From a virus (Duplodnaviria > Caudoviricetes), in IMG/VR virus record IMGVR_UViG_3300029288_007050, positions 1 through 64,000 of that record: DNA of 64,000 nucleotides; one strand, written 5' to 3'. The position numbers and the translations under genes were made by a program. Positions 1 through 64,000 of this stretch are shown here, piece after piece. The notes beneath the pieces were generated by a model. The model saw only the letters and a list, made by a program, of their open reading frames with translations. It ran no database searches and had not been told where the DNA came from. How positions within the stretch are numbered: the stretch's first letter is position 1; every line of letters begins with the position of its first letter.

Positions 1-312
1 ATATATTTAGCAGGTCGAATGTCGACTGGTTTCGATAAAAAATATTTTGGAACTGATAAAATATTAGAATGGTATGTTGCTTGGAAAACTGCTAGACGTT
101 TATGGAAAGAAGGGCATGTAGTGTATTCACCTCATTTGAATAATATTTTTTTCAATAGCATAATGTCTCATTCAGAATGGGTCAAAAAAGGACTAAGTAT
201 GTTAGACGTCTGCGATGCTATTTATTTCTTGCCTAACTGGGAGAAAAGCAAAGGTTCGAAAATAGAATATGATTATGCTAAAAAGAAAAATAAAAAAATA
301 GTATTTATTTAG
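1..312 (+). CDS. DUF4406/DUF1937-like protein (nucleoside deoxyribosyltransferase-like fold), 5'-truncated by window edge
   Basis: Frame open from base 1 (IYLAGRM...); motifs VYSPH, MLDVCDAIYFLPNWEKSKGSKIEY. Confidence 0.75.
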   Translation: MYLAGRMSTGFDKKYFGTDKILEWYVAWKTARRLWKEGHVVYSPHLNNIFFNSIMSHSEWVKKGLSMLDVCDAIYFLPNWEKSKGSKIEYDYAKKKNKKIVFI

Positions 313-384
313 CCCTCATAACTCAATTGGCAGAGTAGCTGGCTTTTAACCAGTTTGTTCCAGGTTCGAGTCCTGGTGAGGGCA
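312..384 (+). tRNA. tRNA-Lys(UUU)
   Basis: Cloverleaf; anticodon loop CTTTTAA; T-arm CCAGG-TTCGAGT-CCTGG; acceptor GCCCTCA/TGAGGGC. Confidence 0.95.
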
Positions 385-407
385 CTTTATTTTTATTAAT
401 GAAATAA

Positions 408-548
408 ATGAAGACACTTAAAGAAGTACAAAAATCTGCTATAAAACAAGGACATTGTCATTGCAATTTTGCTGTCAAATGTCCATGCAATGAATTTAAG
501 AAAACTAAAAAATGCAAATGCTATTTAGCATTTTCTAAAAAGAAATAA
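408..548 (+). CDS. 46-aa Cys-rich protein (CHC/CPC/CKC), resembles minimal ferredoxin-thioredoxin reductase catalytic chain
   Basis: Translated by hand: MKTLKEVQKSAIKQGHCHCNFAVKCPCNEFKKTKKCKCYLAFSKKK. Confidence 0.55.
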   Translation: MKTLKEVQKSAIKQGHCHCNFAVKCPCNEFKKTKKCKCYLAFSKKK

Positions 549-550
549 AG

Positions 551-579
551 TTTACTCATTCTGAGAAATATGGTATAAT
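551..579 (+). promoter_or_regulatory. sigma70-type promoter
   Basis: TTTACT-N17-TATAAT with extended -10 TG. Confidence 0.85.
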
Positions 580-608
580 GGAATAATCAGAAGATCTTTG
601 ATAATTAT

Positions 609-681
609 CTCTTGGTAGCCAAGCAGCTAAGGCAGTGGTCTGCAAAACCAATATACGTGGGTGCAATTCCCACCCAAGAGT
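609..681 (+). tRNA. tRNA-Cys(GCA)
   Basis: Acceptor CTCTTGG/CCAAGAG, loop CTGCAAA, U73; T-loop variant TGCAATT. Confidence 0.9.
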
Positions 682-688
682 CAAGTAT

Positions 689-759
689 GCCCTTATAGTT
701 CAGTGGCAGAACGCCAATCTTGTAAATTGGATACTGGGGTTCGATTCCTCATTAGGGCT
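689..759 (+). tRNA. tRNA-Thr(UGU)
   Basis: Anticodon arm CCAAT-CTTGTAA-ATTGG; TTCGATT T-loop. Confidence 0.9.
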
Positions 760-769
760 CATATTAAAT

Positions 770-842
770 GGGCTTGTAGCTCAATCGGCAGAGCAACTCC
801 CTCTTAAGGAGAAGGTTGTGAGTTCGATTCTCACTAAGCCCA
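770..842 (+). tRNA. tRNA-Lys(CUU)
   Basis: Loop CTCTTAA; canonical D and T arms. Confidence 0.93.
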
Positions 843-851
843 CTCGAAATT

Positions 852-923
852 GGGGGATTGATGATAAAAGCAGCATACCGAGCTTGCACCTCGGAAGAAG
901 CGGCGCGATACCGCTATCCTCCA
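852..923 (+). tRNA. tRNA-Ala(UGC)
   Basis: CCGAG-CTTGCAC-CTCGG; G3:U70 identity pair; atypical T-loop CGCGATA. Confidence 0.85.
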
Positions 924-940
924 CAAATAGATTACCCCTA

Positions 941-969
941 TTTACAAAAACATTATAATATGGTATAAT
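941..969 (+). promoter_or_regulatory. sigma70-type promoter
   Basis: TTTACA-N17-TATAAT with extended -10 TG. Confidence 0.85.
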
Positions 970-994
970 AAATATAATAAAAACAACAAACGAT

Positions 995-1981
995 ATGAAA
1001 TTAGAAAATATAGGTTTTTATAGTTTGTCTGACCAGAGAGCTAAAACTGCTTCTGATAAATCACAGATGAAAAGATGTGAGTTAATCATCACTGAGTATT
1101 GCAACTTCAAATGTCCTTATTGTAGAGGTTTGGATAAGTACATATATGGAAATCGAAAAATAAAACAGTTGTCTTTATCAGAAATCAAAAAAGCTATCGA
1201 CTTTTGGTGCGAAAAAGAACCTTTAGAAAACATAAGATTTTCTGGTGGAGAACCTACTCTTCACAAAGACATTTTGGAAATTGTTTCGTACGCAAAAAAG
1301 AAAGGTATAAAAAGGATCGCTATCTCAACTAACGGTTCGAATAAAATTGAACTATACAGAAAATTAGTCAAAGCAGGTGTCAACGATTTTTCAGTCTCTT
1401 TAGATGCTTGTTGTGCAGAAGATGGCGACAAAATGTCTGGTGGAAGAATTGGTTCGTGGAACATTGTAATCAAAAATATCGAAGAAATATCAAAACTAAC
1501 GTACACGACAGTAGGCATAGTTTTGACTCCAGAAAATATCGACAAAACAATCGATACTATAAGATTAGCACATCGACTTGGTGTTTCAGACATTCGAATA
1601 ATTTCTGCAGCGCAGTATAATAAACCCATTCCAAGATTGAATGAAATAGAAACAGAAATAAGAAAAGCACACCCAATTTTAGATTATAGAATAAAGAATT
1701 TCGCGAATGGCAGAAATGTTCGGGGTATAAAAGAATCTGATTCTAAAAAATGCGGATTAGTATTAGACGATTCTGTCATTGCTGGAGATTATCATTTCCC
1801 ATGTGTTATTTATATGAGAGAGAAAGGACTAGCGATAGGTAAAGTGTCGAAAAATATGAGAAAAGAAAGAAAAGAATGGTATGAAAAACATGATTGCTTC
1901 AAAGATGATATATGTAGAAAAAACTGCTTAGACGTTTGTGTAGATTATAACAACAGACATGAAGAGTTCAATAAAAGATAA
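995..1981 (+). CDS. Radical SAM enzyme (MoaA/PqqE-like core, Cys-rich C-terminus)
   Basis: CNFKCPYC, FSGGEPTL, ISTNG, extra C-terminal Cys cluster. Confidence 0.9.
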   Translation: MKLENIGFYSLSDQRAKTASDKSQMKRCELIITEYCNFKCPYCRGLDKYIYGNRKIKQLSLSEIKKAIDFWCEKEPLENIRFSGGEPTLHKDILEIVSYAKKKGIKRIAISTNGSNKIELYRKLVKAGVNDFSVSLDACCAEDGDKMSGGRIGSWNIVIKNIEEISKLTYTTVGIVLTPENIDKTIDTIRLAHRLGVSDIRIISAAQYNKPIPRLNEIETEIRKAHPILDYRIKNFANGRNVRGIKESDSKKCGLVLDDSVIAGDYHFPCVIYMREKGLAIGKVSKNMRKERKEWYEKHDCFKDDICRKNCLDVCVDYNNRHEEFNKR

Positions 1982-2441
1982 AATTAAATTATTTTGGAGA
2001 AGCGCTGAAAAGAATAAAATAGAAGAACATGTTCTCGATGAAATTCTTTTCGAATATAGAGTGAGAATATATAAGAAGTTATCTAGTCACGGTCAGTTAT
2101 CTTTTGATTCTTACTTAAATAGTATAAAAAAATATTATCGTCTTAATAAGCTAAAAGAGTTTCGGTATGAGGGTAAACATTCTCATATCAAAGAAGACAT
2201 TGATGATGTTTTGAAAAACTTATTCTTTAAAAGATATTTACTTTTTAAGAAGCTTTTCTCAAAAAACGAAAAATACAAAAAGCTTAAAAAAGTCTATAAA
2301 AAACTATGCAAGACTGATATGTCTCATTCTGAAAAAGTGTTATTAGTAGACGCATGTATTCATATAGAACATAATAGCGGCAATATTTTCAACATCAATA
2401 TAGAAAAGTTAAGAAAAGAATATGAAAAGAGTCAATGTTAA
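1959..2441 (+). CDS. hypothetical protein
   Basis: ORF overlapping both neighbours in operon fashion. Confidence 0.6.
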   Translation: MKSSIKDKIKLFWRSAEKNKIEEHVLDEILFEYRVRIYKKLSSHGQLSFDSYLNSIKKYYRLNKLKEFRYEGKHSHIKEDIDDVLKNLFFKRYLLFKKLFSKNEKYKKLKKVYKKLCKTDMSHSEKVLLVDACIHIEHNSGNIFNINIEKLRKEYEKSQC

Positions 2442-2838
2442 AGAATTAGAATATTTAGCATTTCACGACATAATGACTGGGTTGAGGAACAGAAGCTATT
2501 TGTATAGAAAGACAAATCTTTCTGACTATAATTTTGTTTATTTTATTGATATTAATGACATGCACGAGATAAACAAATCGGGGCACTTCTTTGGTGATAA
2601 ACATATTCTAAAATGTGTAAAATACATTTCTTCTTTCTTAGATAAAAAAGACTTATTTGTAAGATATGCTGGTGATGAATTCGTTATACTTTCAGAAACT
2701 GATATAGATTTAAAAACTAATAAAGATTTTTCTGTTGGCAAGACGAAAAAGACTTCGAACGACATATTGAAAGAAATCGAAAAAGCAGATAGAGAAATGT
2801 TAAAATCTAAAACTGAATACAAGCGTACAAAAACATAG
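2422..2838 (+). CDS. stand-alone GGDEF (diguanylate cyclase-like) domain protein
   Basis: HDIMTGLRNR, FIDIND, GHFFGD, RYAGDEF. Confidence 0.85.
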   Translation: MKRVNVKELEYLAFHDIMTGLRNRSYLYRKTNLSDYNFVYFIDINDMHEINKSGHFFGDKHILKCVKYISSFLDKKDLFVRYAGDEFVILSETDIDLKTNKDFSVGKTKKTSNDILKEIEKADREMLKSKTEYKRTKT

Positions 2839-2840
2839 GA

Positions 2841-2869
2841 TTTACAAAGATAGCAAAGTATGGTATAAT
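2841..2869 (+). promoter_or_regulatory. sigma70-type promoter
   Basis: TTTACA-N17-TATAAT. Confidence 0.85.
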
Positions 2870-2906
2870 AATATTGGTTCTTTATTAAAACATAGGGAGG
2901 GTCGAA

Positions 2907-3254
2907 ATGAACAACGTCGTAAGAATGTATGAAAGACAGAAAGCATATCTAGTCGATTTGTTGGGAACAGAAAACTTTGAACATATTCGGTCAGTTTTAA
3001 ACGAAAAATACTTATTGCGTCTTCACGGTGAAGCCACAGAAGTGTTTGATGCTGCTAAACTAAAAGAATCAGATCCGATTCTCACTCCAGAAGAAAACGA
3101 ACATCTGTTGGAAGAAATCATCGACTGTTTCAAGTACGTGATGAATTTGTTCATAGTTAACGGATTCACTGCAGAGGATATTGTCAGGAAATTCGAGGAA
3201 AAATCAGATATTGTCGACGAAAGGTTAAGACAAAAGAAAGAAAGGAGTGCTTGA
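2907..3254 (+). CDS. all-alpha NTP pyrophosphohydrolase (MazG/dimeric dUTPase-like)
   Basis: EATE...EEIIDCFKY; paralogous to N-terminus of the 17116 gene; has a GGAGG SD. Confidence 0.7.
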   Translation: MNNVVRMYERQKAYLVDLLGTENFEHIRSVLNEKYLLRLHGEATEVFDAAKLKESDPILTPEENEHLLEEIIDCFKYVMNLFIVNGFTAEDIVRKFEEKSDIVDERLRQKKERSA

Positions 3255-3280
3255 AGATGTTTAAGTACTCCTTTTTCTTC
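3241..3280 (+). terminator. intrinsic terminator hairpin
   Basis: AAAGGAGTGCTTGAA-GATG-TTTAAGTACTCCTTT then T-rich tract. Confidence 0.7.
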
Positions 3281-3324
3281 AAATATTGAAATCGTATCAA
3301 AATGATACGAATACAAACACAAAT

Positions 3325-3723
3325 ATGATGAAATACGAAATAAAAGACGACAATTTAATAGTGACAATACCTCTAAAACAAACTGCTCGAGACTATTACG
3401 ACCAGGTCTGCGGAAAAATTGACAATATCATCGGAGTGATTTCGAAAGACCAGTTTGGTAATGAAGAGATTGGTTTTCATCAACTTATCGATATGACGTA
3501 TAAAGGTAAAGAATCACAGATCGATGGATTGTTAGTTCCTTATTATGGAGAAAAAGAAGACTTTATCAAACTTTGCAAAGAACTTGGCATTAGTTATTAT
3601 GAGTATCCGACTTGCGTATATTGTGGTAAAAGTATATATGGATCGTTTTCAGATGGAGACAAAGGACCACGTTGCTATGATTGTGAGAAAAAAGCAGAAA
3701 AAGGCATCGAAAAATATAAATAA
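3325..3723 (+). CDS. hypothetical protein with C-terminal CxxC..CxxC Zn finger
   Basis: CVYC...CYDC; ATG 3325 preferred to TTG 3286. Confidence 0.65.
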   Translation: MMKYEIKDDNLIVTIPLKQTARDYYDQVCGKIDNIIGVISKDQFGNEEIGFHQLIDMTYKGKESQIDGLLVPYYGEKEDFIKLCKELGISYYEYPTCVYCGKSIYGSFSDGDKGPRCYDCEKKAEKGIEKYK

Positions 3724-3846
3724 TAACTGAGATGATGGAATATACCTTTTTAATGGTAAACGAGGCTTAGAACGCATTCTAGAGGGCAAGATAAACGCTA
3801 ATACTTGTTTATCCACGGTGGTACAGTCAATTTAATAGACTTTAAA

Positions 3847-4086
3847 ATGAATTTCGGTAATAGTGTAAAAATAAAATATGCTAAGACAAGCAATCAATAC
3901 AAGATGGATTGTAGAGAGCAATGGTTGCATAATGTGACAGAAATTCGCTATCGTTATCCCTCTCCACAATCTACTCTTAGAGTTTCTTTTGAGAGTGACA
4001 TTCATAAAACTGGTCTTACTGTATTTCTAGACGAAATAGAAGAATTTGAAACAATATTAGCAACAGAAATAGCTCCAGAATTTTAA
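3847..4086 (+). CDS. hypothetical protein
   Basis: ORF; start uncertain. Confidence 0.5.
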   Translation: MNFGNSVKIKYAKTSNQYKMDCREQWLHNVTEIRYRYPSPQSTLRVSFESDIHKTGLTVFLDEIEEFETILATEIAPEF

Positions 4087-4111
4087 TAACGTGTATGAAC
4101 AAAACGAATAA

Positions 4112-4182
4112 TGCAGAGTCATCTAATGGTAGGATAGATGGTTTTGAGCCATCTTATCTAGGTCCGAATCCTAGCTCTGCAG
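4112..4182 (+). tRNA. tRNA-Gln(UUG)
   Basis: GATGG-TTTTGAG-CCATC; acceptor TGCAGAG/CTCTGCA. Confidence 0.9.
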
Positions 4183-4200
4183 CATTTATGTCGAATTTAT

Positions 4201-4272
4201 TGGAGAGTGGCGTAACGGTAGCGCAGCTCGCTGTTAACGAGAAGGTTGCAGGTCCGAATCCTGCCTCTCCAG
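4201..4272 (+). tRNA. tRNA-Asn(GUU)
   Basis: CTCG-CTGTTAA-CGAG; acceptor TGGAGAG/CTCTCCA. Confidence 0.9.
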
Positions 4273-4273
4273 C

Positions 4274-4345
4274 TGCGGAGTAGTATAATTGGTAGTACGG
4301 CGGACTCTGAATCCGTAGATCTAAGTTCGAACCTTAGCTCCGCAG
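4274..4345 (+). tRNA. tRNA-Gln(CUG)
   Basis: GCGGA-CTCTGAA-TCCGT; acceptor TGCGGAG/CTCCGCA. Confidence 0.9.
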
Positions 4346-4355
4346 CACGACCATA

Positions 4356-4384
4356 TTTACATAATACGTAAAATATGATAAGAT
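4356..4384 (+). promoter_or_regulatory. sigma70-type promoter (variant)
   Basis: TTTACA-N17-TAAGAT with TG. Confidence 0.6.
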
Positions 4385-4397
4385 ATATTAGAATAAT

Positions 4398-4934
4398 ATG
4401 AAGACAGAAAAGAAAAATAAAAAATGGGAAGTTAAGTTTGCTCCAGAATTTTTCAAAAGTGCTGAAAAGCTTTTTTCAAACAATCCCAAATATTCAATAC
4501 CAAGAATGCTGAGTGACGCAAAATACGAAATCAAGTGGGCTTTGCAAAGAGCATTCAGAGGTTATGACGATCGATTAACTTGGGATTTCCACTTTTTTAT
4601 ATCGAAATATTTTCCGGTGATCATCAGAAAAATGATAAAAAATGTTCACGGTTATCCATGTTCTATGAACAGAAAGAATAAAGGTGATTTCAAAAACGTA
4701 AAAGACTGGAAGAGAACATTAGAAAAGATTGCTAAAGGATTTGAAGCTGCAAGAGATATTGACAACGATAAATATATGAAAAGAATAAAACTAAAAAAAC
4801 CAAGAAAAGATGTCTTCGGTGAAGATTCTTATATTGATTATAAATTTGACAAAAAATATTACGATCGTCTTATGAAAGAGTTTCATGAAGGCGTAGACTT
4901 ATTTAAGAAGTATTTCTTTAATTTGTGGGATTAA
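4398..4934 (+). CDS. hypothetical phage protein
   Basis: 178-aa ORF directly after a promoter. Confidence 0.7.
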   Translation: MKTEKKNKKWEVKFAPEFFKSAEKLFSNNPKYSIPRMLSDAKYEIKWALQRAFRGYDDRLTWDFHFFISKYFPVIIRKMIKNVHGYPCSMNRKNKGDFKNVKDWKRTLEKIAKGFEAARDIDNDKYMKRIKLKKPRKDVFGEDSYIDYKFDKKYYDRLMKEFHEGVDLFKKYFFNLWD

Positions 4935-4997
4935 TTTTTACAAAATATATGGCAATCTAAATCCAACTAAAATTAAAACGGATTTAGCATTGTCAAT

Positions 4998-5219
4998 ATG
5001 AAACAACATATAATGGTTCGTAATGGAGTCGTTTTAGAATCTTTGCTCAGTGCTCAGTTCAAAATACAGTTAGAAGACGGAAAAGAAATCAGAGCGTATT
5101 TATCAGGCAAGATGAGAATGAATCATATCAGAGTTCTCCCTGGTGACAAAGTAATCGTCGAATTAAGAGATGACATGAGCATAGCAAATCAGATAGGTAG
5201 GATAACTAGAAGAAATTAA
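4998..5219 (+). CDS. infA: translation initiation factor IF-1
   Basis: GVVLESL..AQFKIQLEDG..IRAYLSGKMRMNHIRVLPGDKV. Confidence 0.93.
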   Translation: MKQHIMVRNGVVLESLLSAQFKIQLEDGKEIRAYLSGKMRMNHIRVLPGDKVIVELRDDMSIANQIGRITRRN

Positions 5220-5302
5220 GAGTAAATGTTCTTTTAAAATTGAAGTCAATCATACGCGTGGGTATGAAGTCCTCCAGAGGGAGGCATTGAAAACCTAAAA
5301 GT

Positions 5303-6103
5303 ATGACAAAAAGAAATTACGAAATGGAAGTGCTCATTAATGGTAATCCCGTTAAAGAGTATCTTTCAAACGGTAAAATATTCGTCGAAGGAAGAAAAGG
5401 TTCTGTATTTTCTCTCAGACTAAGAAACAATTCTTCAGAAAGGGTTTTATTCGTACCGACTGTAGATGGTTTATCAGTTATGGATGGCAAAGAAGGATCG
5501 TTTGATTCTCGAGGATACATCGTGAATGGTTATGATTCTATAACGATAGATGGTTGGAGATTAAGCAATCGAGAAGTAGCAGAATTTTATTTTTCTTCTC
5601 CAGAAGATTCTTACAGAAAACGCAAAGGAATGGGAAACAATCTTGGAAGTATCGCTGTCGCTGTCTTTAGAGAAAAAGAAAAGAAATGTCTGCATTGGTT
5701 GCAAGAAACATTACCTTTTCCTGAATGGCCGAAATACGTGCCCGACGAGACATATCCTAAACGATACCCAGACCCGAATAAGTATTTCTGTGGACAACAA
5801 CCGTTTGACTCAAATGAAAAAGATGGAAGAATCGAACTCTCAGCAATGAATTGTTCTCAATGTTTTTCTATGAGATCAGTTTCGCAAGAAATAGGAACTG
5901 GTTTCGGTGATTCGAAAAGAAGTGAAGTAATAACTATTTCGTTTGATAGAGAAAACGAACCAGATGCAGTCCTCGAAATATTCTACAACAGTCGAAAACA
6001 ACTCGAAAAAATCGGGATCGAGTTCAACAGACCAGCATTAAGAGTTTCAGAGCCAAATTCATTTCCAGCTGAAAGAGGCTACTGTGAACGACCCAATAGA
6101 TAA
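5303..6103 (+). CDS. hypothetical protein, flanked by complementary arms
   Basis: 266-aa ORF; arms at 5225-5263 and 6111-6148. Confidence 0.75.
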   Translation: MTKRNYEMEVLINGNPVKEYLSNGKIFVEGRKGSVFSLRLRNNSSERVLFVPTVDGLSVMDGKEGSFDSRGYIVNGYDSITIDGWRLSNREVAEFYFSSPEDSYRKRKGMGNNLGSIAVAVFREKEKKCLHWLQETLPFPEWPKYVPDETYPKRYPDPNKYFCGQQPFDSNEKDGRIELSAMNCSQCFSMRSVSQEIGTGFGDSKRSEVITISFDRENEPDAVLEIFYNSRKQLEKIGIEFNRPALRVSEPNSFPAERGYCERPNR

Positions 6104-6160
6104 TAATTAAGCATCTACGCGAGTTGACTTCAATTTTTAGAGAACATTAACATAATATAA

Positions 6161-6234
6161 GGGCGCGTAGCTCAGTCGGTCAGAGCACGGCTCTTATAAA
6201 GCCGGGGTCGATGGTTCGAGTCCATCCGCGCCCA
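6161..6234 (+). tRNA. tRNA-Ile(UAU)
   Basis: CGGCT-CTTATAA-AGCCG; canonical cloverleaf. Confidence 0.92.
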
Positions 6235-6293
6235 CTGAACATAGCTCAATGGCTAGAGCAAATATTATATGAGTTCGATTCTCATTGTTCAAC
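6235..6293 (+). ncRNA. tRNA-like RNA lacking the anticodon arm
   Basis: Acceptor TGAACA/TGTTCA, D arm GCTC-AATGGCTA-GAGC, T arm ATGAG-TTCGATT-CTCAT; only 9 nt between D and T arms. Confidence 0.7.
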
Positions 6294-6328
6294 AAGTAGA
6301 GTTCTTTCGAGTCTGGATATGTCATGTT

Positions 6329-6625
6329 ATGCCAACAAAAAATGTTTACGCTCGTCATATTGACGGCGAATGTCATGGTCCGTCATGTCCTGTTTGTGCG
6401 TGGTTAGACAGCACGAATATGGTATGGAAACAGTTAGTTGGAAAAGTTCTAACACAAATAGATGCAAGTTTTCCAGAAGGATCGCAAAAAGACGCGATAA
6501 AAGATATACTTCGAAACACGATCTGGAATATGCATGAAGAAGCGACGAAATCGTTTTTCACTCATGCACATTCACCAGAAGATAAAAGGTCATTACACCA
6601 AGTCTTAAGAGAATTGCCAGATTAG
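6329..6625 (+). CDS. hypothetical protein, flanked by complementary arms
   Basis: ATG 6329 avoids overlap with the tRNA-like RNA. Confidence 0.65.
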   Translation: MPTKNVYARHIDGECHGPSCPVCAWLDSTNMVWKQLVGKVLTQIDASFPEGSQKDAIKDILRNTIWNMHEEATKSFFTHAHSPEDKRSLHQVLRELPD

Positions 6626-6665
6626 TATTAACTATTTCTAGGCGAAGATCGGACTCTACTAATAT

Positions 6666-6738
6666 GGTGGTCGTGGGGTAGCGGTTAGCCCAATGGTTTG
6701 TGAAACCATCAGCATGAGTTCGAATCTCATCGATCACC
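6666..6738 (+). tRNA. tRNA-His(GUG) with genome-encoded G-1
   Basis: ATGGT-TTGTGAA-ACCAT; G-1:C73. Confidence 0.92.
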
Positions 6739-6742
6739 CCTA

Positions 6743-6771
6743 TTTACAAATGTTTCTAGATGTGGTATAAT
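6743..6771 (+). promoter_or_regulatory. sigma70-type promoter
   Basis: TTTACA-N17-TATAAT. Confidence 0.85.
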
Positions 6772-6827
6772 ATATAATGTTGAAATAAGATAATTAGACT
6801 TTGAAAAAGACAAATAAACACATCTAT

Positions 6828-6940
6828 TATGAACAAATCACTGATTTCTAAACTTTATTATAAAATTAAAAACAGTAGGCTTGAGAAACTTCGGTTTCTC
6901 ACGGGATCAGTGACCCGTGTTCATAGCCTACTGTTTTTAG
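6828..6940 (+). ncRNA. structured leader RNA (cloverleaf with alternative pairing; C4-antisense-like architecture)
   Basis: 14-bp closing stem, cUUCGg hairpin, second hairpin loop complementary to upstream sequence. Confidence 0.65.
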
Positions 6941-6959
6941 TCTTTTAATAAACATCATT

Positions 6960-7505
6960 ATGAAAAAACAAGACGTTGCGAAAATATTAATAGAATTGTA
7001 TGATGAATATTTAGAAAATACTGTCGTTGAAAGAACTCAAGAATTCAATGATTTAGAAAAAGGCGGAAAGCAAAAATTATTGCTTAAAGGCAATCTAGAT
7101 GGTTTTATTGTCTATCTTCAAAATAAGGAAAAGATCGAAAAATCAGTCAAAATAAAAAAACAGTCTGAAAAACAAGATGTTCTAGAACTTAAAAAGGAAG
7201 AAGCACAAAAAATACAAACTATTTATGAAGCGTACGTCGGAAAGATTTTACCAGGTTCTAGATTGACTGCGACTGCGAAAGCAAAAATATCTACTAGATT
7301 AAAAGAGTTTTCTATTGAAGAAATATTGCAAGGAATTGATAACTTTTCAAAAGACAGTTGGTGGATGGAAAACAATGCAAAAAGAGGCATTACTTGGTTC
7401 TTCTATTCTGAAGACAGAACTGAACAATTTAAAAATTTGACACCAAGACAAAAAAATACTAAAGAGAAATTAAGAAAAGGTTCTTTCGAAGAAGAACCAT
7501 TTTAA
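6960..7505 (+). CDS. putative replication initiator/replisome-organiser-like protein
   Basis: C-terminal RLT...KISTRLKEFSIEEILQGIDNF...WW...TWFF resembles phage replication-protein C-domains. Confidence 0.5.
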   Translation: MKKQDVAKILIELYDEYLENTVVERTQEFNDLEKGGKQKLLLKGNLDGFIVYLQNKEKIEKSVKIKKQSEKQDVLELKKEEAQKIQTIYEAYVGKILPGSRLTATAKAKISTRLKEFSIEEILQGIDNFSKDSWWMENNAKRGITWFFYSEDRTEQFKNLTPRQKNTKEKLRKGSFEEEPF

Positions 7506-7510
7506 ACAAC

Positions 7511-7858
7511 ATGATCTCATTAAAACTTATCAAAAGATTAAAGAAAGTAGGATTTCCAGAAAAATATTGTAAGCATTTCTACATCACAGATAAGAAAGGC
7601 AAAAACATAGGCATTCCTTCTCTTGAGGAACTCATCAAAGCATGCGGTAAAGATTTCGAAAGTCTGGTACTGGTGTCAGACATACAAAATAAAAAAAGAG
7701 TATATTGGTGGCAGGCGTATATGACAGAAAAAGCATTTGATAAATTAGGTATTCCATGCGTAAGAGATTGTTGTGGATACGATGCTGCGGATGAACCAGA
7801 TGAAGCAGTAGCAGAACTTTATATATCATTAAATAAAAAACCAACATGTGGAAAATAA
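7511..7858 (+). CDS. hypothetical protein
   Basis: ORF in operon. Confidence 0.65.
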   Translation: MISLKLIKRLKKVGFPEKYCKHFYITDKKGKNIGIPSLEELIKACGKDFESLVLVSDIQNKKRVYWWQAYMTEKAFDKLGIPCVRDCCGYDAADEPDEAVAELYISLNKKPTCGK

Positions 7859-8160
7859 TCACAATGATAGTCGCAGCTTTTTTGCTCTTTCCCGTTTTTG
7901 TCGAATTGAAAGAATCATATAAAAAATGGGCAAAGAACAAAATAACAAAGGTCGAAAAGAAAAACATAAAAATTAAATCCGACAAGGCGTTTACTCTAAT
8001 TGAACTTTTGGTCGTTTTAGCTATTACTGGTATTCTGTTATCGGTTCTATTTACCGCTATGAAAGAAAAAGGAAACGATACGACATCTTGCTATGACCAG
8101 AAGACAGAGTGTTTGTTAAAATGCTCTAATCAATATGATGAATGTCGCGTCAAAGAATAA
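7846..8160 (+). CDS. type IV pilin-like protein (prepilin cleavage/methylation motif)
   Basis: KAFTLIELLVVLAITGILLSVL. Confidence 0.7.
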   Translation: MWKIITMIVAAFLLFPVFVELKESYKKWAKNKITKVEKKNIKIKSDKAFTLIELLVVLAITGILLSVLFTAMKEKGNDTTSCYDQKTECLLKCSNQYDECRVKE

Positions 8161-8164
8161 AAAC

Positions 8165-8989
8165 ATGTCATACATAAGCAAAGAAGGCAATCTTAGAGTT
8201 GGTAAAATCATTGGTCATGTAGCATTAGCAATCTTAGCTTTGATTCTTATCTTCGGTTCTTTTGGAACGATTGGCGCTGGTGAAAAAGGTGTTTTGCTTC
8301 AATTCGGAGCAGTCCAAGAAAAAGTATTCGACGAAGGTTTGTTTTTCAAAGTACCGTTTGTGCAGAAAGTTAGACATTTAGATGTGAAAATTCAGAAAGA
8401 ACAAGTTGAAGTTTCAGCTGCTTCTAAAGATTTGCAGACAGTTAGTTCAGTTATAGCTCTTAATTATCACTTGGACGAAAACAAGGTAGCAGAACTATGG
8501 CAGAAAGTAGGAAAGAACTACAAGGCAAGAATCATTGACCCAGCTATACAAGAAGCGTTGAAAGCAAGCACTGCGAAATATACTGCAGAAGAGCTGATTA
8601 CAAAGAGACCAGAAGTTAGAGACGATGCTAAAGCTATTTTGTCAGAAAGACTAGCAAAAGAATTTATAATTGTTGATGAATTGTCTATTGTAAACTTTGA
8701 CTTTTCGTCTTCATTCAACAGTGCGATCGAAGCAAAAGTGACAGCAGAGCAGAATGCTTTAGCAGCTAAGAACAAACTAGAACAAGTCAAATTCGAAGCA
8801 GAACAGAGAATATCTCAAGCAAAAGGTGAAGCTGAAGCTATTAGAATTCAAGCAGAAGCTATTACTCAACAAGGCGGAAAAGACTATGTTAATCTGAAAT
8901 GGATAGAGGCATGGGGAAGCGGAAAGGCTCCAGTGCCTCAAACGATAATCGGTGAAGGCGGTGGAAATTTCTTGTTCAACATAAAATAG
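8165..8989 (+). CDS. SPFH/prohibitin (band 7) membrane protein
   Basis: TM helix, GEKGVL..FG, SKDLQTV, AIEAKV.AEQ coiled coil. Confidence 0.92.
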   Translation: MSYISKEGNLRVGKIIGHVALAILALILIFGSFGTIGAGEKGVLLQFGAVQEKVFDEGLFFKVPFVQKVRHLDVKIQKEQVEVSAASKDLQTVSSVIALNYHLDENKVAELWQKVGKNYKARIIDPAIQEALKASTAKYTAEELITKRPEVRDDAKAILSERLAKEFIIVDELSIVNFDFSSSFNSAIEAKVTAEQNALAAKNKLEQVKFEAEQRISQAKGEAEAIRIQAEAITQQGGKDYVNLKWIEAWGSGKAPVPQTIIGEGGGNFLFNIK

Positions 8990-9179
8990 AAAGAATAGCG
9001 TTTTACGGTATCGCTTGAAGAACCGTAAATAAGTATGAGAATACTAAAAGACTCTGATAGTAGAGAAGACATCATTTTTAGTTCTGATGAACATTATTCA
9101 GACAAGACAGAAAAAACAAGAGATCCTGGAGAATATCTTGGAGTTTTTGGTATATTAAAACTAATAAAAGAAATATTAG

Positions 9180-9389
9180 ATGGAGAAGACGTCTAAACTA
9201 AAAATGAAAACAGAAAAACGAAGCAAATATTGGTATACTATGGTAGACATTCTCGATGGCCAGTTTCCGAAAAACAAATGCAAGGAAAGAGGAAGAGCTT
9301 TAGTCATGCTTGCATATATCGAAATGTTGTTGAAAGGTTTCAAATTTGACGAAAATGGCTACCCTATCCGAAAAAATACAAGCGTTTAA
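9180..9389 (+). CDS. hypothetical protein
   Basis: short ORF. Confidence 0.5.
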   Translation: MEKTSKLKMKTEKRSKYWYTMVDILDGQFPKNKCKERGRALVMLAYIEMLLKGFKFDENGYPIRKNTSV

Positions 9390-9402
9390 GAAGTTTTTTG
9401 GG

Positions 9403-9472
9403 GGGGGGCAATGCCAAGGCGGCGAATGGGACTCCAAATCCTGTTGGGAAGGTTCGATTCCTTCGTCCCCCG
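9403..9472 (+). tRNA. tRNA-Trp(CCA)
   Basis: TGGGA-CTCCAAA-TCCTG; T arm GAAGG-TTCGATT-CCTTC; short D loop. Confidence 0.85.
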
Positions 9473-9793
9473 CTTAAAAAAAATAAACTTATGAGAAAAA
9501 TAATACATAAAGGTTTGTTAAAAACGTTAACGTGGTTTATTTTAGGTATGCTCTTTGGTTTTTTCTTAGCGTTTAGCAATTTAGCAGTGACGTGCGTTAA
9601 AAAACTATGACAGCAATTATGCAATACGAAGCAAAATGTCAAAAATGCAAAAAAACGTTTAAGACGTTTGGGATAGACAAAAACTTTACTATTATTAAAA
9701 AGTTTCAATGTTTTTCATTCTGTCCGAAATGTTCGAAAAAATTAGAAAAAATGGTCGAAGAATGGCTCAAAAAATAATTAACTAAACATTTGC

Positions 9794-10000
9794 ATGAAAG
9801 AATTCATTCAAACGATTATAATCATAATGTTAGTATTTTTTGTTATAGTGTTCATTGCTTCATTGATTGGCAAAGCTGTCGTCTATACTGATCAAGAAAA
9901 AGCTAGAAAATTAGAGTATTGTATTAGTCAGAATCAAAGTTTTCAAGACTGCTTTATAATGATACACAGAGGATATGACTTTGACAAAATCTCAAAATAA
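9794..10000 (+). CDS. small membrane protein
   Basis: N-terminal hydrophobic helix. Confidence 0.55.
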   Translation: MKEFIQTIIIIMLVFFVIVFIASLIGKAVVYTDQEKARKLEYCISQNQSFQDCFIMIHRGYDFDKISK

Positions 10001-10424
10001 AAAAATGAAAATAAAGTATTGCGAAAAATGTGTTCAAATGACTAATCATATCGGCGACAAATGTCTGAAATGCAATAGTTCTAATTCTAAACAAGAATCT
10101 GATCCAGGTCCATGTTATCGTTGTCACCAGTGGCCGTGCAAATGCAAAGAAGGACCATTGATGGAGAAACCATCAGACAAAGATAAAAGCATAAGAGAAG
10201 AAATAATAGAAATAATCGAACAATTCTATTATCGGTGTAGTCCGACTTGTATAGGATGCGAAGTAGAATTAGATATGATGGCGTCTTCGATTATTTCTCT
10301 TTATGATGAAAGACTACAAAAACTTATAGTCGATGAAATTTTGATCGCTAGAAAAGAAGGCTTCCCGACTTCTCGTCTCACAAGTTTATTTATGAAAGTT
10401 AAACAATTAAAAGAAGACAAATGA
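9975..10424 (+). CDS. Cys-rich hypothetical protein
   Basis: multiple CxxC; stop overlaps primase ATG. Confidence 0.55.
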   Translation: MTLTKSQNKKMKIKYCEKCVQMTNHIGDKCLKCNSSNSKQESDPGPCYRCHQWPCKCKEGPLMEKPSDKDKSIREEIIEIIEQFYYRCSPTCIGCEVELDMMASSIISLYDERLQKLIVDEILIARKEGFPTSRLTSLFMKVKQLKEDK

Positions 10425-12190
10425 ACCTCGCATTAGATTATCTATCTAAAACTGGTTGGGAATACAAAGAAGTTGCAAATAAGCAATATTCTGTTAAAGT
10501 CTGTCCTCTTTGTGGAGATGAACGCTGGAAATTCTATATGTCTTATGATGGTTTATGGGATTGCAAAATATGCGCTGAATCTGGTAATTTATATCAATTG
10601 AAAGGCAAACTTGGCGGTATCGATGAAATCTCAAGCATTGATTCTCTTTTTCGAGATAAGAGAGAATTAGACATTAAAATTTTGGATGAATATGTCAACA
10701 GTCTGAAAAATGATAAAAATGCTTACGAATATTTGACGAAAATAAGAGGTTTCACTCCAGAGACGATCGAAAAATTCAAACTTGGTGTTGATGGTAATTG
10801 GATCGTTATACCTCATTTTCAAAACGAGAAATTGTGGAATTTGAAAATGAGAAATTATAAAGAAAAAGACTTTCGTCGAGTATCTGGACAACCTTCAGTT
10901 CTTTTTAATATTGACAATATAGATTTAAAGAAAAAAGCATTAGTCATTGTCGAGAGTGAGACTGATTGTATAGCTGCTTCACAAATGGGAATCAAAAACG
11001 TTGTTGGTTTAACTACAGGTGCAGGTACGTTTTTACCAGAATGGATACCATTTACTCTCAAGTTTAAAGAAATTTATATCTGTTTAAATTCAGACACGGC
11101 TGGCCAAAAAGGTGCTTATAGTATGGCTGAAAAACTTGGTTTGGAAAAATGTAGAAACGTCATTCTCCCAGTAAAAGATGTTAACGACTACATGCAAGAA
11201 CATACGGGCGATGATTTTTATAAATTAGTAAAGAATGCTAAAAGATTCAATATCAAAAATATCAAAGACGTCGCTGAGTATATAAGAGATTTAGACGAAT
11301 GGCTTGATAGTGGCGAAGCTTTGAATGGTTTAGAATTGCCTTTTCCAAAAATAAACAAATATCTGAGTGGATTCAAAGAAGAAGATATGATAATCATTTC
11401 TGGAGACACAGGTGTCGGTAAAACAACAATATGTTTCAACATCGTTGACAAGTTTCTTAAAAATGGCAAACGGTGTCTTGTTTTTCTTTTAGAAGGAAAA
11501 ATAAAATATCATCTTTTAAGAATGATGTCTGCTGAAACGCATGTCAAAACTGCAGATATTCAAAAAGATAAAACAATTGTACCAGATTGGGAAGAAGTAA
11601 AGAAAAGATTTTCTGATTATCCATTGTATTTTTATTCTGGAACACAAAGTGACATGGATCCGAAAAAGCTTGCAGAACTATTGATGGCAGCTGTAAAACT
11701 CTATGACATAGATTTTGTGATGATAGATAATCTCCAAAAATTCGTAAAAGGTGATTTCGATTTAGTCGTTCAAGAAACTAGTAGAACAGTATCAGCAATA
11801 AAAGATTTAGCAGTCGATCTAAAAATTCCAATAATGTTAATCACCCATATCAGAAAACCAGTCAAGGGTGCTAATCGTGTCACAATGCATGATGCTAAAT
11901 CGAGTTCAACTATATATCAAGACGCAGACATCTATTTAACTTTATGGAACAACAAAACAGATAATCAGGAAGGTGATGACATGGTGTTGTCTATTGAGAA
12001 AAATAGAATGGGAGAAGGTGGCATCGACATACGCATGACCTATGAAAAGGAAATTGGTGAGTATCATGAACGTGCAGGTGATGCAGAAAAAGTAGTCAAA
12101 AGAAAGAAAATAGATAAAAACGTTACTTGGGAAGAAAAAGGTTTTGATGACAATGAAAAAGAAAAGGACGATGGTTTTAAGAAAATATAA
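10421..12190 (+). CDS. DNA primase-helicase (T7 gp4/Twinkle-like: Zn finger-TOPRIM-DnaB-like)
   Basis: CPLC..CKIC; VESETD/NSDTAG TOPRIM; Walker A GDTGVGKT; IEKNR. Confidence 0.93.
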   Translation: MNLALDYLSKTGWEYKEVANKQYSVKVCPLCGDERWKFYMSYDGLWDCKICAESGNLYQLKGKLGGIDEISSIDSLFRDKRELDIKILDEYVNSLKNDKNAYEYLTKIRGFTPETIEKFKLGVDGNWIVIPHFQNEKLWNLKMRNYKEKDFRRVSGQPSVLFNIDNIDLKKKALVIVESETDCIAASQMGIKNVVGLTTGAGTFLPEWIPFTLKFKEIYICLNSDTAGQKGAYSMAEKLGLEKCRNVILPVKDVNDYMQEHTGDDFYKLVKNAKRFNIKNIKDVAEYIRDLDEWLDSGEALNGLELPFPKINKYLSGFKEEDMIIISGDTGVGKTTICFNIVDKFLKNGKRCLVFLLEGKIKYHLLRMMSAETHVKTADIQKDKTIVPDWEEVKKRFSDYPLYFYSGTQSDMDPKKLAELLMAAVKLYDIDFVMIDNLQKFVKGDFDLVVQETSRTVSAIKDLAVDLKIPIMLITHIRKPVKGANRVTMHDAKSSSTIYQDADIYLTLWNNKTDNQEGDDMVLSIEKNRMGEGGIDIRMTYEKEIGEYHERAGDAEKVVKRKKIDKNVTWEEKGFDDNEKEKDDGFKKI

Positions 12191-12195
12191 AGGGG

Positions 12196-12290
12196 TTTAC
12201 AAACACTGTCATTTATGGTATAATATAGACATAGAGGATAAAATGAGATAGAGACTATATATTTACAAAGATTAAAATATATGGTATAAT
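12196..12290 (+). promoter_or_regulatory. two tandem sigma70-type promoters
   Basis: TTTACA-N17-TATAAT at 12196-12224 and 12262-12290. Confidence 0.85.
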
Positions 12291-12301
12291 ATATAAATAA
12301 T

Positions 12302-13030
12302 ATGGCAAAAAAATCTAAAACAATTATCGAAGACAATAAGAAAAAAGGAGCTCAATTAATTAACGCTACTTTTTTAGACAAAAATGGCAAGAAGACAAGC
12401 GTCACTGACGTTATAGGAAAAAACGACTGTTGGTATTTACCAAAAGCAAACTCGTGGATTTTAACACATAACGCCATCAAAACAATAGCTATTCTTGCTG
12501 GTATTAGTAAAAACTATGAAGTTGAGGAATCACCAAACGTCGTGCCAGATTACAAAAATGAACAAGAACATATTGTCAGAGTCACTATACACTGTAAAGC
12601 AAAAGATGGTGAAGGTGGCGGTTGTGTTCATTCAGAGGAAAGAGACTTAACTATCACTGGAGAATCAAATCGGGTCAATACTCCGAATCGAGGTCGGGGT
12701 TATTTGAGAAAGATGGCTGAAAAACGAGCATTCGACATAGCAGTACTCGAACATCTTAATTTATATTCTTCTGTATTTTCAGAAGAAGAATCAGCAGACT
12801 TCGAACAGAAAAGAACGAAAGAACCAGATCTGCTTCCAGGAACTAAAGAATTCGAAAGTATTACAACTGAAATCAATGCTATTCTCAATACGAAGTCTTT
12901 ACCAGATTTGAAAAGAGTTTCGAAAAAAATCAAAGCGGGTATCAGAATCGACAAGTATACAGACAAACAGATCGTATATTTAAGAGAATTATATAAGAAA
13001 GAAATAGGTAAAAAAGATTCAGAATTTTAA
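12302..13030 (+). CDS. putative single-strand annealing protein (Rad52/Sak-like)
   Basis: KMAEKRAFDIAVL...VFSEEESADF motif; near exonuclease and SSB. Confidence 0.45.
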   Translation: MAKKSKTIIEDNKKKGAQLINATFLDKNGKKTSVTDVIGKNDCWYLPKANSWILTHNAIKTIAILAGISKNYEVEESPNVVPDYKNEQEHIVRVTIHCKAKDGEGGGCVHSEERDLTITGESNRVNTPNRGRGYLRKMAEKRAFDIAVLEHLNLYSSVFSEEESADFEQKRTKEPDLLPGTKEFESITTEINAILNTKSLPDLKRVSKKIKAGIRIDKYTDKQIVYLRELYKKEIGKKDSEF

Positions 13031-13035
13031 AAAAT

Positions 13036-13608
13036 ATGCAACAACCGGAAGAAGAAAAGAATAAAAAAATATTAGAGGAGAATTTAAAACTAAGAATAGA
13101 AGATAAAAAGAAGGGCATCTTTTTTATCAATTCTATATTTGATGACACTTTATTAGAATTTTTGTTTTTTGACATAAAAAAGGCTATTGAAGATATAACG
13201 ATCAAAGAAATATTTATATATATCAATAGTAATGGAGGCGATACTACAACATTGTTTCCGCTGTATGATCTCATCAAAAAATCTGATAAAACTATAAACA
13301 CTATAGTTTTAGGAAAAGCATATAGTGCTGGAGCAATCATTTTATTATCTGGTACTAATCGATTTGCATATAAAAACTCGGAAATACTATTGCATGAAGT
13401 TTCTACTGAAATACCTAACTCAAAAAGTACTCAGATATTTGAATTCTCAAAAAATATTGTTAAAATAAATAAGACATTAAAGAAAATCGTGAAAGAAAAC
13501 ACGAAAATGACGAGTAAAGAAATAGAAACGTATTTCAATTCAAATAAAGACATTTTTATCGATTCTTCAAAAGCATTGAAATACGGTATAATTGATAAAA
13601 TAATATAA
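13036..13608 (+). CDS. ClpP-like serine protease
   Basis: YINSNGG, GKAYSAG (catalytic Ser), LLHE, ALKYGIIDKI. Confidence 0.88.
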   Translation: MQQPEEEKNKKILEENLKLRIEDKKKGIFFINSIFDDTLLEFLFFDIKKAIEDITIKEIFIYINSNGGDTTTLFPLYDLIKKSDKTINTIVLGKAYSAGAIILLSGTNRFAYKNSEILLHEVSTEIPNSKSTQIFEFSKNIVKINKTLKKIVKENTKMTSKEIETYFNSNKDIFIDSSKALKYGIIDKII

Positions 13609-13610
13609 AA

Positions 13611-14384
13611 ATGACTGACAAAATAACTAAATTTAGTCCAAGCTCGATTCTAACATATCTCAATTGTCCCAGACTTTTCTACTATCAATACATCTCGAAA
13701 ATACAACTTCCCCAGAAACAGATTCATCTCGTTTTCGGTGGAGCAGTGCATAAAGCTATAGAAATGAATTTTGTCAAACAAGATCCATTCAAAGCATTTC
13801 TCCAAGAATTCGATATAAAAAAATTATTAGCTGAAGAGAGAGAACTTCATAAAGAATATGTCGATCTAGGATATGAAATGATACGCAATTACCTTAGGGA
13901 ATACCCCACGCTCAACGCTCTCTATGGGCTAGAAGATGGACGATCTGAGGTTTATATCAAACGTTATTTGACAAATCCACTGACTGGTGAAACATCTAGT
14001 TTACCTATGGCTGGAAGAATCGATAGACTATTAACTAATAAAAAACTAGTAGAGTTCAAAACGTCTAAAGCTAAATGGAATCCAGCCGATGTCAATTTTA
14101 AAATCCAGACTTTGCTATACAATTTATGGTATTACTCCGAATTTGGTATTTTACCAGACGAAACTCTCTATATAATTTTACTTAAAAAATATAAAAAGAC
14201 TGGTAGAGGAGAAACATATCAAGCTCTTTCTAAACATTGCACTTTAGAAGAATTAGCTGGAACATTTGATGAAGTCGAAATGATATTGAATAAGATCAAC
14301 AACGGAGAGTTTGACAGACCTAAAAATCATCCGAAGTGGTGCGATTGTTATAGATATGAAGAAGCTTTAAATTTCAATAACTAA
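13611..14384 (+). CDS. PD-(D/E)XK exonuclease (RecB/Cas4-like)
   Basis: FSPSSI..YLNCPR, GGAVH, GRIDRL, EFKT. Confidence 0.85.
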   Translation: MTDKITKFSPSSILTYLNCPRLFYYQYISKIQLPQKQIHLVFGGAVHKAIEMNFVKQDPFKAFLQEFDIKKLLAEERELHKEYVDLGYEMIRNYLREYPTLNALYGLEDGRSEVYIKRYLTNPLTGETSSLPMAGRIDRLLTNKKLVEFKTSKAKWNPADVNFKIQTLLYNLWYYSEFGILPDETLYIILLKKYKKTGRGETYQALSKHCTLEELAGTFDEVEMILNKINNGEFDRPKNHPKWCDCYRYEEALNFNN

Positions 14385-14426
14385 AAACAAAGGTCGAATC
14401 AGAAGATAAAAACAAAACATAGAAAA

Positions 14427-14537
14427 ATGGTAAGAAGTAAACCAAAAAAAGATGGCTCCGGTAGAGGCCGAAGAGCTAATAGAGGAAGAGGGGGTTGTTC
14501 TTCCACTCGTAGAACAGGTCGAGGAAGAAACAAATAA
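14427..14537 (+). CDS. 36-aa Arg/Gly-rich basic peptide
   Basis: Hand translation MVRSKPKKDGSGRGRRANRGRGGCSSTRRTGRGRNK. Confidence 0.6.
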   Translation: MVRSKPKKDGSGRGRRANRGRGGCSSTRRTGRGRNK

Positions 14538-14572
14538 ACTCTTGAAATAACAATTAATTAATAGACAAAAAA

Positions 14573-15094
14573 ATGGCAAACGTTGAAAAAATCAAAATCG
14601 TTAAAATCGGCAGAAAACAACAACCTTCGAAGTTTAAACCAGGTGAAACGTATTCGATCACGACAATAATGGACGAAAAAAACAGAAAATTGGTTGCGAT
14701 GGGTGCTTGGGGAGAAAAATGGCAAGTAGGTGATGTCATCGAAGCAAGTGTTGAAGAGAAAAAATGGACAGACAAAGACGGCTTTGAACAAATCAGCTTG
14801 AATCTTAAGAATCCCAATCAATCTGCTTTCACTCCAAGAGGTGGTTCTTATTTCAATCCGGTAGTTGTTTCATACCAATTAGCTGCTTCACTGGCTCCAT
14901 TGTTTTTCTCTGGAAAGAAAAAAGTTACGTTAGCAAACGTCGATGAGTTAGCTGCAGAACTTAAAAAGAGAATCGAAGTAAAACAAACACCTGCACCAGC
15001 TGCTGTTCCAGAAAAGAAAGAAGTGCCGACTGTAGACGTTGACAAAGAAGAAACTACTGAGGAAGAAGAAGACGACGACGAAAGACCCTTTTAA
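14573..15094 (+). CDS. putative single-stranded DNA-binding protein
   Basis: OB-like N-terminus; acidic tail EEEEDDDERPF. Confidence 0.65.
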   Translation: MANVEKIKIVKIGRKQQPSKFKPGETYSITTIMDEKNRKLVAMGAWGEKWQVGDVIEASVEEKKWTDKDGFEQISLNLKNPNQSAFTPRGGSYFNPVVVSYQLAASLAPLFFSGKKKVTLANVDELAAELKKRIEVKQTPAPAAVPEKKEVPTVDVDKEETTEEEEDDDERPF

Positions 15095-15110
15095 TCAAAA
15101 ATAAAATAGA

Positions 15111-15554
15111 ATGAAGATTCTTGGTGTACAATTCAATAAACAGTCTGGCCCAGATGCAATTCATCAGCATAAAATAGAATTCACAGTTGATGAATCTCAG
15201 CAAGAAGGCTTTTACGATTTCTGCAAAACTGTTAAGAAAGGTTCTGAATTGTTATTGTTGATTTTTGACGCGACTAAAGAAGAGGAAGAAATTAAAGAAT
15301 TAGTTAATGAAAAACCCGAACAGACTAAAGTCAGACTGTTTAAAAGAATGCATGCAATGATAAATGATATAGCGGAATCAAAGAAAAAAACACCAGAAGA
15401 AATCAAAGAATCTCTTAAAGAGTTTTTGATTAAAAAGAAATACATTCAAAAGTCGACTAAAGAATTAGACGTAAAAGGGTTAGCTGCTTCGATTTACTAC
15501 TTACAGACAGAATATAGCCATTTTTCAGAATCTGATAATTCAGAATTAGAATAA
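15111..15554 (+). CDS. hypothetical protein
   Basis: ORF in operon. Confidence 0.65.
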   Translation: MKILGVQFNKQSGPDAIHQHKIEFTVDESQQEGFYDFCKTVKKGSELLLLIFDATKEEEEIKELVNEKPEQTKVRLFKRMHAMINDIAESKKKTPEEIKESLKEFLIKKKYIQKSTKELDVKGLAASIYYLQTEYSHFSESDNSELE

Positions 15555-15565
15555 AACGACAAAAT

Positions 15566-15856
15566 ATGGAAAAACAAAAAACAAAAATCGATCCAGAAAA
15601 ATATTATTCTATCAGAAGAACTGCTAAACTGATTCCTTGGATTCATAGTGAGCCGACTTTACAGAAAATAATTCACGACGATATTCAAAACAACAATAAC
15701 CAGCTGTTCAAAGCTGTCGTTTTGAAACGAAATAAACAAAGACGATACTATTTGAAAGGTATCAATATTATCAATGTCATCAAGATGTCAGAATCAGGCA
15801 ATCTAATACAAAATGGAAGCCTTCTCACCAATAAGAAAAACAACAGACGAAAATAA
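15566..15856 (+). CDS. hypothetical protein (possible winged-HTH)
   Basis: YYSIRRTAKLI...RRYYL pattern. Confidence 0.5.
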   Translation: MEKQKTKIDPEKYYSIRRTAKLIPWIHSEPTLQKIIHDDIQNNNNQLFKAVVLKRNKQRRYYLKGINIINVIKMSESGNLIQNGSLLTNKKNNRRK

Positions 15857-16160
15857 AAGAGAAGGTATCGTTCTGAACAAAGAAACGATATATCGATCGG
15901 CTTGGTTTCATAGAGGTATACCCAGATGGAATCCAGTAATATATGGAAAAGAAGGACAGAATTTTGAAGAATGGGTATTCGACGATAAAAACATAAAATT
16001 CATTATTATTAGTATTCCTGGATTTGGTAATTATCAATTAGAAATGGAAGACTTCCGAAAGTTTTATGCTGAAAATCTTAAAGTGAAAGACACGATATTT
16101 CGTGGTAAAAGATATTTATTTCCACTACAATTATGCAAGAAACTGGAGAGAAAAATATAA
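15813..16160 (+). CDS. hypothetical protein
   Basis: ORF in operon. Confidence 0.6.
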   Translation: MEAFSPIRKTTDENKREGIVLNKETIYRSAWFHRGIPRWNPVIYGKEGQNFEEWVFDDKNIKFIIISIPGFGNYQLEMEDFRKFYAENLKVKDTIFRGKRYLFPLQLCKKLERKI

Positions 16161-17029
16161 TCTTAGGCGGTGGTATTTCTGGTCTGCTACAAGCATACTA
16201 TAAACCAAACTCTGTCATCATTTCTGACAAAATAGGCGGACAGTTTTCATCTAAATTCCAACTTGGCCCTAAATATCTTCATGTGGATGATTCGACGAAA
16301 CGTTTTTTCAAAGAAATAAATATCGAACCAGAGATTAAAAAAATTAAAATCGGTTTCTTTTTCGATGGAAAACTGCATTCAGAAAATACTGAAGAAAACA
16401 GAAAGAGATATTTTGAAAAAACAAGAGGGTCGTTGACTGAACCATATCATTCTGTAATGACTTCAAATAAAACTGAGTTTGATTCATTTGCTATTGCGCC
16501 TGATGAGATAATTGAAATATTGAAGACAAAAATAAAAAACGAAACAATCTTAGAAAAAGTAATAGGAGTTAATTTAAGATATAAAGAAGTATTGACAGAA
16601 TCTAGAAAAATCAAATATGACAATCTAATATCGACGATACCATTGAACGTGTTTTTATTTCTTAGCGGTAAACCAGATTTAGCAAAACAATATCAATCTT
16701 TTCCGACTACGTTCATTTTTTCTGAAAATTATAAAGATTGTCCATTCAGTGATTTTCAAGACTTTAACTATGTCTATGTTTCTGAACCACAACACGCGTT
16801 TCATAGAATAACTAAAGTACCAGACGGCATTGTTTTTGAATTCAAAGGAGACGGTATAAAAGCATTGAAAGGCGAAAAAGACAGAGTAGTAATGAAAGTA
16901 GGACAGTTAGTCGAAAACAATATGTTGATTGATTTCCAATATGTCAAGTTTTTTGGTAGATATGGTTGTTGGAAACATGGTATTAAAACTAACGAACTAT
17001 TAAAAGAAATATATGACACTAAAGTTTAA
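16133..17029 (+). CDS. FAD-dependent oxidoreductase, UDP-galactopyranose mutase/HemY-like
   Basis: IILGGGISGL, IGG, GPKYLH, LISTIPL, FGRYGCWKH. Confidence 0.75.
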   Translation: MQETGEKNIILGGGISGLLQAYYKPNSVIISDKIGGQFSSKFQLGPKYLHVDDSTKRFFKEINIEPEIKKIKIGFFFDGKLHSENTEENRKRYFEKTRGSLTEPYHSVMTSNKTEFDSFAIAPDEIIEILKTKIKNETILEKVIGVNLRYKEVLTESRKIKYDNLISTIPLNVFLFLSGKPDLAKQYQSFPTTFIFSENYKDCPFSDFQDFNYVYVSEPQHAFHRITKVPDGIVFEFKGDGIKALKGEKDRVVMKVGQLVENNMLIDFQYVKFFGRYGCWKHGIKTNELLKEIYDTKV

Positions 17030-17115
17030 AGAGTGGGATAAAAAACATAAAAGAGTGTGGCAGTTTGCAGACATTGACAGTGAACACGAGTGTTGCCTTA
17101 ATGGATATGAACTAT

Positions 17116-18048
17116 ATGAATCTTAAAGATATATTCAAAGAACAAAAAGACTTCCAGAAATACTTCTATAATCCAGATGACATTTCTGATGAAGACAAAA
17201 TAAAATTCACTAAAGAATACGTTCTTTCTATTCACAAAGAACTTGGAGAGATTCTAGATACTATACCCTGGAAACTTCACAGGAAAGAAGAAAAAGCTAA
17301 GTCTGAAAACAATACTATTGAAGAAATAATGGATTGTTTCAAGTTTCTTCTAAATCTTTGCATAATTTGGGGAATAGACGATGAAAAGTTTGTAAAAGAA
17401 TTCTTTAGAAAATCAATGGTTGTCAGGCAAAGATATAATCAAGAAATTCTTAAAGTAATAAGTAAAGATGACAAAGTGTGTGCGATCGACTTAGACGATA
17501 CTCTTGCTGATTCTTCTAAATACTTTATCGAAGTCTATCATAGAGAAAATTGCACCAGCACACCATATAAAAACAAAGCAGACTTAAAAAATCGTTTAGA
17601 TACTCTATCTTATGAAGAATTTAAGTCATGGTTTAGAGAATCTGGCGAAAAAGTCAATATACCCGTCATATCTGGAGCTAAAGAACTCTGTGATTATCTG
17701 AAGAAAAAAGGATATAAGATCGTTATCATTTCTGCTAGACCTTACGAAAAACACAGAAGAATCTTTTCAGATACTTTACAATGGTTGAATGACAACGAAA
17801 TTCAATATGATGCTGTCTATTTTGACAAAGACAAACACATCAAAATTTTGAAACAATTACCGAACTTATCATTCATTATAGAAGACAATCCAGAATATTC
17901 TGAACAGATTGCTTCTCAGGGTTTTAAAGTTTATCTTCTGCCGAATGAATGTGATAGTTCTTCTGAAGCAAAGATTAGAGAGACACTCAAAAATAAAGAA
18001 AACATTTCTCAGATTAATAATTTATTAGAAATAAAAAACTATGAATGA
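17116..18048 (+). CDS. fusion of all-alpha dNTP pyrophosphatase and HAD 5'-nucleotidase-like phosphatase
   Basis: ELGE..PWK..EEIMDCFKF; DLDDT, ISAR, IEDN. Confidence 0.8.
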   Translation: MNLKDIFKEQKDFQKYFYNPDDISDEDKIKFTKEYVLSIHKELGEILDTIPWKLHRKEEKAKSENNTIEEIMDCFKFLLNLCIIWGIDDEKFVKEFFRKSMVVRQRYNQEILKVISKDDKVCAIDLDDTLADSSKYFIEVYHRENCTSTPYKNKADLKNRLDTLSYEEFKSWFRESGEKVNIPVISGAKELCDYLKKKGYKIVIISARPYEKHRRIFSDTLQWLNDNEIQYDAVYFDKDKHIKILKQLPNLSFIIEDNPEYSEQIASQGFKVYLLPNECDSSSEAKIRETLKNKENISQINNLLEIKNYE

Positions 18049-18217
18049 AAAATGGAGTTGTCATATTTGCGGTAAAATGAGAGACGATGAAGACATCGAA
18101 GTTTTAACGTATTTACTGAAAGATTTACCAGGAGCTGAAAGAAACATAAGATATTGCAGAGATAATGAAGAGTGCAAGAAAAAAGCAGAAGAAAAAGCGA
18201 TAAGTCAAGAAGTATGA
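18041..18217 (+). CDS. small Zn-finger protein
   Basis: Hand translation MNEKWSCHICGKMR...YCRDNEECKK; ATGA overlap with next gene. Confidence 0.55.
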   Translation: MNEKWSCHICGKMRDDEDIEVLTYLLKDLPGAERNIRYCRDNEECKKKAEEKAISQEV

Positions 18218-18957
18218 ACGTTATTTCAGAACTCAAAGAAAAATATTCGAATGCAAAATGTTTAAAAACGATTAATGATTTCTTACAGAAAGATTTAACT
18301 TATCAAGACGTCGACGATCTTGAAAAAATAATTGATGAAGAATGGAAGACAAACTATAAGAACTTTGACAAATATTATAGTTACGAATACATATATATAG
18401 CTTTGAATTGTTTCAAAAAATATTCTAAAAATTCTGTATTCAAGACTTTCGAATATCTTGGTTCTGACAAAATAGAAAAAATTCTAGATTTAGGCGCTGG
18501 TATTGGTCTAACAACTAATCTATTGCAAGATCTATTTCCGAATTCTAAAGTATACTATTTAAACTTAGAAAAATCTTTACAGAATGATTTCTTTGAAAAG
18601 ATAAAGAATCCAAAAATAGAAATAATAAATAACGAAGAAGATCTTTATAATAACAAATTCGATATAATCTTTGCTTCAGAGTTATTCGAACATATAGAAA
18701 AACCGATAGAACTACTTAAGAAAACTATGAAGATATGTGACAAATACTTCGTAACATCAAATGCTTTTGGTCCAGAAGCTTATGGTCATTTTACTTCATA
18801 TTCAGTAGACGACATAGTTTTTGCACCGAGAGAAACTTCTAAAAAGTTTTTGAAAACAATCCGAGAAGAATTTGAAGAAATGAAAATAAAAACATGGAAT
18901 AGCAGACCAAGAATTTTTAAAAGAATAGAAGACACAAAACAATTGAAATTATTTTAA
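18214..18957 (+). CDS. class I SAM-dependent methyltransferase with C-terminal clamp-binding motif
   Basis: ILDLGAGIG, FDIIFASELFEH, ends QLKLF. Confidence 0.8.
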   Translation: MNVISELKEKYSNAKCLKTINDFLQKDLTYQDVDDLEKIIDEEWKTNYKNFDKYYSYEYIYIALNCFKKYSKNSVFKTFEYLGSDKIEKILDLGAGIGLTTNLLQDLFPNSKVYYLNLEKSLQNDFFEKIKNPKIEIINNEEDLYNNKFDIIFASELFEHIEKPIELLKKTMKICDKYFVTSNAFGPEAYGHFTSYSVDDIVFAPRETSKKFLKTIREEFEEMKIKTWNSRPRIFKRIEDTKQLKLF

Positions 18958-19502
18958 TGGATATACTACAAGAAAAACTAAATAAATGCACAGAATGTCC
19001 ATTTGAAGATTATGAAATAAACTGGTACGACGAAAAAACTGGAACCGGAAAACTTGCAGCGTATGTTTATCCAGAAAGCGATCATTCAGTGATGGTTGTC
19101 GGGCAGAATCCTTCTCATCGGAGATGGCCAGGCACTCATTCGATGGGAGGAAAACAAGGAGACATATTTCGAGAAATCTTCGGAAAAGATAGTTTAGTGT
19201 TTACAAACTTCATTCAAGTATCAACACCAAATAATAAAGTAGACCAGTTGACAGACGCACAGATCAATCATTGCATAAATCATTTACTAGACGAAATCGA
19301 ATATTTGAAACCAAAAGTAATTATCGTCTGTAGTTCTTTTGCTCGTTCTAAACTTGTTAAACTTGATAGATTGAATGACTTAGCTAAATGGAGTGCGAAC
19401 GTCTTCTTTGTAAAACATCCAGACTATTATTTAACTTATAATCGAGGTAACATTGAAGAATATTATTCAGAATTAAAATCTATAAAACAACTATGTTCAT
19501 AG
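18957..19502 (+). CDS. uracil-DNA glycosylase superfamily protein
   Basis: CTECP, VVGQNPS, FTN, EIEYLKPKVI, KHP. Confidence 0.75.
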   Translation: MDILQEKLNKCTECPFEDYEINWYDEKTGTGKLAAYVYPESDHSVMVVGQNPSHRRWPGTHSMGGKQGDIFREIFGKDSLVFTNFIQVSTPNNKVDQLTDAQINHCINHLLDEIEYLKPKVIIVCSSFARSKLVKLDRLNDLAKWSANVFFVKHPDYYLTYNRGNIEEYYSELKSIKQLCS

Positions 19503-19927
19503 TCTACGAAGGCACAGACTGTAGTGGGAAAACAACGACTAGAAAACTTGTCGAGAAACAACGTGATGGCAAAGACGTTGTAATAGATAGATTCATTGGT
19601 TCTAACATTGTTTACGGTCTTATCTTCAAAAGATACACTGAAGAAAAATTTAAAATTCTCTATGTAGATGATTATAGATTCGCTTCGATGTTTAATCCAG
19701 TTCTTATATATCTATACGCACCAGTTAAAGAAATTGTTAAGAGAATGAAAAAAGACGGCCACGAAGAGATTGATAAAGAGATCTTAACAAAGACTCTCAA
19801 AGAATATAATAAATATTTTGACAGATGCGGATACGAAAACAAAATAAAAATAAATACTAGTCGGTATGATCAGAAAGACGTAGTTAAAAAAATAATTAAT
19901 TTTTTAAAGCATGTTGAAAATAAATAA
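19493..19927 (+). CDS. dNMP (thymidylate-like) kinase
   Basis: YEGTDCSGKTT, IDRF..S..VYG. Confidence 0.85.
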   Translation: MFIVYEGTDCSGKTTTRKLVEKQRDGKDVVIDRFIGSNIVYGLIFKRYTEEKFKILYVDDYRFASMFNPVLIYLYAPVKEIVKRMKKDGHEEIDKEILTKTLKEYNKYFDRCGYENKIKINTSRYDQKDVVKKIINFLKHVENK

Positions 19928-20438
19928 TGTCGTTATAGTCAATCATATTTTTGACATCGAAAAATGTTTCAGACAGATGTGTGCGACAGTCAATGATACA
20001 TATGAATTGAATAATGTTGTTATTACATACGAAAAATATCCAAGACCAGCTAAAAAACTTCCATCAAAGACAGATGAAGATGAAAGGAAGTGGATTTTAG
20101 AAGAAATAAATACTACGATCAACAAGATAAAGAAAGACCGATATACTAGAAAAGCAATACTTTATAATCTTCACAAATCTGATCTTGCGCATAATTGTCT
20201 TAGTCTATTTCATCTATACTATAGAGAACACAAACTTCATTTAAACGTTTACGTCCGTAGCATGAATTTTGCTGAAAACTTTGAGCATGATATGTACACT
20301 TTCGATTTAATTTTAAACAAAGCATGTAAAAAACTTGAATTAGAAAAAGGTCAAATCGTAGTTTTCATCATGAGTCTTCATAAGTTTAGAGTATTATCTG
20401 CGTATGAAAAACGAGGAAAAAATAAAAATAATAATTAA
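19911..20438 (+). CDS. short thymidylate-synthase (ThyA)-fold enzyme, probable dCMP-modifying
   Basis: TRKAI, catalytic Cys in NCLSLFH, YVRSMN...HD, MSLH. Confidence 0.7.
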   Translation: MLKINNVVIVNHIFDIEKCFRQMCATVNDTYELNNVVITYEKYPRPAKKLPSKTDEDERKWILEEINTTINKIKKDRYTRKAILYNLHKSDLAHNCLSLFHLYYREHKLHLNVYVRSMNFAENFEHDMYTFDLILNKACKKLELEKGQIVVFIMSLHKFRVLSAYEKRGKNKNNN

Positions 20439-20447
20439 TAAAAACAT

Positions 20448-21287
20448 ATGAAAATAGCAATCACCGGAAGCAAAGGCATAATAGGTTCAAATTTAGTTCC
20501 TTATCTAGAATCAAAAGGACATGAAGTAGTTCAAATATTATCAGATATTCGAGATTATGCAGCATTAAGAGAAGAATTCTCTATTCATTCTAATATTGAC
20601 TGGCTAGTTCATTTAGCTGCTATCGTTAGCACAATATCATGTGATCTAGCTGGAAGACACACATTCGACGTCAATGTCAAAGGCACTTATAATGTTGCTG
20701 ATCTTTGCAAAGAAAACAAGATAAAATTCTGTTATTTCTCAACGACAGCAATATACAAACCTGGACAAAATCCAATACTTGAAGAATCGATCAAAGAACC
20801 CCAAACTCTTTATGGATACACGAAATATCTTGGAGAACTGACTGCTCAAAATGTATTCAAAGACAAACCAGAAGATCTTTTACTATTAAGACCATGTTTT
20901 GCTTTTGGTGGAAACAATGACAGATCGATAGGATCTTTGGTTATTAAATCTGGTATACATAATGAACCTATAAACGTTCAACTCGATCCAGAAAAACTTA
21001 AAGACTATATGCACGTAGATAATCTATCAGAAGCTGTCGAAATGTTATTGATAAGAAACATTACTGGAGAATACAATATTAGTTATGGTGAACCGATTAA
21101 ATTCGGAGACTTGGTCAAAAAGGTCGAAGCAATGGGACTTAAACCTTTTATTTATTACAGACCAGAACTTGACTATATGGGTGACCATGTCGTCAATAAC
21201 ACAAAACTGAAATCCGTAATAGATTGGAAACCTTCTATATCAGTCGAAGAAGGATTAAAAAAGGTTTTCGAAAAATTAACTAAATAA
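20448..21287 (+). CDS. NAD-dependent sugar-nucleotide epimerase/dehydratase (extended SDR)
   Basis: ITGSKGIIG, HLAA, YGYTK (YxxxK), DYMHVD. Confidence 0.9.
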   Translation: MKIAITGSKGIIGSNLVPYLESKGHEVVQILSDIRDYAALREEFSIHSNIDWLVHLAAIVSTISCDLAGRHTFDVNVKGTYNVADLCKENKIKFCYFSTTAIYKPGQNPILEESIKEPQTLYGYTKYLGELTAQNVFKDKPEDLLLLRPCFAFGGNNDRSIGSLVIKSGIHNEPINVQLDPEKLKDYMHVDNLSEAVEMLLIRNITGEYNISYGEPIKFGDLVKKVEAMGLKPFIYYRPELDYMGDHVVNNTKLKSVIDWKPSISVEEGLKKVFEKLTK

Positions 21288-21291
21288 TTAC

Positions 21292-22329
21292 ATGACAAAC
21301 GAAGAAAAAAACGAGTTTAGAAGACTCTTAGGCACTTTGCCTGAACAAGCAACTGAAATTCCAGAAGAAGACTTCGATAAATATGCAAAAGATAAATCAC
21401 TCTGGGAAGAGAATGAATTCGGTATTAAAGTCGGGCCGTTTCAATTTTTCGAAGGTGTCAGAGGGATCAGTGTTCAGACTATAGACTATCCTAAAAATCC
21501 ATACAGGTTATTATATGAATTTGCTGTTGCTACGTGGGGAGATGAAAAATATGACGAGATGTGGCCAAAGACGAAACCAGAACATAGATTCATAGTTGTT
21601 AAAAATGTTCTAGCAAATAAAGCTCTTCCACTCGGAAATGAAGCAATTCAATTTAGTTTCATAATTAGAGGCCCAAGTCGAGCGTCATTCGATCAGCATG
21701 CTAGACAAAGAGTTGGAGCAACATTTGCTAGTCAAGGTGTAAGAGACAATTCTAGATTATTATCTGGTTGCAGAGTACCAAACGAAATTTGGAGAAACAA
21801 AGAAAAAAGAGACGAATTCATTTCTTCTGCTTTGTGGGCTAAAAAAGCATATTACCGAATGTTAAAATCTGGAGAAGGCAATTCATTCCAAGCTGCTAGA
21901 GCTATGATGTTAATGTCTTGGACACATAACTATAAATATTCTACAAATTATATGGCTCTGAAGGGCTATATGGCTCAAAGATTAGTAGCTTCTGAACAAG
22001 AAGACACCGTCGCTGTTGCTATCTCTATCTGGAATGAGATCAACAATATGTTCCCGATGTTAGCAAATAGTCTTAGACCAAAATGTGACTGGGCTGGTAA
22101 ATGTGTATGTCACCAGGGTGATGGCGGCGAACTTTTCGGCGCTTTGTTCAAAGGATGCGGCAGATTTCCAGAGTCAGAAGGAAAATATGCTACTTTTAAC
22201 TGGGCATGCACAGATTATCTAACTTTAGACAAACAATTAGGCATTCATCTGCCTTCTCCTACTGAATGGAGAGAATTCAATTCTCTAGATGACCTCGAAG
22301 AAAAAGATAGAATGTTGTTTGAGGAATAA
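21292..22329 (+). CDS. divergent flavin-dependent thymidylate synthase (ThyX-like)
   Basis: FSFIIRGPSRASFDQHARQR..., AARAMM, QR...EQ. Confidence 0.7.
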   Translation: MTNEEKNEFRRLLGTLPEQATEIPEEDFDKYAKDKSLWEENEFGIKVGPFQFFEGVRGISVQTIDYPKNPYRLLYEFAVATWGDEKYDEMWPKTKPEHRFIVVKNVLANKALPLGNEAIQFSFIIRGPSRASFDQHARQRVGATFASQGVRDNSRLLSGCRVPNEIWRNKEKRDEFISSALWAKKAYYRMLKSGEGNSFQAARAMMLMSWTHNYKYSTNYMALKGYMAQRLVASEQEDTVAVAISIWNEINNMFPMLANSLRPKCDWAGKCVCHQGDGGELFGALFKGCGRFPESEGKYATFNWACTDYLTLDKQLGIHLPSPTEWREFNSLDDLEEKDRMLFEE

Positions 22330-22389
22330 TACATAAATCATTAAAAAAGCTCTTAGAAAGCGTTCTAGAGCACTAAGAAACAATTAGAA

Positions 22390-25152
22390 ATGGTATCTGA
22401 ACTAAAACAAAAAGGCATTCGGCCAGTGATTGCATGGGACGATGGTAAGACTATATATTTCGTCTATAGAGATAAAGACAAACAAAAACGGATATTTGAA
22501 ATAAATGACTTTCAGTGGTATTTTTGTATTCACGCAAAACAATATGAAAGCGAAGAAGGAAGATTGATACTCAAAGAAGCAGTTAAAAAAGCAATGACAA
22601 AGTGGTTTCCAAAACTAGACGAAGTTGGAAACAAGATGTATCGTGAAGATGGCAGATTGCTTTTCGATAAAATTAGTCTACCGAACCCAATAAAGAAAGT
22701 AGAAAAGAAAGGAGACTTTGTTAAAGTTTACTGTGATCGTTATGCAGACGAAACGAAGTCTTTTCTAAGACGTCTACAAGATACAGAAATTGAGACTAGA
22801 GAAGCAGACTTAAACTTAACAAAGAGATACATGATCGACAACATGGTTGATATCGAAGAAGATTTATCGATATTATTTTTTGACATAGAAACGAACGATA
22901 CAAATCCTGGAATTGAAATAGGTCGAGATGAAATTCTTTCTTGGGCCGGTTGTGACAATGTCGGAAATGTTTTCTTCGAAAAGAGTGATGATCTTGAAAC
23001 TGGCGAATCAGAATTAATTCTGAATATGTTAAAACTTTTCAAAAAATATGACTTAATAGTTGGTTGGAATAGTGAACAGTTCGATATAGCATATATCAAA
23101 AACCGCATCGATAAACTTAATATTACTGGTGAAGAACTTGGAGAAGAAAAAATTAACGTAAATAAGACAAACTTCTGGAAAAAGATTATACACGTTGACT
23201 TGATGAAGAGATTGATTAAACTATTTGGTCCTATGATGACTGTAGTCAATCTTACTGGTTTTAGTCTAAATGAAGTTGCTAAAGTATTCATAGGCGAACA
23301 GAAAATTGAAAGACCAGAAAAAGTTATACATTTATATCGAAAAAATCCTGAAAAATTAGAAGAATATAATAAAAAAGATGTCTTGTTAGTTAAACAAATA
23401 AACGACAAATTAAGAACACTCCCGTTAATGATAAAAGAATGTTTTTGGACGGGTACTTTTATGGATAGATTCTACATAGGAGAACTTTTAGACAATTACA
23501 TTTTGAGAGAAGCTAATCTTCAAGATTTTCACTTAAAGACAAGACCGAAATATGAACAAAATTCTGAATCAATCAGAATCAGAGGCGGATATGTGATGGT
23601 GCCTGATATTGGTTTATATGATAATGTAAGAACTCTAGATTTCAAATCTATGTACCCGTCTATAATGGTTGGGTGGAACATTGGTCAAGAATCTTTAGTC
23701 GAGGGTAAGATATCAGACATTGCTCAAAAAGACTTTGATTTATGGATAAAAGATCGAAAAATAGAAGAAGTGCCTTTTATAGAATGGTACGATTTTCTTA
23801 AAAAAGAAAACAAAAAACTTAATCCAAAAAATAAATATCTCCAAACGGCAAACAATCAATTTTTTGCTAGAGAAAGACCAAGTATTATTTCTGGTTTAGT
23901 AAAAAAACTTTTACAAGAAAGAAAAGCATACAAAAAACAACAGATTGATTCTGTATATAACTCGATCGAATATAAAAATGCTCAAGCTTCACAAGAAGCT
24001 GTAAAAGAAATGAGCAACTCTATGTATGGTATTACTGCAGATAAACAAGCAAGATTCTTTGATCCGCGTATAGCAGAAGCAATAACGATGACTGGTCAAT
24101 TTATGAATCGGACGACAATGGCAATTCTGACTAAAATGGGATACCAAGTTATATATGGTGATACAGATTCTATTTTTACTCTCGTCGATAGTGATGAAGA
24201 GATGAAAAGAGTCATCGACGAGTTAAACAAAAAACTTTCAGCTCATCTTACTAAAACATACGGTTTTACGGACAATATCATTTACATTGAATATGAAAAG
24301 AAATTCAGAAAATTTATTATGTTAGATAAAAAAAGATATGTAGGACATCTCATAGAAGTCGATGGCAAACCAGTAGACTCAGTTCTTTCTAAAGGAACAG
24401 AAAACGTCAGAAAAAACACGATCGACTTTACAAAACAAAAAGTTAACGAATGCTTAGATTTGTTAGTTAAACAAGATAAAGGTCTAGAGTATATGAAAGA
24501 ATGGGTGCAAAAAATAAAAGACTACGTCTTATCAGACAAAATGAGAGAAGACATGATGGCTAAAGAAATTCCAGGAATGCCTCTAGCAATAACAATGAAA
24601 TTGTCTAAACCGACATCTGCATATAAAACAGATACTCCGCATGTTAAATTAGCTAAACAAATGGTTGCAGACAAAGAAATATTAGAAACACACGAAGGCA
24701 AACACGTCTGGGGTCAAAAAATTGAGTATTATATAAAAGATGCCCACAGAGGTAATATGAAAAGTGGTTTGAGAGATTCAGAAAGAAGTCATTCTACGAA
24801 ATCACAAAATGCTGCATTAATAAGAGACTATGCTGGAGACCATGATGCAAAATATTATTGGGACATTCAAGTATTTGCTCCATTAGGCAGAATTCTTAAT
24901 ACAGTTTGGCCAGAGACAAAAGAAGATAAAATCTGGACAAACTACACTGTAGCAGAAGAAGAAAAACAGAAAAGATTAGAAGAAAAAGAAAAACTCCGAA
25001 AAGAAAAACAAATAAAGAAAGAGCAATTGAAATTTGAAAGAATTAGAATCAAAGAAGAAAAACAAAAAGAGAAAGAGACTAAAAAGAAACTAAAAGAAAC
25101 GAAAAAAATAAATAGAAAAACAACTAAAAGTAAACAATTAAAATTATTTTAA
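22390..25152 (+). CDS. family B DNA polymerase
   Basis: Exo FDIET/GWNSEQFD; DFKSMYPS; KEMSNSMYG; YGDTDS; KKRY; ends QLKLF. Confidence 0.95.
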   Translation: MVSELKQKGIRPVIAWDDGKTIYFVYRDKDKQKRIFEINDFQWYFCIHAKQYESEEGRLILKEAVKKAMTKWFPKLDEVGNKMYREDGRLLFDKISLPNPIKKVEKKGDFVKVYCDRYADETKSFLRRLQDTEIETREADLNLTKRYMIDNMVDIEEDLSILFFDIETNDTNPGIEIGRDEILSWAGCDNVGNVFFEKSDDLETGESELILNMLKLFKKYDLIVGWNSEQFDIAYIKNRIDKLNITGEELGEEKINVNKTNFWKKIIHVDLMKRLIKLFGPMMTVVNLTGFSLNEVAKVFIGEQKIERPEKVIHLYRKNPEKLEEYNKKDVLLVKQINDKLRTLPLMIKECFWTGTFMDRFYIGELLDNYILREANLQDFHLKTRPKYEQNSESIRIRGGYVMVPDIGLYDNVRTLDFKSMYPSIMVGWNIGQESLVEGKISDIAQKDFDLWIKDRKIEEVPFIEWYDFLKKENKKLNPKNKYLQTANNQFFARERPSIISGLVKKLLQERKAYKKQQIDSVYNSIEYKNAQASQEAVKEMSNSMYGITADKQARFFDPRIAEAITMTGQFMNRTTMAILTKMGYQVIYGDTDSIFTLVDSDEEMKRVIDELNKKLSAHLTKTYGFTDNIIYIEYEKKFRKFIMLDKKRYVGHLIEVDGKPVDSVLSKGTENVRKNTIDFTKQKVNECLDLLVKQDKGLEYMKEWVQKIKDYVLSDKMREDMMAKEIPGMPLAITMKLSKPTSAYKTDTPHVKLAKQMVADKEILETHEGKHVWGQKIEYYIKDAHRGNMKSGLRDSERSHSTKSQNAALIRDYAGDHDAKYYWDIQVFAPLGRILNTVWPETKEDKIWTNYTVAEEEKQKRLEEKEKLRKEKQIKKEQLKFERIRIKEEKQKEKETKKKLKETKKINRKTTKSKQLKLF

Positions 25153-25154
25153 AA

Positions 25155-25559
25155 ATGTCTGACAGAATCACAAAAGAAGAAATGTTCATGAAAATCGCTG
25201 AGATCGTATCAATGAGAAGTACGTGCAAAAGACTTAATGTTGGTGCAGTCATTACTGATTCTTCAATGCTATATATTTTATCGATTGGATACAATGGCAA
25301 TTACGCTGGCGGACCAAACACATGTGATACTGACGAACCAGGCGCTTGTGGATGCATACACGCTGAAATAAATGCTTTAGTTAAAGCTGATAACAGAATC
25401 AAAGACAAAATACTTTTTACCACTAATATGCCTTGCAAAAATTGCGCTAAACTAATTATCAATAGTGGTTTTTCAAAAGTGTTTTACAGACACGAATATA
25501 GATTACCGGATGGAGTCGATTTATTAAAACAATCTAATATTGAAGTGCATAAAATATGA
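25155..25559 (+). CDS. dCMP deaminase
   Basis: STCKRLNVGA, GYNG, HAEINA, PCKNC. Confidence 0.92.
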   Translation: MSDRITKEEMFMKIAEIVSMRSTCKRLNVGAVITDSSMLYILSIGYNGNYAGGPNTCDTDEPGACGCIHAEINALVKADNRIKDKILFTTNMPCKNCAKLIINSGFSKVFYRHEYRLPDGVDLLKQSNIEVHKI

Positions 25560-26122
25560 AAAGAAAAGTTCTAGTGGGTGGTTGTTTCAACGAAATACAC
25601 GAAGGACATATTCATTTCCTCTCTGAAGCTAAAAAGAAAGGAGATTATTTGATCGTAGTGCTGACTAACGACGTAAATAATAAAAAAGAATATGCTGTTG
25701 ACTTTAGAAAAAGAAAGCAAAATCTAGAAAAACTCAACATAGCTAATAAAATCATTGAAGGAGACAAACATAATTTTGAAAAAGTCATTTATAAGTTTTT
25801 ACCAGCGACAATCGTTTTGGGATACGATCAAAAATTACCAAAAAACGTTAAATTCTATGGAAAGGTCGAACGAATAAAAAGATTTAAAAATTATTCTACG
25901 AAAAACATGGCAAAAAGAAAACTAAACAAATCAGATCTCGGTAGTCATTGTTTGATAAAAAATGTTTCTTTAGTCAAATCAGATGATATGCCTATCGATC
26001 CATATATCTGGACAATAATTAGTCTCAAAACTATTAACAAAAAACAATACGTCGAATTAGTATCTAGTTGGACTAGTACTAATATTTGGAAGGTTGAAGC
26101 TAAAGACATCATAATACATTAA
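25556..26122 (+). CDS. HIGH-family cytidylyl/adenylyltransferase (FAD synthase RibL/TagD-like) with extra C-terminal domain
   Basis: GGCFNEIHEGH, GDYLIV, LGYDQ, YST. Confidence 0.8.
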   Translation: MKRKVLVGGCFNEIHEGHIHFLSEAKKKGDYLIVVLTNDVNNKKEYAVDFRKRKQNLEKLNIANKIIEGDKHNFEKVIYKFLPATIVLGYDQKLPKNVKFYGKVERIKRFKNYSTKNMAKRKLNKSDLGSHCLIKNVSLVKSDDMPIDPYIWTIISLKTINKKQYVELVSSWTSTNIWKVEAKDIIIH

Positions 26123-26130
26123 AAATAAAA

Positions 26131-26655
26131 ATGATTGACTACAAATTATATATAAAGGAAGTAAAAAACTTCCCAAAAGAAGGAGTTGTATTTCAAGATC
26201 TATCGACTCTAATAGAAAATGGAAAGATCTTTCAATCAGCAATTCAAGAAATGGCTGAACAGTATAAAGACAGAACGATTTATCCAAAAATAGATAAAGT
26301 CGTCGGAATAGAATCTAGAGGGTTTTTGTTAGCAGCGCCTATAGCAATTGCTATGAATTCTGGTTTGATAATGGCTCGAAAGAAAGGAAAACTTCCAGGC
26401 GATGTCATAGAGGAAAGCTATTCTTTAGAGTATGGAGAATCTATTTTAGAAATGCAGAAGAATTCAATCAAAAATGGAGAAAATATTCTCATTGTAGACG
26501 ATTTATTAGCTACTGGTGGAACTGTATCTGCAGCTATCAAATTGATTGAAAAACTCAATGGAAACATCGTCGGTGTTTGTTTTTTAATCGAATTAGAAAA
26601 TCTTAAAGGAAGAGAAAAAATAAACTATCCAATTTATTCATTAACAAAATACTAA
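26131..26655 (+). CDS. apt: adenine phosphoribosyltransferase
   Basis: NFPKEGVVFQD, GIESRGF, RKKGKLP, LEYG, VDDLLATGGT. Confidence 0.93.
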   Translation: MIDYKLYIKEVKNFPKEGVVFQDLSTLIENGKIFQSAIQEMAEQYKDRTIYPKIDKVVGIESRGFLLAAPIAIAMNSGLIMARKKGKLPGDVIEESYSLEYGESILEMQKNSIKNGENILIVDDLLATGGTVSAAIKLIEKLNGNIVGVCFLIELENLKGREKINYPIYSLTKY

Positions 26656-26657
26656 AC

Positions 26658-28079
26658 ATGAAGATAACATCGATAAACAAGAAAATAGACATCGAAGACG
26701 TCAAAAAAGCAGTAAACGAATTAGTTGACTTCGTAAAACCTACATACGGACCAAAAGGATATAGTGTAATAATAAGTGATGAATACCGACATGTTAATTT
26801 AGACGATGGTGCGTCTATAGCTGAAGAATATGAGTCCAGCGATTCTTTCATAAACGCAATTATAAAATCTATTAAAGAAATTGCTATTAAGATGAGAGAC
26901 AGAGTCGGTGATGGCACTACTGGTTCACTTATAATAGCTCAAGCAATTTTAAACTCAACAAAAGAGATTAAAGACATTAAAAAAGCAGCATTAGAAGCAA
27001 AAGAACAATTGTTAAAAATGTCTAAAGAAATCAAGACAAAAGAAGAACTGAAAAACGTTGCGAAAATATCTTTCAATAACGAAGAGATGTCAAAGATCAT
27101 TTCAGAAATAGTTTTTAAAGTTGGTCAAGATGGAATAATATCAGTCGAAGAAAGCAATAGTTTAAAAACTTCTACAGAAATCGCAGATGGTTTAAGAATT
27201 GACAGAGGCTATATATCTCCATATATGATTACAGACGTTGAAAGAATGGAAGCAGTATTAGAAAATCCAGCCATTCTTATAACAAATTCAAAAATTTCGT
27301 CAGCAGCTGAGATCTTACCAGCTCTTGAAAAAATAATAAACTCTGGTAAAAAAGACATTTTAATAATCGCTGAAGACATAGAATCTGAAGCATTAAAGCT
27401 TCTTATTGTAAACAAATTAAAAGGGATCTTCAATGTAGTTGCTGTTAAGTCTCCTGGTTTTGGTGAAGAGAAAAACGATTTATTAGAAGACATCTGTTGT
27501 CTAACTAAAAGTAGTTTAGTATCAGAAGAAAAAGGAATAAAACTAGTAGATGTTAAACAAGACACGTTTGGTTCTTGCCGAAAAGTTGTTATTACGAAAG
27601 ACAACACGACTATAATTGGTGGAAGTGGAAATGTAGAAGAAAGAATAAATCAATTGAAAACACATCTTAAAGAAGTTAAAGAAGAATACCAAAAAGAAAA
27701 AGTTAAAAACAGAATAGCTAAACTTAAAAATGGAGTAGCTCTAATTAAAGTTGGCGCTTCGACTGAAGCTGAAATGAAGAAATTAAAACTTAAAGTTGAA
27801 AATTCAGTAAACTCGACTAAATTAGCATTTAGAAGCGGAGTAGTACCAGGCGCAGGAAAAGCATTCAGTACTATCAAGACTAGCGATGAAGTTCTCAATG
27901 AGGCATTGAAAGCACCAGAAAAAATACTTAAAGAAAACATCGGAGAATTCACGATGAATGAAAAGATTGTCGATCCAGTTGAGGTTCTCATTGCTTCGAT
28001 TGAAAGCGCTGTTTCAATAACAGAAATGCTTACTTTAACAAAAGGAGTAATTGTCAAAAAAATAGATGCTAAAGAATGA
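26658..28079 (+). CDS. groEL: GroEL-like chaperonin (shortened)
   Basis: TYGPKG, DDG, GDGTTG, DRGYISPY, KSPGFG, GVVPGAG. Confidence 0.92.
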   Translation: MKITSINKKIDIEDVKKAVNELVDFVKPTYGPKGYSVIISDEYRHVNLDDGASIAEEYESSDSFINAIIKSIKEIAIKMRDRVGDGTTGSLIIAQAILNSTKEIKDIKKAALEAKEQLLKMSKEIKTKEELKNVAKISFNNEEMSKIISEIVFKVGQDGIISVEESNSLKTSTEIADGLRIDRGYISPYMITDVERMEAVLENPAILITNSKISSAAEILPALEKIINSGKKDILIIAEDIESEALKLLIVNKLKGIFNVVAVKSPGFGEEKNDLLEDICCLTKSSLVSEEKGIKLVDVKQDTFGSCRKVVITKDNTTIIGGSGNVEERINQLKTHLKEVKEEYQKEKVKNRIAKLKNGVALIKVGASTEAEMKKLKLKVENSVNSTKLAFRSGVVPGAGKAFSTIKTSDEVLNEALKAPEKILKENIGEFTMNEKIVDPVEVLIASIESAVSITEMLTLTKGVIVKKIDAKE

Positions 28080-28371
28080 ATTCACTCAAGAGACTAGAGA
28101 TTTATTCTTTTGGAACAAAAAATGTTGGTGGTGCGGACAAAATCATTGGAATTGTCTCCATCATATATTAGGACGTGTTTCAAATAGTCCACTGAACGCA
28201 GCACCTATCGCAAACTTTGGTTGTCATATCGGTAATGGAAAACTTTCACAATTTGAAGTAAGAAAAAAGATGTTAAAAAAGACGTTAGAATATCTATTAG
28301 AAAATGGATACGTTTTGACAGAAAAAGATAAAGAGTTTAAGAAGAAATATGAAAAATACTACAAAAGCTAA
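28066..28371 (+). CDS. HNH-like Zn-binding small nuclease
   Basis: CWWC...LHHILGR...N...CH. Confidence 0.6.
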   Translation: MLKNEFTQETRDLFFWNKKCWWCGQNHWNCLHHILGRVSNSPLNAAPIANFGCHIGNGKLSQFEVRKKMLKKTLEYLLENGYVLTEKDKEFKKKYEKYYKS

Positions 28372-29065
28372 GATAAGTATAAATACGAGAATGAAAACAT
28401 ACTATGAAAATCAGACTAAGTTTTTTCTTTTGAGAAGAACTCCTGTCATCATACGTTTAGATGGAAAATGTTTTCATTCTTTGACTAAAAACTGTGAAAA
28501 ACCATTCGATGAGAATTTCAGAAAAGCGATGGTGTCAACGTCATTGAAACTTTGTGAAAGCATACAAAACGTAAAATTAGCATATTCAGCAAGTGACGAA
28601 ATTTCATTATTATTAGTTGATTATAATAATTTAGACACTTGCCAGTGGTTCGATGGAGAAATACAGAAGATAGTTTCTATTTCCGCTTCAATTGCTGGAG
28701 TCGAATTCACAAAAATCTTTGGAAAAGAAGGACACTTTGATAGTAGAACATTTAACATACCGAGAGAAGAAGTATGCAATTATTTTATTGCAAGACAACA
28801 AGATGCTATCAGAAATAGTATTCAAGCAGTCGCACAATCACAATTCTCTCACAAGACTTTGCACAAGCTAAATACTAAACAACTTCGAGAAAAGCTTTTA
28901 AAAGAAAAACAAGTTGACTGGAATGATATTCCAGAATACTATAAAAAGGGCTTTGCTTTATATTATAAAACAAATGACGAAGACGTCAAACTTTCGAATT
29001 GGATTATTGATATTCAAATACCTAAGTTCAATGAAGAACGAGAATACGTAGAAAGGTTCATATAA
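28349..29065 (+). CDS. Thg1-like protein (tRNA-His guanylyltransferase / 3'-5' polymerase)
   Basis: IRLDGKCFH, SDEIS, WFDG..QK, FDSR, RQQDAIRNS. Confidence 0.92.
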   Translation: MKNTTKAKISINTRMKTYYENQTKFFLLRRTPVIIRLDGKCFHSLTKNCEKPFDENFRKAMVSTSLKLCESIQNVKLAYSASDEISLLLVDYNNLDTCQWFDGEIQKIVSISASIAGVEFTKIFGKEGHFDSRTFNIPREEVCNYFIARQQDAIRNSIQAVAQSQFSHKTLHKLNTKQLREKLLKEKQVDWNDIPEYYKKGFALYYKTNDEDVKLSNWIIDIQIPKFNEEREYVERFI

Positions 29066-29072
29066 TAGGGTA

Positions 29073-29101
29073 TTTACAAATATATCAGAATATGGTATAA
29101 T
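29073..29101 (+). promoter_or_regulatory. sigma70-type promoter
   Basis: TTTACA-N17-TATAAT. Confidence 0.85.
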
Positions 29102-29107
29102 AGGAAT

Positions 29108-29317
29108 ATGGATATAGAAAAAATAAAAACATACATAGAACAAGGCATCAAACAAGAAGTTGAAAAAGAATTCGATGCCCTGAAAGACAAACTCATTAAA
29201 GATCTCGAAATGAAGAAAAATGAAATTTGCGCTGGTATTCTATTAAACATCATGAAAACCATAGATATACAGAATCTTAACGACAGAGTCATTTTTACGA
29301 TTAGAGAAATCAAATGA
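29108..29317 (+). CDS. hypothetical protein (near-leaderless)
   Basis: ATG 7 nt after the -10 box. Confidence 0.6.
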   Translation: MDIEKIKTYIEQGIKQEVEKEFDALKDKLIKDLEMKKNEICAGILLNIMKTIDIQNLNDRVIFTIREIK

Positions 29318-29435
29318 ACAGAAAGATGTTATTCGGTTTAATAGTTTTCGTCGCGGGTATGATTTTATCTAATACTGGTCATCCGATTTTAGGTCTTTCT
29401 GGTGGTCTAATTGGTATATATTTTGTATTCGTCAA

Positions 29436-29864
29436 ATGAACACTTTTCTTCCATTTACTGATTTCGCTGAATCTGCAGCAGTTCTAGACAATAAACGACT
29501 CGGTAAACAAAGAGTAGAGACGTATCAAATTTTGAGAGTTCTTCTTAATATCACAGAATCGAAAGCTTGGCGAAATCATCCAGCAGTAAAAATGTGGAAA
29601 AATCATGAAGGTTGTCTTATAGAATATGGAATAGCAATATGCACAGAATGGAGAAAAAGAGGTTTCAAAGACACATGTCTAGATAAGATTAATGCATTGC
29701 GCAAATACGTCATGTCAGAAAGTTATGTTAAACCAGAGTGGCTCGGGAATGAAAATCTTCATCTAGCATACAAATCAAATTTGTTAAGAAAAGATTTTAA
29801 TTATTATAAACAATATAATTGGCCGTGCGATAACAATCTAAGTTATATCTGGCCTGTAAAATAA
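29436..29864 (+). CDS. pyrimidine-dimer DNA glycosylase/endonuclease V-like protein
   Basis: MNTFLP...LDNKRLGKQRVE, WRNHPAVKMW, SNLLRKD. Confidence 0.85.
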   Translation: MNTFLPFTDFAESAAVLDNKRLGKQRVETYQILRVLLNITESKAWRNHPAVKMWKNHEGCLIEYGIAICTEWRKRGFKDTCLDKINALRKYVMSESYVKPEWLGNENLHLAYKSNLLRKDFNYYKQYNWPCDNNLSYIWPVK

Positions 29865-29865
29865 T

Positions 29866-30951
29866 ATGAGAAAATTAGCAACAATACAACAAATCGAAGA
29901 CGTTCAACCTATCGAAAACGCTGATTCGATCGAAAAAGTAAAAATCAAGGAATGGTGGGTTGTTTCGAAGAAAGATACTTTTAAAAAAGGTGATCTTTGC
30001 GTATATTTCGAAATAGACTCATTACTACCTTCTGATAATCCAGAATTTGAATTTCTTTCAAAAGGGACAAAAGAAAAAACGATGATGATCGAAGGAAAAG
30101 AATATAAAGGATACAGACTAAAAACTATAAAACTAAGAGGTCAAGTATCTCAAGGTCTAGCATTACCGATTGATATTGCTATTAAAAAAATCAATTCTTT
30201 ATCTCAGGAAGAGGCAGTCAAATACAACATATATCCAGATGATTTTACAGCTGGAGTAGAAGTTTCAGATCTTCTCAACGTAGTCAAATATGAACCACCT
30301 GTTCCTGCTAATCTTTCTGGTGTAATGAAAGGTTTCTTTCCAGGATTCATTCCAAGAACAGATGAAGAAAGAATTCAGAATTGTGCAGATATTTTAGAAA
30401 AACATAAAGGAGAAACGTTTTATATCACAGAAAAATTAGATGGTTCGTCTGTGACATACTACAAAAGAAACGGAGAATTTGGTGTATGCGGAAGAAATTG
30501 GGAACTGAAAGAAACTGAAGAAAACACTATGTGGAGAGTCGCAAAAGAAATGAATCTTATCGAAAAATTAGAAGACGGATTTGCTATTCAGGGAGAAATA
30601 ATCGGAGAAGGCATACAGAAAAATCCGCTTAAAATAAAAGGTCAACGTATATACTTCTTTAACGTCTATGATATAAAGAAAGGTCGATATCTAGATTTCA
30701 AAGATTTTGTTGTCTTCTGCCAGAGAATGGGAATCAATACAGTTCCGATCGTCGACTCAGCTTATACGTTGTCTAGCACCGCTGAAGAATTGATAGAAAT
30801 GGCTAATGGCAAAAGTCTACTATGCGAAACAGCAAATAGAGAAGGTTTAGTATTTAGACCAATAGTAGAAGGAAGAGACGAAATCAATGGTTCTATTTCT
30901 AGACTTTCTTTCAAAGTAGTCTCGAATGATTATTTATTAAAAGAAGAATAA
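29866..30951 (+). CDS. ATP-dependent RNA ligase (DRB0094/Rnl5-type with N-terminal OB domain)
   Basis: RKLATI, YFEIDS, LRGQVSQGL, TEKLDGSS, QGE, EGLV, SFK. Confidence 0.9.
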   Translation: MRKLATIQQIEDVQPIENADSIEKVKIKEWWVVSKKDTFKKGDLCVYFEIDSLLPSDNPEFEFLSKGTKEKTMMIEGKEYKGYRLKTIKLRGQVSQGLALPIDIAIKKINSLSQEEAVKYNIYPDDFTAGVEVSDLLNVVKYEPPVPANLSGVMKGFFPGFIPRTDEERIQNCADILEKHKGETFYITEKLDGSSVTYYKRNGEFGVCGRNWELKETEENTMWRVAKEMNLIEKLEDGFAIQGEIIGEGIQKNPLKIKGQRIYFFNVYDIKKGRYLDFKDFVVFCQRMGINTVPIVDSAYTLSSTAEELIEMANGKSLLCETANREGLVFRPIVEGRDEINGSISRLSFKVVSNDYLLKEE

Positions 30952-30955
30952 AAAC

Positions 30956-31519
30956 ATGAAAACTTCTACAATCGTCATAATTAGTTTGTTAGCAGTGTTA
31001 TTATTAATAACACTTATAACGATAGGATCGTATAATGGTTTTGTAAAAAAGAATCAAAACGTAGAGACAGCATGGTCACAAGTAGAAAATCAATATCAAA
31101 GAAGATTTGATCTGATACCCAATCTTGTTAATTCTGTGAAAGGAATGATGAAACAAGAACAAGAAGTATTTGAATCTATAGCAGAAGCTAGAACACAGTA
31201 TGCTGGAGCTTCGAACATAAATTCAAAAATCGATGCTGCTCAAAACATAGAAACTAGTTTGGGTAGACTATTGGCTATAATGGAAAACTATCCTGAACTT
31301 AAATCTAGTCAAAACGTAACAGGCTTGATGGACGAACTATCTGGCACAGAAAATAGAATATCTGTAGAAAGAAATAGATATAATGAAAATGTCAGAACAT
31401 ACAACGTGTCTGTGAAGACGTTTCCCTCGAACATATTCGCAAACATATTTGGTTTCGAAACAATGAATTTCTTCGAATCTACTGAAAACGCTAACATAGC
31501 GCCTGAAGTAAATATATGA
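30956..31519 (+). CDS. lemA: LemA family protein
   Basis: YN, AWSQVENQYQRRFDLIPNLV, ENYPELK, ENRI..ER.RYN. Confidence 0.93.
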   Translation: MKTSTIVIISLLAVLLLITLITIGSYNGFVKKNQNVETAWSQVENQYQRRFDLIPNLVNSVKGMMKQEQEVFESIAEARTQYAGASNINSKIDAAQNIETSLGRLLAIMENYPELKSSQNVTGLMDELSGTENRISVERNRYNENVRTYNVSVKTFPSNIFANIFGFETMNFFESTENANIAPEVNI

Positions 31520-32235
31520 ACGTCTTTAAATCAACAATACTGATAATCTCTTCGATTCTGTTTTTATCGCCAGCATTAGTATATTCTCTAGATGTGCCAG
31601 AATATCATAATTGGGTTAATGATTATGCTAATGTTATCGATGACGACGTCGAATCTGTCTTGAATAACACAATCGCTGAATTTGAAGAAAAAACTTCGTC
31701 AGAAATAACTGTCGTAACAATAAATTCTCTTGATGGAGAAAATCTAGAAGACTTTTCAATGAAAATAGCAGACAATTGGAAGGTAGGCAAAGAAGACAAA
31801 GACAATGGTATCATGTTATTGTTTGCCATAGCAGAAAAAAGAGTTAGATTAGAAGTAGGTTATGGTCTAGAAGGAGTAATCAATGATGCTAAAGCTGGTA
31901 GGATTTTAGACGACTGTGTCGTCGAGTTCAGAGACGAGGGCGATTACACTAATGCTGCGAAAAATGGTGTCGAGTGCATCATTCAAGAGATAGGTACTGA
32001 AGAATGGACAGAAGAACAATCCGGTTCTGGATCTGCTATTCTATTGTTCATTATCATTGGTTTCTTTGGATTATTTTTCATTTGTGCAATTTTTTCTAGC
32101 TCTAGTGGTGGAAGTATTGGTTCTGGTTTTATTGGTGGCGGTATCGGTTTAGGAAGTAGCGGGGGAAGCAGTGGAGGCAGTAGTTTTGGTGGTTTCGGTG
32201 GTGGTAGTTTTGGTGGGGGAGGCGCTTCAAGATAA
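31516..32235 (+). CDS. TPM-domain (YgcG-like) membrane protein
   Basis: VNDYA, WKVG..DKDNG, RLEVGYGLEG; Gly-rich tail FGGGSFGGGGAS. Confidence 0.92.
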   Translation: MNVFKSTILIISSILFLSPALVYSLDVPEYHNWVNDYANVIDDDVESVLNNTIAEFEEKTSSEITVVTINSLDGENLEDFSMKIADNWKVGKEDKDNGIMLLFAIAEKRVRLEVGYGLEGVINDAKAGRILDDCVVEFRDEGDYTNAAKNGVECIIQEIGTEEWTEEQSGSGSAILLFIIIGFFGLFFICAIFSSSSGGSIGSGFIGGGIGLGSSGGSSGGSSFGGFGGGSFGGGGASR

Positions 32236-32255
32236 TTCGAAATGTATTTATTTCT

Positions 32256-32576
32256 ATGAAAAAATATCAAACTATAATTGGATGTCTGTTAATTGCTATT
32301 GCTCTCTATTTTGGTCTATCTAGTATTGATATTGATATAGAAGTCAAAAATACTTCGTCTCCTCAGAGTATTCAAGAAAAACTTATACAAGAAAAATTTC
32401 AAGCATATCAAGACTGGGGTTATTATAATGGTCTTGCGATGCCTAAAAGAATTTTATCTGAAAACGAATGGTTTAAGAAAACAGGAGACAACAATTACGA
32501 TCCGAATCTAACGTGCGAACAGCTCATAGACGAAATGTACGACATAGGATATAAAAACGCAAATCGACCAGATTAA
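32256..32576 (+). CDS. hypothetical membrane-anchored protein
   Basis: N-terminal hydrophobic helix. Confidence 0.6.
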   Translation: MKKYQTIIGCLLIAIALYFGLSSIDIDIEVKNTSSPQSIQEKLIQEKFQAYQDWGYYNGLAMPKRILSENEWFKKTGDNNYDPNLTCEQLIDEMYDIGYKNANRPD

Positions 32577-32594
32577 AAAATCTAAAAACAAAAA

Positions 32595-33809
32595 ATGAAA
32601 AAAGTAATATCAACAGAAAAAATACCGATCAAATTATGGTTAGACGATATTGAAGAAGGCGCTTTGCAACAAGCTAGAAATCTTGCTAATTTGCCTTTCG
32701 GTTTCAAATGGATTTCTATAATGCCTGATTCTCATCAGGGTTTCGGTATGCCGATAGGTGGTGTTATGGCTACAAAAGGAATAGTAGTACCAAACGCTGT
32801 CGGTGTTGATATTGGGTGTGGTATGTGCGCAGTCAAAACGTCTTTGACAGAAATCGACCAAGAAAAACTTAAGAAAATAATGGGAAGAATCCGGAAAGAA
32901 ATTCCAGTCGGTTTCAGTCATCACAAATCAAAACAGAATGAAGATCTAATGCCAAAATTTCCAAGTGAATCTAAACCAGACTGGGACGTTAATTTAATGC
33001 CAGTATGTGTAAGTGAATACGAAAACGCTTTAAAACAGATTGGAACTCTTGGAGGAGGAAATCATTTCATTGAAATTCAAAAAGGAAGTGATGGTCACAT
33101 CTGGTTAATGATACATAGCGGTTCTAGAAACTTTGGTTTAAAGATTGCTAAACACTACAACGATTTAGCAATAGAATTAAACAAAAAATGGCACACTCAA
33201 GTTCCGCATGAATGGAAATTGGCATTCTTGCCGATGGATTCGAAAGAAGGATACACCTATTTGAGAGAAATGCAATACGCTGTTGATTTTGCTTTAGCTA
33301 ATAGAAAACTGATGATGGATAGAATACAAAACATCGTAAACGACGTCTGCTGGTTAAATTTAGACAACGTTCTTCCTGACAAATCACCTTTAGTCATAGA
33401 CGAAATGATAAATATTGCTCATAATTATGCTAAGATGGAAAACCATTTCGGAGAAAACGTCTTAGTCCATAGAAAAGGAGCTACGTTAGCTACAGAAAAA
33501 ACAATAGGTATAATTCCAGGTTCGATGGGTACTTCAAGTTATATCGTCCAAGGTTTGGGAAATCCAGATTCGTTTAATTCTTGTTCACACGGAGCTGGTA
33601 GAAAAATGAGTAGAAAAAAAGCTATCTCTGATCTTAATTTAGAAGAAGAACAGAAAAAAATGACAGGTATTTTGGGAGCACCAAGAAATAAAGACGAGTT
33701 AGAAGAAGCACCAGGTGCTTATAAAGATATAGACGTCGTCATGGAAAATCAGAAAGATCTTGTTAAGATTTTAGTTGAGCTTAGACCATTAGCTGTTATC
33801 AAAGGTTAG
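32595..33809 (+). CDS. rtcB: RtcB RNA 2',3'-cyclic phosphate/5'-OH ligase
   Basis: MPDSHQG, VGVDIGCG, GTLGGGNHFIE, HSGSR, HN, HRKGA, PGSMG, SHGAGR. Confidence 0.95.
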   Translation: MKKVISTEKIPIKLWLDDIEEGALQQARNLANLPFGFKWISIMPDSHQGFGMPIGGVMATKGIVVPNAVGVDIGCGMCAVKTSLTEIDQEKLKKIMGRIRKEIPVGFSHHKSKQNEDLMPKFPSESKPDWDVNLMPVCVSEYENALKQIGTLGGGNHFIEIQKGSDGHIWLMIHSGSRNFGLKIAKHYNDLAIELNKKWHTQVPHEWKLAFLPMDSKEGYTYLREMQYAVDFALANRKLMMDRIQNIVNDVCWLNLDNVLPDKSPLVIDEMINIAHNYAKMENHFGENVLVHRKGATLATEKTIGIIPGSMGTSSYIVQGLGNPDSFNSCSHGAGRKMSRKKAISDLNLEEEQKKMTGILGAPRNKDELEEAPGAYKDIDVVMENQKDLVKILVELRPLAVIKG

Positions 33810-33811
33810 AA

Positions 33812-33882
33812 CAGGGTGAGGTGTTACGGTAGCATTCATAGTTTGGAACTATGAGGCCTTAGTTCGACTCTAAGCACCCTGA
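33812..33882 (+). tRNA. tRNA-Pro(UGG)
   Basis: CATAG-TTTGGAA-CTATG; acceptor CAGGGTG/CACCCTG; 2 nt after rtcB stop. Confidence 0.92.
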
Positions 33883-34016
33883 ATGTTTAGAGATATAAAA
33901 ATAGGTTTCTTTATTTATCCAAGCGCTCTAGAACGCTATGAGAGCTTGGTATAAATATAAACTTGATATATTATACGTTAACATTTTTGTCAACTATACT
34001 TTTCTAAAATAAATGT

Positions 34017-34367
34017 ATGAAAAATAAAATTAGAACATTTAAAACTGGTGCTACAAGAGACACCGACGCTAACAAAATCGACCCAGAAGGATTCATCAGT
34101 CCGATCGTCTTAAAAAGATTTTCAGAATACATGAATAAACATAGAATTCAACCAAATGGTGTCTTACGCGCTAGCGATAATTGGCAAAAAGGAATACCTA
34201 AAGAAGAATACATGAAGTCTGGCTGGAGACATTTTCTAGATTGGTGGTTAGAACATCGTGGTCACAAAAGTCGAAATGGATTAGAAGATGCTTTGTGCGG
34301 AGTGATGTTTAATTCGATGGGTTATTTATTTGAAATTCTAAAAAGCAAAAAAGATGACAAAAAATAA
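34017..34367 (+). CDS. DUF5664-like dATP/dGTP diphosphohydrolase
   Basis: FKTGATRD, DNWQKGIP, RH, FN motif pattern. Confidence 0.7.
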   Translation: MKNKIRTFKTGATRDTDANKIDPEGFISPIVLKRFSEYMNKHRIQPNGVLRASDNWQKGIPKEEYMKSGWRHFLDWWLEHRGHKSRNGLEDALCGVMFNSMGYLFEILKSKKDDKK

Positions 34368-34857
34368 TCAAACGATTTATATCGGTGTAGACAATGGTCT
34401 TGCTGGAGGTTTAGCAATAATACAAGGTCGGAAAATATTAGAATTGTTAACCATGCCAGTTATGGTAGGTAGCAATGACAGAAACGAATACGATATTCTT
34501 TCGATCATAAAAATTCTTCAGAAATACCAGAAAAATTCGACAATGATAATTGAAAAAGCACACGCAATGCCTGTCATAGGCGTCGTTCAAGCTTTTAGTT
34601 TTGGTAAGCTTTATGGTATTATGCTTGGTCTAGCATGTGCTTTACAAATACCTTATAATATAGTTCATTCAAAAACTTGGCAGAGAGAAATGTTTAGAGA
34701 TATTAGTACAGATAACACAAAACAAGCAAGCGCAATGATAGCAAAAAGATTATATCCAGATCAATCTTTCCTAGCATCAGAAAGAAGTAAAAAAATACAT
34801 TCGGGTTTGACGGATGCTATTCTTATTGCAACATACGGTCAAAGAAAGAATTTGTAA
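34354..34857 (+). CDS. RuvC-like Holliday junction resolvase
   Basis: IGVDNGLAGG, IIEK, FSFG, TW, DAILIA. Confidence 0.85.
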   Translation: MTKNNQTIYIGVDNGLAGGLAIIQGRKILELLTMPVMVGSNDRNEYDILSIIKILQKYQKNSTMIIEKAHAMPVIGVVQAFSFGKLYGIMLGLACALQIPYNIVHSKTWQREMFRDISTDNTKQASAMIAKRLYPDQSFLASERSKKIHSGLTDAILIATYGQRKNL

Positions 34858-34872
34858 AGGTCGAAAAGGGCG

Positions 34873-34901
34873 TTTACAAACGCTTCTAAATATGGTATAA
34901 T
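34873..34901 (+). promoter_or_regulatory. sigma70-type promoter heading the Ubl-containing operon
   Basis: TTTACA-N17-TATAAT. Confidence 0.85.
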
Positions 34902-34952
34902 ATATTAAAGCTAAAAATTAAAAGTCGAGAAATTAACGTTCAAAAACAAAAA

Positions 34953-35210
34953 ATGCAAAACATAAAACTAAACGACAAAATCAAATACGTCAAAAGAATA
35001 CTTAGAACACCTTATCATTTCTTTTACGTCCCAATGAAAACGAGTTTGATAGGAATAAAATTTGAAGATAGGAATGGACAGAGTTTTGATTTTACTGGTC
35101 CAAATATGTTCGAAGCAGTTGTGACAGCTGAAAATTACGTCAACGAAGGTCTTAGAGAAGGAAACCTAAAAGAACCCGAACCAAGGAAAAAGAAAGAAGA
35201 AGCGAAATAA
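34953..35210 (+). CDS. hypothetical protein
   Basis: first ORF after promoter. Confidence 0.6.
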   Translation: MQNIKLNDKIKYVKRILRTPYHFFYVPMKTSLIGIKFEDRNGQSFDFTGPNMFEAVVTAENYVNEGLREGNLKEPEPRKKKEEAK

Positions 35211-35220
35211 AAAAGAATCT

Positions 35221-35487
35221 ATGAAGATAAATAAAATTATATGTGACATCTGTGACAAAGAGATAGATGTCAATAATGAAGCTGGTTTAGCGATGTACGA
35301 ACATATAAGTATTCAGCAGAAACTCAATTTAATGCCAGACGTTTTATCGAAAGGAGAAACAAATCCACAGACTAACAAAGAAATAATTAAAGTTTATTTT
35401 GATCTCTGCAATGAATGTGCTTTAGAAACAGAAGCTTTCTTGATAAAGTTAAGAGAAAAGAAAATTAACGATAAAGGTCGAAAATAA
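35221..35487 (+). CDS. Zn-finger protein
   Basis: CDIC...DLCNEC. Confidence 0.65.
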   Translation: MKINKIICDICDKEIDVNNEAGLAMYEHISIQQKLNLMPDVLSKGETNPQTNKEIIKVYFDLCNECALETEAFLIKLREKKINDKGRK

Positions 35488-35511
35488 AAATTAATAAGAC
35501 TAAAAACAAAT

Positions 35512-35781
35512 ATGAGCGTAAAATACATCAAAGAGAATTATCCAGAAACGTATCCAACGATGGACGAAGAAGCTCTAAGATGGATCTTCAAAAATAAGAA
35601 TATTCTTAGAGAAAAATTCAGTAAACGTTTCCCGAAATCGCCGTTTCTATTCGTCGTTCAAATCAAAACTGAGAGAGGCACAGTGTTAGTCAACGACGAA
35701 GCAGAAGTCAAACGAGTTGACAAAGTCGCTTATCTAAGTTGGAAGACTTTAAGACAACTCGGTTGTCCGACAAGTTTTTAG
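35512..35781 (+). CDS. hypothetical protein
   Basis: ORF directly upstream of Ubl. Confidence 0.6.
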   Translation: MSVKYIKENYPETYPTMDEEALRWIFKNKNILREKFSKRFPKSPFLFVVQIKTERGTVLVNDEAEVKRVDKVAYLSWKTLRQLGCPTSF

Positions 35782-35808
35782 TTATTAATTATTAACAAAA
35801 GAAAAAAC

Positions 35809-36036
35809 ATGAAAAAAGTAGACAGAATTAAGATTGTCATCGGGAGATTTGGTTCTGATCCAGAGAAATTAGAAATCTCAAAAGGAGCTACTGTCGAAGA
35901 AGCTCTTGAAGAAGCTGGTATCACTCTAAACTCAACTGAAAAAATCTGGGTTAATGGTGAGAAAGCTACTAGAAAAGACATTCTCGAAAACGATGACAAT
36001 TTATTGTTAGTCAGTCCAAAACAAGCTGGTTTCTAA
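35809..36036 (+). CDS. ubiquitin-like beta-grasp protein (ThiS/MoaD/Ubl)
   Basis: 75 aa; GATVEEAL..AGI, WVNG, LENDD.LLLV, C-terminus KQAG-F. Confidence 0.8.
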   Translation: MKKVDRIKIVIGRFGSDPEKLEISKGATVEEALEEAGITLNSTEKIWVNGEKATRKDILENDDNLLLVSPKQAGF

Positions 36037-36041
36037 TTAGT

Positions 36042-36875
36042 ATGACGAAATTTCGATCTTGGTACAAACAGTATGTCGATATATGCAACAAGAAATACGT
36101 TGCTTATGTAGATGACTTAAAGAAAAAGATAGAAACAGAAAGAACAGCTTTTCAGAAATTGATCGACTACAGAATGAAAACAAACTTGATGCATTCATTA
36201 GAATTAGATGGAAAAATTAACCAGAAGTCAGAACAAATAGCAAATTTAGAGTCTTCTATAATAAAAATTTCTTCTGTAAAAGAAGAAATGGATAACAGAG
36301 TATCAGATCTGAGCGCAGACAAACTATACGAAAAAATATTGAAGCATCCTAAAGTCGACAAGATCGAAATTGAAAATGATGATTTAAACATCATCACGAA
36401 GAAACTTAAAGTAAGGGATAAAAACATAGGTCATTTCAAATTTACATACAACCCGAAAACCGATAGATTGTTTATCAGAAATCTAGAATACGTAGTCGAA
36501 GGAATATTTGACCACTGGCATATAAAATTTGGTGACCCATGTTTAGCTGACTGGAAACCGATATTGTGGAAATACTTAGATACTTTCCAGATTTTCTTTT
36601 TTGTCGATACGTTGATTCATTATCTCTTATTGTCAAATTCGAATCATGCATACAAGCCATTCGAAGAATGGATTAAATTGTTCGAAAAGAAAGAAGAAGT
36701 AAAAAAGCAAGAAATAAATGCGTCAGAACTTTCTGCTGATCAATTAGCTTACGCAGAAATGTATAATGCAGTATATATAAGAGCAAGTGAATATGCAGCA
36801 GGTTGGGTTGACGGCACGACTACAGCTACTACGATGTCATCGTCTTATACGTATTGGGCTGATGCAACTAGTTAA
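36042..36875 (+). CDS. prokaryotic E2-like (UBC-fold) protein with N-terminal coiled coil
   Basis: HWHIKFGDPCL resembles E2 HPN/HI..G.(I/P)CL active-site motif; operon context. Confidence 0.6.
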   Translation: MTKFRSWYKQYVDICNKKYVAYVDDLKKKIETERTAFQKLIDYRMKTNLMHSLELDGKINQKSEQIANLESSIIKISSVKEEMDNRVSDLSADKLYEKILKHPKVDKIEIENDDLNIITKKLKVRDKNIGHFKFTYNPKTDRLFIRNLEYVVEGIFDHWHIKFGDPCLADWKPILWKYLDTFQIFFFVDTLIHYLLLSNSNHAYKPFEEWIKLFEKKEEVKKQEINASELSADQLAYAEMYNAVYIRASEYAAGWVDGTTTATTMSSSYTYWADATS

Positions 36876-36881
36876 TAAAGA

Positions 36882-37110
36882 TATGGAGAGTCTAGAACAA
36901 ATGGAAAAAAGAATAAAAGAAGAAGGAGAAATAAGATGTCCACATTGTGATCATCTGCAATCAGACGATGACGGCGCGTATCCAATAAGTTATCATGGAA
37001 GTGAAGACGGACCAGAAGAAAGATGTTGTGACGAATGCGGAAAAAAGTTTTATGTCAGAGAAAACGTCAGAAGATCTTATGACGTTGCTGCAAATCAAGA
37101 AGATTTATGA
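36882..37110 (+). CDS. Zn-ribbon protein
   Basis: CPHC...CDEC; ATG 36882 preferred. Confidence 0.65.
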
Positions 37111-37667
37111 TTACTCTTAAAATAACTAAAGAAGCATACCTGAAACTTAGATGTTTTACTGAATTATGCGATACAGAAATTTCTGGTTTGGGTAAAGTTA
37201 AAGAAAATGGTGATAGCGAATTCGAGATATATGATATAGAACTTTTTGAACAGAATGCTTCCTTCGGCCACAGTGATTTAGATGAAGAGAAATTAGCTAA
37301 ATTCTTGAATGAAAAGATAATCAAGAAAGAAAACATTAAAGACTATAAAGTTTGGTGGCATTCTCATGCAGACATGAAAGCATATTTTAGCCCTAGAGAC
37401 GATCGAACAATAGATGAATCCACTGAATTTCCATATCTAATATCTATAGTCACGAATAAAAAAGGAGAAGACTTAATTAGATTAGATTTGTATAAACCAT
37501 TAAGACTGACGATTCCACTAAAAATGGAATTGACTGTAGAACTTGATGAACAACTGAAACTAAAATGTCAAAAAGAAATCAAAGAAAAAGTAAAAAAGAG
37601 GTGGTCAATATCAATTTTCGGAGACAAAAAGATATTTTCGATCCCCAGATATTCCAAAAAACTATAA
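37107..37667 (+). CDS. JAB/MPN+ metallopeptidase (deubiquitinase-like)
   Basis: EISG ... WWHSH....FSPRD (E-x(n)-HxH-x7-S-x2-D). Confidence 0.88.
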   Translation: MITLKITKEAYLKLRCFTELCDTEISGLGKVKENGDSEFEIYDIELFEQNASFGHSDLDEEKLAKFLNEKIIKKENIKDYKVWWHSHADMKAYFSPRDDRTIDESTEFPYLISIVTNKKGEDLIRLDLYKPLRLTIPLKMELTVELDEQLKLKCQKEIKEKVKKRWSISIFGDKKIFSIPRYSKKL

Positions 37668-38236
37668 CGATCGTCGGCCTTGGTAATATCGGTTCACAGA
37701 CGGCAGTAGCTTTGACTAGACTTGGACTTAAAGATTTTTATCTCTATGATCACGATAATATTGAAGAGCATAACATTGCTAGCCAAGTTTTCTACAGAAA
37801 TCAGTTGGGAAAACCGAAAACAGAGATGATCAAAAAGACAATGTTTAACATAAACAAGAATGTTTCTGTTTTAGCAGAAAAAAAGAAATATGATGGTGTT
37901 TTTCTCTTCAGTGATATATTGATTATAGCAGTTGATAGCATGAAAGAAAGAGTAAGAATCTGGAAAAATCTCCTTAAAAATAATATTCGTCCAGAACTTA
38001 TTATTGACGGTCGTATGGGTGGACCACAGTTAGAAATCTATACTTGCAGAACGTTAGAAGAATGGGAAGATACGTTTGTAGACAATCCATCTAAAGATCC
38101 ATGCGGAGCTAGGAGCATTTGCTACATTTCTATGATTATCGGTTCGTTGATTGCAAATCAAGTTAAACGATATTTAAAAGCTGAACGATATAAGAAAACG
38201 ATTTTATTTAATATTGATTCTTTGCAACTAATATGA
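37601..38236 (+). CDS. E1-like ThiF-family adenylyltransferase
   Basis: FRRQ, VGLGNIGS, YDHDNIEEHNIASQ, GKPK, AVDS..ER, DGRMG, candidate catalytic Cys DPCG; start GTG 37601 or ATG 37565. Confidence 0.88.
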   Translation: MVNINFRRQKDIFDPQIFQKTITIVGLGNIGSQTAVALTRLGLKDFYLYDHDNIEEHNIASQVFYRNQLGKPKTEMIKKTMFNINKNVSVLAEKKKYDGVFLFSDILIIAVDSMKERVRIWKNLLKNNIRPELIIDGRMGGPQLEIYTCRTLEEWEDTFVDNPSKDPCGARSICYISMIIGSLIANQVKRYLKAERYKKTILFNIDSLQLI

Positions 38237-38571
38237 GAAATATGTCAATAGGATTCATAAAAGATATAGACTTATTACCAAAAGATAACTATTGGTGGCA
38301 ATCTGAGACAGAAAAACGAGATAAAGAAATTCTGAAAATACTCGACAGACTGCATTTCAAGAAAGAATTCATGAGATTAGATATGCAACCAGAACATAGA
38401 TTGATGATTAGGTGCAATATATCGTTTACGAGGAGAGAATTATCAAGAATAAAATCAGTTAGAGAATTTCAAGAAATGTTAAAGCATAAACTCTTAGGCG
38501 CTCAAAAAGAATCAGAAAAATATTTTTCAGATTTAGTCAATAAAATATATGAAAATCATAAAACCTACTAA
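38233..38571 (+). CDS. hypothetical protein
   Basis: ORF coupled to E1 gene. Confidence 0.55.
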   Translation: MRNMSIGFIKDIDLLPKDNYWWQSETEKRDKEILKILDRLHFKKEFMRLDMQPEHRLMIRCNISFTRRELSRIKSVREFQEMLKHKLLGAQKESEKYFSDLVNKIYENHKTY

Positions 38572-38821
38572 AGGGAGAATATTAATAGAATTGAATAAAA
38601 AACCAGAAAAAACTACATCTGGTATAATTCTGCCAGATTCAAAAGAAGATGTCCAAACACAAGGCTCGATCATAGCAGTCGGTGAAGGCAGCAAATTTCA
38701 AATTGGTACGTCAGTCATCTTTAAAGAATATTCTTCTACAAAGATTAATAGAGACAAAGATACTTTTTTCATAATCGATGAAGAAGACATCATAGCTACA
38801 ATTGAAGATGAAATCAAATGA
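38549..38821 (+). CDS. groES: co-chaperonin GroES
   Basis: IKPTKGRILI, KTTSGIILP, AVGEG, EEDIIA. Confidence 0.92.
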   Translation: MKIIKPTKGRILIELNKKPEKTTSGIILPDSKEDVQTQGSIIAVGEGSKFQIGTSVIFKEYSSTKINRDKDTFFIIDEEDIIATIEDEIK

Positions 38822-39344
38822 AGTCAAGAAAAACTTATTATTTAGATTTCTGTATGGGAGGAGTTTCATATTCGCAACGACTGAAATGGGATTGTTTGAT
38901 GGTTTCAGCGTTGTGGCAGACGTCGTTGCATTAAGCAAAAAATACAAATTCTACGAAGTTGAAGTAAAAACGAATATAACAGATCTAAGAGGAGAATTAA
39001 AAACAGTTCAGAATATTCTTGAAGAAGGTATATCTGACATGCGTTTAGCGAAGTATTGCAAACATAGGATATATCTAAAAGACCCAGACAAAGACAATTT
39101 GTTTATACCTCATCGATTTTATTTTTCAGTACCATACGAACATAAAGAAGAAGCATTATCGACTTTGTCAAAAACGCCATACGGTTTAATGGATTTACAG
39201 GGAAACGTCTATAAAGTTGCAAGAGATTTGCATAAAAAACCAATCCAGAAAGATTTCATCGACAAGATGCTTCAAAGATTGTCAAGAGTAAATTATGATT
39301 TATTAGAAAAATATGACAAACGAAAAAATATTAGAACAATTTAG
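38802..39344 (+). CDS. PD-(D/E)XK nuclease (MmcB-like)
   Basis: ADV...EVEVK...D, RFYFSVP. Confidence 0.65.
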   Translation: MKMKSNEVKKNLLFRFLYGRSFIFATTEMGLFDGFSVVADVVALSKKYKFYEVEVKTNITDLRGELKTVQNILEEGISDMRLAKYCKHRIYLKDPDKDNLFIPHRFYFSVPYEHKEEALSTLSKTPYGLMDLQGNVYKVARDLHKKPIQKDFIDKMLQRLSRVNYDLLEKYDKRKNIRTI

Positions 39345-39909
39345 CGATGGCGTCAGAATGATAATGCTTTGTCAAAGAAATAAAGAAGGCAGAAACACGA
39401 ACAAAACAGATAGAGCAAGCATAAGAAAAATATCTACTAACAAAGAAGAGTTTTTAAAAATATATAATGAATTTTTAGAGATCAAGAATAACAGCAAAGA
39501 ACCGCTGAGAATCTATTCATCTGTAAACAAAAGAGACATCAATAAAGCAATTCGAACTTTTAAATTTGAACAGTTAGAAGCAGATTATTATGACGAAGAA
39601 AGCCGAAATAATTTTTATTTCGACATAAAAAATCGATGGATCAGTTGTCTAACTCAACAAAAATGCAAACTAGAATCTAATTTCTTGATTGATGCCGACT
39701 TTGAATTTGATAAAGAAAGCAAAGAAATTCTGAACAAAACAATTTTAGAAGACGTTCGTGCTGGTCTAAAAGACTTAAACGTTGAGATCTTATTAGAATA
39801 TCCGACGAAATCTGGATTCCATCTAGTCACCAAACCTTTTAATCCTTCTTTGTTTCCGCCAGCGCTGGGAGAAATTAAAAAAGATGCTTTATTATTATTA
39901 AGTTTTTAA
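39313..39909 (+). CDS. hypothetical protein with AEP/primase-like motifs
   Basis: FLIDAD and TKSGFHL. Confidence 0.5.
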   Translation: MTNEKILEQFSDGVRMIMLCQRNKEGRNTNKTDRASIRKISTNKEEFLKIYNEFLEIKNNSKEPLRIYSSVNKRDINKAIRTFKFEQLEADYYDEESRNNFYFDIKNRWISCLTQQKCKLESNFLIDADFEFDKESKEILNKTILEDVRAGLKDLNVEILLEYPTKSGFHLVTKPFNPSLFPPALGEIKKDALLLLSF

Positions 39910-39910
39910 C

Positions 39911-40126
39911 ATGAAAATAAATTTCAAAAACGTCTGGAATTATCTTCCGATTCTAAATCTTTACGTCGAAATACCTTTTATTTCTGTGCGTACCAGTCTA
40001 ATGAATAAAAGTTACGAAACAAGAGATATTCAATACATAATGTTAGATGTTAAGTTTTTCAAATGGTCATTCAGTATAAAGTTATACGACATATACAGAA
40101 GATACAGAGACAGAGACAATTATTAA
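39911..40126 (+). CDS. hypothetical protein
   Basis: short ORF. Confidence 0.45.
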   Translation: MKINFKNVWNYLPILNLYVEIPFISVRTSLMNKSYETRDIQYIMLDVKFFKWSFSIKLYDIYRRYRDRDNY

Positions 40127-40132
40127 AGGGTA

Positions 40133-40161
40133 TTTACAAAGGTTGCAAAGTATGGTATAAT
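40133..40161 (+). promoter_or_regulatory. sigma70-type promoter for Ro60 unit
   Basis: TTTACA-N17-TATAAT. Confidence 0.85.
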
Positions 40162-40194
40162 ATAGAATATAAAGGTTAATCTTCATTTATTATC

Positions 40195-41655
40195 ATGACA
40201 AAATTTCGAACAAAAGTATCAACAAAGACAGAAAATTTAGCGGGAGGAGAAGCATTTAAAGAATCAGATAAACTCGAACTGATTTCTTTACTTTTGACAT
40301 CTTTCGTTAAAGATAAGTTCTATGAATCTGCTGGAGAACAGCTAGTTAGATTAGAAGACTTAGTGAATAGAATCAAAGACAAGAAATTCATTGCAAAAGC
40401 TGCTATATATGCTAGAAAAGAATTCGGAATGAGAAGTATCACTCATGCTCTGTTAGCTGAATTATCTAAAATAGTTAAGGGCGAAAAATGGTTAAAGATT
40501 GCTATCCAAAAAGCATCATTCCGACCAGACGACATGATGGAAATGCTCGGATATTACCTTTCTAAATATCAAAAACCGATACCGAATTCTATGAAAAAAG
40601 GTCTTTCTCTTGCTTTAAAAAACTTCGATGCATATCAACTTGGTAAATATCGAGGTGAAAGAAGCGGATTAAGACTTGTAGACTTGTTCAACATCGTCCA
40701 TCCAAAACCATCTGATCCAGAAACAGAAGAACTATATAAAAAAATTATCGAAGACAAACTTCGTTCTTCTGATACTTGGGAAAAGAATATTTCAGACACT
40801 GGCCAGCAAGTTAAAAACATCGCTGACGCTGAACAAAGAGAAGAAAAACAGAAAGAACTTAAGTCTGATGCTTGGAGAAAACTTGTCTTAGAAAAGAAAC
40901 TTGGATATTTCGCATTGTTAAGAAATCTTAGAAATCTTTTAGAACAAGCTGATGATGAGACAATCGAAACTGCTTGCAAAACTTTAGTAGACAAAGAACT
41001 AATCAAAAAATCTCTTGTTCTTCCATTCAGATTTAATACTGCTGTGAAACAAATAGAAAGAACGTCGAACAAAAACACTAGATTAGTAGTAGATGCACTT
41101 CATAACGCTCTAGAACTGTCTCTAAGCAACGTTCCGAAATTTGATGGGAAAACATTAATCGTATTAGACGAAAGCGGTTCTATGAGAGGAAATCCGGAAG
41201 AAATAGGTTCTCTATTTGCTGCAGTCTTGTATAAATCGAACAATGCTGATTTGATGACGTTCTCTGAAGAAGCTAGATACAGAAATATACACTCTGGAGA
41301 TAGTGTTCTTACAATCGCAAAACAATTACAATCTGATTTCGTTGGAGGCGGAACTGATTTTCACAGTATTTTCAATTCTGCAAACCAGGTATATAATAGA
41401 ATCGTAATACTTTCTGATATGCAAGGATGGATCGGATACGAAAATCCGACTAAAGCGTTTGCAGAGTATAAAACAAGAGTTAATGCAAATCCACACGTAT
41501 ATTCTTTTGACTTGAATGGATATGGAACATTACAATTTCCAGAAAAACAAGTATATTGCATTACTGGATTTTCTGATAAAGTATTTGACATTATGAAAGT
41601 ACTCGAGCAAGATAGAAACGAATTGATCAATAAAATCGAAAAAATTGAACTTTGA
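40195..41655 (+). CDS. Ro60/Rsr TROVE-domain RNA-binding protein with vWA domain
   Basis: NLAGGEAF, FY, YARKEFGMRS, FDAYQLGKY, HPKP, TWE, ALLRNLRN, PFRF, MIDAS DESGSM, GGTD, SDMQ. Confidence 0.92.
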   Translation: MTKFRTKVSTKTENLAGGEAFKESDKLELISLLLTSFVKDKFYESAGEQLVRLEDLVNRIKDKKFIAKAAIYARKEFGMRSITHALLAELSKIVKGEKWLKIAIQKASFRPDDMMEMLGYYLSKYQKPIPNSMKKGLSLALKNFDAYQLGKYRGERSGLRLVDLFNIVHPKPSDPETEELYKKIIEDKLRSSDTWEKNISDTGQQVKNIADAEQREEKQKELKSDAWRKLVLEKKLGYFALLRNLRNLLEQADDETIETACKTLVDKELIKKSLVLPFRFNTAVKQIERTSNKNTRLVVDALHNALELSLSNVPKFDGKTLIVLDESGSMRGNPEEIGSLFAAVLYKSNNADLMTFSEEARYRNIHSGDSVLTIAKQLQSDFVGGGTDFHSIFNSANQVYNRIVILSDMQGWIGYENPTKAFAEYKTRVNANPHVYSFDLNGYGTLQFPEKQVYCITGFSDKVFDIMKVLEQDRNELINKIEKIEL

Positions 41656-41656
41656 T

Positions 41657-41850
41657 AAAAATCGAGCAGTGAGGTGAGAGCTACTTCGCAATGAAAATTG
41701 CTTACTTATCTTTTGGCTAATAACCAAAATGAACTAAGTTCGTCTCTTCGGAGGCAAAACTTAACAATTGCTCTTAGAGAGAAATCTCTATAGCAGAGGT
41801 TCCACGAGTTTCCTTAAAACTCTACTCTCACCATATTTCTCTCGATTTTT
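41657..41850 (+). ncRNA. Y-RNA-like RNA 1
   Basis: Ends pair (AAAAATCGAG/CTCGATTTTT; GGTGAGAG/CTCTCACC); TACTTCG motif; starts right after Ro60 stop. Confidence 0.65.
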
Positions 41851-41859
41851 TATTACTCA

Positions 41860-41896
41860 TACACAGAGAATACATCGAACCCGGTTCTACTGTGTA
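41860..41896 (+). ncRNA. short Y-RNA-like hairpin 2
   Basis: TACACAG-AGAA/TTCT-A-CTGTGTA with TACATCG variant motif. Confidence 0.4.
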
Positions 41897-41919
41897 AATA
41901 ACCGATCCCTTCTGATCCC

Positions 41920-41994
41920 AGTGAGAAGTGATGAAAGAGATACTTCGCAAGTGTTAATTGCAACTAGTCTACCTCTTTCAAATTTTCTCTCACT
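41920..41994 (+). ncRNA. Y-RNA-like RNA 3
   Basis: AGTGAGA/TCTCACT and TGAAAGAG/CTCTTTCA stems; TACTTCGCAA...TTGC shared with RNA 1. Confidence 0.65.
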
Positions 41995-41995
41995 A

Positions 41996-42060
41996 CGCAG
42001 AAAAGGAATCTATTGTAAACATTTACTTTAGAAGATGGTTCGAATCCATCAATCTGCGCA
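41996..42060 (+). ncRNA. degenerate tRNA-like element
   Basis: Perfect T arm GATGG-TTCGAAT-CCATC, CGCAGA/TCTGCG acceptor-like stem; no anticodon arm. Confidence 0.5.
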
Positions 42061-42074
42061 TCTTTTTATTTTTT

Positions 42075-42581
42075 ATGAATACTCAAACTATTCCTACAGA
42101 ATCCAAGTTAAAAGAATTTTTGAAAGAATCCAATGCTATCGAAAATGTTCGTTCTATTGGAGCTTTCAAAGATGCATGGAAAGCTTGGAAGTTTTTAATT
42201 TGTTTTGATGAATTAACTTTAAGCAGAATTCTTGAATGCCACAGAATAATGATGTTAGAACAAAACAAAAGAATCGCTGGTAAAATCAGAAAAGTGAATG
42301 TTAGAGTTGGTTTCTCAGTAAAGTTAGATTTTAGAAAAGTACCAGAAAGATTAGACAGTCTTTTAAAAAAATATCCCGTGACAGAAGAACAAATCAAAGA
42401 ATGGCATATTGAATTTGAAAATATTCATCCTTTCGAAGATGGAAATGGTAGAATCGGACGCATAATTATGAATTGGCAAAGAGTAAAAAGAGACTTACCG
42501 ATTCTAGTCATACATGAAGGAGAAGAACAATTTCAATATTACGAGTGGTTCCAGAGTTTTAAAGTAAATAATATCTTATAA
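42075..42581 (+). CDS. Fic-domain protein
   Basis: ESNAIE, HPFEDGNGRIGR. Confidence 0.92.
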   Translation: MNTQTIPTESKLKEFLKESNAIENVRSIGAFKDAWKAWKFLICFDELTLSRILECHRIMMLEQNKRIAGKIRKVNVRVGFSVKLDFRKVPERLDSLLKKYPVTEEQIKEWHIEFENIHPFEDGNGRIGRIIMNWQRVKRDLPILVIHEGEEQFQYYEWFQSFKVNNIL

Positions 42582-42591
42582 ACATTTTTCT

Positions 42592-43581
42592 ATGGAAAAA
42601 GAAAGTTTAAATAACATCATAAAAAATCTAGAAAAGAAATACGGAGAAGGAACGATAATGAAATTCACGAACAAAAAGACGATTGACATCGAAACGATAC
42701 CGACAGGTTCTATAAGTTTAGATTATGCATTAGGTGTAGGTGGTATACCCAGAGGTAGAATAATCGAAATATTCGGACCAGAATCTTCTGGTAAAACGAC
42801 TTTAGCTTTAAGCATTATCGCACAAGCTCAGAAAAAAGGAATTACGTGTGCATTTGTAGATGCTGAGCATTCTCTCGATCCAGATTATTCTAGAAATATT
42901 GGAGTCGATCTAACTAAAATGTTTATCTCGCAACCAAATAGCGGAGAACAAGCATTAGACGTAGTTGAAGGTTTTGTAAAATCACGCGAAGTTGGATTAG
43001 TTGTCGTCGATTCTGTTGCTGCTCTTACTCCACAAGCAGAAATAGATGGAGTAATGGGACAATCACATATCGGATTGTTAGCACGATTGATGTCACAAGC
43101 TCTTAGAAAATTGACAGCGATCGCAGCTCAAACAAAAACGACTATTATATTTGTAAATCAAATCAGAATGGCAATTGGAGTCAAATGGGGAAATCCAGAA
43201 GTCAGCACTGGTGGTGTAGCATTGAAATTTTATACTTCGCAAAGAATAGAAGTGAGAAGAGCTGTAAAACTCAAAAAGGCAGAAGAAATTATAGGCAATC
43301 GTGTAAAAATAAAAATTGCTAAAAATAAATTAGCAGCTCCTTTCAAAATGACTGAACTTGATATAATATTCAATAAAGGGATCTCTCTTGAAACTGACGT
43401 ACTTAATTTTGGTCTTAAAAAAGAAGTAATTAAAAAAGAAGGAACTTCATTAATATTCGGTAAAGAAAAACTGGGTAGAGGTTTAGAGAGTGCTAAAATA
43501 TATCTAGAATCAAAACCAGAATTAGTAGAATTGATCATCAAAGCAATAAAAGAAAAAAATGAAGAAACTAAGTCTAAATAA
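42592..43581 (+). CDS. recA: recombinase RecA
   Basis: GPESSGKTT, DAEH, VDSVAAL, ARLMSQALRK, GGVALKFY. Confidence 0.96.
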   Translation: MEKESLNNIIKNLEKKYGEGTIMKFTNKKTIDIETIPTGSISLDYALGVGGIPRGRIIEIFGPESSGKTTLALSIIAQAQKKGITCAFVDAEHSLDPDYSRNIGVDLTKMFISQPNSGEQALDVVEGFVKSREVGLVVVDSVAALTPQAEIDGVMGQSHIGLLARLMSQALRKLTAIAAQTKTTIIFVNQIRMAIGVKWGNPEVSTGGVALKFYTSQRIEVRRAVKLKKAEEIIGNRVKIKIAKNKLAAPFKMTELDIIFNKGISLETDVLNFGLKKEVIKKEGTSLIFGKEKLGRGLESAKIYLESKPELVELIIKAIKEKNEETKSK

Positions 43582-43990
43582 TGTCAAGACACAGATTGAT
43601 AAGTTCATTGATTCACATATAGCTTTTTTCAAAGATATCGATTTCGTAATAGGTATGAGTCGAGGTGGTCTCATACCAGCTGTCCTTGTTTCGACAAAAC
43701 TCAATAAACCTCTCATTACAGCTTATATTAACAAAAAAGATGAAATATTTTTTGACAGAGCAGAATGGATAAAAGACCAGAAAATTCTGATAGTCGACGA
43801 TATAGTAAGATCTGGTAAAACGATGTATCTTTTAAAACAACATTTAGAAAAATACTCAGAACCGAAGTCGATCAAAATGTACGCTGTGTTTTCCGTCGTG
43901 CCAATGAGAGATAGATCTTACAATCTTATGGTATCAGCGATTGAAATCAAAAAAGACACAAATCTTCCCTGGGATTACGATAGACAATAA
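43559..43990 (+). CDS. type I phosphoribosyltransferase
   Basis: SRGGLIPA, LIVDDIVRSGKT, PW. Confidence 0.88.
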   Translation: MKKLSLNNVKTQIDKFIDSHIAFFKDIDFVIGMSRGGLIPAVLVSTKLNKPLITAYINKKDEIFFDRAEWIKDQKILIVDDIVRSGKTMYLLKQHLEKYSEPKSIKMYAVFSVVPMRDRSYNLMVSAIEIKKDTNLPWDYDRQ

Positions 43991-44166
43991 TAAACATCAA
44001 GTCTTATAAGGAAAGCTCTCTACACACGTTCTATGGCGCTGAGATGATTCAAAAGACTGATCGTTCACAACTTTATATTCGTTTTTGATGAAGTGTTGTA
44101 TAATAACATAATATCTTTTCAATTCATTTATATGTCGACTTAATTTTTAATAAAAATAATATTTCG

Positions 44167-44643
44167 ATGAGCATTGATAAACTTAGACTAAGTAGCGTAC
44201 GTGAAGAAATGCTATTTCTTCACAGAAATAAAGTCAAAGATTTGTATAAAGACGGTTATAGTCTAGGCGATATATGCAGAGAATTATGTTTAGATATATC
44301 TTCAGTTTTGTATATTTTAAGAAAAAGTAAATTAAAAAAACAAACACTTTATAAAATATACGAAGACCAGTTAACAAGAAATGATGAAAAACAGAACGAA
44401 TTATTCAGTGAAGAAGAAAAGTTTTACATAGATAAATTTTTTCCACATTCAGATTCAAATAATTTTTCAACTAGTTATTTTTGGTTCTGGCGAAAAAACT
44501 TTAAAAAAGATCAAGAAAAGAAGAAACATTGTAAACATCAAATAAGAACAATTCACTGTAGTATTTGCAATAAAACTTTAGGTGACGCTTCAAACATCCC
44601 ACTTCCAAATGAAGTAATTATAACAAAAAATGATCAAGTTTAA
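44167..44643 (+). CDS. HTH-containing hypothetical protein
   Basis: LYKDGYSLGDICREL...VLYIL. Confidence 0.6.
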   Translation: MSIDKLRLSSVREEMLFLHRNKVKDLYKDGYSLGDICRELCLDISSVLYILRKSKLKKQTLYKIYEDQLTRNDEKQNELFSEEEKFYIDKFFPHSDSNNFSTSYFWFWRKNFKKDQEKKKHCKHQIRTIHCSICNKTLGDASNIPLPNEVIITKNDQV

Positions 44644-44956
44644 TCTTTCAATTCATATCGACAAACCATTCTGGTTAGCAAGAATTTTTCCCTGTAAACA
44701 TGAAGTCGTTTTAGTAGAAGAAAATCCCATGTCTAGATATGGTACACATACATCATATATGATGTGTAAAAAATGTGGTAGAAAATCCGATGAAATCAGT
44801 AAAAATTGCAAACATGTCGAAGACGTGTTCGGTCGATGCATTTATTGCTTAGAAAGAATAAGTAAACATGACTGCAAACACGAAAAATGGAATAAGGAAC
44901 CAGACACTGACGAATATTACTGTGACAATTGTGGTGAATGGAAAGATGAAATATAA
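44630..44956 (+). CDS. Cys/His-rich protein with three CKH..CxxC repeats
   Basis: CKHE..CKKC; CKHV..CIYC; CKHE..CDNC. Confidence 0.6.
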   Translation: MIKFNLSIHIDKPFWLARIFPCKHEVVLVEENPMSRYGTHTSYMMCKKCGRKSDEISKNCKHVEDVFGRCIYCLERISKHDCKHEKWNKEPDTDEYYCDNCGEWKDEI

Positions 44957-44980
44957 TTATTAACTAATAAATAACTAAAA

Positions 44981-45163
44981 ATGGACCAAATAATCAAATG
45001 CAAAGATTGCGGAAAAGATTTCGTCTTCTCAGAAGAAGAACAGAAATTCTTCCAAAAGTTAGTTGAAGACGGCAAAATACAAACCTTCGTTCCACCGAAG
45101 AGATGTAAAAGCTGTCGCCAAGCTAATAAAAAGCTAAAACAAAGTCGCAATTACCAATCTTAA
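44981..45163 (+). CDS. CxxC-x17-CxxC type zinc-ribbon protein
   Basis: IKCKDCGKDFVFSEEEQKFF...PKRCKSCR. Confidence 0.8.
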   Translation: MDQIIKCKDCGKDFVFSEEEQKFFQKLVEDGKIQTFVPPKRCKSCRQANKKLKQSRNYQS

Positions 45164-45173
45164 TCTTCTCAAA

Positions 45174-45500
45174 ATGAAAAAAGAAATAGATCAAAGAAAT
45201 AAAGAAGACTTGCTGATTCGTTGCAACTGTGGTAGTGACCATTTCCTGAGTTTCTCTTTTATAACAGACAAAGATAATTTTGGTGACGAGGGAGAAAAAC
45301 AAAAGAAGAATAAAGGTTGGAAAGATTACTGGATAGGTTTAATAGAAGATTATAAACCAAGTTTCTGGTTTAGACTGAAGAACTGTTATAAATATCTTTT
45401 CAGACACGGCAAAGCTGAAATATGTTATGCTGCGATCGGTATCACTTCTAAAGATATGGATAAAATCATGAAGCATTTCAAGAAATACCAGGCATTATAG
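45174..45500 (+). CDS. hypothetical protein
   Basis: ORF in operon. Confidence 0.6.
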   Translation: MKKEIDQRNKEDLLIRCNCGSDHFLSFSFITDKDNFGDEGEKQKKNKGWKDYWIGLIEDYKPSFWFRLKNCYKYLFRHGKAEICYAAIGITSKDMDKIMKHFKKYQAL

Positions 45501-45526
45501 AAATATTATTAATCAAGACAACATCT

Positions 45527-45976
45527 ATGGGAAGAAAAGCTAAATTTTGTTTCGTGCCAGTCAGCGCGTCACGAAGAAAAAAACAAGAATTAGAAGCTAC
45601 AGTCACTATAAACAAAAAAGGGATGATTTTCTTTTCAAAAGGTTATTTAGAAAATCATGGAGCGATTGGTAAATTCATCAAATTTTATGTCGATTCTAGT
45701 AAAAGAGCTTTAGCTTGGAGATTGTTTGCTTCATTAAACGACCTTAAAAAACTAAAGAAAAGAGAAATTCGAATGCTTAAGAAAAACAAAGCTGGTGTGT
45801 GCACTCTTCAAATAAAAGGCGTTTTAGAAGAACTTAGACTCGAACCAAAAAACTACAAGAAACTACCAGTTAGAGAATATAGAGATCTTTTAGACGGAAC
45901 ATATCAGTACGTTCAATTCTCCTATCCAGAATACACGAAAAGCAATAACGAAGAAAAAGAAGAAAATGAAGAATAA
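45527..45976 (+). CDS. basic hypothetical protein
   Basis: ORF in operon. Confidence 0.6.
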   Translation: MGRKAKFCFVPVSASRRKKQELEATVTINKKGMIFFSKGYLENHGAIGKFIKFYVDSSKRALAWRLFASLNDLKKLKKREIRMLKKNKAGVCTLQIKGVLEELRLEPKNYKKLPVREYRDLLDGTYQYVQFSYPEYTKSNNEEKEENEE

Positions 45977-46355
45977 AATAAATGAGAAAAGATTGAGAGT
46001 CTGTTTTGACATCGATGACACTTTGTATAAAATAAGAATGGATAAACGTGATCAGGTGCCTGACTATGATTTAATTCAAGTTCTACGCTGGTTTTGTCAA
46101 AATGGAGACGATGTATATGTATGGTCTGCGGGCGGTATAGAATATGCAAAGGTTTTTGTACAAAAATTAGGTTTAGACGATATCGTTACAGTAGTTGAAA
46201 AAGGCTCATTCAAACCAGACATTGCTTTTGACGACTGTGAAACAAAGTTAGGTAGAGTAGACATCAAAGTCAAAAGAGAAACGACTGAAGAAGATATAAT
46301 GAATATCGCTAAACCAAACGTTAAAAAATTTGTCGATGAAGAAAGACTTATTTAA
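45966..46355 (+). CDS. small HAD-family phosphatase
   Basis: FDIDDTL, WSAGG, K, FDD. Confidence 0.8.
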   Translation: MKNKINEKRLRVCFDIDDTLYKIRMDKRDQVPDYDLIQVLRWFCQNGDDVYVWSAGGIEYAKVFVQKLGLDDIVTVVEKGSFKPDIAFDDCETKLGRVDIKVKRETTEEDIMNIAKPNVKKFVDEERLI

Positions 46356-46536
46356 TAAAAAACTTAAAAAATTAGAGAAACTGACAGAAGAAGACTTAAT
46401 GAAGTGTTCAAAATGCGGTGCAAGATTTGTACCAGATAAAGAATCTTTAAATTTCATTACTAAAAAATGGGACGGTCATACATATAAACCAAACTGTAAG
46501 TGTATGAATAAAAATATTAGATTCTGTGTTGGTTAA
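46336..46536 (+). CDS. small Zn-binding protein
   Basis: CSKC...CKC. Confidence 0.5.
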   Translation: MKKDLFNKKLKKLEKLTEEDLMKCSKCGARFVPDKESLNFITKKWDGHTYKPNCKCMNKNIRFCVG

Positions 46537-46538
46537 GG

Positions 46539-46567
46539 TTTACAAAGCGTTCATTATATAGTATGAT
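46539..46567 (+). promoter_or_regulatory. sigma70-type promoter (variant)
   Basis: TTTACA-N17-TATGAT. Confidence 0.6.
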
Positions 46568-46588
46568 GTAGCATAGGAAAGAAAAAAT

Positions 46589-47122
46589 ATGAGATTACCT
46601 TCAAATATTATATGCATAGATCTTGAAACGACTGATTCAGATAGCAAAACTGGAAGTATAATTCAGTTATCTGCTATCGCCGTCAATGAAGAGTTTGAAC
46701 CTATACACGCTCGAACTTTTGATATGTTTATACAACCTCTTGATAGTTATAGAAATCCTAAAGCAATGGCTGTGAATAAAATATCTGAAGAAACGCTAAA
46801 AACTGCAACACCTCTACAAGAAGCTCTTATAATGTTTGAAAGCTTCTGTGACAATGACAATATTTTAGCTTCCTGGGGTGCTTACTTCGACATTCCTTTT
46901 TTACGAAATCAATATGAAAAGATCTACAGAAAATATCCTTTCAGTTATCGTTGTTTTGATTTAAAATCTATTGCGATCTGGGAATTAGGTAAAAGAGGAA
47001 TACCAATAAGAGGTGGTGTAAGTAAATTTTTAAACGCTTTGCATAAAGAATTTAGTGGTTCTCAACATAACGCTATTGATGACATTCGTAACGCTGTCGA
47101 AATTCTAAGACTCTGCAAATAG
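46589..47122 (+). CDS. DEDDh 3'-5' exonuclease
   Basis: IDLETT, FDIPFL, HNAIDD. Confidence 0.9.
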   Translation: MRLPSNIICIDLETTDSDSKTGSIIQLSAIAVNEEFEPIHARTFDMFIQPLDSYRNPKAMAVNKISEETLKTATPLQEALIMFESFCDNDNILASWGAYFDIPFLRNQYEKIYRKYPFSYRCFDLKSIAIWELGKRGIPIRGGVSKFLNALHKEFSGSQHNAIDDIRNAVEILRLCK

Positions 47123-47132
47123 AAATAAACAA

Positions 47133-47393
47133 ATGCTTAAAGAATACCCACGTTTAAAGAAACTCTGGAATAAGATGGTAAAGAATGCTTCGATCAAAGA
47201 ATCTGAAGGTGTTTTAACTTTCGACAATCGTAAAAAAGAAACAAAAGAATTTGAAAAAGAATTCTGTAAAGTTCTTTCAACGTCACTTAATGATTTAGAT
47301 AAGAAAAGAATAGCAGAAAGTCTGAAATATTTATTTTTTAAAACTGGAAAGTTTAATACTAAAGGTCGGAAATCTAAAAACATTAATAAATAA
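47133..47393 (+). CDS. hypothetical protein
   Basis: ORF. Confidence 0.55.
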   Translation: MLKEYPRLKKLWNKMVKNASIKESEGVLTFDNRKKETKEFEKEFCKVLSTSLNDLDKKRIAESLKYLFFKTGKFNTKGRKSKNINK

Positions 47394-47408
47394 CATTACT
47401 CTGAAAAA

Positions 47409-47699
47409 ATGGAAACCTTCAAAGATCAAGAATTCCTTGAGTACGTTATCAAATCGTTTGTCTCTAAACCAGAAGAAGTGAAGATCACTAGAGTCGTTGA
47501 CGAGATGGGAGTGCTGCTTACTCTTAGCGTCGCACAGGAAGATGTTTCTAGAGTTATCGGAAGAAGTGGACAGACAGCTAAAGCTATCCGATTGCTTCTT
47601 AGAATCGTCGGATACTCTCAGAAAGTTAGAGCAAATCTTAAGATTGACGCACCTCAAGCTTCAGCAAAACCTAAATCAGCGTTAGACGTAGAGATTTAG
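47409..47699 (+). CDS. khpA: KH-domain RNA-binding protein KhpA
   Basis: EFLEYVIK..V..PEEV, DEMGVLLTL, VIGRSGQTAKAIR. Confidence 0.88.
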   Translation: METFKDQEFLEYVIKSFVSKPEEVKITRVVDEMGVLLTLSVAQEDVSRVIGRSGQTAKAIRLLLRIVGYSQKVRANLKIDAPQASAKPKSALDVEI

Positions 47700-47803
47700 T
47701 ATATTTCTTAAAGTCGAATTAATTAGTATGAAGAGAACTCTCAGTAATACTAACGATAGTGATCTCAGTTCTCTTCATAAATAATCTTTAACAATACAAA
47801 AAA

Positions 47804-47983
47804 ATGTCTGACACACAATACGAAGCATATTGCTTCAAATGCAAAGTAAAGAAAATCGTGCAGAATCCTGAAATTATCACGATGAAGACAGGCGCAAAAG
47901 CAGTCAAGGGGACTTGCCCGACATGTGGCGGAAAGATGTTCAAGTTTCTCCCAAAAATTAAAGACGATCAAAATGCAATATGA
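47804..47983 (+). CDS. DUF5679-like Zn-ribbon protein
   Basis: Hand translation: AYCFKCK...MKTGAKAVKGTCPTCGGKMFK. Confidence 0.75.
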   Translation: MSDTQYEAYCFKCKVKKIVQNPEIITMKTGAKAVKGTCPTCGGKMFKFLPKIKDDQNAI

Positions 47984-48728
47984 TTCTCTAATCATCGGAA
48001 ATGGTGAAGTCGGTTCAGCTCTTAAAAAAGTACTTGACGCCAGAAACGATAAAAGAAGTTGTAGCATTATAGATCGAAAAGACGAAGATTTTAAAGAAAA
48101 ACTGAACGATAGCAAATGCAAGACTCTTCATATCTGTATCCCTTACAGCAAAACATTCGTAAAAGATACGCTCAACTATTTAAGACTTTTCCAACCAGAA
48201 TTATGTATCATTCATTCGACAGTTCCAGTCGGAACGACGTCAAGAATAAATTATTCAGCGTTTGCGACAAAAGTAGCACCGTTAACACACGTAGTTCATT
48301 CTCCAGTTAGAGGTCTCCATCCAAATTTAGATACTGGCCTTCTAACTTTTGTGAAATATGTTGGTACTGATAGCAAAGAAGCTTTTGAAAAAGCAAAGAA
48401 AGAGATGGATAATATGAACGTAGTCTGGTTCGAAAAATCTGAAGACAGTGAACTCGGTAAATTGCTAGATACTTCTTACTATGGTGTATGTATTAGTTGG
48501 CACAGAGAGATGGAAAGATTATGCAAATATTTCGACGTCAACTTTGAGAACGCTGTCACCGCTTTCAACATTTCATATAATGAAGGATATTCGAAACTCA
48601 AACCTAACGTAGTCAGACCAGTTCTGACTTCGCCAGGGAAGAAAAAAATAGGAGGACATTGTGTCACTCAAAATGCTAAACTTTTGAATGCACAACAACA
48701 ATCAAAATTCCTTGATTTAATAAAATAG
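47973..48728 (+). CDS. UDP-glucose/GDP-mannose dehydrogenase family (lacks C-terminal domain)
   Basis: IIGNGEVG, HSTVPVGT, SP, ELGKL, GGHCV. Confidence 0.8.
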   Translation: MQYDSLIIGNGEVGSALKKVLDARNDKRSCSIIDRKDEDFKEKLNDSKCKTLHICIPYSKTFVKDTLNYLRLFQPELCIIHSTVPVGTTSRINYSAFATKVAPLTHVVHSPVRGLHPNLDTGLLTFVKYVGTDSKEAFEKAKKEMDNMNVVWFEKSEDSELGKLLDTSYYGVCISWHREMERLCKYFDVNFENAVTAFNISYNEGYSKLKPNVVRPVLTSPGKKKIGGHCVTQNAKLLNAQQQSKFLDLIK

Positions 48729-48772
48729 GTCGACAAAAGAGAGTATTCGTTAATTATTAAACAAACACTAAC

Positions 48773-48997
48773 ATGGAAAAAGACATCAAATTAGAAGAAG
48801 ACACAAACGTCGAAGAAACAGCTGAAGAAACTGAAAAAGAAGAAACTGATGAAGAAGAAACAAAGGAAGAATCAACTGAAGAGAAATCTGAAGAAGCAAG
48901 TGAAGAAGAATCAGCTGATGAAGAAACAGATGACGAAGGTTTAGTCGACGAAGAAATCAACGACGGCGACGGCGAAGAGACTTCTGAAGAAGAATAA
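48773..48997 (+). CDS. highly acidic small protein
   Basis: 74 aa dominated by Glu/Asp; followed by terminator. Confidence 0.65.
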   Translation: MEKDIKLEEDTNVEETAEETEKEETDEEETKEESTEEKSEEASEEESADEETDDEGLVDEEINDGDGEETSEEE

Positions 48998-49017
48998 TCT
49001 TCGATTCTTTATAAAAT

Positions 49018-49047
49018 CTAAAAACCTCTCGAAAGAGGGGTTTTTAG
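49018..49047. terminator. bidirectional terminator at convergence of the two arms
   Basis: CTAAAAACCTCTC-GAAA-GAGGGGTTTTTAG. Confidence 0.85.
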
Positions 49048-49174
49048 TATATATCAATAATATTCATCGATAAGTTAACAATATGAACAGTCTAGAGCCC
49101 TCTAGAACGCTCTCTAAGGGCTTTTTACACCAAAGTTAATATAATATATGGTTGTCTTTCAAAGAGCGTTCAGT

Positions 49175-50242
49175 CTAAGAATATAGTTCATTCAATTTAG
49201 CAATCGTCTTCATTCCTACTATTCGTCCTTGTAAAGAATCTAATTCTGTCGCACTTGCTACATTATATTTTCTTTGGAACTGCAAAACAGCATCTGAAGT
49301 AATAGATCCATAATAACCAGTACTAGAAATATTTGTCGGAAACATGCCTTCATATTTTAGAATATCTTGCAATGCTTTGATATGATCGTTTGTCTGCCCA
49401 AATTTCAACGTTACAGTGAAAGTATAAGATGGTTTTTCTATAGATTTTTCTTCGAACGCGAAATTCATCGGATAAGCTGCAAAGAAATTGCGTGTTTTGA
49501 AGAAATCTTCATTAATTACGCGCTGGCCTGCTAAACCATAAGAACTGCCCCAACTATCTTCTATAATAAGTGCTTTTTTCCCGTCAACAAGTGCAGCATC
49601 TACAGCAGCGACAGAATGTCTGCCAGTATCTTTACTGTGAAGATCTAGATCAGAATATTTTATGACTGGTTTGCTTGTCCATTCATTCGTTTTAAAGTAA
49701 AACCAAACCATAATCGCTTTATTCGTCGTCTGTATGACAGATGCTACTGTATCGATGTCTTTTATCGGAAGAACTATGTAATTGCCTATTTTGAAGATCT
49801 TTCCAACGTCTTGTTTGTATTCTTCAATTACCGTGTCGTCCATTTTTTCGTCTGTAAGATTCTGACTCGGTACTAATTCTTCTAACGTAACACCTTGTCT
49901 AGCAATATCGAATGCTTCTATACCATACATGCCCGCAGAAGGTTTATTCGATCTTCTCTGATAAATATGAGTTGCACTAAAATGAACATAAACTCCATTT
50001 TTAAGCCAATAAAGAACACCAAGCAGTTTTGCTAAAGTCTGTGCTACACAGGAACCAGAACCGTTTTGATTATATATCGGAAATTTTCTCCATTCTGATT
50101 GAGTTTTTTCGACCCAATTGACAGGATTAGCAGTAGCAACAGTTTCTTTGAAGAGATAATCTTTTGATTTTTCTTCATTCGTTCTAACATCTATATTTGC
50201 TCCAGTACCTTTTGGTTTTTGAAATAGATTATAGAAATTCAT
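49175..50242 (-). CDS. putative endolysin: papain-like (C1/C39) cysteine peptidase plus peptidoglycan-binding domain
   Basis: QNGSGSCVA, HSV, DSWG; LKFG..IKALQ..TGYYG..T..AV.QFQ..G.VG..T. Confidence 0.8.
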   Translation of the reverse strand: MNFYNLFQKPKGTGANIDVRTNEEKSKDYLFKETVATANPVNWVEKTQSEWRKFPIYNQNGSGSCVAQTLAKLLGVLYWLKNGVYVHFSATHIYQRRSNKPSAGMYGIEAFDIARQGVTLEELVPSQNLTDEKMDDTVIEEYKQDVGKIFKIGNYIVLPIKDIDTVASVIQTTNKAIMVWFYFKTNEWTSKPVIKYSDLDLHSKDTGRHSVAAVDAALVDGKKALIIEDSWGSSYGLAGQRVINEDFFKTRNFFAAYPMNFAFEEKSIEKPSYTFTVTLKFGQTNDHIKALQDILKYEGMFPTNISSTGYYGSITSDAVLQFQRKYNVASATELDSLQGRIVGMKTIAKLNELYS

Positions 50243-50264
50243 AATTTTTTAGAATTAATTTTAT

Positions 50265-50573
50265 TTATGTCGACCCTTGTGTATTTTCTTCTGTTTTTAA
50301 TGTTGTCATTTTGAAGTTAACTCTATCTTTGTATTCTTCTTGCTTGCCGACATTCCATTGATTGATGGGTCTAAGATAACCGACTACTCTGGAATAAACT
50401 TCTGTTTTTCTGAAATTAGTAAGAGACGGGTCTTTCTTAAAGCATTCGTCGCATTTGATAATAGCTACTTTCTTATCGTCGTATTTGTATATCAGCAATT
50501 TAGCGCCCACTAATTCTTTTCCTTTTTCTTCTATTTTTTTACCACAGTCGTGGCATTCAATGATTCTTTTCAT
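50265..50573 (-). CDS. stand-alone NrdD C-terminal-like Zn ribbon protein
   Basis: CHDC..CDEC, EVYSRVVGYLRP..WN.GK..E..DR. Confidence 0.85.
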   Translation of the reverse strand: MKRIIECHDCGKKIEEKGKELVGAKLLIYKYDDKKVAIIKCDECFKKDPSLTNFRKTEVYSRVVGYLRPINQWNVGKQEEYKDRVNFKMTTLKTEENTQGST

Positions 50574-50643
50574 TGTTATGTTATATTAAAACATTTGTCG
50601 AAAGTGAGCTTACTTTCTTTCGATTTCAGCTCACTTCCTTCCT

Positions 50644-50793
50644 TTAGATATGAAGAATACTAGTATCTTTTCTTTTTTCTAGAGTCTCTTTCAATGGGAC
50701 GGTTTTTAACTCTCCTCCACATTGCGGGCAAGTTAATCCGTCGTACGTAGACTGCTCGATGTGTCCACATTTTTTGCACTGCAAGACCTCCAT
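50644..50793 (-). CDS. small Zn-ribbon protein
   Basis: MEVLQCKKCGH...CPQCGG; AGGAGG SD. Confidence 0.6.
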   Translation of the reverse strand: MEVLQCKKCGHIEQSTYDGLTCPQCGGELKTVPLKETLEKRKDTSILHI

Positions 50794-50829
50794 ATTCTTT
50801 ACCTCCTGTTAAAGAACTATTTTTATTTA

Positions 50830-51774
50830 TTAATAATCATTATCGTGTGGTATGTAAAATGGAACGAATGTCGAAGTAAACTTGTTTAAAGAAGAATCTT
50901 TGCCTACTTCGATCTCTACGATCCACCCTCCCATCTGTGGCTGTAAACCTTTTCTTACTAAATAAGGTGTTTGAGATTGAAAACAACCTGTCAATAAAGA
51001 ATGCACGTTGCGATAAACAAAATAACCTGCTTGATGATAATGACCCAATAACAATATTTGCGGTTTAGTTCCACCAGAAAAACCTTCTATAAATTTCTGT
51101 GGTTTATAACTCATAGCGTATGAAGTACCACCCATCGGGTGCATCAAATATATTCGAATTTTGTTATTAAGCATGAAATATGCTCCATGCTGTCCAAGAA
51201 AACGTATGTCTGATCTCTGTTTAGAAACTTCTTCGAGTACGTCAGAAGCTCCCATTTTAAACCAGTCTAAATCATGCGCTCCAGAAATAGCATAAGTTGG
51301 AAGATCTCTTGGGTAGTTTTTAACAATATAATCGATTTGGTCTTTCAGAGTATATTTAAAGATTTCTTGCATTTGACCGATATAATGAGAGCCATTGCCA
51401 TCAGAGAAGTCACCAACATGAAATACTAGTTTGCATCCTTCGTTTTTGACATGTTCGTAGAAATTTTTAAGGTGCGTTAATTGCTGGTATTTAGAAATAA
51501 AATGCGTATCACTAACAACTGCGAATTTTATTTTCTCACCTTCTTTTGTTAATTCACGAAAATAAAATTCTTTATCTTCATATACTGGCATCTGTATAGG
51601 TTCACGACTGCTAACAATCTTCTTGAGACTCAGCGAGCTTGCTTTCGACTTGATGCTCTCTTTAGTTCTACCCGGAAGATATGTTAAGAGTTTATCTATT
51701 GGAGCTGTCTGATAAAGATTTCGTAACAACTTTGTTTCTTTTGGAGTCCATTTTGAGTTCTTAGATTTGTTCAT
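50830..51774 (-). CDS. calcineurin-like metallophosphoesterase with N-terminal Myb/SANT-like HTH
   Basis: WTPKE..LL..LPGRT; SDTH, GD..DG, GAHD, HP, GHYH. Confidence 0.85.
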   Translation of the reverse strand: MNKSKNSKWTPKETKLLRNLYQTAPIDKLLTYLPGRTKESIKSKASSLSLKKIVSSREPIQMPVYEDKEFYFRELTKEGEKIKFAVVSDTHFISKYQQLTHLKNFYEHVKNEGCKLVFHVGDFSDGNGSHYIGQMQEIFKYTLKDQIDYIVKNYPRDLPTYAISGAHDLDWFKMGASDVLEEVSKQRSDIRFLGQHGAYFMLNNKIRIYLMHPMGGTSYAMSYKPQKFIEGFSGGTKPQILLLGHYHQAGYFVYRNVHSLLTGCFQSQTPYLVRKGLQPQMGGWIVEIEVGKDSSLNKFTSTFVPFYIPHDNDY

Positions 51775-51849
51775 ATAAAATCATATCGATTATTTTAAAA
51801 ATAATTAGATAATGATTCTGTCAATCAGATATTCAGTTGTTAGAGACGC

Positions 51850-52029
51850 TTATGACGCTGGTTTCGTTTTCTTTTCTTCTGTTTCAAGCTCGTTTAGAAG
51901 ATCGATCTTTCCTTGGATTTTAACGATTTCTGTGACGACATTGTTTTTTTGAGTTTCTAATGATTGCATCTCAATCACTTTCTTTTGCATCAATGTCTCT
52001 AAAGCTTTTTTACGTTCTTTAATGTCCAT
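51850..52029 (-). CDS. small coiled-coil protein
   Basis: Hand translation MDIKERKKALETLMQ...KPAS. Confidence 0.55.
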   Translation of the reverse strand: MDIKERKKALETLMQKKVIEMQSLETQKNNVVTEIVKIQGKIDLLNELETEEKKTKPAS

Positions 52030-52033
52030 GTTT

Positions 52034-52420
52034 TTAAGATTTTTTATTGTTTTTTTCGACCTTTAGAACACCTCTTTTTATTTCTTTAGTCTTTATTTTT
52101 TTAGGTTTAAATATTTTTTCAAGAAATTCTAATGCTTTATGAGGTTTGCTCTTCTGTCCACATGAAAAAATATCAATTGCTATGTAATCTATCTTTGGCC
52201 AAGCGTGTATCGAAATATGCGATTCAGCTAATAAGATAAAAGCGCTTATGTTTCCCGAAGAAGTTTTGCGAGCATCTACACCCAATGAAGTATTGTGAGA
52301 TACTTTAGCTGATTTAGTCAAAATAGACTTTATTCTGCCGACATCGTCTATCATCTGATTGCCCCAGAATTCAGCTAACAAATGAACACCTGCGTATTTT
52401 GTATTATTTTTGCTTTTCAT
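52034..52420 (-). CDS. speD: S-adenosylmethionine decarboxylase proenzyme
   Basis: GVHLLAEF, LAESHISIHAWP, IDIFSCG. Confidence 0.9.
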   Translation of the reverse strand: MKSKNNTKYAGVHLLAEFWGNQMIDDVGRIKSILTKSAKVSHNTSLGVDARKTSSGNISAFILLAESHISIHAWPKIDYIAIDIFSCGQKSKPHKALEFLEKIFKPKKIKTKEIKRGVLKVEKNNKKS

Positions 52421-52558
52421 CTTTTTCTTTCTTTTTAGATTCTTTTATCGGTTCGTCAATCGGTGTATTTTTACTAGTATCTGGTTGCAATATTTGATAT
52501 AACTGACGACCTTCAGTTTCTATTTCTTCTCGTGTTTTTTTATTTGCGTTGGGCTTTG

Positions 52559-55384
52559 TCATATTTTTGATATTTCTCCTTTAACTTTAAGATTGCCTTC
52601 TTCATCTAAGAACATTATTAATTTATCTTTTCTATTGTAGAATTTCAAAGTTCCACCAGTTTCATCCATTCGGAATAAAATTTCTTTTGTCTTTTTGTCT
52701 CTAAAAAGTAAGTCACCTGTTATATGTTGGTCAGCTGTTTGATTAGCACAATACATATTATCAGCGTAAACGTTTAGCCAACGATAAGCATTAGTTCCTA
52801 AATTACAATGACTATCAGTATATGGACTTAATTCTGCTCCGTACGCCCAGATCTGTCCTGCTTCAGCAGTAGAAGTACCAGCATCATATAAAATAATTCC
52901 TGCCTGAGGATTTCCAGAGCCATCTGTAGAATTGTATAGTTTCCACGAATGATAAGTATACGGACTAGAATATTGAGAAGCAAACATAGCAGTGCCACTG
53001 TAAATACTGTTTGCCCATTGATTTATCATCGAAGACGCAATCTGGACTCCTACTTTATTTCCTGAATCGTATATAGTATAAAAGTCATGGTTCGAAGTCC
53101 CCATCACTGCTCGATTTCCAGAAGACGCTGTCTGTATAGCATTACCTGTCAATGTTCCAGTATTAATCGCCCAACCTGTAATTGTGCCAGCTAGAATTCT
53201 ATCAGCTCTAACTAAGTTAGTGACAATATATCCGCCTTGTATAACTGTTGTTCCAAGTTTTGCAGCTTCAACTACGTCTAAATATGCCAAATCACCAGCA
53301 TCAGCTGTAGCTAATTTTGAAGTCGGATCATATCCCGAAGCAAACGTAGTTGAACCAGATATGTATATATTATCAGCATCTATTCTTATTCCTTCTCCAG
53401 AAGCGTTAATAGTTGCTATGATTTGAGAAGTAGAACCAGCAGAAAACAGAGGAGTGAAATTCAGTTGTGCTGTCGTAATAGTACCAGCAGCAATTTTTGC
53501 TGCAGTAATCGTAAGAGCAGCAATTTCATTAGCAGTAATTGTACCCGCGATGATTTCATCAGCACTGATTGATCTTTTAGCAATCTGGTTTCCGTTAATA
53601 TTTATATTCACGTTTTGATTGCTGCTAACAGAGAATGATGCTTCTGATAGAGGATCAGCTGCGGCTTTTGCATTTGAGAAAACGATTTTTGTTATGTCTG
53701 ATATAGCAGATTTATCGGTGCTAACATCGAACGTCATCTTTTTAATTGTATAAGCTCCCGTCGTGTCAGCAATAGTCCATCTGTCTTCGATCGTTAAAAT
53801 CGTCGCAGTGTTTGATCTTATTATTTTCGTCTGTCCGCCAATCGTTACGATGTATCCTTTATATTGATCGTTCGACCAAGATTTCGAAGCATCTCCTAAT
53901 ATTTCACCTCCTTGTTTTATTATACCAGTACCACTGTCAGAATTTGCAGCAGACGTATTAATTGTTTCTTCATCTAAATAAATGTAGTAATCAGTTGCTG
54001 CAGACATCAACCCGGTGTTTCCAGCTGCGATGACTCTTCTGCCTGCTTCTGATCCACTGCTAGTTGGGAGATATACTGTTCCAGCTGTCCAGTCTACTTG
54101 ACGATAAGCATTTGCTCCAGTCGTCGCAGAAAATACTATATCTGTAGACCAAGTTCTGTTAGCGGGTCCAAGTTGAGCAGCTGTAAGAGCTTGTGTGATA
54201 TAACCAAACCAAGTCATCTCTTTATCGAGTCTCTGGCGCTCGTTTTCGACAATGTCCTCAAAATTGTCTGCTGCTTCTGAAAGTTCTAATGTAGCAGTGT
54301 CGACTTCGTATTTGATAGATTGAATTACTAAAACTTTATCAGTACTAACGACGTATGGATTGTTTTTAGCATTTAAAATCTGGCAAGTCTGTCCTGGTTC
54401 AATAGAAGATAAATCATAGACACCGTTTAAAGTCAAACTGATTTTAACCTTCGGGTCTTTTTTATCATAAACTTTAGAGTCTGCTAACAATGCAGCAGCG
54501 CTTGGATTCGTCACTTTGCTATCAGTAATATATTCTGCGATGATGTCATTATCACTTTGACTAGTTATATCATCTGAAGTTAGTTTTAAATAATCAGGAT
54601 CGAGAGTGCCTTTTTCATTCCAAAAATATACTCTGTTGACAACACCTTCAATCGATTTTTCTCCTGAAATCTCAGTGATATGTCTTCCTATCGTAAATGT
54701 ATGTTGAGCAGTAGTCGCTAAATTTTTCAAAACTAGATCGCCGTCAGTGTTGATTCTCCAATAAAACCAATAACCTCCAGCTTTATTTCTCGGTAAGAAT
54801 TTAGACACTTCTCTCAAAGCATCTAAATGTTTCATATTAAAAAATCTATGATCGAAGCTAAATAGAGCTCCAGTATTGTCAGTCGTTTGTTCTACATCTG
54901 TAAAGTCAGCAGTAATCATCGAATTTGTTTCAGTAGAACGATAATGATTGATGATTGCTTCCATCATCTGGTCTACTCTTTGGCTAGTAAGCTCGACACC
55001 AAGATCCGATGCGGCAGCAGCTGTGCCTGTTCGATAGAAATCGTTTGAAAGTTTTGAGACAGCAGAAAGACAAGTGACTTCGACACCTTCGTCTTTTCCT
55101 CTTAAATAAGGTTTGTAAGAGACAATGTAGCCATTTGCTACTAACTTATCTCCATTTGGATTGAACGAATCTTTGAGATATACTTTAATTCTGTTGTTGA
55201 ATTTGATCGAAGTATTTTCATCAAAGTCGTCCATCTTTCTGTCTAGCTGGAAAGTAAAACTGTTGTCACCACCATTTATTGTTTTTTCTACAGACAAATT
55301 AGAAATTACGTCATTTAAAACTTCGATGAACGTTCCGTCCTCTTCATAAACCTTCCAAATAAGTTGTCTATCGAAATTTGCCAT
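52559..55384 (-). CDS. tail tip/host-specificity (Tal-like) protein
   Basis: Position after Dit; N-terminal hub-like region; (I/A)AAGTITA repeats. Confidence 0.75.
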   Translation of the reverse strand: MANFDRQLIWKVYEEDGTFIEVLNDVISNLSVEKTINGGDNSFTFQLDRKMDDFDENTSIKFNNRIKVYLKDSFNPNGDKLVANGYIVSYKPYLRGKDEGVEVTCLSAVSKLSNDFYRTGTAAAASDLGVELTSQRVDQMMEAIINHYRSTETNSMITADFTDVEQTTDNTGALFSFDHRFFNMKHLDALREVSKFLPRNKAGGYWFYWRINTDGDLVLKNLATTAQHTFTIGRHITEISGEKSIEGVVNRVYFWNEKGTLDPDYLKLTSDDITSQSDNDIIAEYITDSKVTNPSAAALLADSKVYDKKDPKVKISLTLNGVYDLSSIEPGQTCQILNAKNNPYVVSTDKVLVIQSIKYEVDTATLELSEAADNFEDIVENERQRLDKEMTWFGYITQALTAAQLGPANRTWSTDIVFSATTGANAYRQVDWTAGTVYLPTSSGSEAGRRVIAAGNTGLMSAATDYYIYLDEETINTSAANSDSGTGIIKQGGEILGDASKSWSNDQYKGYIVTIGGQTKIIRSNTATILTIEDRWTIADTTGAYTIKKMTFDVSTDKSAISDITKIVFSNAKAAADPLSEASFSVSSNQNVNININGNQIAKRSISADEIIAGTITANEIAALTITAAKIAAGTITTAQLNFTPLFSAGSTSQIIATINASGEGIRIDADNIYISGSTTFASGYDPTSKLATADAGDLAYLDVVEAAKLGTTVIQGGYIVTNLVRADRILAGTITGWAINTGTLTGNAIQTASSGNRAVMGTSNHDFYTIYDSGNKVGVQIASSMINQWANSIYSGTAMFASQYSSPYTYHSWKLYNSTDGSGNPQAGIILYDAGTSTAEAGQIWAYGAELSPYTDSHCNLGTNAYRWLNVYADNMYCANQTADQHITGDLLFRDKKTKEILFRMDETGGTLKFYNRKDKLIMFLDEEGNLKVKGEISKI

Positions 55385-55469
55385 TGTCGTATATATAATC
55401 TATTAACTTTAATACTTCACCAAGCTTAGATGACGTTCTAGAGCGCTAGTTATTGCATCTAACCTCTTT

Positions 55470-56261
55470 TTATAAATAAGCAGGATAATATGTTATTTCT
55501 TGATCTAATGCCCAAGTTGCTCCGCCTCCAGTAATTGTCACAGTGTAAGAGTTGCTTGTTGCATTAAATTTTGGAAATACTCCAGTAAAATCTACTTCAG
55601 TTGCAGCACCACCATCATGCGAAACTTTGACTGTCATCTCATCTGTGTCTATAATTAAGTAATCTCCACTTGCGTCCATAGCTAAACTTTCAACTGTTAT
55701 AGAATCTCCAGTAGTCGTATTCGAAAAAACAATTTCTGTAATCGGTGTCGTCGGCGCACCGTCACATGTCCATTTCAAAGAGGGAGAAGGCGGTGCAGAA
55801 CCAGTCGGATTTATAGTTGTAGAAAAAGGTGTTGAATTGATCGAATTAGTCTCAGTGACACTAGATGTAGTATGGCCGAATGGCTGGCATCTAAAAGTAA
55901 TTTGATATGGTATTCGTGTTATGTGATAATGTTCTTCTGGTACATCTACAGCTTCTACAGAACATACATATCTGATAGTTCCTCCACCGTCATCTATATC
56001 TAGCGCTGCTTCATCAGAATGCAATGCTTCTTTCATCGAATCTAAACTAGTTTTAAGATTTGCTTCGGTGTCTCTCGTCAATGTTCCAGAAATTGTAATA
56101 TCTTTCATTTCGTAATAAGTGTTCACAAGTCTAAAACCATCTCGTCTTGCGTTTGGTTCGAGATCGATGACTTTGGAAGGCATGTTTCTATATATTATGT
56201 CTTTCGTTCTGAAATAAGAATCTTGAAGTGAAAAAGAATTGTATGTTATATTTTTAGCCAT
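55470..56261 (-). CDS. distal tail protein (Dit)
   Basis: ITYNSFSL, RRDG, ITISG, ITFRCQPF; follows tape measure. Confidence 0.8.
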   Translation of the reverse strand: MAKNITYNSFSLQDSYFRTKDIIYRNMPSKVIDLEPNARRDGFRLVNTYYEMKDITISGTLTRDTEANLKTSLDSMKEALHSDEAALDIDDGGGTIRYVCSVEAVDVPEEHYHITRIPYQITFRCQPFGHTTSSVTETNSINSTPFSTTINPTGSAPPSPSLKWTCDGAPTTPITEIVFSNTTTGDSITVESLAMDASGDYLIIDTDEMTVKVSHDGGAATEVDFTGVFPKFNATSNSYTVTITGGGATWALDQEITYYPAYL

Positions 56262-56278
56262 AGTATTTCTTCATTTTT

Positions 56279-58612
56279 TTATGTTAGATGTCGAAGAACT
56301 TGTTGTCTTGACAAAACGTCTCTTACCGCGTTTGCTATTAATTGTATGTCAGTCTCACTTCTAACAGTTGGATTATTTATATTGACAGTAATAGGCGCTA
56401 CACCAGAAGGTAAAACTGTTTCTCCACCATGAGCTATTATCGGCACCGCTTGATTAGCACTGCCTGGTACAATGCCACCTGTCTGGAAAGAAAAAATAGA
56501 TTTTATTCTATCCCACATTGAAGCTTCTGGCGGCATATTTGTTTTTCCTACGAATGACTTCATTATTGACCAAAACCAACCTGTTGACGGATCATCGCTA
56601 GCTGCTTGAATCTTTTTAACTTCATTCCAATAGTCTTTGAAAGCACCAATTACATTTTCATTGAAATCTGATTTAAACTGAGACCAAGTAGAAGATAAAT
56701 CCTCTGTATTAGATATAGCTTCGTTAGTTTGACTGCCAAGTTCTTCTACATTAGATGTAGCATTATCGATCGAAGAACTAAGATTATCAAATGCGTCAGT
56801 GACAGTGTCGATAGCGTTTGTTTCTTCACCAGCAGTTTCTTGTATTTCTAACAATTCTTCTCTATATTGATCTAATCTTTCATTAAACGCTCTAGTTCTT
56901 TTTTCGATTTCATCAAGAATAGGCCATGTTCTTGCTTCAGCGATTTCTGCTGCGTGTTTTTTCTCAAGCGCTAATTCTTCATCGAGTTCAGCTTGAAGTT
57001 TAACTAATCTTTCATCTAATTTTGTTTTTTCGTCTGCTAGAGATTCTTCTCTTTGATCAGCTTTTTCTTGAGTTGCTAATGCGTAATCTTCGTTTTCTCT
57101 TTTTAAAGCAAGTCTGATTTCTCTAATTCTGGTTTGGTCTGCCCATATCCCTTTAGATACTTCTTCGTCTAATTCTCTTTGTAGATCTTCAGTTTTTCTA
57201 GTATGAGAAAGAGTTAAATCTGACATTGTGTCTGCAAAGTCTCTTCTTATTTTAGCAGTAGCAGTGCTGTATTCCCTTTGAAGATCATTGATCTGGTCAG
57301 TCAAATCTTTAATTGTTTCATCATGCTTTTTAGCCCATTCAGCCATGTCTTCTCTGAAATCTCTAGTGGCAAGAGCCATGTTCTTCTCTAATTTCTTTAC
57401 TTGTTTAGCTATCTTTTCGTCGACTTCAGTGACAGTGTCTCCAAGTTGTTTGAATGGATTAATAGTATCTTTAATCTTTTGAGCAAGATCAGCCATCGAA
57501 TTTTTCCATTTATCCCATTGTCCAGTAGCTTTTAGAACTAAATATACAAGACCACCGATCGCGACAGAAATAGCTAAAAATACTGCAGCTACTTTTAATC
57601 CAACAAGTATCATTGGTGCAAGAGCAGCCCAGTTCAATACGACAAAACCACTAACAAGCATAGGAAGCATAGCGCCAACCATTGCTAAAGATGCAGCAAG
57701 AGTAGCTAAAACTGTCGTACCGACCAAGAGAACACTAGTCATTGCAGAAGAATTTTCAGCAAATGTTTTTACTTTACCGCTAGCCCATGCGATCATATCA
57801 GATAAAGTGCCAACAAGAGGTATGAGAGTATTACCTAAAGCAATCTTCATCTGATAAAGTTGAGCGTTCAGTCTGGACAAAGTTCCAGAAAAAGTATTTT
57901 GGACAACTTCAGCTGCCCCAGTAAATCTGGAACCTTCTTGCATATAAAAATTATACATCGCTTGATACCTTTGTGCGTTTGATAATTTAGCAACTGTTGT
58001 ATCGAGCGTCTTTGCGTAAGTTTGAAAAACTTTATTTAATTGTGTATTAATACCTGAAGCATCAATTTGTACTTCTCTAAAAGTACGAAAACCAAGAGAA
58101 GTTTTAACAAGAGCTTGACCAAGAGTGTCAGTTATGCTTTCTTTAGCTACTGAAGCAGAATTTAAGAAATTCCACATCAAGTCAGTCGCTTTGTCTAAAC
58201 CTAAACCTGTAGCTAAAAAGTTCGCTAAACCTTCAGCAGCTTCAGACACAGAAATCAAACCAGTCGCTGCAAGTTCTTGCGCTACTCGATTTGTTTCGTC
58301 CATATCTTCACCGACGCTGACAGCAAAAACACCAAGCTTCATAAAAGCTTGTTCACCTTCTCTAGCAGCGTCGACAAATGTCTTCATTAGTGCTACACTC
58401 CCTGCAGCAAGAGCACCAACTACGATAGACATATATCTGAATCTATTACCAAGAGCGTCTAGTTTTCCCATCACATCAGTCGCACCATGACCCATGTCTT
58501 GAGTCATTTTTGTTGTTTTCTTTCCTAAACTCTCAACTGCCTGTTCAGTCTTTTTTACACTAGCAGAAGCATTGTCTTGCCCCTTAAGTTCGATTAATAT
58601 CGTCTTTGCCAT
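56279..58612 (-). CDS. tail tape measure protein
   Basis: IELKGQDNAS start, helical/hydrophobic centre, FQTGGIVPG..AHGGE.V C-terminus. Confidence 0.9.
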   Translation of the reverse strand: MAKTILIELKGQDNASASVKKTEQAVESLGKKTTKMTQDMGHGATDVMGKLDALGNRFRYMSIVVGALAAGSVALMKTFVDAAREGEQAFMKLGVFAVSVGEDMDETNRVAQELAATGLISVSEAAEGLANFLATGLGLDKATDLMWNFLNSASVAKESITDTLGQALVKTSLGFRTFREVQIDASGINTQLNKVFQTYAKTLDTTVAKLSNAQRYQAMYNFYMQEGSRFTGAAEVVQNTFSGTLSRLNAQLYQMKIALGNTLIPLVGTLSDMIAWASGKVKTFAENSSAMTSVLLVGTTVLATLAASLAMVGAMLPMLVSGFVVLNWAALAPMILVGLKVAAVFLAISVAIGGLVYLVLKATGQWDKWKNSMADLAQKIKDTINPFKQLGDTVTEVDEKIAKQVKKLEKNMALATRDFREDMAEWAKKHDETIKDLTDQINDLQREYSTATAKIRRDFADTMSDLTLSHTRKTEDLQRELDEEVSKGIWADQTRIREIRLALKRENEDYALATQEKADQREESLADEKTKLDERLVKLQAELDEELALEKKHAAEIAEARTWPILDEIEKRTRAFNERLDQYREELLEIQETAGEETNAIDTVTDAFDNLSSSIDNATSNVEELGSQTNEAISNTEDLSSTWSQFKSDFNENVIGAFKDYWNEVKKIQAASDDPSTGWFWSIMKSFVGKTNMPPEASMWDRIKSIFSFQTGGIVPGSANQAVPIIAHGGETVLPSGVAPITVNINNPTVRSETDIQLIANAVRDVLSRQQVLRHLT

Positions 58613-58617
58613 GAACT

Positions 58618-58890
58618 TTATTTCCTAAAATATTTTTTCTGTGCAAACTGACCACGTCGAGCCTGGTTCTCGATTTCCTTTTGTTGATGTCGTTCTTCTT
58701 GTTTCATTATTTCATTTAACATCTCCGTGGTGTATGCAGGAAGAGATTGAATGTCAGAATAATTCATTCCCAGATTTTGCCAGAATCTCTTTAATACGAA
58801 ATACTCGCTTAAAGAATCAGAAATAATCTTTTTCGAACTAAACGATAATACTACTTTTTTTAACTCTTCCGTTTTGTCTGCCCTAAAAAA
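58618..58890 (-). CDS. -1 frameshift extension of tail assembly chaperone (gpGT-like)
   Basis: Slippery T TTT TTA at 58884-58890; -1 frame open to TAA at 58618. Confidence 0.75.
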   Translation of the reverse strand, partial: FFRADKTEELKKVVLSFSSKKIISDSLSEYFVLKRFWQNLGMNYSDIQSLPAYTTEMLNEIMKQEERHQQKEIENQARRGQFAQKKYFRK

Positions 58891-59174
58891 TCTAATGTTT
58901 TAGTTGCAGAATCCATCAAAAACATAAAGTCTTTAGCTGGTAGTTTGCCAAGATTCTCTTTGTTTATTTCTAGAGGTTCGTCTTTTTCATTAACAAAAGA
59001 CCACGACTTTATCAGATATCGAAGTGTCTCGATACCACGGTCGTAGTCACTATCAGATTTATTGAGAATCCCTATTTGTTCTGTTAGCAAACCATCATAT
59101 AGTTCGACTTCTACGTCTGGATACGATGGAAGCATTACTTTGTTTACTTTTCTTATGTCAAATAATTTTGTCAT
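58860..59174 (-). CDS. tail assembly chaperone (gpG-like)
   Basis: Between tail tube and TMP; IKSWSF..E..PL.I..ENL..LP. Confidence 0.85.
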   Translation of the reverse strand: MTKLFDIRKVNKVMLPSYPDVEVELYDGLLTEQIGILNKSDSDYDRGIETLRYLIKSWSFVNEKDEPLEINKENLGKLPAKDFMFLMDSATKTLDFLGQTKRKS

Positions 59175-59290
59175 GTTGCTTTTCAGACCGAGAAAAGCAG
59201 TTTGGACATTTTAAGAACTCAAGAATATCTTGAATCCGAATGTTTTGAAAGTTTTTTAAACTTCAAACCAAACACCTGTCTCAGTCAAGA

Positions 59291-60292
59291 TTAATAGTTA
59301 GCTGTTGTGTTAGTAATCTTGATTTGTATACTTTTTGTTTCGTCGGGATCGTATTCCGCTACGAATGTTGGGCTTTCTGTTATGAATCCAGAGATTGAAG
59401 TATCTGTTGCTCGATCGCTTAAGTGAAAGTTAGGTATTCGAATTTCTATCTGTTCATTTGAAGGCACTGTTCCAATTGAATCACCCGTGAACGTAACGAT
59501 CATTGCTGTAACGGGATCAGATCCATTGAGTAAAGTTTCGTAATGAACTCTATCAGTAGTGTTTTCGTAGAATAAAACATATTCTCCTTCGATTTCTAAC
59601 TGTCCCCAAGAAACCTGAGCTGCATCGTTATCTCCACTTAAGTATTGCACTTCAGCGTTGTTGTTGATTCTAAGTGTAAAACTTCTTACTGGTGTAGCAG
59701 AATTTCCAGCAGCATCAGCAAGAGCAGCCGTACCAGTTGCACCACTTCCAAATTTTATGTTGTAGTCTTTGAATGCAAGCACTCTCTCTTCAGTCACTGC
59801 TTGAGTACCAGTACCAGAAGTAGGAAACTTAGAAAGGAAATTCGCTGAAATTGTTGCAAGTCCGTCTGATACGTTGAATTCTAGAGTATTAACTGTAGCA
59901 TAAGTATATTTTCTAGTGTCTTGAGTGTCATTGTAGATAACAGTCATTGAGCGAGGTGGGTTGCTTGTTTTTCTAGTAATAGTGTGTTCATAAACTGCAG
60001 ATTCTCCAGAAGCAGTTGTTGACGAGACAGTACCAAGAGCTGCATATAACAGATATGCTGCATTTTCAGCATCAGCGTATATTTCAATATCTCCTTCACC
60101 GTGTTTTGGACCTTGAACTGCTCCCCATACTCTTTCTCTAACTCCTTTTGCTGCTTCATCAACTATCGGTTCTTGCATACCTCTAATCGTGCATGTGACG
60201 AATGGAAGATATTTCGAAGCTGCTACTGCGATACCTGGCGTTCCTTCAATACCTACTCCGACGAATGGTTCACGTCCGATTTTTATAGACAT
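59291..60292 (-). CDS. major tail tube protein
   Basis: VGVGIEGTPG, YEHTIT, SFTLRINNN, LEIEG, ITN...Y; position. Confidence 0.85.
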   Translation of the reverse strand: MSIKIGREPFVGVGIEGTPGIAVAASKYLPFVTCTIRGMQEPIVDEAAKGVRERVWGAVQGPKHGEGDIEIYADAENAAYLLYAALGTVSSTTASGESAVYEHTITRKTSNPPRSMTVIYNDTQDTRKYTYATVNTLEFNVSDGLATISANFLSKFPTSGTGTQAVTEERVLAFKDYNIKFGSGATGTAALADAAGNSATPVRSFTLRINNNAEVQYLSGDNDAAQVSWGQLEIEGEYVLFYENTTDRVHYETLLNGSDPVTAMIVTFTGDSIGTVPSNEQIEIRIPNFHLSDRATDTSISGFITESPTFVAEYDPDETKSIQIKITNTTANY

Positions 60293-60297
60293 GTTCG

Positions 60298-60525
60298 TTA
60301 TTTTCTATTAATTGTTCTCGTATTCTTTGTTCGACCTTTAGGTTTCAAAGTTTCTTCTTCAGCTTTAACAGTAGAAGCCTTTGGAAGAATTTCTTTTATC
60401 GAATGATTCCCAAGAAGTTCAGTCGCTAATTCGTTCGTGACTTCTTTGATTTCTTCTGGTTCGATGACTAGATCAAATTTCGGGAAAACTAATTTTTTAT
60501 TGCTTTTGTTGATTATTTTTTTCAT
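60298..60525 (-). CDS. hypothetical protein
   Basis: ORF in late operon. Confidence 0.6.
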   Translation of the reverse strand: MKKIINKSNKKLVFPKFDLVIEPEEIKEVTNELATELLGNHSIKEILPKASTVKAEEETLKPKGRTKNTRTINRK

Positions 60526-60688
60526 CTTCGTCTTGTATAGTTATGTCTTTATTTAATTTGTTCAACCATATCGTGAAGTAATTATAGACATTGTCATTAT
60601 AGCATTTAATCTCAATTTCTAGTTTGTCACCCCTAATTCGATATTTGAACTGAAGTTGATGACATTTTTTACATCTAAATTGTCCCAT
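60497..60688 (-). CDS. Mu Com-like zinc-ribbon regulator
   Basis: FRCKKCHQL...IEIKC. Confidence 0.55.
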   Translation of the reverse strand: MGQFRCKKCHQLQFKYRIRGDKLEIEIKCYNDNVYNYFTIWLNKLNKDITIQDEDEKNNQQKQ

Positions 60689-60693
60689 AGTTT

Positions 60694-61161
60694 TTATCGA
60701 GAAATAAGATATTCTATTTGTAAATGCGCTACAACTTCAAGAGTGATGAGATCTTCAGTTCTTCGTCTGACAGTGTAATCTATCGAAGAAATATTCTTAA
60801 TGTTTCTATTCGTACCGAGATCTAAGTTGTCACGGAGAACACCAAGAATCGACGCTGGGTCGATACCTCCTGATGATAATTCTGCTTCCATAGTATCCAT
60901 CAGGAAAACAGTACCAACCATTTTATCTGGTGTTGCATCAAAATATTGTCTAGCGTCGATGACAAGAGAAACATCGATGTTATGCGTATGAGAATCTCTT
61001 TGATTGTCAAGAACATTTGATTCTGTGCTAATCGGATTTAACATTATGCAAGGCATCGAGCTTTCTGGTAAAATCCAAGGGTCACCGATGTAAAAAGCTT
61101 TTACTTTACCTCTCAGTTTTGTTTCTAGTTTTGTTTTTAGTAATTCAATGCTTTTTTTCAT
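60694..61161 (-). CDS. tail terminator/completion protein (putative)
   Basis: Position; YIGDP...PCI. Confidence 0.6.
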   Translation of the reverse strand: MKKSIELLKTKLETKLRGKVKAFYIGDPWILPESSMPCIMLNPISTESNVLDNQRDSHTHNIDVSLVIDARQYFDATPDKMVGTVFLMDTMEAELSSGGIDPASILGVLRDNLDLGTNRNIKNISSIDYTVRRRTEDLITLEVVAHLQIEYLISR

Positions 61162-61664
61162 GCTTGACCTGCTTTATATTTTTGTATTAAACCATTTATC
61201 CAAGTTTCAAAAGTTGAACCAACCATTTGCACACGTTTATCGTCTACATCAGCCAATACTCTTTTTGGTACTTTTCTTTCTCTGCCCCGGAATAAAACAG
61301 TGCCTCCCTCTTGATGAACTATCGCGTAATCAGTGTTATTGTATATATTTGATTGTTTTTTACCAATCAGATTAAAACCAAAACTTCTTTTAAGCAAACC
61401 TGTTCTCAAAAGAGGTTTTTCAACTCCAACAGATTTGCCTTGTTTTCGTAATTCTCTTTTGATAGCTACAGTAGCTGGACTTAAAGGTTTCCAAGGTTTT
61501 GAAAAAGTTTTACCTTCATCTGTAAAGTTGCTAGAAATAGCATTCATATATGATTTCGATGCAAGATTCAAGGGCGTCGACATGTCTTGAAATTCTTTCT
61601 GAAGACTCTTCATAACGCTCACTGTTTCTTTGTCACCTTTTATTGTAATTCGTATCGTAGCCAT
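61158..61664 (-). CDS. virion morphogenesis protein (Mu gpG/P2 gpS-like)
   Basis: NF..EG...WKPLSPAT, L.RTG.L..S, YA.VHQEGG, VPKR. Confidence 0.85.
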   Translation of the reverse strand: MATIRITIKGDKETVSVMKSLQKEFQDMSTPLNLASKSYMNAISSNFTDEGKTFSKPWKPLSPATVAIKRELRKQGKSVGVEKPLLRTGLLKRSFGFNLIGKKQSNIYNNTDYAIVHQEGGTVLFRGRERKVPKRVLADVDDKRVQMVGSTFETWINGLIQKYKAGQA

Positions 61665-61679
61665 ATTATTCTGCTTTTA

Positions 61680-62675
61680 TTATACGAAACCAGTGTCTTT
61701 CAATTTTGTTCTGCGAGAATCAGATAAAGGCTCTGTTGGATCTGTGAATTTGAAATGTTCATCATTAAGATTGAAAAGTTCTCCCCTATCTTCAACATTC
61801 TCATCATAAGTATTGCTTGATGAAGCCATCACGTCAGTTCTTTTCAAAAGTTCTGAACCGTCTTCACCTATAAGAATTATCTTTCCATCTCTGATTTTTT
61901 CTAACAATTCTTCAGCTCTTTCAATTTTACGTTGACCAGTTTTTGATATTTCAACGTCAGCTTCTAATCCATACTCTTTCGCTAACAAATTTCCAGCTGC
62001 TAGCAATGTAACGATATGTTGAAATAATTTTGGTGAAGAACTAAATGGTAGCTGGTAGACTCCAACTACTGCTCCATCTGCTTGTGCTTCAGCTTCAGTT
62101 CTAAATCTATCAACTAGATCAGAACCGATATAGGAATTATTCTGAAAACCTGCTTCTACTTTGATTTTATATATCGATGTATAATGTTCTGTGTCTCCAG
62201 CTTTCGTTGCGACAGCATCGTCTAATGAAGATTCAGTTCCAGTCGTCGAATTATAATATGTTGATTTATACCAAGAAGACGATGTTCCAGATGAATCTTC
62301 AAATTCAGTACCTTCTGGTTGATCAACTTGAATATTTACTGGAGAGCCTTCTGAAGAAAGATGAGAATACGTTCCATCTTCTGTTGAACTTCTATAGAAT
62401 TTTCTTTGATTATATCTGATTACTTGTAGTTGTGTGCCTTTAGCATGTGCAATAGTTATAGCTGAAGCAAGAGTAATAGAATTCGTGCTTGTCGAAGATA
62501 TCTTCAATAATTCTGCAATCTCAGAACCAATTATGTCGACTACAAGATAATCAGCCGATGCAAAACCCTGTGAATTTTCTACAGATAAAGAGGTCTGACC
62601 AGCTGCTTCATCAGCGCTAAGATAAGTTTTTTCGCCTAATACGACTTCTTCAATTGGCGCTACTAATATTTGCAT
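61680..62675 (-). CDS. head-tail adaptor-like protein with N-terminal beta domain
   Basis: C-terminal YTS...AEAQADG...YQLP..LAA..L pattern; position. Confidence 0.6.
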   Translation of the reverse strand: MQILVAPIEEVVLGEKTYLSADEAAGQTSLSVENSQGFASADYLVVDIIGSEIAELLKISSTSTNSITLASAITIAHAKGTQLQVIRYNQRKFYRSSTEDGTYSHLSSEGSPVNIQVDQPEGTEFEDSSGTSSSWYKSTYYNSTTGTESSLDDAVATKAGDTEHYTSIYKIKVEAGFQNNSYIGSDLVDRFRTEAEAQADGAVVGVYQLPFSSSPKLFQHIVTLLAAGNLLAKEYGLEADVEISKTGQRKIERAEELLEKIRDGKIILIGEDGSELLKRTDVMASSSNTYDENVEDRGELFNLNDEHFKFTDPTEPLSDSRRTKLKDTGFV

Positions 62676-62681
62676 AGTATC

Positions 62682-64000
62682 TTATTTCCTTTTGAATAAA
62701 TATATTTTATTATTTTTTGAAAACATATAGACTCTTCTTTTCAGAGGTTCTACTTCTCCAGTTTCTTTAAGTTTTTCAGAAACAGTCATCATGTCTGATA
62801 TCGATAAGTTGAATTCAGCTAAATGAGATAAAGAGTCAGATAAGCTTTCATTATCTATTATACCAATAGAAATTGATTTTGAAAATTCATCCCTAATATC
62901 AACTCTATCAGTCAGAGTAGATTTCGAATCGAATGATACTTCTTCATATACAATAATAACAGTGTCTAGTTTTTTATCAGAGACAAACTTTATAGAATCG
63001 ACGATTGAAATCGTTTCATATAGTTTTTTTAGAATATTGACATCGGGTTTCGAAGAGTCTAAAAACTGAACGCTGTCAATAAAACTTTTATAAGAAGAAA
63101 AAGTTAGAGATTCTAAAGTATTCAAGACGTCAGTTAAATTCATAGAAATGTTCTGAAATATCGTTTCTGAGACATTCAATACGTCTGATTTCTTCATATT
63201 CAAAGCTTTCTTAAGAGCTTCAGTAATAGAAACTCTTTCTTGTCTCTTGATTTCAAGAGACTTGAATAAACTTTCTGAAAAAGATAGAACTTCCGTTTCA
63301 TAAAGTTCAGCTAGAGATTTCTGTTCTTCAGTCAATAAAGTACTGTCTGAAAAAATACGCGCGAATTCTGATGTCAGAATATTGAATTCCTGGATAATCA
63401 TGTTCTCAGAAATGTTTTTATCAATTGCTTTTTTAAATTGTTCAGAAATTAATAAATTTTCTGTCTGTTTCTGGTCAGTCACCATAAATAAATCTAAACT
63501 TTCGACGATCGAAAACATCTCTGAAAAAGTCTTTTCAGATTCTTTAGACAATGCCTCAGCTAGCGTAGAAATATCAATAATTCGCAATTTTGATTCTGAT
63601 ATTTTTGAAAAAGATTCTAAAATCGATAGAACGGCTGAAAAAGAAACATCTGTCTTTTTAGATAAAGCTTCAGCAGCAACGATTAATTCAATAAAGTTTT
63701 GTTTGTAGTCGAATATTCTTGTCAAACTTTCAACAAAAGTAATATTTTCTATTAAACATTTTGAATACTCAGATTTTCTCAATAAAGATTCTGTTATAGT
63801 CAAAGCAGAAGAAAATGAAATGTTTGTTGTCTTCTGCAAAGTTTCAACAATATTTAAAGTTTCTAAAATCATTCTCTGGTATTGTATTGATTTTGTCAGT
63901 GCTTCAGTAATCGATACTGAATTTAGTAACGATTTCTTATATTCCGAAGTTTTTTCAGTAGATTCTGCAACAAGCAATGTTTCTTCTAATGTTTTGCCAG
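62682..64000 (-). CDS. repetitive virion protein (about 19-21-aa repeats), runs off window
   Basis: Recurring (E/D)x(L/I)x(I/V)xExLxK units. Confidence 0.6.
   Translation of the reverse strand, partial: GKTLEETLLVAESTEKTSEYKKSLLNSVSITEALTKSIQYQRMILETLNIVETLQKTTNISFSSALTITESLLRKSEYSKCLIENITFVESLTRIFDYKQNFIELIVAAEALSKKTDVSFSAVLSILESFSKISESKLRIIDISTLAEALSKESEKTFSEMFSIVESLDLFMVTDQKQTENLLISEQFKKAIDKNISENMIIQEFNILTSEFARIFSDSTLLTEEQKSLAELYETEVLSFSESLFKSLEIKRQERVSITEALKKALNMKKSDVLNVSETIFQNISMNLTDVLNTLESLTFSSYKSFIDSVQFLDSSKPDVNILKKLYETISIVDSIKFVSDKKLDTVIIVYEEVSFDSKSTLTDRVDIRDEFSKSISIGIIDNESLSDSLSHLAEFNLSISDMMTVSEKLKETGEVEPLKRRVYMFSKNNKIYLFKRK

Follow-up and report, generated by a model that had tools for sequence, protein, structure and literature searches.

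The window analysed here is a stretch of 64 kb, the first part of a single virus record of 129,156 bp (34% G+C). The record belongs to the provirus class in IMG/VR and its completeness was estimated at 83% by CheckV. It encodes a family B DNA polymerase, a primase-helicase, a tape measure protein, GroEL, RtcB, an IF-1 homologue and a Ro-like RNA-binding protein, and carries 11 tRNAs. Close relatives are absent from the reference phage collection, in which only tRNA matches were obtained; near-identical DNA is present in groundwater and landfill metagenomes. A relative designated L004 is syntenic with the window and shares 75% protein identity in ORF1. In the region of interest the gene order is IF-1, 5' arm, ORF1, 3' arm, tRNA-Ile, tRNA-like element, 5' arm, ORF2, 3' arm, tRNA-His. 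The two pairs of arms are termed panhandle 1 and panhandle 2, and the following features were mapped.

4356 to 4384, + strand: promoter-like site TTTACA-17-TAAGAT with TG, directly 3' of tRNA-Gln
4998 to 5219, + strand: IF-1 homologue (PF01176, E = 3e-17), its stop codon 3 nt 5' of the panhandle 1 5' arm
5222 to 5263, + strand: 5' arm (leader strand) of panhandle 1, from repeat search, fold and duplex energy
5228 to 5239, + strand: boxA-like motif GTTCTTTTAAAA in the outer part of the panhandle 1 5' arm, one mismatch to GYTCTTTAANA
5264 to 5302, + strand: conserved 5'-UTR motif (GGUAUGAAGUCC, hairpin, GGCAUUGAAAACCUA) between the 5' arm and the ORF1 start codon
5303 to 6103, + strand: ORF1, 266 aa, DUF7918-like (weak PF25534 match; 230 homologues at E <= 0.001)
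6112 to 6152, + strand: 3' arm (trailer strand) of panhandle 1, beginning 10 nt past the ORF1 stop codon
6161 to 6235, + strand: tRNA-Ile (UAU), from the tRNA search
6236 to 6291, + strand: tRNA-like element with acceptor, D and T arms and without an anticodon arm, from MFE and centroid folds
6295 to 6322, + strand: 5' arm of panhandle 2, with GTTCTTT at 6301-6307 and its inner part 7-16 nt 5' of the start codon
6329 to 6625, + strand: ORF2, 98 aa, from the ORF list
6633 to 6660, + strand: 3' arm of panhandle 2, from fold and duplex energy
6667 to 6740, + strand: tRNA-His (GUG), beginning 6 nt past the panhandle 2 3' arm
6743 to 6771, + strand: strong promoter-like site TTTACA-17-TGgTATAAT (11/12 matches, extended -10), conserved in L004
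6854 to 6952, + strand: structured non-coding element with a 28-nt closing arm pair, just 5' of ORF 6960, conserved in L004

Searches of NCBIfam, PHROGs and PDB sequences with ORF1 gave no matches, and the homologue search with ORF2 recovered only its own identical sequence. An Rfam search of positions 1-12000 returned tRNAs only. The tRNA-like element at 6236-6291 was called neither by ARAGORN nor by Rfam, and the 5'-UTR motif at 5264-5302 has no Rfam match. This motif is also found upstream of phage-type ORF1 homologues, where its hairpin stem covaries. The stem of the non-coding element at 6854-6952 is similar to that of a unit at 110014-110136 of the record.

The promoter-like site at 4356-4384 is likely the start of a transcript comprising ORF178, the IF-1 gene, panhandle 1, the tRNAs and panhandle 2, and the site at 6743-6771 would initiate the next transcription unit. 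On the + strand no terminator-like site was found between 4000 and 7200. The two flanking promoter-like sites, taken together with this result, thus fit a single precursor RNA that would contain ORF178, IF-1, both panhandles and the tRNAs. In one relative (L029) a promoter-like site lies immediately 5' of the 5' arm. Only short gaps separate the helix bases from the tRNAs: 6152 is the last position of the panhandle 1 3' arm and 6161 the first of tRNA-Ile; the tRNA-like element stops at 6291, ahead of the panhandle 2 5' arm at 6295; and the panhandle 2 3' arm stops at 6660, ahead of tRNA-His at 6667. Because the helix bases are situated only 3-8 nt from the tRNA ends, cuts by RNase P and RNase Z would leave the mRNA ends in duplex.

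A first, sequence-only reading of this DNA had proposed that ORF1 and ORF2 are each bracketed by a long-range RNA helix. For panhandle 1 the repeat search identified arms at 5222-5249 and 6124-6151, which are 28 nt long and 89% complementary. RNAduplex extended the pairing to 5222-5263 and 6112-6152, giving 36 bp including 4 G-U pairs, with an internal loop followed by a 9-bp inner helix (5254-5262 with 6112-6120). The duplex energy is -43.0 kcal/mol, compared with -11.5 +/- 3.3 for random partner windows drawn from the same genome, only one of 3000 windows being as good, and when 5215-6160 is folded the helix is part of the MFE structure as well as of the centroid (z = -4.0). Panhandle 2 spans 6295-6322 and 6633-6660. 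A 10-bp outer helix (AGUAGAGUUC / GGACUCUACU) and inner segments add up to 22 bp with 4 G-U pairs, and here too folding of the whole unit yields the helix in the MFE as well as in the centroid structure. Its energy of -27.1 kcal/mol (random windows of the same genome -10.0 +/- 3.0) was reached by none of 3000 windows; when the whole 60-nt flanks were used, -32.4 was obtained as compared with -13.9 +/- 4.4, and none of 1500 windows was as good. As the energies lie beyond those of random windows and both helices are found in both types of fold, the arms and pairings first proposed for the two ORFs are correct and beyond chance.

The sequence-only reading had further taken the G-U mismatches on the + strand as a sign of RNA pairing, and the comparison of the two strands bears this out. 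Panhandle 1 folds with -43.0 kcal/mol on the sense strand and -32.5 on the antisense strand, and panhandle 2 with -27.1 and -13.4 kcal/mol, respectively. In both panhandles each helix has four G-U pairs on the sense strand and none on the antisense strand. All six boxA-type units with a known orientation in this genome favour the sense strand, including three minus-strand units; those at 96.7-97.9 kb prefer the minus strand, so that the bias tracks gene orientation. The same holds for the orthologous loci, in which the sense strand is the better folder in 13 of 14, owing to mismatches that are G-U, with a mean gain of about 7 kcal/mol.

Orthologous ORF1 loci were compared from viral contigs (23 loci), assemblies (two) and genome bins (two close ones). 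Scans of the viral contigs with the single proteins ORF1 and ORF2 gave no matches; the alignment-based scan for ORF1 relatives in these contigs succeeded. Bracketed ORF1 homologues with 42-75% protein identity were found in at least 14 other phage contigs (L004, L005, L006, L007, L008 (weakly), L009, L011, L013-L016, L018, L019, L029, L030). In these the continuous helix comprises 23-27 bp, a boxA-like motif is located 58-97 nt 5' of the start codon, and the 3' arm usually starts 7-13 nt past the stop codon. When each 5' arm was paired with the 3' flank of its own locus, -29 to -42 kcal/mol were obtained, compared with about -17 for the flanks of the other loci (means of about -13 to -19). The own flank was the best partner in 10 of 13 loci; in L004 and L016 it was beaten only by that of a close relative. 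L008 pairs weakly (-19.6 kcal/mol), and L027, in which the bracket is absent, is an outright failure of own-flank pairing.

For 19 units a table of pairs per helix position was computed in Python, with the G of GTTCTTT as position 0. Pairing at positions 11-22 is present in 15-19 of the 19 units, with three to five Watson-Crick pair types at each position. At position 12, for example, U-A and C-G occur seven times each and A-U four times. Between the window and L030 one pair has changed on both its sides, from U-A to C-G (TTGAAGTCAA/TTGACTTCAA compared with TTGAAGCCAA/TTGGCTTCAA). Compensatory changes of the kind that the sequence-only reading had suggested looking for in related phages are therefore present for panhandle 1, in the pair types as well as in the own-versus-other energies. 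Covariation as expected of an rRNA-type helix was found for panhandle 1 only; as ORF2 is without relatives, panhandle 2 is without comparative support. From the covariation in the orthologues and the sense-strand bias we conclude with high confidence that the helix is under selection for base pairing in the sense-strand RNA.

We considered whether the arms could instead be a feature of the DNA, either terminal inverted repeats of a mobile cassette or ssDNA hairpins or cruciforms. The block of tRNA-Ile, tRNA-like element and panhandle 2 is missing from L004 and from one landfill contig, and homology to some relatives resumes exactly at 5228, as might be expected of a mobile element. However, the edges of the indel do not coincide with the arms, and the indel holds two tRNA-type genes and runs into tRNA-His. 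The target-site duplications or arm-bounded empty sites by which DNA mobility would be recognised were not found: no target-site duplication is evident at the flanks, no transposon-like ends were seen at the panhandles, a transposase is absent, and the metagenome DNA contigs examined contain only strain variants and the L004-like indel. Moreover, the arms differ among the units beyond the boxA core and yet stay complementary, which is the opposite of transposon ends, and the G-U mismatches occur on the sense strand only, with a bias that flips with gene orientation. The missing block resembles the usual mosaicism of phages. The evidence does not support DNA mobility, and we regard a DNA-level role of the arms as very improbable.

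The two panhandles are not the only units of this type. A genome-wide scan revealed about 16 more outside the window; the genome has about 20 in all. Stalks of the boxA type were found at 96.7-97.9 kb (two minus-strand ORFs and a non-coding insert), at 108.6 kb (a small unit) and at 110.0 kb (a non-coding insert). A second type, here called class 1, is arrayed without interruption at 99.8-107 kb, in 11-12 units that lack boxA, as seen in the part of the array that was examined. The class-1 5' arms consist of a variable part followed by (U/A)UCUGGAACU, and the 3' arms of AGUUUCAAA(A/U) followed by the variable complement. The conserved core UUCUGGAACU/AGUUUCAAAA has a fixed C-A mismatch, and its first pair covaries from U-A to A-U. 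Since these stalks lack boxA, the motif is dispensable for the bracket design as such. In the relatives, one further unit adjoins the DUF7918 unit.

In the boxA-type units the 5' strand consists of the boxA motif and 12-16 variable nt, and the complementary 3' strand is situated about 10 nt past the stop codon. GTTCTTT is seen directly at 5228-5234 and at 6301-6307, so that the sequence-only reading was right to note it in both 5' arms; the panhandle 1 motif is close to the boxA consensus, whereas in panhandle 2 the match is limited to these first seven bases. The consensus GYTCTTTAANA was derived from functional E. coli sites by Baniulyte et al. (PMC5725501). It is matched exactly in L004 (GTTCTTTAAAA) and L016 (GTTCTTTAACA), and with one mismatch by the window motif and by motifs of the GTTCTTTGAAAA type. 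Variants in the orthologues are GTTCTTTAAAAA, GTTCTTTGAAAA and GTTCTTTAACAA, L030 carrying GTTCTTTGAAAA. The bare heptamer is common in this genome (99 copies compared with about 53 expected), so it is its constant position, outermost in the helix in all 19 units, that is informative. In the comparative set the first 11-12 nt of the 5' arms stay near GTTCTTTGAAAA, and the 5' strand is nearly constant over helix positions 0-10 (G-U-U-C-U-U-U-R-A-A/C-A). The 3' partners of these positions vary between C and U or between A and G, that is between Watson-Crick and wobble pairs: position 0 is G-C in ten and G-U in nine units, and position 5 is U-A in eight and U-G in nine. Constant 5' nucleotides with wobbling 3' partners indicate that the boxA sequence itself is selected, besides the pairing. 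The 5' arm was also considered as a sigma-70 -35 box, as TTGACA or TTGAAG occurs in some arms; this was rejected as its main role because the covariation and the G-U bias require the arm to lie within the RNA.

The main rival to a role of the Nus factors is that the stalks serve RNA processing or stability only, being read by RNase III or another double-strand-specific nuclease, and that the resemblance to boxA is fortuitous. The recognition or cleavage site of that nuclease would then be the conserved GTTCTTTGAAA / UUUYARAGAAY end. Helices of 23-36 bp are of a length suited to RNase III, stalks just as good are found in the class-1 array with the different core (UUCUGGAACU/AGUUUCAAAA) and no boxA, and in the finished fold boxA is base-paired. 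On the other hand, sequence is kept on the 5' strand only, and the 3' strand drifts via G-U pairs. Conservation of the 5' strand alone suggests that the 5' arm is read as a single strand and not as a duplex. In several loci the match to the boxA consensus also extends over 11-12 nt. We therefore consider processing stalks without a Nus role possible but rather unlikely.

A second alternative is that pairing of the 5' and 3' UTRs controls translation or triggers decay of the mRNA. There is a precedent in the icaR mRNA of Staphylococcus aureus, in which the ribosome-binding region is covered by the 3' UTR, with repression of translation and formation of an RNase III site (PMC3868564). The inner helix of panhandle 2 (6313-6322) would be suitably placed for such control, 7-16 nt 5' of the start codon. 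In contrast, about 40 nt separate the 5' arm of panhandle 1 from the start codon, and the gap is filled by the separate conserved 5'-UTR motif; counting the orthologues, the boxA motif is found 58-97 nt 5' of the start codon. With such a distant arm and a separate 5'-UTR motif the start region of panhandle 1 and its orthologues is unmasked, and control of this kind appears improbable.

Each of the two ORFs lies in the loop of a long-range RNA helix whose construction resembles that of a pre-rRNA leader-trailer helix. The best reading, drawn by analogy with the rrn operons, is in our opinion an rRNA-style leader-trailer helix with a built-in boxA that would be used by Nus factors and RNase III; it may well be right, and might as easily be wrong. 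We infer Nus binding, RNase III cleavage and stabilisation of the mRNA. In rrn operons boxA recruits NusB-S10 and assembles an antitermination complex, which keeps the leader by the RNA exit channel as the rRNA is looped out and then delivers the leader strand to the trailer, and the helix that is formed is cut by RNase III (PMC10250234, PMC8632103).

Applied to the phage, the scheme would run as follows. A promoter near 4356 would give rise to a single RNA covering the region and its tRNAs. The boxA emerging from the polymerase, still single-stranded and with its 3' partner to be transcribed 0.3-0.9 kb later, would bind host NusB-S10; this could make RNA polymerase termination-resistant over a largely untranslated, tRNA-rich stretch and would tether the 5' arm at the RNA exit channel. 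Once the 3' arm is made, the arms would anneal as in the 'delivery' model of rrn. Since boxA belongs to the helix strand, it would become buried when the stalk forms, and the unit would be closed. The tRNAs would then be freed by RNase P and RNase Z, and host RNase III would either cut the 23-36 bp stalk or leave it in place. The predicted product is a monocistronic mRNA with both ends in duplex, shielded from exonucleases. Searches of the phage record for the RNase III, NusB and dsRBD families recovered no member, a weak result given its estimated completeness of 83%, and for this reason host enzymes are assumed.

The paired ends could alternatively be substrates of the phage RNA ligases, which would yield circular or end-sealed mRNAs. 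The phage does encode RtcB (32595-33809), and a panhandle juxtaposes the two RNA ends. RNase III and RNase P products, however, carry 5'-phosphate and 3'-OH ends, and this is not the chemistry joined by RtcB. As nothing else speaks for ligation we hold it, too, to be very improbable.

Extending the reading with Nus factors and RNase III by the same analogy, we tentatively propose that a widespread group of uncultivated phages of groundwater and landfill may package single protein-coding genes as pseudo-rRNA units, in which boxA would first be a loading site for the Nus/rrn antitermination-chaperone complex and then a strand of the closing stalk. This proposal is the less secure of the two. If it were true, each gene would silence the antitermination signal that it carries and be set free as an end-clamped mRNA. 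The rRNA machinery of transcription and processing would then be applied to mRNAs gene by gene and in a self-resetting manner.

A host-type setting for the boxA and RNase III reading is seen at one of the related loci. L030, whose bracketed ORF1 homologue is 57% identical, lies in a Patescibacteria MAG. In this MAG a boxA-similar sequence, GTTATTTGAAAACTT, is found 60 nt 5' of the 16S rRNA, a 29-bp leader-trailer helix encloses the 16S rRNA, AGTTCTTTTTTGG is present in the rRNA spacer 5' of a tRNA, and the nusB and rnc genes are adjacent. Possibly this group of phages infects Patescibacteria.

Leader-trailer helices and boxA are regarded as ribosome-making devices, and few Nus targets are known beyond rRNA (suhB and the lambdoid nut sites). 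Leader-trailer helices, boxA sites and RNase III processing of phage RNA are all known kinds, of which the phage units are a variant. In a limited literature search we found no description of gene-enclosing boxA stalks in phages. Judged from the loci compared, the bracket design is conserved across many uncultivated phages. A boxA inside gene-enclosing stalks that covary in many phages suggests that the whole logic of rRNA transcription and processing has been reused for mRNAs. The scheme offers a testable model for the formation of long-range RNA helices during transcription and would account for the release and stabilisation of mRNAs embedded in phage tRNA clusters. The units could furthermore serve as compact, portable elements to insulate genes in synthetic operons and as an annotation signal for unit boundaries in phage dark matter.

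Among known systems the panhandles are most readily set beside the processing stalks of pre-16S and pre-23S rRNA. They share with them the complementary flanks, a covarying helix of at least 25 bp, a boxA on the 5' side, tRNAs that adjoin the stalks within one transcript, and a helix length suited to RNase III. In E. coli a leader-trailer helix of more than 17 bp is needed (PMC10250234), and both panhandles, with 36 bp and 22 bp, exceed this requirement. Unlike in pre-rRNA, the loop is a protein-coding ORF of 0.3-0.8 kb. The remark of the sequence-only reading that both 5' arms contain a boxA-like GTTCTTT, as do rRNA processing stalks, holds for the 5' side but not for the position within the helix: in the rrn operons examined (E. 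coli and one Patescibacteria operon) boxA lies upstream of the helix, whereas in the phage it makes up the outer portion of the 5' helix strand. Neither boxB nor boxC was recognised in the phage units.

As in the nut sites of phage lambda, which consist of boxA and boxB and are N-dependent, boxA of the phage transcript would recruit host NusB-S10. In contrast to lambda, there is no boxB hairpin by the boxA, no N-like protein was identified, and the 3' strand with which boxA pairs is far off. A further parallel is found in phage T7, among whose early genes a polycistronic RNA is cut at RNase III sites to monocistronic mRNAs whose duplex ends are thought to be stabilising, as may be the case here. 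The T7 RNase III sites are local hairpins between genes; in the present phage a gene is enclosed by a long-range helix of its own flanks, with arms 0.3-0.9 kb apart. As in the icaR mRNA, a bacterial mRNA in which pairing of the 3' UTR with the 5' UTR yields an RNase III substrate, the 5' and 3' flanks of the phage ORFs pair. The masking seen in icaR is not found in panhandle 1, in which the start region is free and the 5' strand is a boxA motif; the inner helix of panhandle 2 comes within 7 nt of the start codon. Finally, mRNAs that may be freed by excision of flanking tRNAs or tRNA-like elements recall the tRNA punctuation of mitochondria, with the difference that the ends of the phage mRNAs would additionally be clamped in duplex.

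Between the 5' arm and the start codon of ORF1, the gene for the DUF7918-like protein (5303-6103), a conserved motif was identified:

Window 5264-5302, + strand: 5'-UTR motif; the homologues in L004-L020, L029 and L030 are likewise preceded by it.

From 5' to 3' this motif consists of GGYA-(A/U)GAAGUCC, a hairpin and GCA-UUGAAGUCCUA near the AUG. Across the phage-type DUF7918 loci the hairpin stem covaries (CCUCC/GGAGG, CUUCG/CGAAG, CGCA/UGCG and CCUGGCG/CGCCAGG). Rfam gave no match for the motif, and the cellular DUF7918 homologues lack it. The motif is a candidate for a new cis-regulatory leader.

Phage tRNA clusters commonly contain the gene for the DUF7918-like protein, and in L010, L016 and L030 a tRNA lies immediately 5' of it. 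Distant homologues were found in genomes of Proteobacteria and Myxococcota; the few of these that were inspected, by eye only, apparently carry a hydrophobic N-terminal extension.

The region around panhandle 2, which encloses ORF2 (6329-6625), shows a strain-level replacement (window 6149-6713 versus 4406-4450 in the syntenic relative L004). This relative and one landfill contig lack the tRNA-Ile, a tRNA-like element, ORF2 and the ORF2 arms, and in both the 5' half of the tRNA-His is divergent from that of the window.

Window 6236-6291, + strand: tRNA-like element; its acceptor stem measures 6 bp, and it has both a D arm and a T arm, the latter with the loop UUCGAUU.

In this element, directly adjoined by the tRNA-Ile on one side and the 5' arm of panhandle 2 on the other, a linker of just 9-11 nt replaces the anticodon arm. 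RNase P or RNase Z may recognise it as a signal for processing.

Two stem-closed noncoding elements share the stem AAACAGUAGG/CCUACUGUUU:

Window 6854-6952, + strand: stem-closed noncoding element.
Whole virus record (G000) 110014-110136 (= L001 16014-16136): stem-closed noncoding element.

The first contains a pair of inner hairpins, of which one is capped by a UUCG loop, and ORF 6960 starts just 3' of the element. It is retained in L004 with one A-U to G-U change.

Gene-enclosing stalks of the second class, devoid of boxA, form an array outside the window:

G000 99801-106883 (= L001 5801-12883): 11-12 consecutive second-class stalks.

They have the core UUCUGGAACU/AGUUUCAAAA, in which a C-A mismatch is fixed; covariation is seen in the outer arms, and the + strand is favoured in 8 of 11 stalks.

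The Patescibacteria MAG, which also carries the bracketed ORF1 homologue L030, encodes nusB and rnc:

G001:C1:163782-164641 and L109: nusB and rnc, adjacent genes.

Its 16S leader has the boxA-like sequence GTTATTTGAAAACTT, and its 16S leader-trailer helix comprises 29 bp.

Follow-up and report, generated by a model that had tools for sequence, protein, structure and literature searches.

Clamp-docking peptides and DNA modification in described systems

In bacteria, clamp-binding peptides bring polymerases and repair enzymes to the clamp, and in eukaryotes the methyltransferase DNMT1 is recruited to replication forks by PCNA through a PIP box. The end of T4 gp43 (..LDFLF) binds the gp45 clamp, and a peptide-gp45 structure exists for RB69. 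The bacterial motif class, Q-phi-x-[L/M]-[F/L], is reportedly due to Dalrymple in 2001. A 2024 review of beta-clamp partners gives the same consensus, with QLxLF as its strongest form, and does not mention a methyltransferase (PMC11139829). Among phage proteins, MuC of phage Mu recruits the host beta clamp (PMC12867686). Phage clusters that combine TET/5mYOX enzymes with glycosyltransferases carry out post-replicative DNA hypermodification; the two papers describing them make no mention of a clamp-binding tail on the cluster enzymes (PMC8256090; bioRxiv 10.1101/2023.12.21.572611).

The locus considered here lies in a 64,000-nucleotide stretch of viral DNA (IMGVR_UViG_3300029288_007050:1-64000; hereafter the window, from whose first letter all positions are counted), which is part of a 129,156-bp record of an uncultured phage, and it encodes a family-B DNA polymerase (PolB) and a methyltransferase with the same C-terminal peptide. 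Escherichia coli Pol II, which ends QLGLF, is likewise a family-B polymerase with a pentapeptide at its extreme C-terminus that fits the consensus exactly, and DNA polymerase II is also the best NCBIfam match of the window polymerase. The latter differs in being phage-encoded (22-25% identical to cultured-phage PolBs), in its Lys/Glu-rich spacer of about 60 aa, and in that clamp binding is here predicted from sequence. MuC offers a case of a phage protein that uses a clamp-binding motif to engage the sliding clamp of its host, as proposed here, although it is a transcription activator, whereas the window proteins are a polymerase and a candidate modification enzyme. In DNMT1, as in the window enzyme, a methyltransferase bears the docking-peptide class of the replicative polymerase; the window enzyme, however, has the bacterial beta-type motif and is not a C5 or N6 DNA methyltransferase, its substrate probably being a hypermodified base or sugar. 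With the T4 family the window phage shares a pattern rather than a motif: in phages with gp45-type clamps, relatives of the methyltransferase bear ..LxxFF tails like those of their own gp43, whereas the window phage has the beta-type motif and no gp45 was found in it.

Two proteins with one C-terminal peptide

The methyltransferase gene (18214-18957, + strand, 247 aa, with an ATG start consistent with homologues) ends ..EDTKQLKLF and the PolB gene (22390-25152, + strand, 920 aa) ends ..TKSKQLKLF; both translations bear out the shared QLKLF of the initial annotation, and the identity extends to KQLKLF. In the methyltransferase the K-Q-L-K-L-F codons occupy 18937..18954 (+) and are followed by a stop (18955-18957) that shares sequence with the ATG start codon of the following gene; in PolB the Q-L-K-L-F codons occupy 25135..25149 (+), followed by the stop at 25150-25152. 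Just these two ORFs end in KQLKLF in the 129-kb record, and six-frame translation of both the window and the whole record gave no third plausible gene (ORF of at least 40 aa) ending Q-[LIVMF]-x-[LIVMF]-[FLYWIM]. The genome has at least four further class I methyltransferases, encoded in a glycan cluster, and these carry no such tail. Under a chance model built on the residue composition of the C-terminal 12 positions in 171 predicted proteins, an identical final hexapeptide in any two proteins has a probability of about 0.0025, and 0.015 proteins would be expected to end Q-phi-x-[L/M]-[F/L]; among 896 ORFs in unrelated phage loci, none ended Q-phi-x-[LM]-[FL].

At the DNA level the two gene ends share a 21-nt string, identical at 20 of 21 positions and confined to these two occurrences. 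The motif codons vary synonymously among relatives (CAA/CAG, TTA/TTG/CTA, AAA/AAG/AAT), which places the conservation at the protein level; one relative (L003) has KQLNLF at the end of PolB and RQLKLF at the end of the methyltransferase, with synonymous codon differences. A DNA-level signal behind the 21-mer was rejected on the two grounds of its mere two occurrences and the synonymous differences in relatives.

As a beta-clamp-type motif, the reading given to it initially, QLKLF fits the consensus in its strongest class, QLxLF (PMC11139829), and the setting of both peptides is that of an exposed, disordered terminus, the methyltransferase tail having low pLDDT and the PolB motif standing behind a low-complexity K/E/R linker. 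In PolB the motif also persists while the sequence before it varies (72 of 120 homologues; linker length 11-133 aa). We consider it rather probable that both peptides bind a sliding clamp in the manner of bacterial beta-clamp motifs.

The polymerase and its tail

PolB matches Pfam DNA_pol_B at 197 bits together with RNase_H_2 and exo domains, in keeping with a 3'-5' exonuclease domain; its 217-bit match to the NCBIfam DNA polymerase II-like model is under the equivalog cut-off. The motifs expected of family B are present as DIET at residue 165, KEMSNSMYG (K...NS.YG) at 539 and DTDS at 591. A Lys/Glu/Arg-rich linker of about 60 aa (24952..25131, +; 66% K/E/R) joins the thumb of the polymerase to the tail. 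From a conserved YYW motif near the C-terminus to the protein end, homologues span 11 to 133 aa and keep the terminal motif, whether the K/E linker is long or absent.

On sequence comparison the tail is an old feature of PolB. Among 120 homologues, the most distant at 34% identity, 72 terminate with either QLxL[FLIM] or Qxx(x)L[FL]: 40 have the strict QL.L[FLIM] within the last 10 residues and 32 further ones have Qxx(x)L[FL], with a hexapeptide form in several (QLKLAL, QLTLNL, QLPLGL). The strict motif occurred in 2 of 9,389 internal windows. A UDG domain is fused to the polymerase in relatives, and a TET-associated glycosyltransferase (TAGT) gene is present in one PolB relative (L175). A search of IMG/VR loci with the PolB sequence alone gave no related loci, and one with the PolB alignment gave mostly distant T4-like polymerases, taken as background only.

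The methyltransferase and its family

The second protein is a class I SAM methyltransferase with Pfam matches above cut-off to Methyltransf_12 (34.1 bits, cut-off 30), Methyltransf_23 (31.7, cut-off 27) and Methyltransf_11 (29.1, cut-off 21.2), and its motif I, LDLGAGIG, has the GxGxG form. Its AF2 model (pLDDT 89) has alternating strands and helices, and Foldseek returned class I methyltransferases exclusively, of generic small-molecule, tRNA and protein types with TM below 0.5. Residues 243-247, past the last strand, have pLDDT below 50, so that the tail would be disordered and outside the fold; only about six residues link the last strand to the motif. The initial description of a small-molecule-type enzyme lacking DPPY and PC motifs stands: a DPPY-type (D/N/S)PP(Y/F/W) motif IV, PC(Q/H) and ENV are all absent from the sequence, and there are no DNA-methylase families among its Pfam, NCBIfam and PHROG matches.

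The protein matches the profile of a phage-specific, TAGT-associated family over its full length (positions 1-239), with AYGHF and WNxRPxxW motifs that include the invariant family residues Y190-G191-H192 and W228-N229-x-R231-P232. The family is large and phage-only, with 1,976 representative homologues and neighbour clusters in the atlas that are 98-100% viral. In 66 of 80 IMG/VR loci of the family a TAGT gene is the same-strand neighbor, and some members are fused to TAGT, to ParB_N or, in one member, to a dTMP-kinase-like domain. This resembles the phage hypermodification clusters: the family's neighbors are TAGT and ParB_N, and in some cases genes for a C5 DNA methylase and a UDG-polymerase as well.

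Absence of the tail from homologues, together with failure to bind DnaN, had been named as the ground for refutation, and on the first point the outcome is divided. The exact methyltransferase tail is confined to relatives of at least 86% identity (3 of 3, one with RRLKLF, a Q to R change), and homologues at 47-61% identity are without it; equivalent tails, however, were gained repeatedly. In a tree built without the tails, L.LF endings have at least five origins within the family (KQLKLF, KQLQLF, KQLSLSLF, SLKLF and TLNLF), and such repeated independent gains are evidence in favor of a function, not against one.

The tails also vary with the clamp of the phage that carries them. Twice an L.LF-tailed methyltransferase stands in an operon with a divergent phage beta clamp, in the order methyltransferase, small ORF, TAGT, divergent DnaN (L178; L181/L182). 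An AF2 model of the divergent DnaN, with two sequences as input, has a pLDDT of only 50, and the identification as a clamp rests instead on full-length profile matches to the PDB beta clamps 2awa and 2avt (E 1e-8 and 1e-7). A gp45-type clamp was present in 10 of 24 searched IMG/VR records, and each of these 10 also encodes a family member whose C-terminus is extended by a tail. That tail resembles the polymerase's in five of the eight with a readable PolB (for example PolB ..QSTLESFFG and methyltransferase ..GNTLESFF, or ..NSLDSFFL and ..SSGLEKFF); in three records the methyltransferase ends ..SCFLTT, unlike the polymerase.

In the window the methyltransferase stands among genes of nucleotide metabolism, which makes a substrate at the level of the nucleotide pool possible. 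Upstream lies a fusion of dUTPase_2 (MazG-like) and HAD phosphatase, a partner in the module (17116..18048, +, start taken from relatives), and downstream a family-4 UDG-like protein whose start overlaps the methyltransferase stop (18957..19502, +; Pfam UDG 42.9 bits, NCBIfam UDG_fam4). Between there and PolB are a dTMP-kinase-like P-loop kinase, a short thymidylate-synthase-like protein, an NAD-dependent sugar epimerase/dehydratase and ThyX (19493..22329, +). TAGT, with which the family is usually paired, is missing from the 129-kb record (best Pfam match 12.5 bits, below cut-off; custom TAGT HMM E above 0.03), and neither Tet_JBP nor ParB_N was found in this genome.

A candidate clamp-tethered modification enzyme

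What is observed is the motifs and how far they are conserved, the repeated gain of tails, the co-variation of tail with clamp type and the gene contexts; from these we infer that the tails bind a clamp, that this clamp is the host's, that the methyltransferase acts on DNA and what its substrate may be. PolB would hold the beta clamp through the motif at the end of its spacer for processive replication, like E. coli Pol II, and the clamp would most likely be host DnaN. The methyltransferase, from a family normally found beside TAGT in DNA hypermodification modules, would have copied the polymerase's docking peptide and would thus ride the same clamp and methylate its target on newly made phage DNA. 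That target would probably be some group of a modified or hypermodified base, or of the sugar of such a base, rather than an unmodified base. Relatives whose methyltransferases copy the tail of their own polymerase place this putative DNA-modification enzyme probably at the replication fork. A role on modified DNA, proposed at the outset, gains support from TAGT adjacency and fusion, ParB_N fusion and the tracking of the resident polymerase's tail, and we favor this explanation as a whole, with some reserve. A wider version is more tentative: the TAGT-associated family might consist of clamp-riding enzymes that methylate glycosylated or hypermodified bases on nascent DNA, a chemistry that would be undescribed, with a C-terminal peptide repeatedly swapped to match the clamp of the resident polymerase (host or phage beta clamp, QLxLF; gp45, LxxFF), the present case being methyltransferase and PolB on host DnaN in what is possibly a Patescibacteria phage.

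Were the family tethered to the clamp, hypermodification of phage DNA would be physically linked with its replication, and this would account for the protection of new phage DNA against host nucleases ahead of its exposure. A tail matching that of the resident polymerase could then serve as a signature for DNA-acting enzymes among methyltransferases that look like small-molecule types.

The tail might instead bring the methyltransferase to the clamp for some purpose other than DNA modification, such as methylating a replisome protein, channeling a modified nucleotide to the polymerase or blocking host clamp clients. Weak likeness in sequence and fold to METTL9/DREV protein-histidine and small-molecule methyltransferases, the dUTPase/HAD, dTMP-kinase-like, TS-like and ThyX neighbors and the single dTMP-kinase-like fusion all fit such a role; the dominant partners of the family, however, are the DNA glycosyltransferase TAGT (including the fusion) and ParB_N, which belong with post-replicative hypermodification clusters (PMC8256090), and we regard this alternative as improbable. 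Still less probable is that only the PolB tail functions and that the methyltransferase recently acquired a copy of the 3' end of PolB that serves no purpose, for instance by recombination between AT-rich gene ends. The near-identity of the 21-nt stretches in this genome and the narrow range of the exact tail, with its one Q to R change, would suit such an event, but identical peptides with preferred codons would yield such DNA identity anyway, the peptide is kept across relatives despite synonymous differences, and the independent origins and the agreement of tail type with clamp type in other phages also speak against it. C-terminal hydrophobic tags occur in bacteria and the phage encodes a ClpP homologue (13036-13608, with an orthologous gene in L001), so a common degradation or localization tag, for instance for a phage ClpP-type protease, was also weighed; a motif that fits the clamp consensus, unlike known ClpX tags, and that a large clade of polymerases has kept and operons with clamps contain makes this very improbable indeed.

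Source of the clamp and the host

The favored reading, in which both proteins dock on a beta clamp, leaves room for that clamp to be the phage's own. The statement that the window has no clamp gene extends to the whole 129,156-bp record (about 83% complete), in which neither Pfam DnaN, PCNA and gp45 nor a four-sequence DnaN profile that includes divergent phage DnaNs, run with all filters off, found a match. Pfam scans of about 70 proteins gave no clamp-loader AAA+ protein, as was also the case in two partial relatives, and the clamp of PolB would thus most likely be host DnaN. The searches covered 129,156 bp of a 137,703-bp parent contig, and a phage clamp could have been missed in the other 8.5 kb or so or in the incomplete part of the record; moreover, PF02768 misses the divergent DnaN-like clamps encoded in related TAGT modules, which makes Pfam-negative clamp results weak evidence. 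A phage-encoded clamp, outside the record or too divergent, nevertheless seems unlikely, given the negative divergent-DnaN profile, the lack of a loader and a tail motif of the cellular high-affinity consensus.

The apparent dependence of PolB on the host clamp and clamp loader would make it a possible host-range determinant. There is a hint, from RecA similarity and the MAG labels of PolB homologues only, that the host may be among the Patescibacteria: the phage RecA has 56-62% similarity to Patescibacteria and 55-56% to Campylobacter. Candidate Patescibacteria DnaN sequences are at L171:772-1872:+ and L170:1489-2592:-. An archaeal host, with the tails acting as a PCNA PIP box, was rejected: the tails have no xxFF part, and the phage carries a bacterial RecA (390 bits), a DnaB-primase fusion and ClpP. 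Sequencing-run shares point, as an indication only, to landfill and groundwater as its habitat.

A terminal peptide shared by polymerase and methyltransferase

The class I SAM methyltransferase (18214-18957, plus strand, 247 aa) and the family-B DNA polymerase, PolB (22390-25152, plus strand, 920 aa), terminate in ..DTKQLKLF and ..KSKQLKLF, respectively. The identical QLKLF ends reported in the initial annotation are therefore real, with both translations closing on KQLKLF. No further plausible ORF with such an ending was found on scanning the window and the whole 129,156-bp record, and no example turned up among 896 ORFs from unrelated phage loci. The probability that any two of the 171 predicted proteins match in their final six residues is ~0.0025, and only 0.015 beta-clamp-consensus C-termini are expected among them. 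A 21-nt string common to both genes occurs only at those two gene ends; because relatives use different synonymous codons for the same peptide, conservation lies at the peptide level.

The window PolB is only 22-25% identical to known phage PolBs and has no close cultured relative, but 143 metagenomic homologues were recovered. Conservation of the tail, which the initial annotation proposed to check, is borne out for PolB: among the best 120 of the 143, 40 carry QL.L[FLIM] in the final ten residues, a further 32 have Qxx(x)L[FL], and several of the rest have a hexapeptide form (QLKLAL, QLTLNL, QLPLGL). Background for the strict pattern is 2 of 9,389 internal ten-residue windows in the same proteins. 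The motif is retained whether the protein ends directly after the thumb domain or after a Lys/Glu-rich spacer of up to ~100 residues (~60 residues, 66% K/E/R, in the window PolB), and between a conserved YYW motif close to the polymerase C-terminus and the protein end, members of the clade (homologues P0013-P0132) have anywhere from 11 to 133 residues. Beta-clamp ligands follow the consensus Q-phi-x-[L/M]-[F/L], of which the QLxLF class binds most tightly; in E. coli Pol II, too, the clamp motif is C-terminal (PMC11139829). Clade conservation and consensus match place the PolB tail in this known type of clamp ligand; it is, by prediction, an old and conserved clamp-binding motif. The spacer itself (24952-25131), rich in Lys, Glu and Arg, resembles a single-alpha-helix (ER/K) domain.

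Repeated tail gains in the methyltransferase family

The AF2 model of the methyltransferase is a confident class I Rossmann fold (pLDDT 89, pTM 0.88) with its final five residues disordered. The earlier description of a small-molecule type stands, since by sequence and fold alike its only matches are generic methyltransferases of the small-molecule, tRNA and protein kinds, and DPPY and PC/ENV motifs are absent from the sequence. Conservation of the tail is split: the three closest relatives (86-90% identity) end in RRLKLF, RQLKLF and KQLKLFQ, but relatives at 47-61% identity have no counterpart, stopping a few residues past a conserved WNxRPxxF/W motif. Taken alone, a tail kept among close relatives would say little about function.

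The picture is different for the wider family. A profile search returned 1,976 representative homologues (595 with E <= 1e-10), and Atlas neighbour clusters of the methyltransferase are 98-100% viral. Some members are fused to a TET-associated glycosyltransferase (TAGT), ParB_N or a dTMP-kinase-like domain, and TAGT directly adjoins the methyltransferase on the same strand in 66 of 80 IMG/VR loci. On a tree built from methyltransferase cores without tails, C-terminal L.LF tails must have arisen five or more separate times (KQLKLF, KQLQLF, KQLSLSLF, SLKLF, TLNLF); a looser tail set requires 11 origins. Two of these tailed lineages, at loci L178 and L181/L182, share the order ParB-like gene, methyltransferase with L.LF tail, small ORF, TAGT and a ~340-aa protein, and only the methyltransferase is tailed. 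The ~340-aa protein has full-length profile hits to the beta clamps 2awa and 2avt in the PDB (E 1e-8 / 1e-7), is thus a predicted divergent beta clamp, and lies near a clamp-loader-like AAA+ gene and UDG-PolA.

Tail style also varies with clamp type. A gp45-type (T4-like) clamp is present in 10 of 24 searched IMG/VR records, and all ten also hold an extended-tail family member, with endings (..TLESFF, ..GLEKFF, ..SSLYRF or ..SCFLTT) that differ in style from L.LF. PolB was readable in eight of the ten, ending ..STLESFFG, ..NSLDSFFL, ..TLEDFFS or ..SLDDFF. One record has near-identical tails (PolB ..QSTLESFFG, methyltransferase ..GNTLESFF), four more share an S/T-L-x-x-F pattern between the two proteins, and three, with methyltransferase ..SCFLTT, show no likeness. 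Of 14 ORFs with gp45-like endings in the 80 loci, nine belong to the methyltransferase family. Beta-type PolB/methyltransferase pairs are KQLKLF/KQLKLF in the window and KQLNLF/RQLKLF in the related locus L003. With PolB-matching tails in both gp45 and beta-type phages, the methyltransferase appears repeatedly to mimic the docking peptide of the resident polymerase, the behaviour expected of a clamp client.

YopX in the close relative L003 (L003:43-435) has a 13-residue extension ending in canonical QLSLF, absent from YopX of the relative L176. For this phage group, YopX is thus a third protein family with a putative clamp tail of the beta type. Other proteins of gp45-type phages end ..SLEDFFS, ..TLESFFQD or ..SLTKFL (L185:253-1212; L244:3485-4303; L246:3-668; L235:15945-16589) and may be further clamp clients.

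Possible substrates of the methyltransferase

Clusters of TAGT, ParB_N and C5-methylase/TET genes direct post-replicative cytosine hypermodifications (PMC8256090; bioRxiv 10.1101/2023.12.21.572611). Because a small-molecule-type methyltransferase travels with a DNA glycosyltransferase and carries a putative clamp-docking tail, it is best explained, probably, as a tailoring enzyme that, docked on the clamp, would act in freshly replicated DNA, on a modified base or the sugar of that base. For the window enzyme, a substrate at the nucleotide level or a protein is possible: the usual partners TAGT, Tet_JBP and ParB_N were not found in this phage record, and the enzyme's neighbours are nucleotide-pool enzymes and a sugar epimerase. 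For a clamp-docked tailoring enzyme, DNMT1-PCNA would be the closest analogy; a 2024 beta-clamp review mentions no methyltransferase (PMC11139829).

A separate glycan-building cluster lies at 74-83 kb of the record (74382-83015, minus strand; L006:10382-19015). Besides three GT2 glycosyltransferases (one methyltransferase-fused) and three more class I methyltransferases, it encodes a UDP-GlcNAc 2-epimerase, a GDP-mannose-dehydratase-like SDR and a rhamnosyltransferase-like protein; no protein of the cluster, the four methyltransferases included, has a clamp tail.

Source of the clamp

The absence of a clamp gene, previously noted for the window, extends to the whole record: six-frame searches gave no Pfam match to DnaN, PCNA or gp45, a profile of two Patescibacteria and two divergent phage DnaNs found nothing with all filters off, and Pfam scans of ~70 proteins revealed no clamp-loader-type AAA+ protein. 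The simplest reading is a putative contact with host DnaN. A phage-encoded clamp is possible, as the genome is incomplete (IMG/VR class 'provirus', completeness ~83%) and the searched 129,156 bp, of which the window is the first 64 kb, derive from a 137,703-bp metagenome contig that is 8.5 kb longer. Clamp-negative Pfam results in phages are also unreliable: divergent phage beta-clamp (DnaN-like) genes adjoin methyltransferase/TAGT modules at L178:3159-4178, L181:11912-12937, L209:10977-11999, L215:3725-4819 and L262:10760-11863, and of these PF02768 misses all and PF02767 weakly matches only one.

The host is bacterial, given the bacterial-type RecA, DnaB-primase fusion and ClpP that the phage carries. 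The RecA (42592-43581; Pfam 390 bits) is nearest, among 185,579 species genomes, to those of Patescibacteria (CPR) MAGs at 56-62% identity, a hint only at a possible CPR host; these MAGs hold no PolB relative. PolB homologues also carry Patescibacteria or Pacearchaeota MAG labels, and metagenomes in which DNA of this phage occurs come from landfill and groundwater.

The surrounding gene module

Both tailed genes belong to a module for replication and nucleotide metabolism on the plus strand, which runs dUTPase_2/HAD fusion, 58-aa zinc-ribbon ORF, methyltransferase, family-4 UDG-like protein, dTMP-kinase-like P-loop protein, short thymidylate-synthase-like protein, NAD-dependent sugar epimerase/dehydratase, ThyX, PolB, dCMP deaminase, cytidylyltransferase-like protein, phosphoribosyltransferase and chaperonin. 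A YopX remnant (17013-17114; 34 codons, 88% identity to the N-terminus of intact L003 YopX) lies between the gene for a 298-aa flavoprotein-like protein and that for the dUTPase/HAD fusion. The latter gene probably starts near 17116 and not at the listed TTG (17065). In the window, UDG is encoded on its own, with a start codon that overlaps the stop of the methyltransferase gene; in related phages family-4 UDG is fused to a PHP-DnaE type polymerase (1,407 aa; L004:10726-14949), PolB (P0077) or the PolA exonuclease half (L181:12934-14163). Several relatives (P0022, P0027, P0091, P0113; L176:9953-12070; L004:14978-16423) have PolB, RtcB and ThyX interrupted by inteins and homing-endonuclease domains. 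RNA-repair genes are abundant (28349-33809, 40195-41655; record 126985-128055), comprising Thg1-like tRNA-His guanylyltransferase, RNA ligases of PHA02142/Rnl and T4 Rnl1 types, RtcB and Ro60/TROVE, alongside 11 tRNA genes.

Follow-up and report, generated by a model that had tools for sequence, protein, structure and literature searches.

Ubiquitin-like conjugation operons and their relation to the phage locus

The conjugation of ubiquitin-like proteins (Ubl) in bacteria has so far been characterized only as a component of host immunity, i.e., in CBASS (Cap2/3), Bil and Bub. In the Bil and Bub operons the JAB peptidase trims the Ubl, which is then transferred by an E1 and an E2 (PMC11601596; 10.1101/2023.09.04.556158). 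Bil, a bacterial ISG15-like anti-phage system, is formed by BilABCD, is found as types I and II, and corresponds to operon class 6d of Iyer et al. 2006. Its components are four separate proteins: a Ubl that ends in Gly (in some cases followed by a short overhang), an E2 of the UBC fold whose Cys is catalytic, a JAB and an E1; no E3 is present, and it has been proposed that the E2 chooses its targets directly (PMC11601596). The phage locus described here likewise has the Ubl, an E2-like protein, the JAB and the E1 as separate genes in one operon. However, the E1 of Bil, BilD, is large (IAD-AAD-CYS), whereas the phage E1 is a single adenylation domain of 223 aa; the phage E2-like protein shows no detectable sequence kinship with catalogued E2s and carries in addition a coiled coil of ~100 aa; and Bil lies in host defence islands, whereas the phage cassette lies in the phage backbone.

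The Bub operons (6E/DUF6527) also encode a Ubl, a UBC-like E2, a JAB and a compact E1, and their JAB cuts the precursor and exposes the C-terminus of the Ubl (PMC11601596). In type I Bub the JAB and the E1 form one polypeptide; the phage JAB and E1 genes overlap by 103 nt. In contrast, Bub relies on oxyester (Ser) intermediates and no catalytic Cys is present in BubCD, its peptidase-E1 fusion, whereas the phage has a near-invariant Cys in the E2-like protein and a conserved one in the E1. Furthermore, type I Bub has Ubl-E2 and JAB-E1 fusions and type II an E2-E1 fusion, whereas the phage genes are separate, and the DUF6527/BubE serine protease was not detected in the phage record.

Other systems share only some of these features. 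Like UBA5-UFC1, ThiF and MoeB, the phage system has a single-domain Rossmann E1, in which a Cys lies in the region of the crossover loop and an xRRQ motif in the N-terminal part; unlike the UBA5-type enzymes, it has neither a UFD or UIS extension nor a CxxC zinc site, another residue replaces the Arg of N..RQ, and UFC1 is a poorer structural match to the E2-like domain than the canonical E2s. The PRTRC cassette of plasmids and ICEs (TIGR03734-03742) also combines a ThiF-family E1 with a JAB-like protein on a mobile element; nevertheless, the matches to PRTRC_ThiF (1.3e-7, 31.2 versus 144.75 bits) and PRTRC_A (0.016, 14.7 versus 101.8 bits) are far below the cut-offs, no other PRTRC model matched, none matched the Ubl or the E2-like protein, and no ParB was found among the genes scanned near the cassette. 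In type II CBASS (Cap2/Cap3) the E2-E1 fusion Cap2 has a CD-NTase as its conjugation substrate, whereas the phage has no E2-E1 fusion; the PADLOC E1-E2 models hit only the Rossmann part of its E1, with at most 49.9 bits, and compared with Cap2 this E1 is a minimal single-domain enzyme. The Caldiarchaeum-type ubiquitin operon (Ub, E1, E2, small RING and Rpn11/JAB) resembles the cassette in having five genes, one of which, located between those of the enzymes, encodes a small protein that binds zinc (PMC5654768, PMC3082918); however, the zinc protein of the phage has four Cys, which form a ribbon and not a cross-brace RING, it is missing from most relatives, and no UQ_con or ubiquitin Pfam signal was found in the phage. 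Finally, the ThiS-ThiF and MoaD-MoeB pairs differ from the phage proteins, for which there is no equivalog-level ThiF or MoeB, no Gly-Gly end and no detected partner genes.

Organization of the cassette

The window analysed is a stretch of 64,000 nucleotides (positions 1 to 64,000 of the IMG/VR record IMGVR_UViG_3300029288_007050). The source record, 129 kb long, is that of a virus that encodes PolB, DnaB-primase, GroEL/ES, a tail tube protein and 11 tRNAs; the record is ~83% complete, so the absence of partner genes from it is not conclusive. Positions 35809-38236 of the + strand hold five closely packed genes, within 2.4 kb, whose spacings are +5, +7, -4, -103 and -4 nt. These genes encode the Ubl (35809..36036), the E2-like protein (36042..36875), a zinc ribbon protein (36883..37110), a JAB/JAMM metallopeptidase (37107..37667) and a minimal ThiF-type E1 (37565..38236). 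All the ORFs of the original prediction, a tightly coupled Ubl-E2-Zn ribbon-JAB-E1 series, are present as described, and its assignment of each product held: a 75-aa beta-grasp Ubl ending in ..KQAG-F, a protein with an E2-like motif, a CxxC..CxxC ribbon, a JAB with intact E/HxH/S/D residues, and a ThiF/E1 with GxGxxG and a candidate Cys in DPCG. Three points were corrected: the ribbon is accessory and not core, the E1 is a minimal enzyme with a single domain, and one of its ATP-contacting Arg is replaced.

The neighbours of the cassette are replication, RNA-repair and chaperonin genes of the early/middle arm. Because the cassette sits among these genes, its action during takeover of the cell, and not in virion assembly, is suggested as a possibility.

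The Ubl and the JAB peptidase

The Ubl is a ThiS/MoaD-like beta-grasp protein of 75 aa with the precursor C-terminus ..SPKQAG-F. Taken singly it matches Pfam ThiS only below threshold (0.0025), whereas at the family level all nine members match (9/9, best 1.8e-6). The models nearest to its Atlas model belong to the RnfH, ThiS, SAMP2 and Urm1 families, with TM values of 0.73-0.87. The profile search against PDB sequences gave only chance-level matches, and for this reason the support for the fold is drawn from Pfam and Atlas. The family is invariant through ..SPK[QE]AG, up to AG74, after which follows a hypervariable tail of 1-2 residues (F, L, A, K, I, S, IK or VH); the terminus thus reads AG plus a tail and not GG. 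An invariant AG followed by a variable tail is the pattern of a precursor that is cut after the Gly, an inference made from sequence alone.

The candidate for this cut is the JAB protein of 186 aa. It matches Pfam Prok-JAB (9.4e-6, 25.9 bits, with a cut-off of 25) and, more weakly, the PADLOC JAB models (0.0012-0.012). Its metal-site motif is intact, i.e., E24, H85-S-H87, seven residues, and S95-P-R-D98, and E24, H85, H87, S95 and D98 are kept in 10 aligned relatives, including a distant one (L008). When 50,697 phage records were searched with this protein by tblastn, nothing matched.

The E2-like protein

The protein of 277 aa encoded by the second gene is formed by an N-terminal coiled coil (aa 1-~100), a UBC-like domain (aa ~88-220, nt 36303-36701) that contains H158-W-H160 and Cys167, and a disordered S/T-rich C-terminal tail; aa 157-168 read DHWHIKFGDPCL. 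The UBC-fold check of the product of this gene, proposed with the original prediction, was run and a UBC-like fold was found, as predicted by model. The AF2 pLDDT was 79.8 for the whole protein and 94.4 for the UBC-like domain alone. A fold search (VIA) with the whole model was discarded, given that coiled coils swamped the list, and the domain was modelled alone. With this domain VIA-align searched 48,161 PDB representatives independently of Foldseek, and the top 50 rows were mostly E2/UBC, UEV or RWD folds. The best match was UbcH10 (Z 7.4, rmsd 3.5 A, 120 aa), UBE2S scored Z 7.1, and residues 1-130 of the domain model align to the entire E2 core, in agreement with the layout of solved E2s, in which an N-terminal helix and a four-stranded antiparallel sheet are followed by C-terminal helices; canonical E2s score ~7, whereas UFC1 (Z 4.8) and the Cap2 E2 domain (Z 5.0) are weaker. 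The best matches of Foldseek itself were also E2s, with probabilities up to 0.90 and E-values of 0.045 or worse, and when its matches were re-ranked 169 chains had Z>=5, the rows shown being nearly all E2. Z-scores of 6.5-7.5 are middling on the scale of the tool, and the case for the fold rests instead on the uniformity of the matches and on the motif.

This motif, H158-[WP]-[HA]-[VI]-x5-C167, is kept in a family otherwise diverged to ~20% identity, which comprises 271 representatives at 50% identity. Among the 167 representatives compared, Cys167 is conserved in 99% (164/165) and His158 in 98% (160/164), G130 is present in 164/164, and 68/167 read H-P, like the canonical HPN. Cys167 is position 80 of the domain model, directly ahead of helix 82-93. 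In E2s the catalytic Cys follows an HPN-like motif by ~8-10 residues and directly precedes the first helix after the sheet. Interpolation of the aligned ranges puts Cys167 within ~2-4 residues of the catalytic Cys of UbcH5, Ubc13 and UBE2S. Cys167 would then occupy the place expected for the catalytic Cys of an E2, a placement that depends on these interpolated ranges and on motif similarity, and catalysis is itself inferred.

Models that recognize the members of this family are absent from Pfam, PHROG, PADLOC and NCBIfam. When 90 members were compared with Pfam at E<=1, UQ_con and Prok-E2 were not among the 25 commonest matches, and UQ_con gave nothing across the whole record at the same threshold. 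Likewise, phmmer against PDB gave nothing meaningful for the E2-like protein, tblastn found no match to it in 50,697 phage records, and the Ubl profile found no Ubl-E2 fusions within the family. A 90-sequence profile run against PDB was set aside, given that its only matches were coiled-coil noise due to the N-terminal helices. We infer that the protein belongs to a new viral E2 family absent from profile libraries, for which no thioester has been shown.

The E1 enzyme

The E1 consists of a single adenylation domain of 223 aa; every relative has between 218 and 226 aa. It matches Pfam ThiF (2.4e-17), and its best PDB sequence matches are MccB, UBA5, PaaA and ThiF (1e-8 to 8e-6). The best NCBIfam matches are ThiF models (7.1e-23); nevertheless, the best of them reaches 81.4 bits versus a cut-off of 159, and the scores against ThiF, MoeB and TtuC-type models are far under all cut-offs. 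Its N-terminal FRRQ, its GLGNIG (aa 38-43) and the residues K85 and D124 are all conserved, and the candidate catalytic Cys180, within DPCG (aa 178-181), is found in all aligned relatives, including the E1s of crAss-like and Flavobacterium phages. In place of the ATP-contacting Arg of N..RQ the whole phage clade has Ser or Gly, and the activity of the enzyme cannot be judged from sequence. It also lacks the UFD or Cys domain for E2 recruitment, a rhodanese domain and a CxxC zinc site.

The overlap with the JAB gene, which is in the -1 frame, is kept in nine relatives. A JAB-E1 fusion produced by programmed -1 frameshifting was considered and rejected as a conserved feature; a dnaX-like A_AAA_AAG at 37592 is in the right frame and is absent in at least four relatives. 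The E1 relatives of crAss-like and Flavobacterium phages are 27-30% identical. The same cassette is not inferred for these phages; the flanking proteins of the crAss-like phages fail the E2-like profile (hhalign probabilities <1%).

The zinc ribbon protein

The third gene encodes a protein with the Cys pairs CPHC (aa 19-22) and CDEC (aa 49-52), separated as CPHC-x26-CDEC. Its start is likely the ATG at 36883, which gives 75 aa; an alternative start, the GTG at 36787, would create an 89-nt overlap with the E2-like gene. It matches phrog_6504 (9.7e-8), and three homologues with 61-75% identity keep all four Cys. The ribbon occupies the same position in L021, and is missing between the E2-like and JAB genes in six related contigs (L005, L006, L012, L014, L015 and L018). 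We conclude that it is a lineage-specific accessory, confined to the nearest subclade.

Conservation and distribution

The order Ubl-E2-like-JAB-E1 is shared by about a dozen related metagenomic contigs and one very distant relative. It is found, as far as the contigs reach, in L005, L006, L010, L012, L014-L019 and L021; in the distant L008/L009 the gene order holds, the E2-like protein is 24% identical and the small protein ends in ..EGGK. Because homologues of the cassette genes, at 44-96% identity, keep this order on independent contigs, the genes are real and not chance ORFs. The E2-like proteins are 44-71% identical across the relatives, and the cassette has a fixed backbone position between chaperonin genes. 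The cassette belongs to the backbone that this uncultured lineage of phages conserves; it is inherited vertically and is not a host island.

No relatives of the cassette were found in 185,579 prokaryote genomes, and a scan of IMG/VR with family patterns confirmed none; one of the family alignments (A2) was too diverse for this pattern scanning. In the literature searched no paper on a phage-encoded Ubl/E1/E2/JAB cassette was found, although coverage was incomplete and absence is unproven; a preprint on Asgard viruses describes viral E1 homologues only.

The partners that would point to other functions were also sought in the 129-kb record. ThiG, MoaE, an ATP_bind_3 PP-loop ATPase, rhodanese and MnmA were not detected, nor was any thiamine, molybdopterin or sulfur-relay gene, which extends to the available record the original observation that no thiamine or molybdopterin genes lie nearby. 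SMODS/CD-NTase was not detected in the record either, nor was an integrase, and PF20137 (DUF6527/BubE) was found neither in the record nor as a Pfam match of the cassette proteins.

A proposed phage-run conjugation system

We favour, by a modest margin (probability of about 0.62), the reading that the cassette is a phage-encoded Ubl conjugation system. The evidence is wholly computational, and no thioester, conjugate or target has been shown; every step of the mechanism is inferred from sequence features and the known behaviour of the families. In this proposal the Ubl would be made as a precursor and the JAB would cut off the residue after Gly74. The minimal, probably homodimeric ThiF-type E1 would then adenylate Gly74, and the Ubl may be loaded onto Cys180 of the crossover loop, as occurs with UBA5 and ThiF. 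Subsequently, Cys167 of the UBC-fold protein would receive the Ubl in a thioester linkage. Because no E3 is evident, the variable N-terminal coiled-coil region of this protein is proposed as the probable selector of targets. Finally, the Ubl would be attached through a lysine to a protein of the host or the phage, and the JAB could also undo the mark. In regard to the chemistry of the original prediction, removal of the Phe by the JAB is consistent with the variable tail after AG, an inference given that no trimming has been shown, and activation of the Gly by the E1 with transfer by the E2 is supported as a reading, the thioester remaining undemonstrated. The roles it offered, i.e., takeover, anti-defence, inter-phage competition or tagging for ClpP, remain speculation.

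A bolder version, which we would neither bet on nor against, is that a widespread, uncatalogued and mainly viral UBC-fold family acts together with a ThiS-like tag, a JAB and a minimal E1 to mark host or rival proteins during infection. If true, it would be for prokaryotic viruses what the manipulation of ubiquitin is for eukaryotic ones, and would mirror the Bil, Bub and CBASS defences. A vertically inherited backbone cassette, if complete as read, would mean that bacterial viruses run this chemistry themselves. The pairing of a 223-aa E1 with a separate E2 would also be useful for the study of E1-to-E2 transfer without a UFD or Cys domain.

Alternative explanations

The alternative that survives best keeps the same chemistry and assigns it a defensive purpose, i.e., superinfection exclusion or inter-phage competition in which proteins of rival phages are tagged; the model is the tagging of the phage tail fibre by host Bil systems. 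This is possible, the defensive role being inferred. In its favour, all the characterized bacterial Ubl/E1/E2/JAB operons are tied to anti-phage immunity (PMC11601596; 10.1101/2023.09.04.556158), and defence genes are common in large phages. On the other hand, the cassette is vertically conserved at a fixed backbone position instead of lying in a variable island, the record yielded no integrase and the prokaryote genomes no copies, none of the CapW, CapH and CapP regulators typical of defence operons was seen, and neither the Ubl nor the E2-like protein matches a PADLOC model.

A second alternative, which we regard as unlikely, is conjugation by the E1 alone, or a system in which the E2-like protein is a non-catalytic UEV/RWD-like adaptor or the main substrate. 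Archaeal SAMP systems are not known to need more than an E1. Attachment by an E1 alone has precedents in archaeal SAMPylation and in Thermus TtuB, the phage E1 has no recognizable E2-docking domain, and UEV and RWD folds are also among the structural matches of the E2-like domain. However, non-catalytic UEV and RWD domains lack a Cys such as Cys167, which, together with His158, is kept almost without exception in the diverged E2-like family.

The weakest alternative is a sulfur carrier, in which the E1 would adenylate the Ubl to yield a thiocarboxylate, the sulfur donor for a cofactor, tRNA or modified DNA base, with the JAB limited to maturation of the carrier as in CysO/Mec+; the ThiF matches of the E1 (7.1e-23), the ThiS matches of the Ubl, the 11 tRNAs in the window and the known sulfur clusters with JAB, E1 and ThiS-like genes (PMC1779556) speak for it, but it is very unlikely given the scores against ThiF, MoeB and TtuC-type models (81 versus 159 bits), the failure to detect ThiG, MoaE, ATP_bind_3 PP-loop ATPase, MnmA and rhodanese in the record, an E1 without a rhodanese domain or CxxC zinc site, and a strictly co-inherited UBC-fold protein with an invariant Cys that has no part in known sulfur relays.

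Features upstream of the cassette

The best sigma-70-like promoter match lies at 34873..34901 on the + strand, in the gap before p85; it has an extended -10 and agrees with the consensus in 11/12 positions. It could be the start of the transcription unit that bears the cassette, a possibility that rests on a consensus match only, and the count of promoter-like sites around it is not above the shuffled expectation. A possible associate of the cassette, whose link is unproven, is encoded upstream at 35221..35487 on the + strand; this is an 88-aa CDxC..CxxC protein whose four Cys are invariant in the alignment, and tblastn synteny indicated that it is kept just upstream of the cassette in L005 and L011-L015.

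Gene organization of the cassette

All five open reading frames claimed in the original prediction were present as described (5/5), and the positions of their motifs, in residues and in nucleotides, were verified by script. They lie on the + strand in the following order: the Ubl gene (35809–36036), encoding 75 aa with the C-terminus KQAGF; the E2-like gene (36042–36875), encoding 277 aa with DHWH at residues 157–160 and PCL at 166–168; the zinc ribbon gene (36883–37110; 75 aa, CPHC at 19–22 and CDEC at 49–52); the JAB gene (37107–37667; 186 aa, E24, H85xH87 and S95xxD98); and the E1 gene (37565–38236; 223 aa, GLGNIG at 38–43 and DPCG at 178–181). The spacings along the cassette are +5, +7, −4, −103 and −4 nt. 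For the zinc ribbon, the ATG at 36883 is preferred over the GTG at 36787, since it lies 7 nt downstream of the stop codon before it and yields the same length, 75 aa, as in the homologues.

The JAB and E1 genes overlap by 103 nt (37565–37667), E1 being read in the −1 frame; nine relatives retain an overlap of 85–154 nt, and the ATG of E1 always falls within a conserved K-C-Q of JAB. In the window, a dnaX-like A_AAA_AAG at 37592 would join JAB to E1; no slippery heptamer of any kind is present there in at least four relatives. A 112-aa ORF (38233–38571) shares 4 nt with the E1 stop; a weak counterpart, 30% identical, comes after E1 in the comparison locus L016 and L012 has none, so the ORF is not a core part of the cassette.

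The E2-like protein

The product of 36042–36875 is not recognized by Pfam, NCBIfam, PHROGs or PADLOC, and nothing was recognized among PDB sequences. A profile built from its 18 close homologues and searched against 1.84 billion representatives of 50%-identity clusters revealed a family of 271 representatives at E≤1e-3; none of the 90 members scanned matches a UBC-type Pfam family, and the nearest Atlas clusters are nameless and mostly viral. Gly130 (100%), Cys167 (99%), His158 (98%), Thr119 (98%) and Asn147 (92%) are conserved over 167 representatives, and the family motif is D-H-[WP]-[HA]-[VI]-x2-G-x-P-C-[LFW]-G, which reads H-P, like the canonical HPN, in 68 members. Cys167, the candidate catalytic residue, is nine residues past His158 and, in the model, directly before a helix, an arrangement like that of E2s.

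A model of the whole protein (pLDDT 79.8) combines a helical coiled coil of about 100 residues with an alpha/beta domain and a tail that is disordered. Foldseek placed E2 enzymes on top with this model, at E 0.07 or worse, and re-ranking with VIA was swamped by the coiled coil. Residues 88–250 were modelled alone from a 90-sequence alignment (pLDDT 94.4, pTM 0.88); with this domain, Foldseek again returned E2s first, with E-values of 0.045 or worse and probabilities up to 0.90. In a VIA-align search of 48,161 PDB representatives that did not rely on Foldseek, the top 50 were mostly E2, UEV or RWD folds, including UbcH10 (Z 7.4, rmsd 3.5 Å over 120 residues), UBE2S (7.1), Ubc12 (6.9) and the E2 domain of Cap2 (5.0). 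The re-ranked list holds 169 chains with Z≥5; 50 of these, almost all E2s, align over residues 1–130 of the model to the entire E2 core. Single Z-scores are middling by the guidance of the tool; the case for a UBC fold carries weight because the matches are uniform and the coverage full, and not from any one value. Interpolation of the aligned ranges puts Cys167 within a few residues of the catalytic cysteines of UbcH5, Ubc13 and UBE2S, an approximate placement that is inferred from these ranges and from the similarity of the motifs. The absence of a UBC fold would have refuted the original prediction; the fold is present in the predicted structure, so that this refutation did not materialize. 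The protein is placed, on a modelled fold, in the UBC superfamily, and by sequence in a new, mainly viral family.

Residues 250–277 (36789–36875) form a disordered, Ser/Thr-rich tail (pLDDT <50), in which Trp255 is invariant and Trp272 nearly so among the close homologues; it could serve as a docking peptide for E1 or JAB.

E1, JAB and Ubl

E1 is assigned to Pfam ThiF (2.4e-17) and consists of the adenylation domain alone; among PDB sequences, MccB, UBA5, PaaA and ThiF match it best. Across the aligned relatives, conservation extends to an N-terminal F-[RK]-RQ, the glycine loop, Lys85, Asp124 and Cys180; in the N..RQ ATP-binding motif, Arg is replaced by Ser or Gly throughout the clade. Cys180 putatively occupies the position of the crossover-loop Cys of MoeB and ThiF. 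This cysteine is retained even in the E1s of crAss-like and Flavobacterium phages. These E1s, 27–30% identical to that of the window, occur within a fixed block in crAss-like and Fpv phages (L002:1309–4693, L001 and L003); in the crAss-like L002 the protein before E1 has a JAB-like stretch (L002:2870–2980, E 7e-4), and the other proteins of the block do not match the E2-like profile.

JAB only just clears the Prok-JAB cut-off (25.9 bits versus 25), and its complete JAMM motif is kept in ten relatives. The window Ubl taken singly does not reach the ThiS threshold; each of the nine family members (9/9) matches ThiS, the best at 1.8e-6, and the structures nearest to its ESM Atlas model are RnfH, ThiS, SAMP2 and Urm1 clusters (TM 0.73–0.87). 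The family is invariant up to ..SPK[QE]AG, followed by F, L, A, K, I, S, IK or VH, and more distant cassettes end in ..EGGEGK or ..EGGK. From this sequence pattern, a conserved Gly and then a short hypervariable tail, we infer a precursor that would be cut after Gly.

Conservation and origin of the cassette

When the window proteins were compared by tblastn with all fetched loci, the order Ubl, E2-like, JAB, E1 was constant wherever the contig was long enough (L005, L006, L010, L012, L014–L019 and L021). In the very distant L008/L009, a 511-aa E2-like protein, 24% identical to that of the window, follows an 81-aa protein ending in ..EGGK and precedes JAB and ThiF. L008 (1–1850, 5001–6536) is the most distant cassette examined; the N-terminal region of its E2-like protein is long and unrelated, and on its contig the RNA polymerase beta and beta' genes are fused into one of more than 2,000 codons.

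Only the window and the three relatives closest to it have the zinc ribbon, in every case between E2-like and JAB and with all four Cys invariant (4/4); we regard it as an accessory of one subclade. An 85-aa protein (34953–35210) and an 88-aa protein with an invariant CDxC..CxxC (35221–35487) are kept directly upstream of the cassette in many of the relatives. These proteins may be extra components, such as an adaptor or an E3-like factor, or mere backbone synteny. In several relatives the gene after the cassette encodes GroES, and in one the downstream gene is annotated Cpn10.

No relatives of the E2-like protein were found in prokaryotes (one genome for each of 185,579 species), in phage records, or in IMG/VR beyond the window's own record; every relative comes from a metagenomic contig with the same phage backbone. 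Divergence of the cassette tracks that of the backbone (44–96% identity). The cassette has thus been inherited within the phage lineage and is no recent defence island.

Proposed function and comparison with known systems

We favour, at a probability of roughly 0.62, a conjugation cascade run by the phage, each step being an inference that rests on the analogy to Bil and Bub (PMC11601596; 10.1101/2023.09.04.556158) and to eukaryotic E1/E2 chemistry. JAB would remove the Ubl tail, E1 would adenylate Gly74, perhaps via Cys180, and Ubl would be handed to Cys167 of the E2-like protein and then to a target lysine, with the target picked by the variable N-terminal region of that protein; JAB may additionally deconjugate Ubl.

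Identical chemistry could instead serve phage-borne exclusion of rival phages, which remains possible. Conjugation by E1 only, with the UBC-fold protein as adaptor or substrate, is unlikely, given the invariant Cys and His of that protein. A sulfur carrier is very improbable: ThiG, MoaE, rhodanese, the ATP_bind_3 PP-loop ATPase and MnmA were undetected in the phage record (~83% complete), E1 is sub-threshold for every ThiF/MoeB equivalog, and the UBC-fold partner is strictly co-inherited.

Among known systems, Bil is closest in working to the favoured cascade, with four separate parts and no E3 in both, whereas the cassette falls outside Bil by E1 architecture and genomic setting. In contrast with Bub, no DUF6527 was detected, there are no fusions, and the chemistry would be of Cys instead of Ser; unlike CBASS, there is no E2-E1 fusion and no CD-NTase was detected; and the cassette is below all NCBIfam cut-offs for PRTRC. 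Iyer et al. (2006) described in phage only Ubl and JAB, in lambdoid tail assembly clusters, the E1/E2/JAB operons being cellular, and the viral homologues reported in an Asgard-virus preprint are of E1 only. The full-text literature searched, the coverage of which is incomplete, yielded no account of a phage-encoded Ubl/E1/E2/JAB cassette.

The phage and its genomic setting

The IMG/VR virus record (129,156 bp, about 83% complete by CheckV), whose first 64 kb make up the window, belongs to a deeply divergent, uncultured large phage, whose DNA polymerase is at best 22–25% identical to those of cultured phages; no integrase was detected in it. The window, with a GC content of 30–38%, encodes a DnaB-primase fusion, a family-B DNA polymerase, a GroEL-like chaperonin, an RNA ligase, a Ro60/TROVE protein, a ClpP-family protease and 11 tRNAs, together with what we take to be RtcB and GroES, read from translations. 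The tail tube protein is encoded on the minus-strand arm, and the cassette is located on the plus-strand early/middle arm.

The two best sigma-70-like matches (34873–34901 and 40133–40161; TTTACA-17-TATAAT, extended −10) sit in the only two sizeable gaps of the region and might flank a unit of about 5.2 kb, from the 85-aa protein gene to the gene preceding Ro60, a suggestion resting on consensus matches only; promoter-like sites in the region do not exceed shuffled expectation. Shine-Dalgarno sequences are absent from all ten genes at 34930–38560 (10/10), whose leaders are all A-rich. These leaders and the E1 relatives in crAss-like and Flavobacterium phages tentatively hint at a Bacteroidota-like host.
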